The notes under the pieces: model-generated
The model's database searches: none
What the model was told of the DNA's origin: nothing
What the model saw: only the letters and a program-made list of their open reading frames with translations
Made by a program: the position numbers and the translations under genes
From: Bacteroidales bacterium
GTDB lineage: Bacteria > Bacteroidota > Bacteroidia > Bacteroidales > UBA4181
DNA: 47,504 nt
Direction: 5' to 3'
NCBI GenBank assembly: GCA_031551935.1
Contig: JAVBMZ010000073.1
Span: 1-47,504 of the forward strand
In this document: positions 1 through 47,504 of the stretch, in pieces
Position numbering within the stretch: position 1 is the first letter of the stretch
How the letters are laid out: each line of letters starts with the position of its first letter

Positions 1-308
1 ATAAATCCAAACGAATTAATAATTATCGTGTCTTTATTTTTGGAGGTATTATTTCCCTTTTTTATTTACCCAAAAAATACGGGTTGGATGTTGGCATATA
101 TTTGTACTTAAAAACCAACGACTGGTGTTATGAATTGGGGGGTGGGTTTGATTTCTATTTGCCGTATTTCAAATTCTCTATCGAATTACGTGGCTCTTGG
201 GGTATATTTAATGTACTCAACAAGCGAAGCGGTCCTCATCCGGAGTTTCAAAATGCCATCGAAAAACTGCGTTCGTCAGTATATATGCTATCATTTTACA
301 TCGAGTAA
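1..308 (+). CDS. porT: PorT/SprT-family outer-membrane beta-barrel (type IX secretion), 5'-truncated by window edge
   Basis: Frame is open from base 3: KSKRINNYR...YELGGGFDFYLPYFKFSIELRGSWG...IEKLRS..MLSFYIE, resembling the PorT C-terminus. Confidence 0.7.
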   Translation, partial: KSKRINNYRVFIFGGIISLFYLPKKYGLDVGIYLYLKTNDWCYELGGGFDFYLPYFKFSIELRGSWGIFNVLNKRSGPHPEFQNAIEKLRSSVYMLSFYIE

Positions 309-397
309 CGAATTTCCTGTAAACATACAAATATGATACTGGGGCGTATCAAGTTTGTATGTTGCGCATGGAAGAATGAATGTATTCTACCATTTAT

Positions 398-481
398 TTG
401 TGATAAACATTAAAAATGTTGTGATGAATACTAAATGATTTGTGATACACGTTAAAAAGATTGTGGTAAACATTAAATAGG
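398..481. repeat. Four degenerate 21-bp tandem repeats
   Basis: TTGTGATAAACATTAAAAATG / TTGTGATGAATACTAAATGAT / TTGTGATACACGTTAAAAAGA / TTGTGGTAAACATTAAATAGG. Confidence 0.85.
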
Positions 482-486
482 ACGAT

Positions 487-924
487 ATGATACAATATCG
501 CGAAGCCTGTCAAGGTGATATTCCGCTACTATTGAAGCTATATGAACAATTGAATCCAGATGATCAGATGGTGGATCTATTGGTAGCAAATAATATTTGG
601 AAGACCATCGAACAGTGCGGTACCAAATATTTTGTTGCATTAGATGGTGAAAAAATCATTTCTTCATGTTACATCAGCATCATACCAAATTTAACAAGAA
701 ACGGACGATCCATAGGATTTATAGAAAATGTAATTACCGATAGTTTGTACCGACAAAGAGGTATAGGCAAGAGAATTATAGAAATGGCAATCGCATATGC
801 GCGGAAAAATAATTGTTACAAAGTATTATTACAAAGTAGTAATAAACGGGAAGAAGCTCATTCGTTTTATCAATCTATTGGATTTAATGGGGATTCAAAA
901 AAAGCATTTGAATTAAGACTTTAA
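487..924 (+). CDS. GNAT-family N-acetyltransferase
   Basis: IENVITDSLYRQRGIGK acetyl-CoA motif; AHSFYQSIGF. Confidence 0.9.
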   Translation: MIQYREACQGDIPLLLKLYEQLNPDDQMVDLLVANNIWKTIEQCGTKYFVALDGEKIISSCYISIIPNLTRNGRSIGFIENVITDSLYRQRGIGKRIIEMAIAYARKNNCYKVLLQSSNKREEAHSFYQSIGFNGDSKKAFELRL

Positions 925-1138
925 GCAAAATTTGTATTAGAGGTTTTGAAATACTTCAAGTGAATTGCGCTTACATTGGTATATGTATAAAATATAATTG
1001 TCGCTACTCAATAATTTAATGTATTCATTAAAATATATTATCTTTACCCTAAATTCGGTGCAAAATTTACCATTCGGGCGGATCATGTTTTGTATTTATA
1101 GAGCAATCCAGATGCGAACGATATATTAAAGTTGAGAA

Positions 1139-1915
1139 ATGAAAATCCTTGTTATCGGCGCAGGAAATATGGGCGCATGGTTTGTTGAATCATTGTGTTT
1201 GGAACATGATGTAGCAGTATTTGATATTGATAAACGTAAGTTGCGTTACTTTTTTAATGCGCACCGCTTTGTCAGCTTTGATCAAGTGAATGCATTTGCT
1301 CCAGAATTAGTCATCAATGCTGTCAGTCTGCAATATACCACCGCAGCATTCAATGATATATTACCCTATCTTCCGGATTATTGTATCATTTCCGATATTA
1401 CTTCTGTAAAAAACGGTTTATATGATTATTATCGCAATACTGGACGTCGGTTTGTATCTACACACCCCATGTTCGGCCCAACATTTGCCAGTTTAAAAGA
1501 GCTGAGCTCTCAAAGTGCCGTAATCATCACCGAAAGCGACGAGCAAGGCAAGCAATTTTTTCGTGATTTCTACAATTCGTTACACCTTAGTATTTATGAA
1601 TACTCTTTTGAGCAACATGATAAAACGATGGCTTATTCTTTGTCCATTCCGTTTGCGTCGACTATGGTATTTGCAGCCTGTATGAAACATCTGGAAGCTC
1701 CGGGAACCACGTTTAAAAAACATCTTGCCATTGCCCAGGGACTATTGTCGGAAAACGATTACCTGCTCAGTGAAATACTATTAAACCCTTATACTTTGCC
1801 GCAGATTGAAAAGATACATGAGAAACTTTCTGCATTGATGGAGATGATCCAGCAAAAAGACACCAAGGCCTTACATGAGTTTGTTGACGAGTTGCGGAAA
1901 AACATCAGAAACTAA
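1139..1915 (+). CDS. tyrA: Prephenate dehydrogenase
   Basis: N-terminal GAGNMG Rossmann motif, SDITSVK, HPMFGP, HDKTMAY. Confidence 0.92.
   Translation: MKILVIGAGNMGAWFVESLCLEHDVAVFDIDKRKLRYFFNAHRFVSFDQVNAFAPELVINAVSLQYTTAAFNDILPYLPDYCIISDITSVKNGLYDYYRNTGRRFVSTHPMFGPTFASLKELSSQSAVIITESDEQGKQFFRDFYNSLHLSIYEYSFEQHDKTMAYSLSIPFASTMVFAACMKHLEAPGTTFKKHLAIAQGLLSENDYLLSEILLNPYTLPQIEKIHEKLSALMEMIQQKDTKALHEFVDELRKNIRN
1840..1915 (+). repeat. 76-bp direct repeat, copy 1 (3' end of tyrA)
   Basis: Matches 5086-5161 at 70/76 positions by manual alignment. Confidence 0.95.
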
Positions 1916-4900
1916 AATGATTATCTGATGTAATACCTAAATTGATTTTTATAAGGAACAGTAGGTATTATCAACCTGTTGAATAAGGTTGTACCAAAGT
2001 ACCTTTAACTTAAAAGTTGTGCCCGACACATATCAGGGATATTAAGATGAAAGGATGGATGATAATGAAGCGGAAAATGAGAAAAATATTGGTATTTTTC
2101 CTGATGTTCACTATGATCTTTAGTGTTTTCACACTGATACCCATAACGGTCGCTAAGGCGAACAATCCGTATCTCCCGTTGTGGGAGCATCTGCCGGACG
2201 GTGAACCGCATGTTTTTGAAGATCCCGACCATCCGGGAAAATTCCGTATCTATATCATTGGATCTCACGACGTCAGGTTTAGAAGTTATTGTGGACCGGA
2301 CATAAGAGTTTGGTCGGCACCTGTTGAGGACTTGTCCAACTGGCGTGATGACGGACCTGTTTTTACATACCAAATAGACGAACAGTGGGATGTAATGTAC
2401 GCACCGGATCTCGTTGAAGTAAAAAGAAAAGACGGCACAAAGGAATACTATCTCTACCCGCATAGCCGTGGTCCGAACAGAGAAGCGATGGTTGCCAAAG
2501 GGAAACGCCCTGATGGTCCTTTTACCCCCATCAACCTGACTGCTGACGGAAAGCGTACTGTACCCGGAAGTATCATGGGATTCGACCCTTCTGTATATAT
2601 CGAATACGTCACAGATCCGAATGACCCTGATTATGAGATTGGTTTCAGGGCTTATGGATTCTGGGGCTTCCAAAGGTCGCTTGCAGCACAGTTGGATCAG
2701 AACACCATGTATTCGCTCCGTCCCGGAACGCAAATCATCAATTATTTTATACCTGCCAGTTCAAGATACGGGGTCATCAGAGATCCGGAAGGTACTGTTT
2801 ATCCCCATGTCATTTCGAGTGAGGATCTTAGCGGATTCAACTTTTTTGAAGCCGCATCCATACGTAAAGTTGGAAATAAATATGTTTGGGTTTACAGCGG
2901 ATATTCGGGCCCCGACTATGGATTAGGCAGCACCAACTCTGCGTTACGATATGCCTTCGGCGACTCCCCGCTAGGCCCGTGGAAAAGCGGCGGTGTTCTT
3001 GTTGATTCACGTGGACCAGTGTTAGACCAAACCGGCTCTGCCATACAAACTGGTAATGCGGCGCATAATACACATGGAAGCATCGAACAGATCAACGGTC
3101 AATGGTATGCATTCTATCACCGGCCGCCAAGAGGATTCGGAAATGCGCGTCAGCCGATGGTAGCCCCGGTTAAGATTGAATGGGACGAAAAGTCTGTCGC
3201 ACAAGGTGGGAAAGTTATGATCAGGGCATATGACCCGTATTCGGGAAATAATACATGGACTGCGAAGGATAGCCAAGGTAGAGAATATACTGGAGCCGAA
3301 GTTACTTCGGAAGGTTTCCATATCTACGGTCTGGATCCCTATCAATATTATTCCGCAGGATATGCATGTTATCTTTCTGACATTGGCACTCAGCAGGATT
3401 CGTGGGATATATGGGATAACCACATGCCCATTACCAATGTATCGAACGGTCATATCATCGGATACAAATATTTCGGTTTTGGTGGGCTTAAAAAGGATAC
3501 AAAAGGATTGAAAGCTTTTGAAGGAAGCAAACCGGGAAACAATACGGTGTTTAATTTGTACCTTTCGCCAAGAACAGCAAGCCAATTCAAGGTTTCTATT
3601 TGGTTGGACGGGCCTTGGGACAATGATACATGGAAAGGTAAAAAAATTGGCGAGATAAATGTTCCACCGAACTCTACGCAGGCAACGACAAAATTTACGG
3701 TCAACGTTTCTGAGTTTGTTGACCGGTTGGACAACAAGCACGCGATTTTTCTTGTTGCCGAAAGTAGAGATTCGGGCAGCCTTTTCGATTTAATCGGACT
3801 TGGGTTCAGTTCAAACGAAAAAAAGGTTGCTCGTCCAATAGCGCCTATGATAGGTATTTCTGTTGATGGAAAGGCGATAGAACTACCGGCAGTTCCGGTT
3901 AGGTCTACAAATGCAAACGGTATTGTCGGTTATGACCTTTATGAGGCCGTTTTTGCGCTTCCGTCCGGTACAGCCAAAATACCGACCATAACGGCGTCCG
4001 CGAGTGATCCATCTGTGAAAGTGGTCATCAAACAAGCAGAATTGCCTTCCGGAACAGCTGTTGTGAAATTTGATTATAAAGGCGTGGTCAAAACATACCG
4101 AGTCGCGTTTGTTTCGGAACAAAACTAACATGATATAAAATGTCATAAAGAAAATAATGAAATATCCATGTGACCTTAAAAATCAAATTTTATTCGCATG
4201 GATGGTATTTGTTGATTGCAGCATAAATACTCAAAAAAAAATTAAAAAAATAACATATGAAATCATTTGCGCAAAAAGTTAAATTTCTGTTTTTCATCGT
4301 GGTTATTGTTATTCCGGTTCATGCACAGACCATTGATCCGTGTATGCAAAACGATAAATTAACCGGTAATGTCAATCTCTCAATGAGAGGCAGTCAGGGA
4401 AAGGGAAATCTTGAAGGTACTCCGTATCATTATGAAGTATGGGTAGACAGAGGCGGCGCACAGGGTGCCACACTTTCGTGGTATGGAGCCAATCAGGGAG
4501 GAGGTGCGGCTTATAAAGCATCGTGGACAAACCCAGACTGCTATTTGGGACGTATAGGTTATTTTTGGGGTAATGGCCAGGAATATACCACATATAAAAA
4601 TATTTATGTGGATTTTAACTATACCAGATCAGGCAGAGGTACCGCCGGCGGACATTCTTATATTGGGATTTATGGCTGGTCGCGAAATCCTGACGCTTCA
4701 GATCCAAATGAACAATTGATCGAATATTACATTGTGGATGACTGGTTTGGCAATCAATGGCAATCAGATACCGTGCCTTTGGGTGTCGGTACAACGCGAG
4801 GAACCATCATTGGAACAATTACCGTGGATGGCGCTATTTATGATATACATAAAAGCTTGAGAGTCCAAAAGCCCTCCATAGATGGAACTAAAACATTTAC

Positions 4901-5085
4901 CCAGATTTTCAGCGTGCGGAGATACCTTCGCCAGTGCGGAACAATTTCTGTTACTGAACATTTTAAGAAATGGGAAGAATTGGGTTTAAAATTAGGTAAT
5001 CTATATGAGGCGAAGTTCCTTGTCGAAGCGGGTGCCGGTACAGGATGGATTGATCTTTCATATCTTTCGCTTTCTCAGGAAGAGG
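1916..5085. mobile_element. Inserted GH43-GH11 cassette bounded by the duplicated tyrA 3' end; no mobility gene
   Basis: Flanking 76-bp direct repeats; the cargo is two glycoside hydrolases. Insertion is inferred. Confidence 0.65.
2065..4128 (+). CDS. Secreted GH43-like five-bladed beta-propeller glycoside hydrolase with C-terminal accessory domains
   Basis: Signal peptide, then NPYLPLWEHLPDGEP, YAPD, GFDPSV, FFEAASIRK, NTHGSIEQINGQWYAFYH. Start chosen 6 nt after AAGGATGG; ORF track start is 2017. Confidence 0.8.
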   Translation: MKRKMRKILVFFLMFTMIFSVFTLIPITVAKANNPYLPLWEHLPDGEPHVFEDPDHPGKFRIYIIGSHDVRFRSYCGPDIRVWSAPVEDLSNWRDDGPVFTYQIDEQWDVMYAPDLVEVKRKDGTKEYYLYPHSRGPNREAMVAKGKRPDGPFTPINLTADGKRTVPGSIMGFDPSVYIEYVTDPNDPDYEIGFRAYGFWGFQRSLAAQLDQNTMYSLRPGTQIINYFIPASSRYGVIRDPEGTVYPHVISSEDLSGFNFFEAASIRKVGNKYVWVYSGYSGPDYGLGSTNSALRYAFGDSPLGPWKSGGVLVDSRGPVLDQTGSAIQTGNAAHNTHGSIEQINGQWYAFYHRPPRGFGNARQPMVAPVKIEWDEKSVAQGGKVMIRAYDPYSGNNTWTAKDSQGREYTGAEVTSEGFHIYGLDPYQYYSAGYACYLSDIGTQQDSWDIWDNHMPITNVSNGHIIGYKYFGFGGLKKDTKGLKAFEGSKPGNNTVFNLYLSPRTASQFKVSIWLDGPWDNDTWKGKKIGEINVPPNSTQATTKFTVNVSEFVDRLDNKHAIFLVAESRDSGSLFDLIGLGFSSNEKKVARPIAPMIGISVDGKAIELPAVPVRSTNANGIVGYDLYEAVFALPSGTAKIPTITASASDPSVKVVIKQAELPSGTAVVKFDYKGVVKTYRVAFVSEQN

Positions 5086-5093
5086 GGAGATGA
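4257..5093 (+). CDS. GH11 endo-1,4-beta-xylanase, catalytic domain only
   Basis: Signal peptide; YIGIYGW, LIEYYIVDDW (nucleophile Glu), PSIDGTKTFTQIFSVR, GTISVTEHFKKWE, LVEAG (acid/base Glu). Confidence 0.92.
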   Translation: MKSFAQKVKFLFFIVVIVIPVHAQTIDPCMQNDKLTGNVNLSMRGSQGKGNLEGTPYHYEVWVDRGGAQGATLSWYGANQGGGAAYKASWTNPDCYLGRIGYFWGNGQEYTTYKNIYVDFNYTRSGRGTAGGHSYIGIYGWSRNPDASDPNEQLIEYYIVDDWFGNQWQSDTVPLGVGTTRGTIIGTITVDGAIYDIHKSLRVQKPSIDGTKTFTQIFSVRRYLRQCGTISVTEHFKKWEELGLKLGNLYEAKFLVEAGAGTGWIDLSYLSLSQEEGR

Positions 5094-5161
5094 TCCAGCA
5101 AAAAGATACCAAGGCTTTGCATGAATTTGTTGATGGGTTGCGGAAAAACATCAGAAACTAA
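5086..5161 (+). repeat. 76-bp direct repeat, copy 2: orphan tyrA 3' end (EMIQQKDTKALHEFVDGLRKNIRN*)
   Basis: Six substitutions versus copy 1: five synonymous in the tyrA frame and one E>G. Confidence 0.95.
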
Positions 5162-5221
5162 TTCGTCTGGATTATGTTTACATGTTAAAAGCGGAGATGT
5201 TGTTGTGTAGAATTTGAATCT

Positions 5222-6139
5222 TTGAACTTGTCATCGGCTACTTTCTTTTACCGCGTTTTTGACCTTGTCGTTGAATCCCAGTACGAATGTCCTGAGTTAT
5301 TGTCTGATATAGGTTTGTCTGTGCCTGATATTCAGATATGTCAGGGTATAGTGCCCGATCATTTAGACAATGCTGTGACATTGGGGAGTTGGATAGAAGG
5401 GAATCCACAACAAATATTATTAAATATTTCCGGCGTAGCACGTTTCTTGATTGCAAATGCGAGGGAAATCACAGTACATCCTGATGAAAATGCTGTATCA
5501 GATAATATCCGTTTGTATTTGCTCGGATCGGCAATGGGAGCACTGCTGCATCAACGCGGAATATTGCCTTTCCATGGAAGTTCTGTTGCTTACGATGGAC
5601 AAGCGATTACTTTTTCAGGTCCATCGGGAATCGGAAAATCTACTTTAGCGGGAGCACTGGTTGCCCGGGGATACCGGATGCTGGCCGACGATATAAGTGC
5701 CATGTCTTTTTACGAAAATGGCTCACCATTGGTTAATCCTGGTATGCCTCAACTCAAACTACACAGTGATGCCATACAGCAGTTGGGATATGATCTTTCA
5801 TTGGCGCGCCCATTGGGTAACCATGCCGGAAAATACGGATATCCGGAACATACGGCATTTGTTTCCAACTCTTTGCCTTCTAAAACTATATACATACTTG
5901 GCAGACATACCGAAAATCGTTTTGAGGATATTGTATTAAAAGGTATGGATAAATTCCATGCATTACAAGTCAATGTATATCGTCCTTCTTTTGTGAAGGC
6001 CATGGGGATAGAACGCCGTCACTTTGACATGCTCCGGAAGCTTGCCTGGCAAGTGGATGTCCATCTGCTATTACGTCCTGCCGAGGACTTTCGCATAGAT
6101 GAATTAGCTGATCTTGTATCTCATTGGATAACAAAATGA
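5222..6139 (+). CDS. HPr-kinase-like serine kinase (related to lasso-peptide/PqqD-associated kinases)
   Basis: LLHQRGILPFHGSSV, Walker A GPSGIGKST, LADD; TTG start. Confidence 0.8.
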   Translation: MNLSSATFFYRVFDLVVESQYECPELLSDIGLSVPDIQICQGIVPDHLDNAVTLGSWIEGNPQQILLNISGVARFLIANAREITVHPDENAVSDNIRLYLLGSAMGALLHQRGILPFHGSSVAYDGQAITFSGPSGIGKSTLAGALVARGYRMLADDISAMSFYENGSPLVNPGMPQLKLHSDAIQQLGYDLSLARPLGNHAGKYGYPEHTAFVSNSLPSKTIYILGRHTENRFEDIVLKGMDKFHALQVNVYRPSFVKAMGIERRHFDMLRKLAWQVDVHLLLRPAEDFRIDELADLVSHWITK

Positions 6140-7530
6140 AGACGTGGATAAATGCTATTTTTGGTATACATTCCATGATGGGTGTCCTCATGGCTTTTTT
6201 TATTGCATCCTGTTCCCATGATGATACTGTATCGAATACTGGTTTGAAATTTTCTGCTGATACTGTGCGGTTCGATACCGTATTTACCACTTTAGGTTCT
6301 GCCACCAAGCGTTTGATAGTATATAATCCTGCCAAGCAAGCCGTTCATGTCAACATTGCATTGGAAGGAGGTGTTGCCTCGCCTTTTAAGCTCAACATCG
6401 ACGGATTGGCTGCAAATCACGTCGAAGGTATAGAAATAGCCGCCAAAGATAGCATGTATATTTTTGTGGAAGTAAAAGTGGATCCGCAAAATAGCGATAT
6501 TCCCGTTCTTATTGGTGATGCTGTGCTTTTTGAAACCGCCCTGTACCGACAGCGTGTTTTCTTGGAAGCATACGGACAGGATGTATTTATCCTGCGCGAT
6601 CAAACCATTCAAAGTCAGGTATGGTCGGGAGAAAAACCATACCTTGTGTATGGTCGTTTAGTGATCGATACTTTGGAGACGCTGCATATCGAAGCAGGTG
6701 TTCGTGTCTATATGCATCAGGGAGCAGGCATTTATGTGAAGGGAACGGTCGTTGCAGAGGGGGACGCGGATAGTCCTATTGTTTTCTCTGGAGATCGTTT
6801 AGAGAAGATGTATCATGATATTCCAGGGCAATGGGGAAGTGTTATATTTGGTACTGCGAGTGTCGACAATCTTTTGCGACATGTGGTTATTCGTAATGGT
6901 ACCAACGGACTGATATTTGGAAATCCTGAATACGCGCAAACCCCTGTTATCGCATTGAATGCTGTCACCATCGCCAATATGTCGTATGCAGGATTAATGA
7001 TTTTTGCCTCCGATATAGATGCTGTGAATTGTTTGATTGTCAATTGTGGTACATATACGGTGGGCTTATTTTGTGGAGGTACATCACGCTTTGTTCATTG
7101 CACCATTGCCAATAATTATTCACCCTACATTCGTCGCAGAGCCATTCCTTCTCTGGTAGTAAATCATGTGTATCCACTCTCCGGTACGATCGTTGAAGGG
7201 AGAATCCCTGCTAACATCTTTTTAGGGAATACGATCATCTATGGAACAATGGACGAGGAAATATCCATCGATCAAACTGCCGGATATTCTTTTGATCATT
7301 GTTTGTTACGAACTCAATTGAATACAACATCCGGTGCCTTTACTGATGTATTGGTGAATACTGATCCGTTATTTGTAGCTCCGGAAGATGGCGATTTTCA
7401 TTTGCAAGAAGCATCTCCTGCCCGGGATGCAGGAGATATGACTATAGATGTAACCATCACGGAAGATTTGGACGGTAACAATCGCATTGTTGGTCAGGCT
7501 CCGGATATAGGAGCTTATGAATGGCAGTAA
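6136..7530 (+). CDS. Lipoprotein with right-handed beta-helix repeats and a choice-of-anchor-Q-like C-terminus
   Basis: Lipobox IASC; FSADTVRFDTVFTT; PGQWGSV; DFHLQEASPARDAG...DLDGNNR...PDIGAYE; ATGA overlap with the upstream kinase. Confidence 0.75.
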   Translation: MKTWINAIFGIHSMMGVLMAFFIASCSHDDTVSNTGLKFSADTVRFDTVFTTLGSATKRLIVYNPAKQAVHVNIALEGGVASPFKLNIDGLAANHVEGIEIAAKDSMYIFVEVKVDPQNSDIPVLIGDAVLFETALYRQRVFLEAYGQDVFILRDQTIQSQVWSGEKPYLVYGRLVIDTLETLHIEAGVRVYMHQGAGIYVKGTVVAEGDADSPIVFSGDRLEKMYHDIPGQWGSVIFGTASVDNLLRHVVIRNGTNGLIFGNPEYAQTPVIALNAVTIANMSYAGLMIFASDIDAVNCLIVNCGTYTVGLFCGGTSRFVHCTIANNYSPYIRRRAIPSLVVNHVYPLSGTIVEGRIPANIFLGNTIIYGTMDEEISIDQTAGYSFDHCLLRTQLNTTSGAFTDVLVNTDPLFVAPEDGDFHLQEASPARDAGDMTIDVTITEDLDGNNRIVGQAPDIGAYEWQ

Positions 7531-7597
7531 ACAGCGATATGCAAACATTGTTTTTATGGAACATTTATGTTTTTCCTGCGTATACTATAAAATATAG

Positions 7598-7605
7598 TAC
7601 TTTTG
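7598..7605 (+). promoter_or_regulatory. Bacteroidota -7 promoter box
   Basis: TACTTTTG matches TAnnTTTG upstream of the 7682 ORF. Confidence 0.45.
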
Positions 7606-7681
7606 AACATCTTTCATCGGGCAATTGTTGTTGTGAATAGTAGTGTTTGTTGCATTACGATAAACAATAAAAGCTGAACCG

Positions 7682-8164
7682 ATGAAAGGGAGATATTTAG
7701 TGATAATATTAGTTATAGGATCGTTTGTCGCTGCCTGCAACGATGATCCAGATTACCGCGACACCTACGTGGGAGATTATGTTGGTAATGGTTATAGTGG
7801 CAGGTTGGTAGTAGAGGGTACCGGGATAAGCAAAGTCATCAGCCCTGAAAGTGGCGTAATTCACGTAGCCAAGGATAAGTCATCTGTGCATATACTCAAG
7901 ATCACCATTGATGAAAATACTTATTCGGCACGCTTTGAGAGTGGTTTATTGAGTATCGATCCCATTCCCTTTGATTGGGAAGACGCTTCTTATCCGGGAT
8001 ATACTTTCGAGACATATCAGTCGGCTTCTGGTTCTATTACGGAACAATATATTAAATTGAATTTCCAATACAGCGGGACGGCTACCTATACCCCGAGTGA
8101 AAATCCGAGTGATGTTGCTTATTATGATATCGGTGGTACAGGAACGTGCAGCGGGACAAAATAG
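7682..8164 (+). CDS. Hypothetical lipoprotein
   Basis: Signal peptide with VAAC followed by acidic NDDPD export-type signal. Confidence 0.75.
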   Translation: MKGRYLVIILVIGSFVAACNDDPDYRDTYVGDYVGNGYSGRLVVEGTGISKVISPESGVIHVAKDKSSVHILKITIDENTYSARFESGLLSIDPIPFDWEDASYPGYTFETYQSASGSITEQYIKLNFQYSGTATYTPSENPSDVAYYDIGGTGTCSGTK

Positions 8165-8216
8165 GGAATGTCAAGCGATAGAAATATAAAAACACTGCGA
8201 AAGAACAGTTGATCAT

Positions 8217-9380
8217 ATGGCGAGAAGAAAACGGATGAACATTGATCGGGCATTTTTTTGTGTTATGGTAGGCATATGGTATGTTTCCGACGGGTTTGCC
8301 GGTTTGCCGAAACAGTTGTCAGATGAATCATATCCGCAATTTCCCGATTTGGTTTACGAATATCGAATCGCTGAACTCAACAAGTCAACACCGATAGAGC
8401 TAACCTATAATCAATACGTTCGCCGGTATATTGATATTTTTACGCTGGAGCGACGTACGCAAGTAGAACGATTTGTGGGCTTATCTGAATTGTATTTTCC
8501 CATTTTCGAGGATTATCTGCTCCGTTATGATTTGCCATTAGAGTTGAAATATTTGGCTGTGGTGGAATCTGGGCTGAATCCTTTAGCGAAATCCCCTTCT
8601 AATGCCATTGGCTTATGGCAGTTTCTGTATCCTACGGCACAAATGTTTGATTTACAGGTCACCTCATATGTTGACGAGCGTTGCGATGTCTATAAATCGA
8701 CAGACGCAGCCTGCCGTTACCTGAAGTATCTGTATCAGGTTTTTGGCGATTGGTCTTTAGCTCTGGCAGCTTATAACGGTGGACCAGGAGAATTGGAAAA
8801 AGCGATTTCCCGTAGCGGTGGCAAAACTGATTTTTGGGATCTATATCCTTACATTACAGAATCCATGCGGAATTATGTTCCCGCTTTCATTGCCATCAAT
8901 TATGTATTTCATCATTATGACCAACATAAACTTACTCCGGAACCTAATTCCATGTCGTTTTATGATTTGGATACTTTACAGGTTTACCATCGCGTAACTT
9001 TTGCCAATATCAGCAAGAAGATAGGATTGAGTGAAGAAACGATCCGTCAGCTTAACCCGTGCTACCGGTTAGACGAGATTCCCGATCTGGGAAAACCGAT
9101 GATTTTGGTGTTGCCAAAAGCAAAAGTGCTTGACTTTATCCATGCTGAAAATAAAATCATTGTGGCAAGGAAGAACGGAGCAATAGATCTTCCGGAAAAT
9201 GCACAAGGTATGGTTTCGATTAACTATGCCGTGCGAAAAGGTGATTTTTTGCACAAAATAGCCATTCGTTATGGATGTACCGTCGATGACATTTGTCGTT
9301 GGAACAATTTAGCCCATAAAAGCCTGTCTGAAGGAACGAAACTCATCATTTGGACGAAGCAGGAACAGTACATGCCGTAG
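8217..9380 (+). CDS. mltD: MltD-like lytic transglycosylase (SLT + LysM)
   Basis: LAVVESGLNP, GLWQF, ALAAYNGG; C-terminal LysM YAVRKGDFLHKIAIRYG. Confidence 0.88.
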   Translation: MARRKRMNIDRAFFCVMVGIWYVSDGFAGLPKQLSDESYPQFPDLVYEYRIAELNKSTPIELTYNQYVRRYIDIFTLERRTQVERFVGLSELYFPIFEDYLLRYDLPLELKYLAVVESGLNPLAKSPSNAIGLWQFLYPTAQMFDLQVTSYVDERCDVYKSTDAACRYLKYLYQVFGDWSLALAAYNGGPGELEKAISRSGGKTDFWDLYPYITESMRNYVPAFIAINYVFHHYDQHKLTPEPNSMSFYDLDTLQVYHRVTFANISKKIGLSEETIRQLNPCYRLDEIPDLGKPMILVLPKAKVLDFIHAENKIIVARKNGAIDLPENAQGMVSINYAVRKGDFLHKIAIRYGCTVDDICRWNNLAHKSLSEGTKLIIWTKQEQYMP

Positions 9381-9541
9381 TCGAGTATGACGGGTAATGC
9401 CTTTCATGTGGTTTCTTTGGATTTCTATTTTGTGTCTTCCCTGCCTTCTTGGCAATTGATCAGCCACAAAGACAATATGAAATAAATCTTGACATTTTAT
9501 ATGTGACATATTCCTAAAGTTATAACTACTTTTTATTTGTT

Positions 9542-10141
9542 TCATTCCTTTTCAAGTTCTTCTATTTCGTCAAGTTCGGCATTGAGTTTTTTGAACCACC
9601 AGTTTTTCCATTTGAGTCTAAAATACAGGGAAACTATCATGACTACAAAACACAATAGTAATGGAGTCAAAGCATATAAGGATACGGGGGTGGGGAAATG
9701 CATATCAAACATCAGAAAAACTCCGATTATCCCGAACGGCATCAACGAATATCCCATTTTTAAGCTTTTTGTATTACATTTTTCAAATTGATTAATATCC
9801 TTTCTGGTAGTGGTAACAGGATTGATGAAATTAATTTTGCGAAGCAGTAAAAAGTGTTTTACCGACCAAAAATATCCAACTAAGCAACATCCACCAAACA
9901 TAAATATTCCCAAAAATAAGTGTATCCCAATATTTAATTTGATTTCCGAAAATGAAAAGATAATTAGCAAAATAAAGGGCGTTAGTAACAAACTAGCTCC
10001 AGTTTGTAATGTTACCCAGTTTATTCTCCGTTCCGGTCTTGCCTTTAACATCTTTTTGAGTATTTCCTTATTTAGCCGGATGTTTTCAGTCAATCGGTGG
10101 TCATATTGTTGCCACATGGCTTGTAATTCATCTAATTCCAT
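9542..10141 (-). CDS. Four-TM membrane protein, putative anti-sigma partner of the adjacent ECF
   Basis: MELDELQAMWQ N-terminus, four hydrophobic segments, starts 4 nt after the ECF stop. Confidence 0.65.
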   Translation of the reverse strand: MELDELQAMWQQYDHRLTENIRLNKEILKKMLKARPERRINWVTLQTGASLLLTPFILLIIFSFSEIKLNIGIHLFLGIFMFGGCCLVGYFWSVKHFLLLRKINFINPVTTTRKDINQFEKCNTKSLKMGYSLMPFGIIGVFLMFDMHFPTPVSLYALTPLLLCFVVMIVSLYFRLKWKNWWFKKLNAELDEIEELEKE

Positions 10142-10145
10142 GACG

Positions 10146-10664
10146 TTAACTTTTACTGTTGGCCATAATTTTTTTGATTTGTTCCTTGATGCGTCCGATA
10201 CGGGTTCCTACATTTGTTTTCGAAATTCCCGTAATGGTTGCAATCTCTTCGTGCGATTTTCCGTCAAGATAGAGCAGGATAATGGCTTTGTTGAAAGCAT
10301 CCAACTGATCGATACACTGGTAGAGGAGCTCCGTTTCGGGCGTATCGTCCTGTTCGGTTAGCCAGTGTAGGCCGTCAAATTGTCTGGTGTCTGACCAAAA
10401 AGAAAATAACGAATCCTTTTTCTTTTTCCGTCGGTAATTCATCGACGTATTCAACGCTACGCGGTATATCCAGGTAGAAATGCTCGATTGTCCCTTGAAT
10501 GTATCGAACGAACGCCACAGTTCCACAACAATATCGTTGGTCAAATCTTCGCGATCGTGGGTAGTATAGGTATAGGCCTTTGCAATTTTAACCACCACAC
10601 CCACATTCGCTTCGAAAACTTTCAGGAATTCGTCCTCTTTGTTCCTATCTTTTTCCAGATCCAT
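10146..10664 (-). CDS. ECF sigma-70 factor
   Basis: DREDLTND, STWIYRVALNT, EEIATITGISKTNVGTRIGRIK; likely start MDLEK at 10664. Confidence 0.92.
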   Translation of the reverse strand: MDLEKDRNKEDEFLKVFEANVGVVVKIAKAYTYTTHDREDLTNDIVVELWRSFDTFKGQSSISTWIYRVALNTSMNYRRKKKKDSLFSFWSDTRQFDGLHWLTEQDDTPETELLYQCIDQLDAFNKAIILLYLDGKSHEEIATITGISKTNVGTRIGRIKEQIKKIMANSKS

Positions 10665-10724
10665 CTTATGTTGGATTTGATGAAAAACGTTACCGGTATG
10701 CTTGTATATGATTAGTAACCTATA

Positions 10725-10740
10725 TGTGAAAAAAATCACA
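10725..10740. promoter_or_regulatory. TGTGA-N6-TCACA palindrome (CRP/FNR-type box) upstream of the ECF gene
   Basis: TGTGAAAAAAATCACA, about 60 nt before the ECF start. Confidence 0.4.
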
Positions 10741-10817
10741 AGATTCTTGATTATTGTGTCATTTATTGATTGTTAGTGCGTATTGTGTGATAGGCATTGG
10801 ATTGAACTAACCTTCTG

Positions 10818-11321
10818 TCAGGTGAAGGCCGTTTTTCCTTCGATATTGACTACCAGCGTATGCCCTATGTGGCTAATGCGTAAATACAGTTTCTTTTCTC
10901 CTTGTATATCCACTACTTCTCCTGAAATTCCTTTTAGCGGTCCGGATGTTATGGTCAATATTTGCCCTTTACGTACTGTGGTGGTTTCTACACTAAAAGA
11001 TAAGTTGCTTTCCACAGTTCTCCGCATGGCGTCAATTTCATGATCAGGAATTGAAACCGCTTGCCCCTTGTGAGAAACATATGACACGACACCTTTTACT
11101 TGGAAAACTTTTCGATACTCAGCGAGGGTGATATGTATAAAAATATACGAATTGATAATAGGGGTTTCTACCCACTTTTTACGATCGCTCCATTGCCGCA
11201 GTTCTTTCCGTAAGGGCAGATAAGCCTCAATTCCCTTGGATTGGAGTTGTTCCAGTACTTTTTTTTCAGCCCTCGATTTAGTGTAGAGGGCAAACCATTG
11301 ATACGTGGCGTCTTCGTTCAT
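10818..11321 (-). CDS. upxY: UpxY-family (NusG/RfaH-like) transcription antiterminator
   Basis: WFALYTKSRAEKKV, RQWSDRKKWVETP, KOW motif ITSGPLKGISG. Confidence 0.9.
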   Translation of the reverse strand: MNEDATYQWFALYTKSRAEKKVLEQLQSKGIEAYLPLRKELRQWSDRKKWVETPIINSYIFIHITLAEYRKVFQVKGVVSYVSHKGQAVSIPDHEIDAMRRTVESNLSFSVETTTVRKGQILTITSGPLKGISGEVVDIQGEKKLYLRISHIGHTLVVNIEGKTAFT

Positions 11322-11781
11322 AAAAACTCCAACTTAATCAGTATGAGGGGATTTTTGTTTGTAATTTGCTATGAATGTTCATCGCTTTTTAACCGCATAC
11401 AATACGTTTTGAACAGTTAACATATGTCGAAGCAATTTTACCACAAGCATCGAACAAAAGTAATGCAAAGGCATCAAAATAAAAAATGGGAATGCTTTTA
11501 TGTATTGGTCTCCTACAAAGGTCGTAAAACGTTAAACCATTAAGAAGATTACCAACGTTCCAACGTTTATAACGATTAATGTACGTGGATAAATAAGATC
11601 AACAGTTCATATTCTCATGGGTAAAAGGCAATTAGATTTGCTTTTGTGACGCTATCAGTTTTTGAAAATATTCTTTATCATAAATTACTTATAAATACAT
11701 AATAATCTTATTTTCAATTATTTAAATTTATTTTTGAGAAGCAGGTGATGTTTGATGATAAAAAGTTATCAACAAAAACAC

Positions 11782-11811
11782 AAAAAGTGGTAAAAAGTGG
11801 TAAAAAGTGGG
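11782..11811 (+). promoter_or_regulatory. MraZ operator: three 10-bp-spaced AAAAAGTGG direct repeats
   Basis: caaaaagtgg taaaaagtgg taaaaagtgg g directly upstream of mraZ; matches the known GTGG/TGGG repeat architecture. Confidence 0.85.
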
Positions 11812-11844
11812 ATTATTTTATATAGTTTTACGGCAATTTGTATC

Positions 11845-12324
11845 ATGGGTGTAATGACAATATTCACAGGCGAATATGATTGCAAGGTAGATGCTAAAGG
11901 ACGCGTTATGTTGCCGGTTGCCTTCCGTAAACAAATGGGAGAAGCGGAGCTATGTCGTTTTGTTCTCAAAAAAGATATGTATGAATCGTGTTTGGAGTTA
12001 TACACGATGGATGAGTGGGAGCGGCAGAACAAGCTGATTCTGAAAAATACGGAACCATACAATCCTGAACACCGGCAGTTTATTCGCGATTTCAGGATGG
12101 GGGCGGTTGAAGTGGAGTGTGACAATGCCGGCAGGATGTTAATCCCGGCACGTTTGTTAAAACAGGCAAATATTGTCAAGGATGTGGTATTGTCAGGAAA
12201 TATTGGTAAGATAGAGATATGGTCACCTGAGCAATATCACCACAGCGGTGGCGATATAGCTGTGAAACGTGATCGCGCGCAACATATCATGAAGGGAGTA
12301 ACTTATAATCTCGACGATCTATGA
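11845..12324 (+). CDS. mraZ: dcw transcriptional regulator MraZ
   Basis: FTGEYDCKVDAKGRV and DNAGRMLIP repeats; start at 11845 or 11854. Confidence 0.95.
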   Translation: MGVMTIFTGEYDCKVDAKGRVMLPVAFRKQMGEAELCRFVLKKDMYESCLELYTMDEWERQNKLILKNTEPYNPEHRQFIRDFRMGAVEVECDNAGRMLIPARLLKQANIVKDVVLSGNIGKIEIWSPEQYHHSGGDIAVKRDRAQHIMKGVTYNLDDL

Positions 12325-13223
12325 GCTATCATGTGCCTGCGCTTTTACGCGAAAGTATTGACGGGCTAAATATTCGCCCTGACGGTGTCTATGTGGATGT
12401 CACTTTTGGCGGTGGCGGGCACTCGCGTGCAATCATAGATCGGTTGACCAGCGGTCGCTTGATCGCCTTAGACCAAGATACAGATGCCCTTGAAAACAGT
12501 TTTCCGGACGAACGCTTGATCGTAGCGCATGGTAATTTTCGGTTTTTGCAGCATTATCTTGCCCATTATGGTTACCGGCAAGTGGATGGTATTTTAGCAG
12601 ATTTAGGGGTGTCATCGCATCATTTTGATGAAGTAAAACGTGGATTCACTTTTCAATACGATGCTCCGCTTGATATGCGGATGAATACCTCCGGAACTTT
12701 AACCGCAGCGGCAATTGTCAACCAATATCCTGAAGATAGCCTCCGGTCTATTTTTAGACAATATGGAGAGCTTATTCATTCGTCGCGGCTTGCCAAACAA
12801 ATTGTTGCGACTCGTCAATATCAAACCATCGAGCGCAATGGGCAATTGGTGGAGGCCATCAAATCGTGTATTCCCCGTGGAGAAGAAAATAAATATTTGG
12901 CCAAAGTTTTTCAGGCATTGCGCATCGAAGTAAATGGTGAATTGGAGAACCTCAAAGCCTTGTTGCAACAAAGCCTTAATTTGTTACCTGCTGGTGGACG
13001 ATTGGTTATGATTACCTACCATTCCTTGGAAGATCGTTTGGTTAAGAATTTTTTCAAAAATGGGCTGTTCGAAGGCAATGCCGAAAAAGATATTTATGGC
13101 AACGTAAATGTACCGTTCCGCCAGGTGAACAACAAGGTAATCGTTCCGACGGACGGGGAAATTGCATCAAATAGTCGTTCGCGAAGCGCTAAATTGAGGA
13201 TAGGAGAAAGGATAAGCCACTAA
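12321..13223 (+). CDS. rsmH: 16S rRNA m4C1402 methyltransferase
   Basis: YHVP, DVTFGGGGHS, DLGVSS, PLDMRM, FQALRIEVN, RSRSAKLR. Confidence 0.97.
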   Translation: MSYHVPALLRESIDGLNIRPDGVYVDVTFGGGGHSRAIIDRLTSGRLIALDQDTDALENSFPDERLIVAHGNFRFLQHYLAHYGYRQVDGILADLGVSSHHFDEVKRGFTFQYDAPLDMRMNTSGTLTAAAIVNQYPEDSLRSIFRQYGELIHSSRLAKQIVATRQYQTIERNGQLVEAIKSCIPRGEENKYLAKVFQALRIEVNGELENLKALLQQSLNLLPAGGRLVMITYHSLEDRLVKNFFKNGLFEGNAEKDIYGNVNVPFRQVNNKVIVPTDGEIASNSRSRSAKLRIGERISH

Positions 13224-13285
13224 ATCCCCAAAGGGGACTTGCGCAAAGCGCGGTTTGTCGTAACCCCCCTTGGGGGTCGGGGGTC
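13221..13285. repeat. GC-rich double-hairpin, REP-like element
   Basis: TCCCC-AAA-GGGGA (13225-13237) and ACCCCC-CTT-GGGGGT (13263-13277), followed by CGGGGG. Confidence 0.6.
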
Positions 13286-13298
13286 TCACTAAAAGAAA

Positions 13299-13664
13299 AT
13301 GAGTAAGGAAAGAGTTGAATTTGTCGATAGCAAGAAAGAAAGCGAAGAGCTGAAAGGACGATCATTCAGGGATATCTTGAATGGTTCGTTGCTCACACGC
13401 GATATCATCCTGAAAAATATTGGATTTATCGTGTGGCTGACTTTTTTGGGGATTATCTATATCGGCAATCGTTATCACGCTGAAAAAGTTGCACGATCTA
13501 TGAATCATCTGCAACAGGAAGTAAAAGATTTACGTGCGGAATCCATCACAACAGCAGCTGAATTGATGTATATCAGCAGGCAATCGGTAGTGATACAAAT
13601 GGTTAAAAACAATCATTTAGAGTTGAAAGAGGCGGTGGAACCACCTTTTAAAATAGAAAAGTAA
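13299..13664 (+). CDS. ftsL: FtsL-like cell division protein
   Basis: Single TM followed by coiled coil (YIGNRY...EVKDLR); lies between rsmH and ftsI. Confidence 0.85.
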   Translation: MSKERVEFVDSKKESEELKGRSFRDILNGSLLTRDIILKNIGFIVWLTFLGIIYIGNRYHAEKVARSMNHLQQEVKDLRAESITTAAELMYISRQSVVIQMVKNNHLELKEAVEPPFKIEK

Positions 13665-13734
13665 TCGATTTTTGATTTTGATGGACAATTTTCGATGGGA
13701 ACCTTCCATTATCAAAAATCAAAAATATAAAATG
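13665..13734. repeat. Inverted 7-bp-periodic repeat forming a long stem-loop between ftsL and ftsI
   Basis: ATTTTTGATTTTGAT (13668-13682) pairs with ATCAAAAATCAAAAAT (13711-13726). Confidence 0.65.
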
Positions 13735-13738
13735 ACGG

Positions 13739-15856
13739 GTGTCTGTCAAAAAAGATATTTTATTTCGTGTTGGCGTAGTTTACTTCGCCGTGCTGATAAT
13801 GGCCGTACTCATTATTGGTAAGGCATTGTACACACAAATATCGGAGGGTGCCGAATTGACAAAAATGATGGAAAGGATTAGCTTAAAGGATATCATTATC
13901 GAGCCCAACCGAGGCGACATATTGGCGACAGACGGCCGTATACTGGCTACCTCTCTTCCATCATACGAAATCAGAATGGATACCCGTGCTACCGGATTAA
14001 GCGACGAAATATTCAACTCAAAAATCGATTCATTAGCACAAAGCCTTTCTAAATTATTGGGAAAAAAGCCGGCTTCCATGTACAAACAGGAAATCACGAA
14101 TGCACGGAAACAAGGCAAGCGTTATTTTCTTATCGATGGGAGGGTCGATTACAACGAACTAAAAGCAATTAAAAAATTTCCTATTTTCAGATTGGGTACT
14201 AACAAGGGAGGTTTGATAACTGTACAGGAAAATATTCGCAAACAACCTCATGGCGGTTTGGCTGCACGTACTATTGGTTATCTGACAAAAGATCCCAATG
14301 GTAATTTTCCGGGACTGGAAGGCGCTTATGATACTTATCTGCGTGGTGAACGTGGAGTCGGTGTAATGCAAAAGCTTCCGGGTGGCACATTGATGCCTGT
14401 CAATGGGGTTAATTCTGTGGAGCCGAAGGATGGGGGCGATGTTGTGTCCACTATTAATGTCGACATACAGGATGTAGCAGAAACTAGCTTGCGTAAACGA
14501 TTGATATACCACAATGCGCATCACGGAACGGCAGTGGTGATGGAAGTCGCCACAGGAGAAGTAAAAGCCATCGTCAATCTCGGGAAAGACGAATATGGCA
14601 ACTATCGTGAATTATATAACTATGCATTAGGAGAATCCATCGAACCGGGATCCACTTTTAAGTTGATGTCATATATGGTAGCTTTTGAGGATGGCTATAT
14701 TCAGCCTACGGATTCGGTGAATAATGGGGATGGAGCTGTGTTTTATTATGGAAAAAAGGTACATGATGACCAACGACGTGAAACCCTCGGGTGGCTCTCA
14801 GTGGAAAAGGCATTTGCACATTCATCGAATGTTAGTGTCACTAAAATCATTAGCCAGCATTATAAGGGTAAGGAAAAACAGTTTATCGACCGCCTGTATA
14901 GCATGAACCTGAATCAAAAACTTGGTTTGGAACTGAGTGGAGAAGGCGAACCCGATATCAAATATCCGGGTAGCAAGTATTGGTCAGGCTTATCACTCAC
15001 CCAGATGGCTTATGGTTATGAAGTCCGTTTGGCGCCTATTCATGTGCTTACTTTTTACAACGCGGTGGCAAATGATGGAAAAATGGTGAGACCAAGATTT
15101 GTTAAGGAACTTACCCGGCACGGATCGGTAGAAAAAGTGAATAACGTAGAAGTGATTAAATCCTCAATTGCATCATCGGCTACCATACGTAAGATGAAAA
15201 AGATGATGGAAGCCGTGGTGGAATACGGTACCGCCAAACGTATCAAAACCGATCTGTATCCGATTGCCGGTAAGTCGGGAACAGCTCAAGTCGCCAATGA
15301 CAAATACGGTTACCGTGGCGAAAGGAAGTATTATGCTTCTTTTGTGGGGTATTTTCCGGCAGACCGTCCTAAATATTCTTGTATTGTGAGTATTTATGCG
15401 CCTACCGTTAATGGATACGGTGGTGGTGCAGTGGCTGCTCCAGTATTTCGCGAAATCTCTGATAAAGTTTATGCTGCTGACCCTGATATGCACGAAGTAT
15501 TGAAACCTGCAAAAAGAGGTGATATGACAGATATGCCCTATTCAAAATCAGGATACTATGTTGATTTGAATTACGTGCTTAAAGAATTGAAAATATCCAC
15601 ACAAAAGGAAAATGACAAAACCAATTGGGTAACAGCCAGTAGTGGCGATACGCAAGTAACTTTGAAGAAGCGTGTCATTGATAAGAACCTTATTCCTAAT
15701 GTAGTCGATATGGGTTTAAAAGATGCACTTTTCCTGCTCGAAGAAAGAGGATTACAGGTTTCTGTTCGTGGGCGTGGTCGGGTTGTCTCACAATCATTGG
15801 TGGCTGGCAGCAGGATTGTTTCAAATAGCATCATTGTGTTGGAAATGAGTCAATAA
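13739..15856 (+). CDS. ftsI: Penicillin-binding protein FtsI with C-terminal PASTA domain
   Basis: RGDILATDG, EPGSTFK (SxxK), SSN, KSGTAQ, PNVVDM. Confidence 0.95.
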   Translation: MSVKKDILFRVGVVYFAVLIMAVLIIGKALYTQISEGAELTKMMERISLKDIIIEPNRGDILATDGRILATSLPSYEIRMDTRATGLSDEIFNSKIDSLAQSLSKLLGKKPASMYKQEITNARKQGKRYFLIDGRVDYNELKAIKKFPIFRLGTNKGGLITVQENIRKQPHGGLAARTIGYLTKDPNGNFPGLEGAYDTYLRGERGVGVMQKLPGGTLMPVNGVNSVEPKDGGDVVSTINVDIQDVAETSLRKRLIYHNAHHGTAVVMEVATGEVKAIVNLGKDEYGNYRELYNYALGESIEPGSTFKLMSYMVAFEDGYIQPTDSVNNGDGAVFYYGKKVHDDQRRETLGWLSVEKAFAHSSNVSVTKIISQHYKGKEKQFIDRLYSMNLNQKLGLELSGEGEPDIKYPGSKYWSGLSLTQMAYGYEVRLAPIHVLTFYNAVANDGKMVRPRFVKELTRHGSVEKVNNVEVIKSSIASSATIRKMKKMMEAVVEYGTAKRIKTDLYPIAGKSGTAQVANDKYGYRGERKYYASFVGYFPADRPKYSCIVSIYAPTVNGYGGGAVAAPVFREISDKVYAADPDMHEVLKPAKRGDMTDMPYSKSGYYVDLNYVLKELKISTQKENDKTNWVTASSGDTQVTLKKRVIDKNLIPNVVDMGLKDALFLLEERGLQVSVRGRGRVVSQSLVAGSRIVSNSIIVLEMSQ

Positions 15857-15886
15857 TATTTTGGAAATAAATAAACGTTCAATGTA

Positions 15887-17356
15887 TTGAAAACGCTTGC
15901 AGATATAGTTTGGAAAATTCCCGCCGTTTCAGTTACCGGCGATCTGAACATACCTATTTTGTCCATCTGTTTTGATTCGCGAAAAGCGGTTCCCGGCAGC
16001 CTATTTGTGGCTATTCGAGGCACTGCCAATGACGGACACAAATACATTGCAGATGTAGTCAGGCAGGGTGTATCGGCGATTGTTTGCGAAGAAATACCCA
16101 AATCCATCCGGCATGACATCACTTATGTCATCACCAGCGATTCGGCCTTGGCGTTAGGGTTGCTTTGCAACGAGTTTTATGATCGCCCGTCGAAAAAATT
16201 GACGTTAGTGGGCGTTACGGGAACGAATGGTAAAACTACCACAGCAACCATACTATATCAATTATTCCGTAAGTTAGATTATAAAGCAGGTTTAATTTCA
16301 ACAGTAGCTTATTACGTCAACGAGCAACGAAGCGAAGCGTCGCATACCACGCCTGATCCTGTACAGCTAAATGCACTCTTGGCGGACATGGTGAAGCAAG
16401 GATGCACTTACTGTTTTATGGAAGTCAGTTCACATTCGGTAGTACAACAGCGTATTGCCGGATTGCATTTTGCCGGTGGAATTTTCACGAACTTGACACA
16501 TGATCATTTGGATTTTCACAAGACTTTTGCAGAATACCTGAAAGCTAAAAAGCAATTTTTCGACCATTTACCTGCTACGGCCTTTGCGTTAATCAATAAA
16601 GACGACCGTAACGGGATGGTTATGGTTCAGAATACCAAGGCAAATGTCGCCACCTATGCATTGAAAAGTATGGCAGATTTCCGTTGTCGGTTGATAGAAA
16701 GCCATTTTGATGGAATGCAATTACAAATGGACGGACATGACGTATGGATGCGTTTTATTGGAGAATTCAATGCCTATAACCTTTTGGCTGTATATGCAAC
16801 AGCTATCTTATTGGGTCAAGAAACACAGGAAGTACTTTCCGTGATGAGTACATTAATCCCTGTGGATGGGCGTTTTGAATACATACGTTCAAATAACAAT
16901 GTCACGGCAGTGGTAGATTACGCACATACACCGGATGCCGTCGACAATGTGTTGAAGGCTATACGTCAAATTCTGCCAACAGCATCCGCTCAAATCATCA
17001 CAGTAGTGGGTGCCGGCGGTGACCGCGATAAAACAAAACGCCCTGAAATGGCAAAAATCGCCGCCGACAATAGCGATCGTGTGATACTTACGTCCGATAA
17101 TCCACGTAGCGAAAAACCGGAGGATATCATTAACGATATGTTTGCAGGATTGGATGCTGAGGAACGCCGCAAAACGATTTCAATTGTCGATCGTCGTGAA
17201 GCTATCCGGACGGCTTGTATGATGGCTAACCCGGGAGATGTGGTACTGATAGCCGGTAAAGGTCATGAAACATACCAGATAGTAAAAGGGGTCAAGTCGT
17301 ATTTTGACGATCGGGAAGTAGTCAGGGAAATGTTTCAATTGAGCATGGAGCATTAA
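15887..17356 (+). CDS. murE: UDP-MurNAc-dipeptide:meso-DAP ligase
   Basis: GVTGTNGKTT, MEVSSH, DYAHTPD, DNPR, GKGHE. Confidence 0.97.
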   Translation: MKTLADIVWKIPAVSVTGDLNIPILSICFDSRKAVPGSLFVAIRGTANDGHKYIADVVRQGVSAIVCEEIPKSIRHDITYVITSDSALALGLLCNEFYDRPSKKLTLVGVTGTNGKTTTATILYQLFRKLDYKAGLISTVAYYVNEQRSEASHTTPDPVQLNALLADMVKQGCTYCFMEVSSHSVVQQRIAGLHFAGGIFTNLTHDHLDFHKTFAEYLKAKKQFFDHLPATAFALINKDDRNGMVMVQNTKANVATYALKSMADFRCRLIESHFDGMQLQMDGHDVWMRFIGEFNAYNLLAVYATAILLGQETQEVLSVMSTLIPVDGRFEYIRSNNNVTAVVDYAHTPDAVDNVLKAIRQILPTASAQIITVVGAGGDRDKTKRPEMAKIAADNSDRVILTSDNPRSEKPEDIINDMFAGLDAEERRKTISIVDRREAIRTACMMANPGDVVLIAGKGHETYQIVKGVKSYFDDREVVREMFQLSMEH

Positions 17357-17379
17357 CTTCGTTGAACTCGCAAGCTCGG

Positions 17380-17543
17380 TTGAAAATTGAAACAGGAGGA
17401 AAAAATATGTTCAGGAATGAATCAAACTTTTGGCCAGTGTCGTGAAAACAATAAAAACTGAAAATAGAAATGGATAAGAGTCAACATAAATTATAAAATC
17501 GAATAATTTTCAATTCTCAATTTTCAATGCTTAATTTTTAATT
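17380..17543. repeat. Inverted heptamer arms bracketing a gene remnant
   Basis: Left arm TTGAAAATTGAAA (17380-17392); right arm AATTTTC AATTCTC AATTTTC AATGCTT AATTTTT (17505-17539). Confidence 0.7.
17409..17477 (+). pseudogene. Probable C-terminal remnant of a four-helix-bundle (23S rRNA IVP-like) protein
   Basis: Translates VQE*IKLLASVVKTIKTENRNG*, resembling the family's terminal helix (EELIKLLxSIVKT). Confidence 0.5.
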
Positions 17544-17547
17544 AATC

Positions 17548-18789
17548 ATGCTTTATTCTCTATTTACATACTTAGACAAACAGTTCGATTTTCCGGGCGC
17601 TGGAGTGTTCCAGTACATTTCATTCCGGTCGGCTGCAGCAGTCATTACATCGTTGTTGATAGCTTTATTTTTTGGTAAAAGGATTATACGCTTCTTGCAA
17701 AAGAAACAAGTGGGAGAATCGGTGCGGGATTTAGGATTGGAAGGACAAATGAGTAAACAAGGTACACCGACGATGGGTGGTATCATTATTCTGTTGTCAT
17801 TACTCATTCCCGTATTACTGTTTGGCGACCTTCGAAATATATACATTATCTTAATGATTATCACAACTTTATGGCTTGGATTCATTGGGTTTTTGGATGA
17901 TTATATCAAGGTCTTCAAAAAGGATAAAAAAGGATTACATGGTCGATTCAAAGTTTTGGGACAGATTAGTTTAGGATTAATTGTGGGGCTCACTTTTTAT
18001 TTTTCAGATGATATTGTGGTTCGCGAGCAAATTCCTATAGCACAACCTACTATTATCCAGTCAGCTGATACTCCAGCGCCCGAAAAAGGGTATGTGTTAC
18101 GCGACGTGAAAAGCACTACTACCACCATCCCTTTTGTGAAGGAGAATGAATTTGATTACGCATGGTTGGTAGATTGGATGGGTGTAAAAGCAAAAGATTG
18201 GATATGGCTGGTGATGGTATTGGTCATTATTTTTATTGTGACGGCTGTATCAAATGGCGCTAATATTACCGATGGATTAGACGGCTTAGCGGCGGGGACC
18301 TCGTCTATCATTGGTGTCACCTTGGGTATACTGGCTTATTTATCTGGAAATCTCATCTATGCTGATTATCTGAATATTATGTATATACCCAATACGGGCG
18401 AATTGGTTATTTTTATTAGCGCGTTTATCGGAGCAACGGTCGGGTTCCTATGGTATAATACCTATCCGGCACAGGTTTTTATGGGTGATACAGGAAGCCT
18501 TGCTATTGGCGGTATTATTGCAGTGTTTGCTATTCTCATCCGTAAGGAGTTGCTAATACCTGTGTTGTGTGGAATTTTCCTTGCCGAAAACATTTCTGTG
18601 ATGATGCAGGTGAGTTATTTTAAATATACCAAAAAGAAATATGGCGAAGGAAGGCGTATTTTCCTGATGTCACCATTGCACCATCACTATCAGAAAAAAG
18701 GATACCCCGAACCGAAAATTGTAACTCGATTTTGGATTATCGGTATTATTCTGGCAGTGGTGGCAGTCGCAACATTGAAAGTGAGATAA
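17548..18789 (+). CDS. mraY: Phospho-MurNAc-pentapeptide transferase
   Basis: [34 protein letters not shown]. Confidence 0.97.
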
Positions 18790-18793
18790 GGCA

Positions 18794-18828
18794 TTTTGGT
18801 TTTTGATTGATGATTGACAATTAAAAAT
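18794..18828. repeat. Degenerate heptamer tract filling the mraY-murD spacer
   Basis: TTTTGGT TTTTGAT TGATGAT TGACAAT TAAAAAT. Confidence 0.45.
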
Positions 18829-20175
18829 ATGAACGAAGCAAACAACCGGATAGTAATACTCGGAGCAGGCGAAAGCGGTGCGGGAGCAGCTGTGTTGGCT
18901 ACCAAGCAGGGATTTGAAGTATTTGTATCGGATTCAGGCGTAGTGAAACCAGAGTATAAGCAACTGTTGGACAAACATCGTATTCTGTACGAAGAAGGCA
19001 TTCATACCATGGAGATGATTCTTTCGGCGAAGGAAGTCATTAAAAGCCCAGGTATTCCCGATTCGGCGTCAGTGATGAAATCCATCATCGGTGCAGGCAT
19101 ACCGGTTATTTCTGAGATTGAATTTGCATCGCGTTACACGCAAGCAAAAAAAATCTGTATTACCGGAAGCAACGGTAAAACCACCACGACTTCACTCGTT
19201 TATTATATGATGCAACATGCAGGTATGAATGTCGGAATGGCTGGAAATGTCGGTAAGAGTTTTGCTTTGCAAGTGGCTGAGGAAGATTATGATTATTATG
19301 TTATCGAGTTGAGTAGCTTTCAGTTGGAAGGAATGTTTCATTTCAAAGCGGATATTGCCATTTTGCTTAATATTACTCCCGATCATCTCGATCGTTACGA
19401 TTATAACTTTCAGTATTACATTGATGCCAAAATGCGGATATTGCAAAACATGACTAAAGATGAATATTTCATTTTTTGCTCAGATGACGAGATCACTATC
19501 CGCGAATTAGAAAATATTGTGTTGGCGGCTCAGGCTTTGCCTTTTTCTACAGAGAGGAAACAATCGCCGGGAGCGTATATCGATAGCGATTATTTGAATA
19601 TAGATTTCGGGGGCAACAACTTTTTCATGCCGGTGAGTGACCTCTCACTTAAAGGACGGCATAATCTATATAATTCCATGGCAGCCGGTATTGCCGGAAG
19701 AGTGTTAGAAATTCGCAAGGAATATATTCGTGAAGCTTTATCGACATTTCCTGGAGTAGAACATCGATTGGAACATGTTTTGAAAATCAGGGATGTAGAA
19801 TATATTAATGACTCGAAGGCTACCAATGTAAACTCAGCTTGGTATGCACTTGAAAGTGTCCAAACACCGGTAGTTTGGATTGCCGGAGGAACAGATAAAG
19901 GTAACGATTACAGCGCATTATTAGACTTGGTAAAAGAAAAAGTCCGGGGAATGATTTGTCTTGGCAAAGATAACAGCAAGTTGGTCGAAAATTTTGGCGG
20001 AATTGTTCCGCAGTATGTGGAAGTGCAATCGATGGCAGATGCTGTGAAAGCGGCGTACAAAATGTCCAAGCCTGGCGATACGGTATTACTTTCTCCTTCT
20101 TGTGCGAGTTTCGATTTATTCAATAATTATGAAGACCGCGGACGTCAATTCAAACAATGCGTGAGAGAGTTGTAA
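18829..20175 (+). CDS. murD: UDP-MurNAc-L-Ala:D-Glu ligase
   Basis: GAGESG, ITGSNGKTTT, ELSSFQL, NDSKATN, LSPSCASFD. Confidence 0.97.
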   Translation: MNEANNRIVILGAGESGAGAAVLATKQGFEVFVSDSGVVKPEYKQLLDKHRILYEEGIHTMEMILSAKEVIKSPGIPDSASVMKSIIGAGIPVISEIEFASRYTQAKKICITGSNGKTTTTSLVYYMMQHAGMNVGMAGNVGKSFALQVAEEDYDYYVIELSSFQLEGMFHFKADIAILLNITPDHLDRYDYNFQYYIDAKMRILQNMTKDEYFIFCSDDEITIRELENIVLAAQALPFSTERKQSPGAYIDSDYLNIDFGGNNFFMPVSDLSLKGRHNLYNSMAAGIAGRVLEIRKEYIREALSTFPGVEHRLEHVLKIRDVEYINDSKATNVNSAWYALESVQTPVVWIAGGTDKGNDYSALLDLVKEKVRGMICLGKDNSKLVENFGGIVPQYVEVQSMADAVKAAYKMSKPGDTVLLSPSCASFDLFNNYEDRGRQFKQCVREL

Positions 20176-20223
20176 AATGCGATTATCGGTTTTAATATTC
20201 TTATTATCAAATATATAAATCTA

Positions 20224-20715
20224 ATGAAAATTCAAATCATACAGCAAAAAATATATGAAATTAGAGGATTTAGAGTAATCCTTGATAGGGATTTGGCGCT
20301 AATGTATGAGGTGACAACTTCTAATTTGAATAAGACTGTAAAACGAAATATGAGTCGTTTTACAGAAGGTTTTATGTTTCAGTTGAATAACGAAGAATTT
20401 AACTTGATATTCCATTTTGGAATATCAAGTTGGGGTGGTAATCGAAAAATACCTTATGCCTTTACAGAGCATGGGGTTGCAATGTTGGCCGGACTATTGA
20501 ATAGCCAAAAGGCCATTGAAATGAACATCCAAATTGTCCGTGCTTTTATACTTCTCAGGCAATATGCTTTAGGGTATGCAGAACTCAATCAAAAGTTAGA
20601 AAGTTTTATGATAGAGACGAATATGCAGTTTAATGAAATTTATCAAGCGCTTACCGAACTTGCCAGTCAAAAAGCATTAGAATCAAAACGCAATCCTGTT
20701 GGGTTCAGAAGATAA
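20224..20715 (+). CDS. ORF6N-domain DNA-binding protein
   Basis: IYEIRGFRVILDRDLA..YEV, VKRN..RF...FMFQL, PYAFTEHGVAML, RNPVGF. Confidence 0.9.
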   Translation: MKIQIIQQKIYEIRGFRVILDRDLALMYEVTTSNLNKTVKRNMSRFTEGFMFQLNNEEFNLIFHFGISSWGGNRKIPYAFTEHGVAMLAGLLNSQKAIEMNIQIVRAFILLRQYALGYAELNQKLESFMIETNMQFNEIYQALTELASQKALESKRNPVGFRR

Positions 20716-20750
20716 AAGTTTAAAGTTAAAATTCGAAAAATCTTAAATCA

Positions 20751-21995
20751 TTGAATTTTTTCAAAAAATATTTCAAAGGTGATCCTGCCATCTGGGCGAT
20801 TATTGTCGGCTTAAGCATTTTTTCACTGCTTGCGGTCTATAGTTCAACAGGGACATTGGCATACCGTTGGCAAGGAGGAAATACTGCGTATTACGTTATA
20901 CGGCATTCCACCTTCTTGGCGATAGCGCTGGCGATCATTTTTGTCGTGCATCAATTTCCTTATAAATACTATGCCCGTATTTCACAATGGCTGTTAATCG
21001 TGGTGATACCATTGTTGTTATTCACACTTTTATTTGGAGTAGACGAAAATGATGCTACACGGCGTATTTCTTTTTTGGGATTGACATTTCAAACTTCCGA
21101 TTTAGCTAAATTGGCACTTATCATGTACTTGGCGCAACGTTTGGCAGTGAAACAAGGACAAATTTTAGATTTCAAGAAAACTTTATTGCCGATGTTTATC
21201 ACCATTGGTATTGTGTGTGCATTGATCATGCCGGCCAACTTCAGTACAGCCTTTTTGCTCTTCGGTGCGTGTATTGTATTGCTGTTTATTGGCCGGACAT
21301 CTTTTAAGCAGTTATCTGGATTATGCGCCATCACCTTGGTAGCGGTTATGTTATTGGTAGGAGCACTGTACGGCTTACAAAAAGCAGGAATGAATAATGT
21401 TATCACGAAACGTGCTACTACGTGGGTAGCTCGTTTTGATCGTTTTACCTCCGATGAACCGGATAGCAATAGCGAACTGGATGAAAATTACCAGGCAACG
21501 CAAGCTAAGATTGCCGTGGGGACGGGAGGCTTCTTCGGGAAAGGACCAGGGAACAGCGTGCAACGGAATTTTCTGCCACATCCTTATTCCGATTTTATTT
21601 TTGCCATCATTCTTGAGGAATACGGTATTGCTGGCGGAGTTGTGATACTTTTCTTATACCTCAACCTGTTGTACCGAACTGTACTGATGGTACGAAAATG
21701 CGAGAAAACTTTTCCGGCTTTTTTAGCCACGGGATTAGCGATAACACTGGTTTTTCAGGCATTAATCAATATGATGGTGGCTGTGGGATTGATACCGGTT
21801 ACCGGACAACCATTACCTTTGATCAGTATGGGTGGTACTTCCATACTGTTCACTGGCGTGTCTTTCGGCATTATATTGGCCATTAGCAGGGAGATGATGC
21901 GACAGGAGGAATTGAAAGCAGCCCGCGAAGCCAAAGAACAACAAGCAGAAGAAGGACAAGAGCAGGAGGTAATAGCGCAACCGTCTCAAACCTAA
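20751..21995 (+). CDS. ftsW: SEDS peptidoglycan polymerase FtsW
   Basis: FQTSDLAK, GKGPGNS, LPHPYSDFIF, PVTGQPLPLISMGGTS. Confidence 0.95.
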   Translation: MNFFKKYFKGDPAIWAIIVGLSIFSLLAVYSSTGTLAYRWQGGNTAYYVIRHSTFLAIALAIIFVVHQFPYKYYARISQWLLIVVIPLLLFTLLFGVDENDATRRISFLGLTFQTSDLAKLALIMYLAQRLAVKQGQILDFKKTLLPMFITIGIVCALIMPANFSTAFLLFGACIVLLFIGRTSFKQLSGLCAITLVAVMLLVGALYGLQKAGMNNVITKRATTWVARFDRFTSDEPDSNSELDENYQATQAKIAVGTGGFFGKGPGNSVQRNFLPHPYSDFIFAIILEEYGIAGGVVILFLYLNLLYRTVLMVRKCEKTFPAFLATGLAITLVFQALINMMVAVGLIPVTGQPLPLISMGGTSILFTGVSFGIILAISREMMRQEELKAAREAKEQQAEEGQEQEVIAQPSQT

Positions 21996-22082
21996 ATATG
22001 TCATGAGTAAACTCGCGTCAATATATTTTGTGTCAGCAATTTGTAAAATTGATATAAAGTAAAAACCATAAAACGTAACATC

Positions 22083-23252
22083 ATGGTAGTACCCATTGAA
22101 TCGGAAAGTAGTACAACATCGGGACAACGTCGCCGTGTCATCATCAGCGGAGGAGGTACGGGAGGTCACATATACCCGGCTATTGCCATAGCCAAGGCTT
22201 TGGTCAGAAAAGATCCTACCATCAAAATACTTTTTGTAGGTGCCGAAGGACGCATGGAGATGGAAAAAATACCCGCTGCAGGGTACAAAATCATCGGACT
22301 TCCCGTGCGGGGTTTCGATCGCAAGAATTGGTTACAAAATATTCCAGTATTATATCGTTTAATTAAAAGCCTGTTTATTGCAAGGGTTATTGTTAAGCGT
22401 TTTCGACCAAATGCTGCCATTGGGGTAGGAGGATATTCCAGTGGTCCGTTGTTGCGGGCAGCAGCCGGCAGAAAGGTGCCTTGCATCATTCAGGAACAAA
22501 ACTCATACGCGGGTGTCACTAACAAGTTGTTGGCTAAAAAAGTAGATAAGATATGTGTGGCCTATGACGGAATGGAGCGTTTTTTTCCAAAAGAAAAGAT
22601 GGTTATTACCGGTAATCCGGTTCGACAGGAATTGGAGCAATGTCCTGTATTGCGCGATCAAAGTTTGTCGTTTTTCGATTTAGACCCTGAGAAGCAAACG
22701 ATACTTGTTTTAGGAGGCAGCCTTGGCGCGAGAACCATCAATCAAAGTGTCGAATCCCAGTTAGATAATGTTCCTGCCAATGTGCAGGTGATTTGGCAAA
22801 CGGGAGCATTATATTATGATGGGGCAAAAGAACGTTTGAAAGACAAGAAGTATCCTAACCTCAAGATATTTGATTTTATCCAGAGGATGGATTTGGCTTA
22901 TGCGGCGGCCGATTTAGTGATTTCGCGTGCCGGAGCGGGAACCATTTCGGAATTAACCATTGTGGGCAAGCCTTGTATCCTTGTTCCGTCGCCCAATGTC
23001 GCTGAAGATCACCAGACGCAGAATGCAATGGCATTGGTGAACAAAAAAGCAGCCATCATGATTAAGGATAACGAAGCGAGGGAAAAATTGATGCTTATTG
23101 CCATAGAAATGGTTCAAAACCCTGAAACTTTAGAACCTCTTGCGGATAATATCCGCAGGTTGGCGCATTATCATTCGGCAGATACTATTGCAGATATTGT
23201 CATACAATTGATGGATGCAAAGAGTACCCGGAAAAAACGTAATATACAGTGA
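22083..23252 (+). CDS. murG: Lipid II GlcNAc transferase
   Basis: GGGTGGHIYP, GGY, EQNS, GNPVR, GGSLGA, SRAGA, DHQ. Confidence 0.97.
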   Translation: MVVPIESESSTTSGQRRRVIISGGGTGGHIYPAIAIAKALVRKDPTIKILFVGAEGRMEMEKIPAAGYKIIGLPVRGFDRKNWLQNIPVLYRLIKSLFIARVIVKRFRPNAAIGVGGYSSGPLLRAAAGRKVPCIIQEQNSYAGVTNKLLAKKVDKICVAYDGMERFFPKEKMVITGNPVRQELEQCPVLRDQSLSFFDLDPEKQTILVLGGSLGARTINQSVESQLDNVPANVQVIWQTGALYYDGAKERLKDKKYPNLKIFDFIQRMDLAYAAADLVISRAGAGTISELTIVGKPCILVPSPNVAEDHQTQNAMALVNKKAAIMIKDNEAREKLMLIAIEMVQNPETLEPLADNIRRLAHYHSADTIADIVIQLMDAKSTRKKRNIQ

Positions 23253-23298
23253 TTTAGTCATATCATTATCATTGGATACATTCATCCAGACATCAAAA

Positions 23299-24681
23299 AT
23301 GTTAAACCAAATACATCAGGTTTATTTTATCGGTATCGGAGGTATCGGTATGAGCGCTTTGGCAAGGTATTTCAAGGTGAAGGGCTATGAGGTTTGCGGT
23401 TACGACCGTACCGAAACTGTGCTCACAAAAAAGTTATGTGCGGAAGGCATTCCGGTACATTATGCCGATGATGTTGCTGCTATTCCATGGTCATATCAGA
23501 CAGCAAAAGAGCAAGTGTTGGTGGTCTATACACCGGCAGTTCCCGACGAACACAGTGAAATGTTGTGGTTCAAAAGCAGAGGTTACCTGATGATGAAACG
23601 TTCTGAAGTGCTCGGTTTGATCTCAAAAGCGAAGAAAACCATTGCTGTGTCCGGAACACATGGTAAAACCACAGTTTCGACCATGATTTCACATTTGTTG
23701 ACTGCCACAGGCATTGGTTGCGATGCCTTTTTGGGTGGTATTTCGAAAAATTACCAAACCAATTTGTTGTTGTCTGCCAATAGTGAATATCTGGTAGCCG
23801 AAGCTGATGAATATGACCGTTCGTTTTTACAGTTGTATCCTTACATTGCTGTGGTGACCGCTACGGATGCCGATCATCTTGACATATATGGTACGCATGA
23901 CCAATTGGAAGAGGCGTTTGCCCAATTTGTATCACAAATAACTCCCGGAGGAATCCTGCTGATGAAGTATGGATTGCATCTTACGGTTCCACAAGGTGTA
24001 CGTGTGTTGACCTATTCGCTGGACAATACGAAAGCTGATTTTCACGCGGAAAACATTTCTATTGACCAAGATCGTTATTCGGTAGATATTTGTACTCCAT
24101 CCGGTACGATTCGTCGTGTACCTATCGGCGTGCCCGGATTGGTTAACGTGGAAAATAGTGTTGCAGCCATTGCTGTGACCTGTTTGCTTGGAGCAGGGGA
24201 AGATAAGATAAAAGCAGGTATTGCCTCCTTTGAAGGTGTACAGCGTCGGTTCGATTATCGTGTCCGTACAGACAAAGTGGTATATATTGACGATTATGCA
24301 CATCATCCGGAGGAGCTGCGTTTCACCATTGACTCTGTCCGTAGCTTGTATCCGCGAAGACGCATTACAGGTATTTTCCAACCGCATTTATATAGCCGTA
24401 CCCGTGATTTTGCCGACGGATTTGCAAAAAGTCTCAGCCTGCTGGATGCTTTGATATTGCTTGATATTTATCCGGCACGTGAAAAGCCTATTGCAGGAGT
24501 CACGTCGCAAATGATATTGGATAAAGTGTCCATTCAGGATAAATGTTTGTGTTCTAAAAACGAACTTATCGACGTTCTTGAGAACAAGAAAATAGACGTG
24601 TTATTGACCATGGGAGCCGGTGACATTGATACGTTGGTACGGCCTATTGAAGAGTGGTTAAAAACAAAAATGGATGAATAG
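23299..24681 (+). CDS. murC: UDP-MurNAc:L-Ala ligase
   Basis: GIGGIGMSALA, GTHGKTT, EADE, DDYAHHP, FQPH, GAGDI; likely start MLNQ. Confidence 0.97.
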   Translation: MLNQIHQVYFIGIGGIGMSALARYFKVKGYEVCGYDRTETVLTKKLCAEGIPVHYADDVAAIPWSYQTAKEQVLVVYTPAVPDEHSEMLWFKSRGYLMMKRSEVLGLISKAKKTIAVSGTHGKTTVSTMISHLLTATGIGCDAFLGGISKNYQTNLLLSANSEYLVAEADEYDRSFLQLYPYIAVVTATDADHLDIYGTHDQLEEAFAQFVSQITPGGILLMKYGLHLTVPQGVRVLTYSLDNTKADFHAENISIDQDRYSVDICTPSGTIRRVPIGVPGLVNVENSVAAIAVTCLLGAGEDKIKAGIASFEGVQRRFDYRVRTDKVVYIDDYAHHPEELRFTIDSVRSLYPRRRITGIFQPHLYSRTRDFADGFAKSLSLLDALILLDIYPAREKPIAGVTSQMILDKVSIQDKCLCSKNELIDVLENKKIDVLLTMGAGDIDTLVRPIEEWLKTKMDE

Positions 24682-24892
24682 TTTATATGTTATTAATATT
24701 GTATTTTTGATATTTCAAATAAATCATTTTGCATATTAATAATATATAAAATAAAATATTAGTAATTGATATAATTAGATGTTTTAAATTAAAAAATAAA
24801 TCTATTATAAATAAATATAATTATTTATTTGTAATAGATGATAATGATGATTATTAATGGGTAATTATATATGTTAATAATAAATTAATATA

Positions 24893-24900
24893 TATATTTG
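24893..24900 (+). promoter_or_regulatory. Bacteroidota -7 promoter box at the end of a very AT-rich spacer
   Basis: TATATTTG ends 19 nt before the ATPase ATG. Confidence 0.5.
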
Positions 24901-24919
24901 TGCCATCTAAATTTGAAAA

Positions 24920-26137
24920 ATGGTACCATTGTCAGTTTTAAAGCAAGTTGCCGACGAGCAGAGATTGAATATCAAACTCCGCGATACAGGCTTGTTGCGT
25001 GAAAAACTGGCCGACTTGCCCGACATCACTTCACGGGCGTTGGTTGTTTCGGGTGTTCGGCAAGGTGGAAAAAGTGTTTTATTGTCCCAATGGTTGACCA
25101 AAAAGCGACAGGATGCTTTTTATCTACATTTTGAAGATTTTAGATTGTCGGATTTTGAATGGTCTGATTTTCAGTCATTAGATATGGTCATTCGTGATTC
25201 ACGTAAACGTGTGTTGTTCTTTGAAGAAATACAGGTGGTAGCATCATGGGAATTGTATGTTGGCAAAAAACTTGACGAGGGATTCTGCGTGGTATGCACC
25301 AATTCGAACGCTTCATGGTTGAATCAGGCTCCGGGAGCAAAATTGGCAGAAAAATACATTTCTAAAGAGCTTTTCCCGTTTTCATATCGCGAATTCCTGC
25401 AATATAAAGTATTAAAAAAAGGCACACATTCACTGGTACAGTACTTGGATCAAGGCGGTTTTCCCGAATATCTTAAGACTGGGAATCCCAATGTGTGGTC
25501 TGCTTTATTTAACGATATCATCCATAGGGATATTATTGTCCGGCATGGTGTCAGGGATGTCAGTTCATTGAAACGTTTGGTATCGTATTTGATGTCGCAT
25601 GTGGGTAATCTTGTCACTGCTTCGAAATTGAAGCAAATTCTTTCTATCAAGACGACGGTGACAGTATTGGAGTATTTTTCATACATAGAACAAACATATT
25701 TAGTCCACTTCCTGCCAAAATTTAGCCATTCGCTGAAGTCTCAAATGATAAACCCCCGGAAGATCTATGTGGTCGATCCGGGATTCATTCGGGTAGCATC
25801 GACATTATTCACAAAGGATAAAGGATATTTGTTGGAGAATTGCATTTATGGGCACCTGAAGCGTACAGGGTACGATTTGTATTATTTTAGTGAAAACGGG
25901 TGCGAATGTGATTTTGTGGTCATGAAAAACGGGCAGGTAAAGCAGTTGGTGCAGGTTTGTTACGAATTGAATCCGGAAAATACGGCCCGTGAGCAGAAGG
26001 GGTTGAAGGCGGCAATGGACTCTTTTGGCGTAGATAAGGGATGGATGGTGACTTTTCGTGATAAAGGCACTTATGCGCAAGGTGAACAACAGGTCAAAAT
26101 AGTACCAGCGTATGAATATTTATTGGAAAATATCTAA
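24920..26137 (+). CDS. AAA_14 + DUF4143 ATP-binding protein
   Basis: GVRQGGKS, FEEIQ, LFPFSYREF, GGFPE, PRKIYVVDPG, LEN, ECDFV, LVQVC. Confidence 0.88.
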   Translation: MVPLSVLKQVADEQRLNIKLRDTGLLREKLADLPDITSRALVVSGVRQGGKSVLLSQWLTKKRQDAFYLHFEDFRLSDFEWSDFQSLDMVIRDSRKRVLFFEEIQVVASWELYVGKKLDEGFCVVCTNSNASWLNQAPGAKLAEKYISKELFPFSYREFLQYKVLKKGTHSLVQYLDQGGFPEYLKTGNPNVWSALFNDIIHRDIIVRHGVRDVSSLKRLVSYLMSHVGNLVTASKLKQILSIKTTVTVLEYFSYIEQTYLVHFLPKFSHSLKSQMINPRKIYVVDPGFIRVASTLFTKDKGYLLENCIYGHLKRTGYDLYYFSENGCECDFVVMKNGQVKQLVQVCYELNPENTAREQKGLKAAMDSFGVDKGWMVTFRDKGTYAQGEQQVKIVPAYEYLLENI

Positions 26138-26926
26138 ATGAAGCGGTTTCTGAACATATTGTTCTGGTTGGCGATGGCAGCTTACTTTTTCTTCGCTTTA
26201 GGATTTGTATCCGACCGTAGGCATGGTTTGATATGTACCGGCGTGGAAGTGGTGGTGACCGATAGCGCACGCAGCCGATTTGTGACTGCGGCTGATATTT
26301 CCCAAATGGTGGACAATCGCACCCAAAAGCTGACGGGTAGACTATTTGATAGCATCAATACACAAAAAATAGAACAGCGTTTGGATGGTTATGCGCCGGT
26401 AAACCGTTCCGAAGTGTACAAAACCATCGACGGGAAGTTGTGTATCAATGTTGAACAGCGTATCCCTGTGTTGCGTATCATGAACCGTTACGGAGAAAGT
26501 TATTATCTTGACGAGCGAGGCGAAGCATTGAAGCATTCAAGCCGTTACAGTGCCCATGTTTTGGTAGCCAATGGCTACATTAATCAGCGTGCGCCAGGGC
26601 AACAAGGCTTTAATGTGTTGAAAGAGGATACGCCACCGGAAAAAAGGAGTATCATACGCGAATTGTTCTATTTGGCGAATTATATCAATGATGATAAGTT
26701 CTGGAAGGCACAAATCCAGCAAGTTTATGTTAATGAAGATGGTGATTTTGAATTGATCCCACGTGTTGGGGCGCACGTAATTGTTTTTGGCGCTTTCGAC
26801 AGGGCGGACGACAAGTTTTCCCGTCTTGAATCGTTGTACCGCAATGGGTTAAATGTGAAAGGATGGAATACATATGATGTTATTAATTTAAAATATGAAG
26901 GGCAAATAGTTTGCACGAGAAGATAG
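26138..26926 (+). CDS. ftsQ: Cell division protein FtsQ
   Basis: N-terminal TM, QRIPVLRI, YYLD, ELIPRVG, INLKYEGQIVCT; upstream of ftsA. Confidence 0.9.
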   Translation: MKRFLNILFWLAMAAYFFFALGFVSDRRHGLICTGVEVVVTDSARSRFVTAADISQMVDNRTQKLTGRLFDSINTQKIEQRLDGYAPVNRSEVYKTIDGKLCINVEQRIPVLRIMNRYGESYYLDERGEALKHSSRYSAHVLVANGYINQRAPGQQGFNVLKEDTPPEKRSIIRELFYLANYINDDKFWKAQIQQVYVNEDGDFELIPRVGAHVIVFGAFDRADDKFSRLESLYRNGLNVKGWNTYDVINLKYEGQIVCTRR

Positions 26927-26996
26927 AATTTGATGAAATAGAGTAGAAGTGATAAAAATATTATAATAGACAAACATATCAATCAATAAAAACAAT

Positions 26997-28379
26997 ATGG
27001 AAAGCATGCCTCAATACGTTGCCGCGATAGATGTCGGCACGACTAAGATTGTAACCCTTCTGGGAAAACGTAACGAGAATAAGAAATTGGAGATCATCGG
27101 GTTTACCCGTTCCGATTCTAAGGGTATCAGGCGCGGCGAAGTGCTGAATCCTGAAGAAGCCTCTAATGTGGTAAGAGATACCATTGTCGATTTACAAAAG
27201 CGCACTGGTGTCATCTTTTCCGAGGTGTTTGTCGGCATTGCCGGACAACACATACGCATCATGAAGAGCCGTAACTATATCAACCGTGCGTCTTATGATG
27301 ATAGCATCACGATAGAAGATATCGAGCAATTGAAAAGGGATGCCAACAATATTGCTTTGGAAGAAGGGAAGGAAATTATCCATATTTTACCTCAAAGCTA
27401 TATTGTGGATAATGAAACAGATATTTTCAACCCGATCGGGATGCTTGGTAAGCGGCTTGAAGCCAACTTTAATATTGTGGTTGGAAACATCGACTCTATC
27501 AAACGTATCAGGAAATGTGTCCACCAAACGGGTTTGACTATCAAAGAAGTGATTCTTGAACCGTTGGCGTCGGCTGATGCTGTCTTGTACGATGAAGAAC
27601 GTGAATCCGGCGTAGCATTGGTAGATCTCGGCGGTGGAACTACCGATGTGGCCATATTTTATGAAAATGTGTTGCGTCATTCTGCGGTGATTCCTTTTGG
27701 AGGTTACGTAGTCACCAAGGATATCAAAGACGCTTGCGGATTGAGCGAACAAGTTGCCGAAGAAGTAAAAGTGCAATTTGGTATGGCGCTTAGTGAAGCG
27801 GCTGAAGAAAACAAAGTGATTGTCATTCCAGCCAAGGTGCCAGGACGTGAGCCGAAAGAAATTTCATTTCGGAATTTGGCGCATATTATCCAATCGCGCA
27901 TGGAAGAAATTATTGATGCCATCATGTTTCATGTCGAAAATTCAGGTTGTGCTGATAAGTTGGGTTCCGGGATTGTCATTACAGGCGGCGGAGCTATGCT
28001 CAAGTACTTGAAGCAATTGTTTCATTACCGGACCGGTTTGGATGTGCGTATTGGTTATCCGGGCGAACATTTGACAGGTGAGTCGGACAATATCAACGAA
28101 CCTTGTTATGCAACCGGGGTCGGTTTGCTGATGAAAGGATTTGAATATATGGACGCACATGAAGATGAATATTGGGAAGCTAAAAAAACACAAGAACTCC
28201 CCGAAAAAGAAATTCCTTTTACCGTCGAAAGGTCAACATCAGAAAATGATGATGTGGATGTCCGTGAAAAATCGAAGCATAAAGAGCCGAAAAAGGAGCG
28301 CAAACCAGGGCGGCTTTCTCTGGAAAAAATCAAAGAGGCTATTGGCGGTTATTTTGATATGCCCGACAGTGAAATGTAA
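26997..28379 (+). CDS. ftsA: Cell division protein FtsA
   Basis: IDVGTTK, LEPLASA, DLGGGTT, ITGGGA; C-terminal amphipathic helix. Confidence 0.97.
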   Translation: MESMPQYVAAIDVGTTKIVTLLGKRNENKKLEIIGFTRSDSKGIRRGEVLNPEEASNVVRDTIVDLQKRTGVIFSEVFVGIAGQHIRIMKSRNYINRASYDDSITIEDIEQLKRDANNIALEEGKEIIHILPQSYIVDNETDIFNPIGMLGKRLEANFNIVVGNIDSIKRIRKCVHQTGLTIKEVILEPLASADAVLYDEERESGVALVDLGGGTTDVAIFYENVLRHSAVIPFGGYVVTKDIKDACGLSEQVAEEVKVQFGMALSEAAEENKVIVIPAKVPGREPKEISFRNLAHIIQSRMEEIIDAIMFHVENSGCADKLGSGIVITGGGAMLKYLKQLFHYRTGLDVRIGYPGEHLTGESDNINEPCYATGVGLLMKGFEYMDAHEDEYWEAKKTQELPEKEIPFTVERSTSENDDVDVREKSKHKEPKKERKPGRLSLEKIKEAIGGYFDMPDSEM

Positions 28380-28422
28380 TATCGCAAGTTGAAGATGCTG
28401 ATGCATTGATAATAACTTGCCA

Positions 28423-28430
28423 TAATTTTG
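28423..28430 (+). promoter_or_regulatory. Possible internal -7 promoter box for the LTA-synthase-like gene and ftsZ
   Basis: TAATTTTG ends 11 nt before ATG 28442. Confidence 0.4.
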
Positions 28431-28441
28431 TATCCTATTGT

Positions 28442-30388
28442 ATGACCCAATCGGTAAAGAAAATATACCAGTTTTTGAAAGGTAACCTCCATGTGCAATT
28501 AATCAAGAGGATATTGGTCATTTACCTCTTGTTTACCTTGTGCCGGTTGGTGTTTTATTGGTATAATATTGATTTGTACCGTGAACGCACCTTTGGACAA
28601 TTGATGACCATATTTGTTGGAGGCTTGCGTTTTGATACAACGGCGATTTTATATACCAACATCTTGTATATTCTCATGTTTCTGATTCCTTTTAGGTTTC
28701 GGTATCATCGAATATATCAGACAGTAGGGAAATATGTATACTTCATCACGAATGGTATTGCTTTGGCTGCGAATTGCATGGATACGGTGTATTTCAGGTT
28801 TACTATGCGCCGCACAACATTCGATATTTTCAGGGAATTTTCTCATGGCGAAAATATCGGTGGTATTTTTTCAAATGCTTTCGTCGAGAACTGGTATTTA
28901 GTATTGTTCTTTATCGGCCTGATAGCGCTGATGGTATGGTGCTACGGACGACCGGTTGACAAATCATCCATCATTCTTCGAAATCCGTTTTTGTATTATC
29001 CCATTTGTTGTATAGGTTTAGCCTTAGGCATTGGAATAATGATTATCGGTTTCCGGGGAGGTGTGCGGCATAGTTTACGTCCTATCACGCTTAGCAATGC
29101 GGGGCAATATGTACAATCGGCCATTGATATCCCATTGGTGCTCAATACACCTTTTTCGTTATACAAAACCATTGAGCGTAAAGGTATTACCCCACTGTAT
29201 TATTTTGATGATGAACAGGCTATGGAACATATTTATACGCCTATCCATCAACCTGCTGATAGCGCCGTATTCAATAACATGAATGTGATGGTAATTATCC
29301 TGGAGAGTTTTGCCAAAGAGCATTGGGGATTTTTCAACAAAAATTTGGAGGATGGTACTTATAAAGGGTATACGCCATTTTTAGATTCATTGGCGGCGCA
29401 AAGCCTCACATTCGAATATTCGTATGGAAACGGAGGAAAATCCATTGATGCCATCACATCTGCATTGGTGAGTATCCCTGCTATACCTGAACCGTTTGTC
29501 CTATCGCCACATTTTGATAATACCATACAGGCGTTGCCTCATTTATTGAAGGACAAAGGTTATCAAACGGCGTTTTTCTGTGGGCATCCTAACGGAGCGA
29601 TGGGCTATATGGCATTTTGTAAAATCATTGGGATTGACCGTTATTATGGCATGTCCGAATATGGCAACAATGCCGATTATGACGGCATTTGGGGTATTTG
29701 GGACGAGGAATTTTTACAGTATACTGCCAAGGAAATATCCATGATGCAACAACCATTTTTGAACACCTTGTTTACAGTGAGTTCGCATCATCCCTTTAAA
29801 GTACCTGCCCGTTATGAGAACGTTTTTGAGGAAGGTCCGCTACCCATACATAAATGTATCCGTTATTCGGATTATGCGTTGAAACGTTTTTTTGAAACTG
29901 CGTCCCGGCAACCTTGGTATGATAACACTTTGTTTGTGTTGGTCGCTGATCATATCAATGGAGTTGTGCATGAGGAATATAAGACTGCTCCCGAAATGTA
30001 TTCCGTACCGATACTCTTCTATAGACCCGATGGGAGTTTGAAAAAATATGAACAGAACATCGCCCAGCAGATCGATATTATGCCTACCATATTGGGGTAT
30101 TTGGGTTATGATCAATCATATTTTGCTTTCGGGTTTGATGTGAACAAGACCCCTGATAGATTTGCTGTCAACTATACCAACGGATATTATCAGTTATATA
30201 CCCATCAATATGTATTGATGTTTGACGGACAGAAAACAACAGGCTTGTATCAGATACGTACCGATATGTCGGATAACCTTGCAGGAAAATTACCGGAAGT
30301 CCAGTATGATCTGGAACAGAAGATAAAAGCCTTTCTGCAACAATATACTATCCGCATGGTAGAAAATAGATTAATAGTAAAACCTTAA
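28442..30388 (+). CDS. LTA synthase/phosphoglycerol transferase family protein (5 TM + sulfatase-like domain)
   Basis: GLRFD, five TMs, ILESF, TPFLDSL, KSIDA, TVSSHHPF, YSDYAL, ADH, QIDIMPT. Confidence 0.9.
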   Translation: MTQSVKKIYQFLKGNLHVQLIKRILVIYLLFTLCRLVFYWYNIDLYRERTFGQLMTIFVGGLRFDTTAILYTNILYILMFLIPFRFRYHRIYQTVGKYVYFITNGIALAANCMDTVYFRFTMRRTTFDIFREFSHGENIGGIFSNAFVENWYLVLFFIGLIALMVWCYGRPVDKSSIILRNPFLYYPICCIGLALGIGIMIIGFRGGVRHSLRPITLSNAGQYVQSAIDIPLVLNTPFSLYKTIERKGITPLYYFDDEQAMEHIYTPIHQPADSAVFNNMNVMVIILESFAKEHWGFFNKNLEDGTYKGYTPFLDSLAAQSLTFEYSYGNGGKSIDAITSALVSIPAIPEPFVLSPHFDNTIQALPHLLKDKGYQTAFFCGHPNGAMGYMAFCKIIGIDRYYGMSEYGNNADYDGIWGIWDEEFLQYTAKEISMMQQPFLNTLFTVSSHHPFKVPARYENVFEEGPLPIHKCIRYSDYALKRFFETASRQPWYDNTLFVLVADHINGVVHEEYKTAPEMYSVPILFYRPDGSLKKYEQNIAQQIDIMPTILGYLGYDQSYFAFGFDVNKTPDRFAVNYTNGYYQLYTHQYVLMFDGQKTTGLYQIRTDMSDNLAGKLPEVQYDLEQKIKAFLQQYTIRMVENRLIVKP

Positions 30389-30400
30389 AAACAAATAGCT

Positions 30401-31807
30401 ATGGTAATAGACGATTTATCCATCGAATGGCCGGAAAACAAATCATCCATCATTAAAGTGGTCGGTGTGGGCGGCGGCGGCGGAAACGCTGTGACCTATA
30501 TGTACCAACAAGGTATCCATAATGTGAATTTTGTGATATGCAACACTGATGCACAAGCATTGGAGAAAAGTCCGGTTCCTGTGAAAATCCAGTTGGGAAA
30601 AAGCAAAACCGAAGGATTAGGCGCAGGCAATAAACCTGAAGTAGGTCGCGAAGCTGCTTTGGATTCCCTTGATGAGATTCGCGATGTATTGAATACTGGC
30701 ACCAAAATGGTGTTTGTTACGGCCGGAATGGGCGGTGGCACTGGTACAGGTGCTGCGCCGGTCATTGCAAAAATCGCCAAAGAGTTGGGGATATTGACGG
30801 TGGCCATCGTAACGATCCCATTTCGCTTTGAGGGCTCTCAGCGGTTTAGGCAAGCGATTGAAGGGATTAATGAGTTGAAAGATCACGTAGATTCATTGTT
30901 GATCATCAATAATGAGAAATTACGCGAAATGTATGGTAATTTGAAGATCCGCGAAGCTTTTTCGAAAGCCGATAATGTATTGACGATGGCTGCTAAGGGT
31001 ATTGCTGAATTAATAACCCTTCCCGGAGATGTAAATGTGGATTTTGCTGACGTGAGCACCATTATGAGTAATGGAGGCATTACTGTCATGGGCTCTGCGA
31101 CTTCTACAGGAGCCAATCGTGCTCGGGAAGCTGTTGAAGCGGCTTTGAATTCACCTTTGCTGAATAATAATGATATCACCGGTGCACGGCGTATCTTGCT
31201 GAACATTACATCGGGAATAGGCGAAAATGAAGTGACTATGGACGAGTTGATTGAAATCACAGACTATGTCACTCGTTCTGCCAAAAATGCGTCCATGATT
31301 TGGGGTACCGGTAATGACGAAGCGCTTGGTGATGCCGTATGTGTTACTATTGTGGCTACCGATTTCCCGACCAATTGTTTTCCTGAATTAGAGATTATCT
31401 ACAAACCGGAAAAAGAAAGAATACCATTGCCTGTTGATGATCTTCCCGGAAAAACGACACTTAAAACTTCGGTCGGTTCTTCAGGAGATGCATCGGCCAC
31501 ATCCACTGTTTTCGAAGTGCGGGAGAAATCGACGATGTCTTCACAGGGCAAAATAGAATGGGGAGTACCAACAGAAACTGCTACCGAAATGGTAGAGCGC
31601 CCAAGGTCTATACCTTCTATTGTCGATGAAAATGCCAATATAGAGGAATTAGAGAATACGCCGGCCTATATCCGGAAGAAGATCAAAATAGACAATCAAG
31701 CAGCCGGAACTGAAAATGAGGTTTCAAAATATACGCTTAGTGCAGACAAAGACAATGTGGTGCGGTTGAGAGATAATAATTCATACTTGTATGATGTAGT
31801 AGACTAA
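30401..31807 (+). CDS. ftsZ: Cell division GTPase FtsZ
   Basis: GVGGGGGNA, NTDAQAL, GMGGGTGTG, NVDFAD; Bacteroidota-type tail NNSYLYDVVD. Confidence 0.98.
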   Translation: MVIDDLSIEWPENKSSIIKVVGVGGGGGNAVTYMYQQGIHNVNFVICNTDAQALEKSPVPVKIQLGKSKTEGLGAGNKPEVGREAALDSLDEIRDVLNTGTKMVFVTAGMGGGTGTGAAPVIAKIAKELGILTVAIVTIPFRFEGSQRFRQAIEGINELKDHVDSLLIINNEKLREMYGNLKIREAFSKADNVLTMAAKGIAELITLPGDVNVDFADVSTIMSNGGITVMGSATSTGANRAREAVEAALNSPLLNNNDITGARRILLNITSGIGENEVTMDELIEITDYVTRSAKNASMIWGTGNDEALGDAVCVTIVATDFPTNCFPELEIIYKPEKERIPLPVDDLPGKTTLKTSVGSSGDASATSTVFEVREKSTMSSQGKIEWGVPTETATEMVERPRSIPSIVDENANIEELENTPAYIRKKIKIDNQAAGTENEVSKYTLSADKDNVVRLRDNNSYLYDVVD

Positions 31808-31820
31808 AAATATTAATGTT

Positions 31821-32417
31821 ATGTTTTCAGGAATTGTTGAAGAAGCAGCAAAGGTGGTTGCGCTTGAAAAAGAGCAGGATAACCTGCACATTACGATGGA
31901 ATGTTCGTTCGTCAATGAGCTTAAGATAGATCAAAGTGTTTCACACAATGGCGTATGTCTTACGGTAGTGAAAAAAACCGATAAAACCTATACAGTCACA
32001 GCCATCAAGGAAACGCTTATTAAATCGAATCTTGGCTTGTTACACGTGGGAGATAAAGTGAATGTCGAACGTAGTATGCTGCTCAATGATCGTCTTGACG
32101 GTCATATGGTGCAAGGGCACGTTGACCAGACAGCTGAATGTGTGTCGGTGGAAGAGGCCAATGGAAGCTGGTATTTTACTTTTCGTTATGATCCGTCAAA
32201 AGGTAATCTTACCGTTGAAAAAGGTTCTATTGCAGTCAATGGAGTGAGCTTGACAGTGGTTAATTCGCAAAAGGATTCTTTTCAAGTAGCCATTATTCCT
32301 TATACATACGAAATAACCAATTTCCATCAAATTAAACGTGGTACGATAGTTAATCTTGAGTTTGATATTATAGGAAAATATGTTGCCCGCATGCTACAAG
32401 CATTAAACGTTAAATAA
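31821..32417 (+). CDS. ribE: Riboflavin synthase (alpha chain)
   Basis: MFSGIVEE, NGVCLTV, GHMVQGHVD, KGSIAVNGVSLTV, VNLEFD. Confidence 0.95.
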   Translation: MFSGIVEEAAKVVALEKEQDNLHITMECSFVNELKIDQSVSHNGVCLTVVKKTDKTYTVTAIKETLIKSNLGLLHVGDKVNVERSMLLNDRLDGHMVQGHVDQTAECVSVEEANGSWYFTFRYDPSKGNLTVEKGSIAVNGVSLTVVNSQKDSFQVAIIPYTYEITNFHQIKRGTIVNLEFDIIGKYVARMLQALNVK

Positions 32418-32465
32418 CGTTGGCAGGGGTGGAGGTGCGCATTTTGTATATTAAGAATCACGAGT

Positions 32466-33149
32466 CTACATCCCAAATCGGTAACCAATGCCCGACTCGG
32501 TAATCAGTAAGGTCGGTTTGGAAGGATTATCTTCAATTTTCTTTCTTAATTGAGCTACATACACTCGTAAATATTGGCTTTGTTCCAGATAACCGTTTCC
32601 CCATATTTCTTTAAGAATGTATTGATGTGTGAGCACGCGTCCTTGATTTTGAGCAAACATAGCAAGCATAGAAAATTCGGTAGAAGTGAGTTTGAGAATT
32701 TTATCGTTTTTCTTAGCAGTATGGTTGATGATGTCGATGCTGAGATCGCCTATCTCAATCATGGAAGAATTTTCTTTTATCCGGTTTTGACGAATAGCTG
32801 TACGTATGCGCGCCATTAATTCGCCAGCACGGAAAGGTTTTGTCAGATAATCGTTAGCGCCATCATCCAATGCATGGACAATGTCTTCTTCTGTGTTACG
32901 CGCAGATAGTATTACTATTGGGTTGAAATACCACTCTCTTAGGTGTTTCAATACATCCATCCCATCCATATCAGGTAGACCTAAATCGAGAATAATCAAA
33001 TCGGGACTGTGTTCAGCAGTCGTGATTAGCGTTTCTTTTCCGGTAGATGATTCAATGATCTTATATCCATTTGCTCCCAGAGCAATGGTTAACAGATGCC
33101 GGATAGGCGCTTCGTCATCTGCGATTAATATTAGAGCATCATCGTTCAT
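32466..33149 (-). CDS. kdpE: KdpE-like OmpR-family response regulator
   Basis: LDLGLPDMDG, ALDDGANDYLTKPF, VLTHQYILKEIWG, YLRVYVAQLRKKIE, TESGIGYR. Confidence 0.8.
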   Translation of the reverse strand: MNDDALILIADDEAPIRHLLTIALGANGYKIIESSTGKETLITTAEHSPDLIILDLGLPDMDGMDVLKHLREWYFNPIVILSARNTEEDIVHALDDGANDYLTKPFRAGELMARIRTAIRQNRIKENSSMIEIGDLSIDIINHTAKKNDKILKLTSTEFSMLAMFAQNQGRVLTHQYILKEIWGNGYLEQSQYLRVYVAQLRKKIEDNPSKPTLLITESGIGYRFGM

Positions 33150-33237
33150 TTACGGTTCCCGTTTTAATGTTCTGTGAAAAAGGTGTTGGTAAAAATGGAT
33201 GCCTTTTTTGGGTCGAGCTAATTTTTAGTCGAAATGT

Positions 33238-33272
33238 CTTGTGTATTCGACGAATTCTGCCGAATACACAAG
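33238..33272. other. 12-bp perfect inverted repeat between the ECF gene and kdpE
   Basis: CTTGTGTATTCG-N11-CGAATACACAAG; no U-tract. Confidence 0.6.
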
Positions 33273-33411
33273 CTGCACCATCAAGTTTTTATCCATTCTA
33301 AACGGAAACTTGTTTTTGGCAGGATATACAACAAGGCATCGCATTACCTTTTTATTAGATTCATATCAAATTTTACCGACAATACGGATTTGAAACCATC
33401 AAAACACCGTT

Positions 33412-33915
33412 TTAATGATAGTCTTGCAAGGAACTGGCTAATTTTTTACGTGTGAAAAAAATCCTACTTTTCACGGTCCCAATTTTCAATCCTAACGTAT
33501 CGGCTATTTCTTTATATTTATAACCTTGCGTATGCATCCTAAAGGGGACTTTCAATCCACCATCTAAACTATCGATAAACTTGTTAATTTCCTTTTCCTG
33601 AAGGACAACATCAGGTTCAATATTGGATGCACCCGTTTGCTGACTGAGGAAAAACGAATCTTTGGTGTCGTCGTTAAAAGTATTCCTTCGCATATTCTTA
33701 CGATAATTATTGATAAATGTGTTTTTCATGATCGTTGAAGTCCATGCTTTCAAGTTGGTAGAGTCTTCAAACTGTTCATGATACGTGAGTGCTCTCAAAA
33801 AAGTGTCTTGCAGCAAATCTTTGGCATCTTCTTTATTGGCTGTCAATTTTAATGCGAAACGAGTTAAAATTTTTTCAAGCCCTACTAATTGATAATTAAA
33901 TTCCAAGGCAGTCAT
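33412..33915 (-). CDS. ECF sigma-70 factor
   Basis: DAKDLLQDTF, LKAW..TIMKNTFIN, YKEIADTLGLKIGTVKSRI. Confidence 0.93.
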   Translation of the reverse strand: MTALEFNYQLVGLEKILTRFALKLTANKEDAKDLLQDTFLRALTYHEQFEDSTNLKAWTSTIMKNTFINNYRKNMRRNTFNDDTKDSFFLSQQTGASNIEPDVVLQEKEINKFIDSLDGGLKVPFRMHTQGYKYKEIADTLGLKIGTVKSRIFFTRKKLASSLQDYH

Positions 33916-33993
33916 AACTAATCAATTTTAAAATTATTTAACTAATTATTCAAGTAATAACACAATTGTGTGTTGGCCGTTACTTATCTGCTA

Positions 33994-34001
33994 CAAAAAT
34001 A
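33994..34001 (-). promoter_or_regulatory. Bacteroidota -7 promoter box for the ECF gene
   Basis: Minus strand TATTTTTG. Confidence 0.45.
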
Positions 34002-34357
34002 TATGGAGAATTGTATAGATTTTATAAAAAAAGTTATTACGTGTATAAATATTTTATAAAAATAATTTTTACTTTATAGTTCTATTGAAATAGTTTTAAT
34101 GCGAACAAAGCATTTATTGATATTGTAATCCATTTTTTGTGAATATATATGTTATTCCCAAAAGTTTCATTGAAAGATACATATGTATTGTGTGTTCTGT
34201 ATGAACGGCTAATTTTCGATACTCCTTTATGCTTTACCATATTTTGATAAGTTTTAGATTGCATGACTGCTCTATGTAATAAAATATTCATTTTTACATC
34301 TACAATATTTTATGTGTTACCAGATTAGTCAGCATTTCATTATATGATTAAATATCA

Positions 34358-35791
34358 ATGAATCATCTGCTGGCTAAACAATCATGGAGTGCCTTACGTT
34401 TTAGAAATATGTCTAGAGAAAAGTCACATGGAGTATTGTTATGGTTGGTTGCCATTGGTTTTTTCATGCAAACGTTGGATACCACCATTGTCAATACTGC
34501 TATACCCAGTATGGCTAAAAGTTTAGGTGAAAGTCCTTTGCAAATGCAATCAGTGGTCGTTTCATATGCGTTGATGATGGCCATATTGACGCCGGCTAGT
34601 GGTTGGTTGGCCGACAGGTTCGGCACCCGGAAAATTTATCTGTTATCTATATTTCTTTTCACATTGGGTTCTCTTTTTTGTGCTGCCTCTCATAACCTGA
34701 CACAATTGATCATTTCTCGCATTATCCAAGGAATGGGAGGAGCTATGCTACAACCTGTGGGTCGTTTGGCTGTCCTGAAAGCCTTCCCTCATGAGAAATT
34801 TCTGAAAGCAATGAGTTTTGTTACCGTTCCGGGATTGGTTGGGCCTTTGTTAGGTCCCACTTTGGGAGGTTGGTTGTCACAATCATTTTCATGGCATTGG
34901 ATTTTTCTGATCAATATACCGGTGGGAACAGTCGGGTTTATTTTGTCGGCCATTTATATGGATGATTTTCGGCCTCCGAAACTGAAGCATTTTGACATCA
35001 GTGGCTTTTTGATGATTGCTTTCGGTATGGTTGCCGTATCATACGCATTGGACGGCGTAGTTGAACTTGGAATGCGGCAAGCTACGGCTATGCTGCTTAT
35101 CATCATTGGATTAGTATTTATTGCGTGTTATTGGCTACATGCATCACATAAAAAAGATGCTCTTTTCCCCTTAAACTTATTCAATGTCATCACCTATCGG
35201 GTGGGTATTTTGGGTAATTTTTTCTCAAGAATAGGTATCAGTGGAAGTCCATTCTTGTTGCCGCTGTTTTTTCAGGTCGGCCTGGGTTATTCCCCGATAA
35301 AATCAGGGTTGATGTTGTTACCTGCTGCTATTTCAGGGATATTGGTGAAGAGAGTGGGTGTTAATTTGATTCATCAAATCGGTTATCGTAATACTTTGAT
35401 GTGGAATACGATTATCATAGGAATCGTTTTGGTTAGTTTTAGCTTCTTGTCTGGATCCGAACCACTATGGCTTATCCTTCTACAACTGTTCATTATGGGA
35501 GGAGCCAATTCATTACAGTTTACCGCTATGAATACGCTTACTTTGAAAGATGTGGAAGATGCTCAGGCAAGTAGCAGCAACAGTTTGTTATCTATGGTGA
35601 CCATCTTTACCATGAGTTTGGGTGTTGCTGTTGCAGCGGCGCTATTAGCACTTTTTCGCAATGTTTCGAGCATACAACATGATGTCCACCCTCTGTTTGC
35701 TTTTCATGCATCATTCATTTGTATTGGGGTGATTTCTGCCATTACAGCTTTCATATTTGCCCAATTGCCCAAAGAAAAACCAAAGAAATGA
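34358..35791 (+). CDS. mdtD: DHA2-family MFS efflux transporter, MdtD-like
   Basis: LWLVAIGFFMQTLDTTIVNTAIPSMAKSLGESPL, SGWLADRFG, WIFLINIPVG; start may be 34409. Confidence 0.8.
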   Translation: MNHLLAKQSWSALRFRNMSREKSHGVLLWLVAIGFFMQTLDTTIVNTAIPSMAKSLGESPLQMQSVVVSYALMMAILTPASGWLADRFGTRKIYLLSIFLFTLGSLFCAASHNLTQLIISRIIQGMGGAMLQPVGRLAVLKAFPHEKFLKAMSFVTVPGLVGPLLGPTLGGWLSQSFSWHWIFLINIPVGTVGFILSAIYMDDFRPPKLKHFDISGFLMIAFGMVAVSYALDGVVELGMRQATAMLLIIIGLVFIACYWLHASHKKDALFPLNLFNVITYRVGILGNFFSRIGISGSPFLLPLFFQVGLGYSPIKSGLMLLPAAISGILVKRVGVNLIHQIGYRNTLMWNTIIIGIVLVSFSFLSGSEPLWLILLQLFIMGGANSLQFTAMNTLTLKDVEDAQASSSNSLLSMVTIFTMSLGVAVAAALLALFRNVSSIQHDVHPLFAFHASFICIGVISAITAFIFAQLPKEKPKK

Positions 35792-36215
35792 TTGGGTGCC
35801 CCAATAAATCAAGGGGTATTCGAAGACAACAAATGTTAATTTGGCTATTCCACATTACTCATGCTTTTTTTGGTATCTCTTCCCATTGTGATCATCCGGA
35901 TGTTATTTCTATTGGATGAAAGATATGATGGTTGCGTGTTTGCGATGATCATCAATCGCCATATACCTGTGTCAAACAAAAACAATGGCGAAAGCGGAGC
36001 AATGTATCAATTCTGTTCAGATCTTCATTTGGAAAATAAAAAACAGTATCTTTGTTATCAAACAGCTGATTAAAACATACAAAACAAGAGAAAACACAGC
36101 TAATGTTGATTTATTGGTGATACTTTTGTTTATAATTCGCTGGTATGCAGCATGAGATAAGTTAACGTAATTATTTTTTGCAAAGTTAGTTCATCATTTA
36201 TTATCGATTGTATAC

Positions 36216-37253
36216 ATGTACCTTGGATTTGTCGTTCGTATCGCCGTTTGTATCGCATTATTCAGCAGTCTGCTGATGGTAGCTTTAGTTTGGTCATTAA
36301 CCTATTGGGAACCATCTGGTACGTGGGTAAAAATAGGGGCGATTGTGTTGTATCTTGTACTTGTGGTGGCCATTGTTATCGTATTTCTCAGACGGTTCAT
36401 GTTGCAGCAATTTCATTCACTATATCATCTGCTGAATAGTGGACGTCTTTCCGAGAAAGAGTTATCTATGTTGTCTGGTAAACAGGATATTCTGTCGAAT
36501 ATCAAAAAAGATTTGATGGAATGGAACCAGAATAAAGCTTCGGAAATCGATCAACTAAAACAAATGGAGAAATACCGCAGGGAATTTCTGGGAAATGTAT
36601 CTCATGAACTCAAAACGCCTATTTTTAACATTCAAGGATATATTCTCACCTTGCTGGATGGTGGTTTGGAGGATAAATCGGTTAACCGGCTCTATTTGGA
36701 ACGTAGTGAAAAAAGCATCAATAGGATGATCCACATTGTTGAAGATTTGGAATCCATTGCTCGGTTGGAATCTGGCGAACTTCAGCTGGAGTATGAATCG
36801 TTTGATCTATGGCAATTGGTGGAAGAAGTATTCGAAATGGAAGAAATGGTGGCTAAAGAAGCTAGAATAGAATTGGAAGTTGAACAGAGACCGGTACGGG
36901 TTTATGCGGATAGAAAGCGCATTGTAGAGGTGATGGACAATCTGATGGTAAATTCGATTAAGTATGGACGTAAAAATGGGATAACGCATGTCTCGTTTCT
37001 TGAAAGAGACCATTTAGTATGGATTTCTGTGACCGATAATGGAATTGGCATTGCCGAGAAAGATCGCAAACGCATTTTTGAGCGATTTTACCGTTGTGAT
37101 AAGGGTCGTTCGCGGGAGCAAGGCGGTACAGGTTTAGGACTAGCCATTGTAAAGCATATTGTAGAGGCGCATGGGCAGACAATTTCGGTGTCTTCTGTGT
37201 TGGGTGAAGGCACCACTTTTACATTCTCATTGGCCAGATCGAAGCCGTTATAA
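36216..37253 (+). CDS. PhoR-like sensor histidine kinase
   Basis: Two TMs; VSHELKTP, NSIKY, DNGIGI, IFERFYR, GGTGLGLAI. Confidence 0.9.
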   Translation: MYLGFVVRIAVCIALFSSLLMVALVWSLTYWEPSGTWVKIGAIVLYLVLVVAIVIVFLRRFMLQQFHSLYHLLNSGRLSEKELSMLSGKQDILSNIKKDLMEWNQNKASEIDQLKQMEKYRREFLGNVSHELKTPIFNIQGYILTLLDGGLEDKSVNRLYLERSEKSINRMIHIVEDLESIARLESGELQLEYESFDLWQLVEEVFEMEEMVAKEARIELEVEQRPVRVYADRKRIVEVMDNLMVNSIKYGRKNGITHVSFLERDHLVWISVTDNGIGIAEKDRKRIFERFYRCDKGRSREQGGTGLGLAIVKHIVEAHGQTISVSSVLGEGTTFTFSLARSKPL

Positions 37254-37318
37254 AACGCTATCAAGTCTATTAATGATGTTGAAAAGTGATGGTAACATTT
37301 AGATAAATCCAAAATGAA

Positions 37319-37423
37319 AAATAGCTAAATTCCGCTATAAAATAGCTAAAAACAACAATATAGTAGCAATATTTCGCTATTATATAGCTAAAAATCGCTA
37401 TAAAATTGTCAACAATAGCTATT
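37319..37423. repeat. Five degenerate 21-bp tandem repeats
   Basis: AAATAGCTAAATTCCGCTATA / AAATAGCTAAAAACAACAATA / TAGTAGCAATATTTCGCTATT / ATATAGCTAAAAATCGCTATA / AAATTGTCAACAATAGCTATT. Confidence 0.75.
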
Positions 37424-37637
37424 TTTTCACCATACGGAATGGTGTAGTGTAGTAAAATTCTTATCTTCAAAAAAATATTTGAATTAAAAATAATGATCAA
37501 TTGCTTCTCTTTTCTTGCCGTAGATGAAGTAACATGGTATCAACGCTGCTAACCGGATGATAATCTGGGAGAAAATAAAATTTGATGCGGTTGCCCCGAT
37601 CACCTCGTGATAAAGTTGTTTTTTGATAAAAAGCGTG

Positions 37638-37645
37638 TAAATTTG
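37638..37645 (+). promoter_or_regulatory. Bacteroidota -7 promoter box
   Basis: TAAATTTG(C), with GTTG ending 19 nt upstream. Confidence 0.55.
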
Positions 37646-37678
37646 CGTGTTTAGATATATCGTAGACCATCATAACGG

Positions 37679-40600
37679 ATGAATCTGTTTTTGAGAATCA
37701 AAAGCTTAAAGATAATTATTGCCCTTTTCTTACTATTTGGTATGGAAAATAGTCATGTATTTGGACAATTTTATAACGGACATCAAATGACTTTTGGCAA
37801 AAACAGGGTTCAGTACAACGATTTTTATTGGTCTTACTATCGTTTTGAACGGTTTGATATTTATTTTAATCAGGATGGAAACGAATTGGCGCTGTATGCC
37901 GAATCGGTTGCCGGACCTGAGCTGGATCGGATGGAAAGTCTTTTCGATTATATCATCGAAAAACGTATTATTTTCATTGTATACAACAAGTTAACAGACT
38001 TCAGGCAAGGTAACATTGGCTTGGTAACAGGCATTGATGAATATAATACAGGCGGTGTAACCCGTATTATTGACAATAAAGTTTTCCTGTATTTTGAGGG
38101 TGACCACAATGCCTTCAAAAAGCAGATTAGCGCGGCTATGGCTGAAATCATTGTTAATGAAATGATTTATGGTAGCGCTTTGCGAACCAATATGACTAAC
38201 TCAGCTACGATCAATACTCCTGTATGGTTTCGGGAAGGATTGGTTTCATATATGGCCGAACCGTGGAGCGTGGACTTAGATGACAAAATCAAAAACGGTA
38301 TTGTCAGTAAGAAATACGACCAATTTACCCGTCTTACAGGAGATGATGCCATATGGGCTGGGCATTCGTTTTGGCGGTTCATCGAAAAAACGTATGGAAT
38401 AGCGGTAGTGTCTAACATCGTGTATATTACCCGTCTCAACAGAAATGTTAAGAGCGGTTTTATGGCTGTGCTGGGTACAGACCTGAAAGGTTTGACCAAA
38501 GAATGGTTGGAATATTATACCAACCTTTATGCAGAAGAAGATGCCAACCCGTATCCTGAAGTTGCACCCATCGTGAAAAAGCCTAAAAAGTATCGTGTTT
38601 ATGACAAAATGAAAATTAGTCCTAATGGCCGTTATTTGGCTTATGTGACTAATGACATGGGGCAATATCGCATTTGGTTACGCGATTTGGAGACGGGGAA
38701 ACAGAAACGTATTTTCAAACATGAGCATAAACTGGAACAAATACAAGACTATTCATACCCTGTATTGGCCTGGCATCCTTCAGGAGATATTCTCTTGTTC
38801 ATTTATGAGGAGAAAGGCGGGGTAAAAATGACTTTTTATGATGTCCCGAACAAAGAATATAACACACGAAACTTGCTTTATTTTGAAAAAATATTTGCTG
38901 TTGATTTTTCACCTGACGGGGGTAAAATAGTGATGTCGGCATATCGGTTTGGTCGGTCTGATATATATGTACATACCTTAGCATCGGGTTCTAATCAGGC
39001 TATTACCGATGATTTGGCCGACGACATGAACCCGAAATTCATCGAAAATGGCACGAAAATCATCTTTTCTTCTAACCGCAGTGATGATTCCATTCGCTAC
39101 GAAGGGGCAACGATGCGTCGTTTGTCGCCCAATAAGAGTTTGTTTGTATACGATTACCTTCGTAAACCGTCTATCTTGATGCCACTCGCCAGTGCCCCGT
39201 ATGCAAATCAAACGGATCCTATGGAATTGGATAGGAATCGTTATGCTTTTCTAAGCGACCAAAGCGGAGTGATTAATCGTTATGTTACTTCTTTCGATAG
39301 TGTTATCAGCTTTATCGACACAGCGGTTCATTATCGTTATACAACCAATGCAAAGCCATTGACGAACTATTCGCGCAATATTCTGGATCATGATATCAAT
39401 CCCGGGACAGATCAGAGTGTAACCCTATTCCGGAATAAGGAGCGGTACAACATGTACCAAAGTCCGATTATCGAGCCAAATGTGCCAGATACGCTTCCGG
39501 TAACAGCATATAGGGAGGAAATTGTAAAAAAATACCGGGCTACAGATAGTTTGGCACGCATTGCACAAGCAGCTGTTCCAGCAGTACTCCTTCCAAATGG
39601 GAACATATTAACACCTGAAGGAGATACGATTAAATTCGATATGGATAAGGTGAATATCTATCGCTATGTATTTGAGGTGGAAAAATTGCAATTTTACCAG
39701 AATGATCTTGAATTGACCGATTTTCAGTTAGAAGATGATTCTATCAAGGCAGAACGTAACAAGATACGTATTTATCAAACAGCTTTCTATCCGAATTATT
39801 TGGTCTCGCAGGTCGATTTTAGTTTTCTCGAAGCATCATACCAGACATACACGGGTGGGGCAGTGTATTACAACCCGGGATTCAACCTGTTGTTTAAACT
39901 GGGTACCAATGACCTTTTCGAAGATTATAAGATCATCGGCGGTGTGCGATTTGGCCTTGATTTCGACAGTAATGAGTATTTACTCAGCTTTGAAAACCTG
40001 AAAAGACGATTGGATAGGCAGATCATCTTCCATCGCCAGGCATATCAGAATTATGCTGTGGACGAATATCAAACCTATTATCCGATAAAGACCCATACAC
40101 ACGAGCTGTTTTATTCGCTTCGTTATCCTTTCACGCAAACTTTTGCGCTTAAAGGGACTGTTTCCTTCCGCGATGATCGTACGGTATTCCTTACCGATAA
40201 TAGCAATCAATTGACCCGTACGATGGATGGGTATCACCGTATATGGGCGGGACTGAAATTAGAGGCTATATTTGATAATACTCGTAAAATTGGAGTGAAT
40301 ATTCCCAGTGGATGGAGGTATAAAATTTTCGGCGAAACATATTGGCAATTATATGACGAAACATCAGACTTGTTTGTCCTTGGTGCAGATTTCCGTCATT
40401 ATCAGGTGTTACATCGGAATCTGATTTGGGCCAGCCGTTTTGCGGCAAGCTCTTCATTCGGGCGTAGCCGCCTTCTTTACTATTTGGGAAGCGTCGACAA
40501 TTGGATTACTTTTTTCACGAATAAACCGGTGTATGATGCGTCTGTCCGTGTTGACCGTCAGGAACGATACGCATACCAAACCTTAGCGACAGATATGCGC

Positions 40601-40990
40601 GGATTCATACAAAACATCCGCAATGGAAACAATTTTGCATTGTTGAATAATGAAATACGATGGCCGTTTATCCAGTATTTTTCGAGATATCCTTTATCTA
40701 ACTTCTGGTCAAGTTTGCAGTTGGTGGGATTTTTTGATGTAGGTTCGGCTTGGTCAGGTGTGTCGCCATTTGCAAAAAAGAATGCTTACGATTACGATGT
40801 AATTACTAACGAGGGTGGGGGAGTAACAGTGACCATCGAAACCGGACGGGATCCCATCGTATTTGGGTATGGTTTTGGCTTACGGGCGCAATTGCTTGGC
40901 TACTTTATGCGATTTGACTGGGCTTGGGGCGTCGAAAACGGAATTATATTGCCGAATGTTTTCTATTTTTCCATGAGCTTGGATTTTTAG
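37679..40990 (+). CDS. Large outer-membrane protein: peptidase-like N-domain, PD40/TolB-like propeller, C-terminal Omp85-like barrel
   Basis: Signal peptide, FGKNRVQY, PVWFREGL, SPNG/SPDG/FSSNR repeats, FFDVGSAW, GYGFGLR, terminal Phe. Confidence 0.75.
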   Translation: MNLFLRIKSLKIIIALFLLFGMENSHVFGQFYNGHQMTFGKNRVQYNDFYWSYYRFERFDIYFNQDGNELALYAESVAGPELDRMESLFDYIIEKRIIFIVYNKLTDFRQGNIGLVTGIDEYNTGGVTRIIDNKVFLYFEGDHNAFKKQISAAMAEIIVNEMIYGSALRTNMTNSATINTPVWFREGLVSYMAEPWSVDLDDKIKNGIVSKKYDQFTRLTGDDAIWAGHSFWRFIEKTYGIAVVSNIVYITRLNRNVKSGFMAVLGTDLKGLTKEWLEYYTNLYAEEDANPYPEVAPIVKKPKKYRVYDKMKISPNGRYLAYVTNDMGQYRIWLRDLETGKQKRIFKHEHKLEQIQDYSYPVLAWHPSGDILLFIYEEKGGVKMTFYDVPNKEYNTRNLLYFEKIFAVDFSPDGGKIVMSAYRFGRSDIYVHTLASGSNQAITDDLADDMNPKFIENGTKIIFSSNRSDDSIRYEGATMRRLSPNKSLFVYDYLRKPSILMPLASAPYANQTDPMELDRNRYAFLSDQSGVINRYVTSFDSVISFIDTAVHYRYTTNAKPLTNYSRNILDHDINPGTDQSVTLFRNKERYNMYQSPIIEPNVPDTLPVTAYREEIVKKYRATDSLARIAQAAVPAVLLPNGNILTPEGDTIKFDMDKVNIYRYVFEVEKLQFYQNDLELTDFQLEDDSIKAERNKIRIYQTAFYPNYLVSQVDFSFLEASYQTYTGGAVYYNPGFNLLFKLGTNDLFEDYKIIGGVRFGLDFDSNEYLLSFENLKRRLDRQIIFHRQAYQNYAVDEYQTYYPIKTHTHELFYSLRYPFTQTFALKGTVSFRDDRTVFLTDNSNQLTRTMDGYHRIWAGLKLEAIFDNTRKIGVNIPSGWRYKIFGETYWQLYDETSDLFVLGADFRHYQVLHRNLIWASRFAASSSFGRSRLLYYLGSVDNWITFFTNKPVYDASVRVDRQERYAYQTLATDMRGFIQNIRNGNNFALLNNEIRWPFIQYFSRYPLSNFWSSLQLVGFFDVGSAWSGVSPFAKKNAYDYDVITNEGGGVTVTIETGRDPIVFGYGFGLRAQLLGYFMRFDWAWGVENGIILPNVFYFSMSLDF

Positions 40991-43140
40991 AACTTGCATA
41001 CTACTTGCGCTTTTACCTCGGAATAACGGTCACCTTGTATTGTATTTAGTCCACTGCCAATCACATCCTTGTTGGTATAATGTGTTGTTGCATATTTGAA
41101 CCGTAAATCAATATGTTTTCCTAACGAATATTTCAGCAACAGGTATAATCTCGTTCCCTGGTCATAAAATGCAGGAATACTAAAAGCGTACAACATATCG
41201 TTTTCGAACGAGTAAATACGCGAGTTGTAATCTTCTGTGTCGAAAAGTGCATATCTCAAGGTGATACGTAAAGGATAGCGTTTGAAGGTATGTAATGTTA
41301 TAGATGCATCTTGGGCAATGAAATATCCATTGCTTGAAACGTTTTCTTTCCGGTAATTTTTAATTTCCAGGTGATTCCCTATATCGAACCCATCGGCTAT
41401 CTGATGGGAAAATACCATTTTTGCCGATGTTGTTCGGACAGCGGTGATGGTACTGGTCACCACCTCTGAGGCATTTTCATCTTTTTCTTTGTAGCGCGCT
41501 TGAAGATATATTTTGGTGTTGCGTGAAGGAATATAATCAGCCTGCAACATGGTTTCTTGTCCATATGATGGTGCGTAAGATCGGTAACGCAACCATGGGA
41601 AACGAAAAATATCCCAATAGGATGAGAAACGCCATTGACCTCCGGGATTCCAGTTCCAACCTACATAAAAACCTTCCTCATTGTTATTGTGCGAATTTTC
41701 GCCTAATGAATTTCCGTATAAGGCATGAAAATTCTTTGCATATCTGCGGTACAGAAGATTTGCGCCAAAATGTTCGTTGATGAGCATCTGTATGCCATAA
41801 AGAGATCCGGAAGCCCCATTTTGACTCAATGCTTGTTCGCCATAGAAGATAGCATCGCCTAAGCGAAAACGGAAATCAATGCTGTAATTGCTGTTTGAAT
41901 TGCCTGAAAAAGCAAAATGATTGTATAGATAGGTATGTGGAGTCAATATTGCGTCGTATTCGTAATAAACGGCTGTTGCCCCAATATGATAATTGGCGCG
42001 TGTCATAGCAATATTCGTCCCTACGATTTGTTCCATCACCGCATCTTTTTGTGTTATCTCATTTGGCGTACGGTGATAGCCATTGGTTGGGAAAGATGAA
42101 ATGGCAATGACCTTTCCGTCATCATTCTTTGTCATAATCGTTGCGTCGATAGCTTTACGTGAATAAAACATGCTCACGTCCAGAAGATGCATTCGAAAAG
42201 TAGCTCCTATTCCTCGCATGAAACGGTTTTCGTCAGTAGAACTGTATTTTCGTAATCCGGCATTATAACGCATAGCGTTCAGCAACATAGCGCTTTTACC
42301 ATAACTGAATCCAGACCACAAGATCAATCCTTGTCCAAAATCGGCTCGATAATCGCCCAACGTTAACGTTTTCAACCATCCATTGGTATTCAGTTGAAAA
42401 TGGGCTGAGTAAAAATCGAACCCATACGGATTATTTCCACGGAACATAGTTTCTCCTGCATCTTTTTCGGCAGTGATGCCAAAATATAACTGGTTCCCAT
42501 AATTGAACGAATAGCGTACATATGCTTTGACAGGACTCCCTAGATACCTGTTAGTCACAGAATCGGGACGCAAATATCCTTCCTGTTTTTGTAATACAGT
42601 TTGTGTTCCTGTGATTATCCTGTTCTTACCATAACGAAGCGCACGTCCAGGTTTGATATTTGATTCCGGTTTCTTTTCTAGAGAAATGAATGGTACTAAA
42701 ATTTGTGCCAATTCGGGTGTAAATCCATATAAATAAGCAATTTCGTAATATGATAATATAGGACCTTGCTTTTTAATATGTTCCAATAAGCTGTTGATTT
42801 GAAATTCCGTAAGCCAAGTTATTCGTGCCAAATCCTCAAAATTTGCTTGGTTGATGTAAACGGGATTTTCGGTTAAATCTTCCATCATTTCGAGCATTTG
42901 TTCTAAATCTTGTTCTTCTTCACTTTGAGCAGCAATATCAGTCAATAACGAACGCAAAAGATGGTCATCTTCCATATCTTTCTGCGCCATTATTTCTATC
43001 GAGCATAGCAGATAAATCATGTAGATACATGTGTGTTTTATCCTCAAGGCTTTAGCAATTTTTGCACAATGAAATACGCAAGATCGTTTCAAATACCTGC
43101 AAAGTCTGACACCTTGTGAAAATATGGCCTTTCTGTACAT
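40987..43140 (-). CDS. Helix-hairpin-helix (ComEA-like) domain protein with C-terminal beta-barrel
   Basis: PVYINQANFEDL...LTEFQINSLL...GPILSYYEIAYLYGF; EKDAGE, GDYRADFGQGL; terminal Phe. Start uncertain (43140 or 43020). Confidence 0.8.
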   Translation of the reverse strand: MYRKAIFSQGVRLCRYLKRSCVFHCAKIAKALRIKHTCIYMIYLLCSIEIMAQKDMEDDHLLRSLLTDIAAQSEEEQDLEQMLEMMEDLTENPVYINQANFEDLARITWLTEFQINSLLEHIKKQGPILSYYEIAYLYGFTPELAQILVPFISLEKKPESNIKPGRALRYGKNRIITGTQTVLQKQEGYLRPDSVTNRYLGSPVKAYVRYSFNYGNQLYFGITAEKDAGETMFRGNNPYGFDFYSAHFQLNTNGWLKTLTLGDYRADFGQGLILWSGFSYGKSAMLLNAMRYNAGLRKYSSTDENRFMRGIGATFRMHLLDVSMFYSRKAIDATIMTKNDDGKVIAISSFPTNGYHRTPNEITQKDAVMEQIVGTNIAMTRANYHIGATAVYYEYDAILTPHTYLYNHFAFSGNSNSNYSIDFRFRLGDAIFYGEQALSQNGASGSLYGIQMLINEHFGANLLYRRYAKNFHALYGNSLGENSHNNNEEGFYVGWNWNPGGQWRFSSYWDIFRFPWLRYRSYAPSYGQETMLQADYIPSRNTKIYLQARYKEKDENASEVVTSTITAVRTTSAKMVFSHQIADGFDIGNHLEIKNYRKENVSSNGYFIAQDASITLHTFKRYPLRITLRYALFDTEDYNSRIYSFENDMLYAFSIPAFYDQGTRLYLLLKYSLGKHIDLRFKYATTHYTNKDVIGSGLNTIQGDRYSEVKAQVVCKF

Positions 43141-43144
43141 GGAT

Positions 43145-43984
43145 TCACAATTTTGCAATGATGGCAATATGAGGATTGTAACCCAGAAATTTATGATGGC
43201 TAAAAGCCAAATCAACGGTAAAGCTTTTCCACGAATAACCGAGTCCAAAAGCATATTGACATGTCCATCCTGTAGAAACGCCACAACGTAAGTGCAATTT
43301 TTCTATCGGCATAAATTCCAAACCACCTTTGAAAACGGCATCCATTCGTAGATCTTTTTCTGTTTCTATGCTGATGAACGCTTTTTCTTGAATGGTATAC
43401 CCCACACCAAACCGCATGATGGTGGGTATTCGCTCACTTGGATTAGCCTTTTGCTTGCTTTGCGGCATATTGAATACATGTGCTCCGATTATCAGATGGT
43501 CGACGGGTTCGCACAACAAACCAATTTCAGCACATAAAGAGCCAAAATTTCCATAATCCGCAGCAAAATGTGTATGGAAATAGTCCATTTGAACACCTAA
43601 CGAGAATTTTTCACCTAATTTTTTGGCTACAGCTAATCCGAATTTCGATTCGTTATATTTTGAATATCCAAAATAGCGGTAGTTCAAACCAATGGTAGTT
43701 GATTTGATAGGAACAGCAAAGACACCAGCCTGTATCGACAAGTTTTTGACATTCAGTCTGTTTTCATAATACAAGGCGGCAGTGGCTTGTTCTAAATAAC
43801 CTAAGCCAGCCTGGTTGTTGGTCGATGACCAGATGTCCGCCATTGCTACTGATGTCGTTGCCATTCCGGCAGAACGGGCACCTAACGGATAATTATCGTT
43901 GCCTGCATGGCAAAGAAATACACAACCATACATCATCATAAGATGTAGTATGATTTTCATTATTGTTTTTACGTTCGTTTTCAT
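43145..43984 (-). CDS. PorV/PorQ (FadL-like) outer-membrane protein
   Basis: Signal peptide, GARSAGMA, NNQAGL hatch motif, amphipathic strands. Confidence 0.7.
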   Translation of the reverse strand: MKTNVKTIMKIILHLMMMYGCVFLCHAGNDNYPLGARSAGMATTSVAMADIWSSTNNQAGLGYLEQATAALYYENRLNVKNLSIQAGVFAVPIKSTTIGLNYRYFGYSKYNESKFGLAVAKKLGEKFSLGVQMDYFHTHFAADYGNFGSLCAEIGLLCEPVDHLIIGAHVFNMPQSKQKANPSERIPTIMRFGVGYTIQEKAFISIETEKDLRMDAVFKGGLEFMPIEKLHLRCGVSTGWTCQYAFGLGYSWKSFTVDLAFSHHKFLGYNPHIAIIAKL

Positions 43985-44241
43985 TTGTAGCCATCATTTT
44001 AATTATTGCAGTAATAGTTGTGATGCTATTACAAGGTCAAAAATAAATAAAATTTAGAAAATACGTTCATATAATGTTTTTTTTTCTTGAACATTGGATC
44101 AGTATTTTTCAAAAATATGATTTTGTGATAGCATTTTGGATCATTTTTCATCTATATCGGCCTTTACAGCGGATTTTGAAACTTTTACCATAGAGCTACG
44201 TATATGTAATAATAGCGACAAACTTGATAACACATGTTGGT

Positions 44242-46776
44242 ATGAAATCTATCTTCTCAAAATTAGGCGTAACTTCCAGGATGATCATTCCTTTTACCCT
44301 ATGTATTTTTTTAGTAATGGCCGCCAGCATTATATACAGTTATGTATATCTTTCTGATGCATATATGGGGAGTATTCATCAGGATGCAACTACTAAAGCT
44401 CAATTGGCAGCAAATGAAATTGATAAATTAACTCTTGGCGTATCATCGGCTGTAGATGTAATGGGTGAAGCCATGAAAATGATCGATTTGGAACATAATT
44501 CGACAGTACACCATTTGATAAGCCAGACGATTAAAGTTAATCCTAATATTTACGGTTCTACATTCGCTCTTAACCCGGAAGCCGGATATGGCAAACGTTC
44601 ACCATATGTATATCGTGCTCCGAAAAATATACTCGACGCCAGTGACTTGGTTGATAGTTATGATTACGAACAAGAACTTTGGTATACACAACCTGTAAAG
44701 GCGAAACACCCTACATGGAGCGATCCGTATTTTGATGAAGGTGGTGGAGATGCTTTGATGGTAACCTATTCTGTACCTGTATATACTGACGAAACTCATC
44801 AGTTGCTTGGCGTGATGACTGGCGATATTGCATTGGAATGGTTGGATAGTTATATAGCGGGCGAAGGAGAACGGTTATATGCGTTTATCATTGACAGGGC
44901 TACCGGTATGTACATCGCCCATCCAAACAAAGACTACATATTGAATAACCATATTAGCGACGTGTCGAAATCGATGAATAACCATGAACTGGCACTTATC
45001 GCTACAAGAATGATGGAAGGCCAAAATGGTTTTAGTGAATATGTCAATGAAGTAGATGAGAAAGAGAGTTTTATTGCTTATAGTCCGACAACAGTTGCCA
45101 ATTGGTCTATTGCCATTGTATTAGATAAAACTACCGTGCTAAAAACAGTAACACATTTGCGTATTATGCAGATCGTGATTATGGCCGGCGGTTTTGTACT
45201 GTTTATTCTGCTCATTGTATATATTGCCCGTTCCATCAAACAACAGTTAGGAGTTGAGCCGGGTGAATTGACAGAACGATTAAAAAAGCTTGCAAAAGGA
45301 GAAATTGTGCAGTCAGATAGCCAACATACATACCAGTATGACGATGATTCTGTGGCTGCTTATGTGGATATTTTATCAAACAATATGGCTTCTACGGCTA
45401 CTTTTGCTGACGCTATTGGTAAAGGTGATTTTCACTGGGAATATACGACATTGGGCGATGGAGATGTGTTGGGAAATGCCTTATTGGACATGCGTTCTAA
45501 CTTGCAAGCGGCAAAGAAGGAAGCTGAAATACGGCAAGAGGAAGAGCGTAGACGTAATTGGGCGACCGAGGGTTTGGCTAAGATGGGAGAGCTGCTTAGA
45601 CTCAACAATAACAATTTGGAAGCTTTATCATCCATTGTCATTTCAGAAATGGTTAAATATTTGGATGCTAATCAAGGCGGTTTATTTGTATTGAATGATG
45701 CGGATGCGCAACATAAATACTTAGAACTGACGGCATGTTATGCCTATGATCGCAAAAAGTTTGCACAAAAACATGTCGAATTGGGCGAAGGATTGACAGG
45801 TACTTGTTATCTTGAAGGAGCGTCTATTTATATGACTACTCTTCCCCCAAATTATATGGAAATCACCTCTGGTTTGGGTGGCAATACACCAAAAGCATTG
45901 TTGATCACGCCATTGAAGGTCAACGAACAGATATATGGGGTCATCGAGTTAGCGTCTTTTGAAGCATTTGAAGAATACCAGATCGCTTTTGTAGAAAAAG
46001 TATCAGAGAGTATTGCTTCAACATTGTCTACGGTAAAAACGAATCTGACCACACAGCAGTTGTTGGAACGATCGAAACTGCAATCGGAGGAAATGGCTAA
46101 CCAGGAGGAGGAGCTTCGTCAAAATATGGAGGAAATGCAAGCCACGCAGGAAGAAATGCGTCGTCGCGAAACCGAATTGAACGATGCTTTGGCAAACATG
46201 AAAAAAATGGTGGCTGCCGGGGAAGAATTTAAAGATAAAGTTTATTGGTATGAAGCCTTACTTGATGCCTTTAATGAAACACCCGTCTCAGTGACCGACA
46301 TGCATAAAAATGTAACTTTCTTGAATAAAGCGGCATTGTCAATTCTTGGAAAAACCAGGGAAGAAGTGATTGGTAAAAATTGTGGTAGTGTTTGGGGAGT
46401 TGATATTTGCCAAAATGAAAATTGTGGTATTGAATATTTGAAATGCAGTAAAGGAAAAAGTACGTTCAACGTAGGAAATGAAATTTTTACAACTTCTGCA
46501 AGCTATATTAAGGACAGGAATGGTAATAATATTGGGCATATTGAAGTAGTTTCAAATATTTCGGAAGCAACATATAAGTCGGAATACAGTAAAAAAGAAG
46601 TAGAAAAATTAGCCAAAAATATCTCAAAAATGGCTGAAGGTGATGTTAATTTTGATTTCACTATAGATCAACCGAATCAATATACACAAGAAGAATACCG
46701 TAATTTTGGCACCATAGCGTCAAATTTGGAAAAAGTTCGCAATGCTATTAGAAGTTTACTGTCTGGTGCAAAGTAG
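44242..46776 (+). CDS. Membrane sensor: dCache-HAMP-GAF-coiled coil-PAS-HAMP, no output domain
   Basis: Two TMs, WY...WSDPYFD, ACYAYDRKK...GEGLTG...GVIELAS, QEEELRQNMEEMQATQEE, PAS TFLNKAA..GKTREEVIGK. Confidence 0.82.
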   Translation: MKSIFSKLGVTSRMIIPFTLCIFLVMAASIIYSYVYLSDAYMGSIHQDATTKAQLAANEIDKLTLGVSSAVDVMGEAMKMIDLEHNSTVHHLISQTIKVNPNIYGSTFALNPEAGYGKRSPYVYRAPKNILDASDLVDSYDYEQELWYTQPVKAKHPTWSDPYFDEGGGDALMVTYSVPVYTDETHQLLGVMTGDIALEWLDSYIAGEGERLYAFIIDRATGMYIAHPNKDYILNNHISDVSKSMNNHELALIATRMMEGQNGFSEYVNEVDEKESFIAYSPTTVANWSIAIVLDKTTVLKTVTHLRIMQIVIMAGGFVLFILLIVYIARSIKQQLGVEPGELTERLKKLAKGEIVQSDSQHTYQYDDDSVAAYVDILSNNMASTATFADAIGKGDFHWEYTTLGDGDVLGNALLDMRSNLQAAKKEAEIRQEEERRRNWATEGLAKMGELLRLNNNNLEALSSIVISEMVKYLDANQGGLFVLNDADAQHKYLELTACYAYDRKKFAQKHVELGEGLTGTCYLEGASIYMTTLPPNYMEITSGLGGNTPKALLITPLKVNEQIYGVIELASFEAFEEYQIAFVEKVSESIASTLSTVKTNLTTQQLLERSKLQSEEMANQEEELRQNMEEMQATQEEMRRRETELNDALANMKKMVAAGEEFKDKVYWYEALLDAFNETPVSVTDMHKNVTFLNKAALSILGKTREEVIGKNCGSVWGVDICQNENCGIEYLKCSKGKSTFNVGNEIFTTSASYIKDRNGNNIGHIEVVSNISEATYKSEYSKKEVEKLAKNISKMAEGDVNFDFTIDQPNQYTQEEYRNFGTIASNLEKVRNAIRSLLSGAK

Positions 46777-46884
46777 GTTAAGTATATATTTCTTTCGGTT
46801 AATGTGAAATATCTATCCAGCTTTCGGCAAAACTCATATGATATATGCAGCAGGAGGAATTTGATTTGAGTGAATGTCGAATAA

Positions 46885-46915
46885 TTTACCATACCATACG
46901 GTATGGTATGGTAAA
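46885..46915. terminator. Perfect 15-bp inverted repeat between convergent genes; probable bidirectional terminator
   Basis: TTTACCATACCATAC-G-GTATGGTATGGTAAA. Confidence 0.6.
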
Positions 46916-46925
46916 AATCATGGAT

Positions 46926-47504
46926 TCAAATATTACTTAAGGCTTCTAGGAATGCGTCGTTTTCCGCAGGAGTCCCTACGGTAATTCTAAGGCAATTACC
47001 GCAAAGCGATATGGCGTTTCTGTTACGCACAATGACGCCCTTTTTTACCAGGTATTGGTAAATGGCATTGGCATCAGAAACTCTGATGAGGATAAAATTG
47101 GCATCTGTCGGATATGCTTTTTCCACACAAGGTGTATTGGCCAATTGGGCTTGAAGTCTGTCCCGTTCCTGCAATAATATTTTTACCCAATCTTTGACAC
47201 GATCAGATTTAGCGAGCAATTGTAATGCATAATCCTGGGTCAGTTGATTGACATTGTATGGGTATTTGACCTTATTCATGATACGGACGATCTCCGGGTG
47301 GGCGAAAGCCATTCCTAGACGGGCAGCTGCACGACCCCACGCTTTCGAAAAAGTTTGCAAAACAATCAGGTTGGGATAGTCCTTCAATTCGCTTAACATA
47401 GAGGATTGTGCTGCAAAATCAATATATGCCTCGTCCAACACAACTATTCCTTCGAATCCTTTAATGGTCTTTATCATCTCATCGTGATTCAAACTATTCC
47501 CTGT
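46926..47504 (-). CDS. hisC: Histidinol-phosphate aminotransferase, 5'-truncated by window edge
   Basis: TGN, DEAYIDF, TFSKAWG..RLG, PYNVN, ANFIL, LRITVGTP.END. Confidence 0.93.
   Translation of the reverse strand, partial: TGNSLNHDEMIKTIKGFEGIVVLDEAYIDFAAQSSMLSELKDYPNLIVLQTFSKAWGRAAARLGMAFAHPEIVRIMNKVKYPYNVNQLTQDYALQLLAKSDRVKDWVKILLQERDRLQAQLANTPCVEKAYPTDANFILIRVSDANAIYQYLVKKGVIVRNRNAISLCGNCLRITVGTPAENDAFLEALSNI

Follow-up and report, generated by a model that had tools for sequence, protein, structure and literature searches.

Insertion with long target duplication was reportedly described by Nobusato et al. in 2000, homology-facilitated illegitimate recombination (HFIR) is said to have been studied by de Vries and Wackernagel in 2002, Prudhomme et al. 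in 2002, and Meier and Wackernagel in 2003, and the e14 element at icd is reportedly treated by Hill et al. (1989). In Furuta et al. 2010 (PMC2853133), the long-target-duplication class comprises blocks of <20 kb without mobility genes, bounded by direct repeats of >30 bp that duplicate the target; the published repeats are ~93 to 100% identical, some overlap the 3' end of a gene, and the cases are defined around restriction-modification cargo and a strain with the empty site. For E. coli, 56 of 60 clones had duplications of 109- to 950-bp homologous segments by a single crossover and 4 of 60 were true HFIR, which canonically couples insertion to a deletion instead of a duplication (PMC3240628). 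Campbell-type insertion and HFIR both combine one homologous exchange with one illegitimate joint showing little or no microhomology, and there they were observed in laboratory experiments with E. coli, Acinetobacter, Streptococcus, and Pseudomonas (PMC3240628). At icd of E. coli K-12, according to the account of e14 in PMC13626634, the gene works with a 3' end newly brought in by the element, and the old end is kept as a C-terminal pseudogene (icdC) whose differences are mainly synonymous; e14 is a 15-kb prophage that has its own site-specific recombinase and excises upon SOS induction. In the T6SS effector-immunity arrays of Vibrio cholerae and in rhs C-terminal displacement, DNA anchored in a conserved upstream gene displaces the resident 3' part and the orphan persists downstream; HFIR is proposed (PMC5361080), no integrase is involved, and the genes are polymorphic toxins under diversifying selection whose orphaned immunity genes are functional.

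The locus described here lies in a window of 47,504 nucleotides (nt), by which we mean the whole stretch of DNA that was analyzed, from the genome of a termite-gut-type Bacteroidales, an uncultivated gut symbiont. The end of its tyrA gene recurs on the far side of a 3,170-nt insert with two hydrolase genes. The structure most likely belongs to the known class of insertion with long target duplication, and the phenomenon is not new. The repeat of 76 nt (>30 bp) overlaps the 3' end of a gene, and the insert is <20 kb with no mobility gene in Pfam and PHROGs searches. It departs from the published cases in that the cargo is two predicted glycoside hydrolases, no empty site was found, and one of the joints falls within a cargo gene. 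The homology, 76 nt at 92%, sets it apart from the laboratory events; relative to e14, there is no recombinase, the insert measures 3.2 kb, and the joint appears accidental; and, unlike in the toxin arrays, the anchoring gene is biosynthetic and the remnant apparently has no function. What is new here is the position of the right joint, inside the last codons of the GH11 gene, and the origin of that gene's stop codon, which the tyrA remnant supplies in another frame (Table 1).

Table 1. Features of the tyrA locus and its downstream flank (window coordinates)
Feature	Position	Strand	Remarks
Intact gene for a tyrA-type prephenate dehydrogenase of 258 aa	1139..1915	+	Pfam PDH_N
Repeat copy 1	1840..1915	+	final 25 codons of the working tyrA, with its stop
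Spacer, 131 nt, unique to source genome	1916..2046	+	14-nt leader motif 2016-2029, ~17 nt before ATG 2047
Cargo gene 1, divergent GH43-like glycoside hydrolase (predicted), signal-peptide-like N-terminus	2047..4128	+	PDB and ESM-Atlas matches
Spacer, 128 nt	4129..4256	+	~30-nt leader motif and its ATG, 4172-4201
Cargo gene 2, GH11 endo-xylanase, signal peptide	4257..5093	+	catalytic domain complete; native C-terminal tail replaced at joint
Putative illegitimate joint	5085..5086	.	GH11-derived sequence up to ≤5085; tyrA-derived from 5086, +1 frame versus GH11
Repeat copy 2	5086..5161	+	displaced, promoterless, putative remnant of second tyrA allele; supplies GH11 stop codon 5091-5093
HprK-related kinase-like gene	5222-6139	+	Pfam and NCBIfam; resident downstream context
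Beta-helix/choice-of-anchor-Q gene	6124-7530	+	Pfam and NCBIfam; resident downstream context (5222..7530)

The tyrA product matches Pfam PDH_N (E value of 3.2e-11; 43.4 bits versus a cut-off of 26.5), falls within the length range of its orthologues (257 to 263 amino acids), and shares 79.7 to 89.5% amino acid identity with those of 13 congeners. Its best NCBIfam matches are prephenate dehydrogenase models, all far under their equivalog cut-offs (69 bits versus 310 for the top one). On these profiles, the predicted TyrA family assignment is sound and the substrate specificity is a prediction only.

A preliminary description of this DNA had noticed that the last 76 nt of tyrA recur downstream, with 70/76 positions identical, and a repeat search together with blastn of the whole 3.07-Mb assembly confirmed this direct repeat (92% identity, spacing of 3,246 nt). 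The assembly contains these two copies of the tyrA 3' end and no third (E value of 7e-25), and the match is therefore not due to chance. Homology sets in abruptly at 1840/5086 and ends with the tyrA stop codon (1915/5161); copy 2 has neither a start codon nor a promoter context. That only a GH43 and a GH11 gene lie between the copies held for the number of ORFs (2017/2047-4128 and 4257-5093), and the tRNA and Rfam scans found no tRNA or Rfam family there; the name GH43 had to be softened, as the first ORF has no Pfam or NCBIfam match. Overlooked at that stage was that the GH11 ORF extends 8 nt into copy 2, where its stop codon lies.

For cargo gene 1, the ORF list gives a TTG start at 2017 and the first ATG is at 2047. 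Glyco_hydro_43 (PF04616) was absent from its product even at an E value of 10, and the evidence comes from PDB sequence matches over residues 47 to 337 (arabinofuranosidase/xylosidase 9no3_A, E value of 2.3e-28; 5a8c_A; 4nov_A) and from ESM-Atlas neighbors (score of 0.97) in clusters named "putative family 43 glycosylhydrolase," in one of which 15% of the members carry PF04616. The predicted product is best called GH43-like. It is 70 to 80% identical at the amino acid level to proteins at 80 Bacteroidota loci, and its gene, with a GC content of 45.9% (the top 2% of 2-kb windows), occurs in 0/14 congeners and in four of six family members from other genera. The GH11 product matches Pfam Glyco_hydro_11 over profile positions 4 to 175 of 178 (E value of 7.1e-34; 117.4 bits versus a cut-off of 27), and E156 and E257, which we take to be the catalytic pair, are invariant in an alignment of 12 sequences; its nearest relatives are 79% identical, and no GH11 gene was found in the 20 other genomes of the family. 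Both genes are accessory. Nor do they travel as a pair: none of seven GH11 loci has a GH43-like gene, and among the 80 GH43-like loci one has a GH11-like gene, only 28% identical.

The genes downstream of copy 2 point to the older chromosomal context. Congener G002 has the same HprK-like and beta-helix pair 2.1 kb downstream of tyrA on a single contig, and it is the only congener with the pair in this position; at least the beta-helix gene is present in 9/14 congeners, and both genes are present in eight of those (G006 has no HprK-like match). This supports copy 2 as the probable resident end and agrees with the earlier proposal that incoming DNA displaced it. In some congeners, tyrA is followed by an RDD gene (five genomes) or a serpin gene (found in two), both absent from the source genome; since the copy 2 remnant abuts the HprK-like gene, the loss of RDD and serpin would be earlier than, or separate from, the insertion event.

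We compared the locus with 57 other tyrA loci at the genus or family level (at least 68% amino acid identity; 17 from relatives and 40/41 from metagenomes), with 39 remoter loci kept apart. The repeat occurs at the same tyrA position in 0/57 of these loci and in none of the 39. Neither the GH43-like gene nor GH11 was present at any other locus surveyed, and the cargo is unique to this genome in the genus. The first gene downstream of tyrA fell into 40 unrelated homology groups among 45 genus-level loci (the tyrA flank alone counted), none of which has CAZyme cargo, and the tyrA 3' flank is, as judged from this comparison, hypervariable. At one metagenome locus (L134), an internal tyrA fragment of 58 nt lies 2.2 kb downstream of the intact gene, with two LRR genes and no CAZyme gene between them; it is 54/58 identical to tyrA, three of the four differences are synonymous, and it derives from ~150 to 208 nt before the stop codon. 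L134 is, on its sequence, a second, independent scar at a different tyrA position. The suggestion that tyrA is a landing pad for CAZyme cargo is supported in part, by the variable flank and the further scar, and not as regards the type of cargo. Relatives >79% identical to tyrA at the nucleotide level were absent from the 14 congeners, the best of 80 metagenome loci reached 86% amino acid identity, and a 24-mer of the tyrA end had 0 matches in two contig collections.

The six differences between the copies, the same six that had been counted before, are all transitions: five are synonymous at third positions of the tyrA frame, and one is a second-position change (GAG/GGG, E to G). By NG86 on 24 codons, dN is 0.017 and dS 0.56 (dN/dS of ~0.03). 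The copies are each other's closest match (92%), the next best being ≤85% among 227 fetched loci, and the E-to-G change is the state present in a functional orthologue (G007). At least five synonymous changes out of six have a probability of 0.025 if transitions fall randomly. These observations support the view, already put forward in the preliminary description, that the copies look like two tyrA alleles and not a simple target-site duplication, with statistics that are modest.

At the insert's opposite end, 9/11 aligned GH11 relatives run on for five residues past the conserved Q-E-x, where the gene described here has G-R-stop. Microhomology at the joint is at most a few G residues, the end of GH11 being judged from relatives and not from the donor. 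Since the joint cuts the last codons of GH11 and the stop comes from the tyrA remnant, it is most readily seen as an illegitimate joint and not as an evolved attachment site. Together, the shortened tail of GH11 and the displaced end of tyrA fix this one recombination joint to the base.

On this evidence, the insert rather probably came from a related lineage through recombination that was anchored in homology and needed no recombinase: a recircularized fragment was inserted by a single crossover, or HFIR took place. The donor DNA, from a closely related lineage, would have carried a tyrA 3' end followed by the GH43-like gene and then the GH11 gene, and the resident tyrA would at that time have lain directly upstream of the HprK-like gene. 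The first exchange would have been homologous, inside tyrA; the second would have joined the region of the fifth-from-last GH11 codon illegitimately to tyrA position -76. In route (a), a linear fragment from tyrA -76 to GH11 -15 would be recircularized by end joining and integrated by a single Campbell-type crossover within the 76-nt homology, duplicating exactly that segment. In route (b), a linear fragment would undergo HFIR, and its illegitimate end would fall within the anchor region. Either route would leave tyrA intact, strand the old end as a remnant, and give GH11 a fortuitous stop codon. As neither a close relative nor an empty site nor a donor arrangement was found in the genomes and contig collections searched, we infer the donor, and likewise the order of events and the route.

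What is duplicated is the shared homology itself, as a direct repeat with one copy on either side of the insert, which supports single-crossover integration of a recircularized molecule. Canonical HFIR yields a deletion beside the anchor, and here recipient sequence is duplicated instead, so that route (b) needs an unusual position of the joint. Of the HFIR proposal made earlier, recombinase-free, homology-anchored entry of a relative's DNA is thus retained and the canonical deletion is missing. Two observations speak against route (a): a single crossover within 76 nt at 92% identity, with longest exact blocks of 21 and 25 nt, would be rare, and the L134 scar is not one that route (a) could produce. 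Given strain-resolved data, acquisition by single crossover and by HFIR could be weighed against each other in nature at this locus.

An in-situ insertion with long target duplication, in which the cargo entered at a staggered break in the resident tyrA and both copies descend from that one resident sequence, diverging later with copy 1 under selection and copy 2 drifting, is in our view unlikely. Furuta et al. 2010 (PMC2853133) document insertions with target duplications of 46 to 423 bp and no mobility genes in many bacteria, and the six differences are transitions throughout. Tested against this model, the excess of synonymous changes falls short of significance (P = 0.08 to 0.11 if copy 2 alone drifted and copy 1 was under selection), and to that extent the bias is not decisive for the preferred reading. 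However, the 76 nt of copy 2 are free of indels and carry a single nonsynonymous-type change despite a dS of 0.56, and that change is the state of a working orthologue; synonymous differences are likewise in excess in the L134 remnant (3/4). A divergence of 8% would also imply an old event, yet it is shared by no relative, among which none close enough for a test was found.

The preliminary description had also considered a tyrA-targeting integrative element that lost its integrase, which would correspond to an e14/icd-type site-specific element with an attP carrying a surrogate tyrA 3' end, the integrase being later lost or acting in trans. The topology equals that of e14, with icd running into the prophage and icdC at its far end (PMC13626634); the repeat ends at the tyrA stop codon, the copy differences look allelic, and the displaced 3' end is present as a pseudogene (copy 2). 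Nevertheless, searches of 29 window ORFs against Pfam and of 7 against PHROGs, together with the tRNA and Rfam scans, revealed no integrase, transposase, tRNA, or phage-family gene in the insert or next to the copies, the spacers leave no room for a remnant, and the putative attachment joint truncates GH11. The site is not reused at the surveyed loci, and the sole other scar lies elsewhere in tyrA. We consider such an element improbable, and it was set aside as not supported. The cassette had no match in 72,556 plasmid and 50,697 phage records.

An assembly artefact, that is, a contig that is a chimera of two strains or was misjoined at the repeat, is very improbable. The source genome was binned from a metagenome and is fragmented (206 contigs, 89% complete), and another tyrA, from a related species, occurs in the same run (record 4). 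The exact stretches shared by the copies are nevertheless too short to confuse an assembler with k of 31 or larger, and some actual molecule must carry the GH11/tyrA joint, from whichever strain it came. Bridging of both junctions, on which the earlier proposal depended, was found in Logan contigs of public run X1, where record 2 spans 889-2718 (depth of 10.7) and record 6 spans 3399-5455 (depth of 10.2), with 1 and 0 mismatches and depths like those of the flanks. X1 is the one public run containing this DNA and probably the source sample, so this support is not independent data, though separately assembled. A tandem tyrA paralogue overwritten by the cargo, with copy 2 as its last piece, would explain an allele-like, selection-shaped remnant without a donor but is scarcely credible, as the loci of 17 relatives and the 80 metagenome loci show no tandem or second close tyrA, and the second match in G011 is distant (66% identical) and on another contig.

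If the event was indeed homology anchored and recombinase free, it added fibre-degrading genes behind an essential gene without mobile-element machinery and left the gene unbroken. Taken with L134 and the variable flank, it raises the tentative idea that the tyrA 3' boundary is a recurrent recombinase-free gene capture point in this termite-gut genus, with the conserved gene as homologous anchor. Strains might then, though this is doubtful, swap unrelated accessory genes there (xylanases here, LRR proteins and a wide range of others elsewhere), each time leaving at most a short tyrA fragment. Were this so, accessory genes in these symbionts would owe much of their turnover to the ends of housekeeping genes and not to mobile elements.

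The two spacers carry short leader motifs. Outside its motif, the first spacer had no homology that we could find; similar copies of the 14-nt-type motif stand before unrelated gene starts in G003, G007, and G014 and on another contig (C6) of the source genome (G000). The ~30-nt motif with its ATG adjoins real gene starts in two other contigs of the source genome, and in the second spacer it is followed by a dead ORF of five codons. Leader motifs in both spacers are common to congeners, which fits assembly of the block within the genus and hence a related donor.

A repeat search of the window returned a single 76-nt direct repeat (70/76 identical, spacing 3,246 nt) between the 3' end of tyrA (copy 1) and a displaced tyrA remnant downstream (copy 2), and blastn with tyrA and the insert as queries found these two copies only in the whole 3.07-Mb assembly (E 7e-25), so that the repeat claimed in the preliminary description was borne out. 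The tyrA ORF is of the prephenate dehydrogenase type (Pfam PDH_N) and equals its orthologues in length. Only two ORFs lie between the copies, as had been claimed; the first, described there as GH43, is better called GH43-like, with zero Pfam or NCBIfam matches; tRNA and Rfam scans between the copies found no tRNA and no Rfam family. The window is the entire contig, and the SRA word index listed three runs, with the stretch present only in X1, a public run that is probably the source. Contigs (not raw reads) of a separate Logan assembly of X1 bridge both repeat ends, with one mismatch in record 2 (depth 10.7) and zero in record 6 (depth 10.2), both comparable in depth to the flanks. The longest exact blocks common to both copies, 21 and 25 nt, are too short to mislead an assembler, and the duplicated-tyrA-end structure is therefore treated as real. 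No 1840-to-5086 joint, the empty or excised form, was found among the X1 Logan contigs, which drop rare variants. A genome-wide self-blast for gene-fragment duplications in the window's genome (G000) gave 53 same-strand repeat pairs 300 to 60,000 nt apart; of the 11 inspected individually, one is the tyrA pair, and the other ten proved to be paralogous genes, hairpin repeats, or arrays of iteron-like units.

Positions of the features discussed (G000 contigs are given as C-numbers)
Feature	Sequence	Position	Remark
OMP-to-tyrA gap	window	309-1138	about 830 nt
Iteron-like array	window	396-478	directly upstream of GNAT start
GNAT acetyltransferase gene	window	487-924	GC 33%, GC3 26%
Logan record 2	window	889-2718	
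tyrA ORF	window	1139-1915	
Copy 1	window	1840-1915	
14-nt leader motif	window	2016-2029	
14-nt leader motif	C6	3569	
14-nt leader motif	L128 (G003), L129 (G007), L130 (G014)		congener loci
GH43-like ORF	window	2017/2047-4128	
Logan record 6	window	3399-5455	
~30-nt motif	window	4172-4201	ends in ATG
~30-nt motif	C45; C118	757; 11447	
~30-nt motif	several G014 contigs		
GH11 ORF	window	4257-5093	
Copy 2	window	5086-5161	
GH11 stop TGA	window	5091-5093	
HprK-like/beta-helix pair	window	5222-7530	also L013, L220-L227
tyrA fragment copies	L134	970-1027; 3345-3402	
Iteron-like array	C22	13893-13970	
Iteron-like array	C107	6720-6797	
Iteron-like array	C32	19647-19723	
Iteron-like array	C56	6582-6657	
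Iteron-like array	C37	33355-33422	
Second array family	C137	7125-7220; 31878-31973	pair 24.6 kb apart
Second array family	C196	232-360; 4391-4519	

Comparison of the copies reproduced exactly the six differences listed earlier: five are synonymous transitions at third codon positions, and the sixth, at a second position, changes E to G. Among the fetched loci, the copies are mutually best matches at 92% (next best, ≤85%), with dN of 0.017 and dS of 0.56, and the sole amino acid change is the residue state in a working orthologue. The proposal that they represent two tyrA alleles is thus likely correct, although the pattern of differences alone is no proof: at least five of six synonymous changes have a probability of 0.025 under random transitions, rising to 0.08 to 0.11 if copy 2 drifted while copy 1 was under selection. 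The latter value is compatible with a long target duplication made in situ and followed by drift, an origin that we regard as unlikely given the dN and dS values and the orthologue-like E to G change.

The GH11 ORF overlaps the start of copy 2 by 8 nt, so that its stop codon belongs to sequence of tyrA origin, in frame +1, a feature that the preliminary description had not noticed. In an alignment with 11 close GH11 relatives, nine have five further residues after a conserved Q-E-x, whereas the window's protein has two unrelated residues and then the stop; the other two relatives terminate earlier, suggesting that the tail is probably dispensable. With the tail replaced and the stop supplied by copy 2, the joint lies at or before 5085/5086, within the last GH11 codons, a pattern that marks illegitimate joining and not an evolved attachment site.

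The integrative element proposed earlier, targeting tyrA and having since lost its integrase, did not hold up and is quite improbable, since the locus lacks a recombinase, a recurrently used site, and a clean att joint. The same three features set the tyrA scar apart from e14 at icd/icdC, its integrase-driven analogue (PMC13626634). No integrase or mobility gene was found by Pfam scan in 29 window ORFs (9 + 10 + 10, from outside 20224-31807) or in the seven ORFs scanned in PHROGs. Genes downstream encode a sigma factor, a NusG-like protein, and the dcw cell division cluster; the insert's two spacers are short (131 and 128 nt), no match to the cassette turned up in plasmid or phage collections, and a literature search did not find tyrA or prephenate dehydrogenase as a genomic-island integration site. 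An assembly artefact, against which the bridging contigs and the short exact blocks stand, and descent of copy 2 from a tandem tyrA paralogue are both highly improbable.

Given the duplication of shared homology and the three missing features, we consider it probable that a close relative's DNA was captured through a homologous anchor and independently of any recombinase, either as a circle or as a linear fragment. When a circular molecule integrates by one Campbell-type crossover, the insert comes to lie between direct repeats of precisely the homology that the two partners share. In a study of Escherichia coli conjugation, such duplications (109 to 950 bp) made up 56 of 60 recombinants and arose from recircularized, partly degraded plasmid, and true homology-facilitated illegitimate recombination accounted for four, yielding deletions (PMC3240628). 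The same architecture, as "insertion with long target duplication," has been catalogued for restriction-modification genes in many bacteria (PMC2853133, Furuta 2010), and for Vibrio T6SS arrays and rhs it has been proposed that incoming DNA, anchored in a conserved gene upstream, displaces the resident 3' part (PMC5361080). The tyrA scar is a fresh instance of a known scar type; its cargo is unusual, and its joint is more informative than most.

The genus comprises 15 species genomes. Among the 14 congeners, the most similar tyrA reaches 79% nucleotide identity; 80 metagenome tyrA loci reach ≤86% amino acid identity, and an exact 24-mer of the tyrA end had no match in metagenome or genome contigs. 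No close relative, empty site, or donor was found among the 14 congeners and 80 metagenome loci or by the 24-mer and SRA searches. The suggested search for other events at the tyrA 3' end turned up one further scar, at a different tyrA position. Metagenome locus L134, whose tyrA is intact and shares 86% amino acid identity with that of the window, has a second copy of a 58-nt internal stretch of the gene in an intergenic gap, 2.2 kb farther downstream. The two copies agree at 54 of 58 positions, three of the four differences are synonymous, and two tandem LRR-protein genes lie between the copies on the opposite strand; the circle route cannot explain this scar. The loci of 17 other relatives and the remaining 79 metagenome loci had no such fragment. 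At 45 genus-level loci, the first ORFs 3' of tyrA represent 40 homology groups, a count for the tyrA locus only, which makes the tyrA stop codon an apparently sharp synteny boundary; the flanks of the HprK-like module are variable too.

An OMP beta-barrel gene lies directly upstream of tyrA in 4 of 14 congeners (G001, G005, G007, and G009) and 26 of 41 genus-level metagenome loci, and G000 has an additional GNAT gene between the two. The long OMP-to-tyrA gap is found in G000 alone, these 4 congeners and 26 metagenome loci having ≤~150 nt. The low-GC GNAT gene has an orthologue in G003 (75% nucleotide identity), located elsewhere and similar only within the coding region, and its GC3 is strongly unlike that of the cargo; the idea that GNAT, tyrA, and the cargo arrived together in a single block was set aside. 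With this gap upstream and the cargo downstream, tyrA is flanked on both sides by accessory DNA. Downstream of tyrA, five congeners carry RDD, followed by a serpin in G001 and G002; in G002 these precede the HprK-like and beta-helix genes that in the window come after copy 2. Blastn found neither RDD nor the serpin in the G000 assembly. The G002 arrangement indicates that copy 2 occupies the older chromosomal context, with the cargo as the newcomer. The HprK-related kinase-like and beta-helix/choice-of-anchor-Q genes form a conserved pair: the beta-helix gene, with or without its partner, was found in 9 of 14 congeners and the complete pair in 8 (no HprK-like match in G006), and the genes flanking the pair differ in almost every species.

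The GH11 xylanase scores 117 bits in Pfam (profile positions 4 to 175 of 178), and its N terminus resembles a signal peptide. Its nearest relatives (79% identity) are on metagenome contigs, and those with taxonomy come from termite-gut Treponema, Dysgonamonadaceae, and Fibrobacteres-type MAGs; the gene was found in none of the family's 20 other genomes. For the first ORF, GH43-like is a defensible label, as the predicted protein matches PDB GH43 enzymes (9no3_A, E 2.3e-28; 5a8c_A; 4nov_A) and has Atlas neighbors annotated as putative family-43 glycosylhydrolases. It was found in none of the 14 congeners, yet is present in four of six genomes of the other genera in the family. Because it is 70 to 80% identical to proteins at 80 loci throughout Bacteroidota, a tree could not separate vertical descent from within-family transfer. 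These proteins of ~700 amino acids, with members in Bacteroides, Sphingobacterium, Marinilabilia, and others, form an unusually conserved glycoside hydrolase-like family outside the Pfam and NCBIfam models. A preformed traveling cassette of the two genes was rejected: the GH43-like gene is at none of seven GH11 loci, and a GH11-like gene, merely 28% identical, is at 1 of 80 GH43-like loci.

Short leader motifs in both insert spacers also stand ahead of unrelated genes of G000 and of congeners, which suggests that the block was pieced together inside the genus. In several species, the 14-nt motif lies ~12 to 20 nt before the ATG of unrelated genes, most of them bearing signal peptides, with one product falling just below the NVEALA Pfam cutoff; the motif may serve as a 5' leader or regulatory element specific to the genus. 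On two other contigs the ~30-nt motif sits at genuine gene starts, and in the GH43-GH11 spacer it is followed by a 5-codon dead ORF; there it may be a captured promoter/leader or the stump of an overwritten gene. Iteron-like intergenic arrays of ~21-nt tandem units, three to six units each, occur in at least six places in G000, and a second family has units of ~21 nt with a sequence unlike that of the window arrays.
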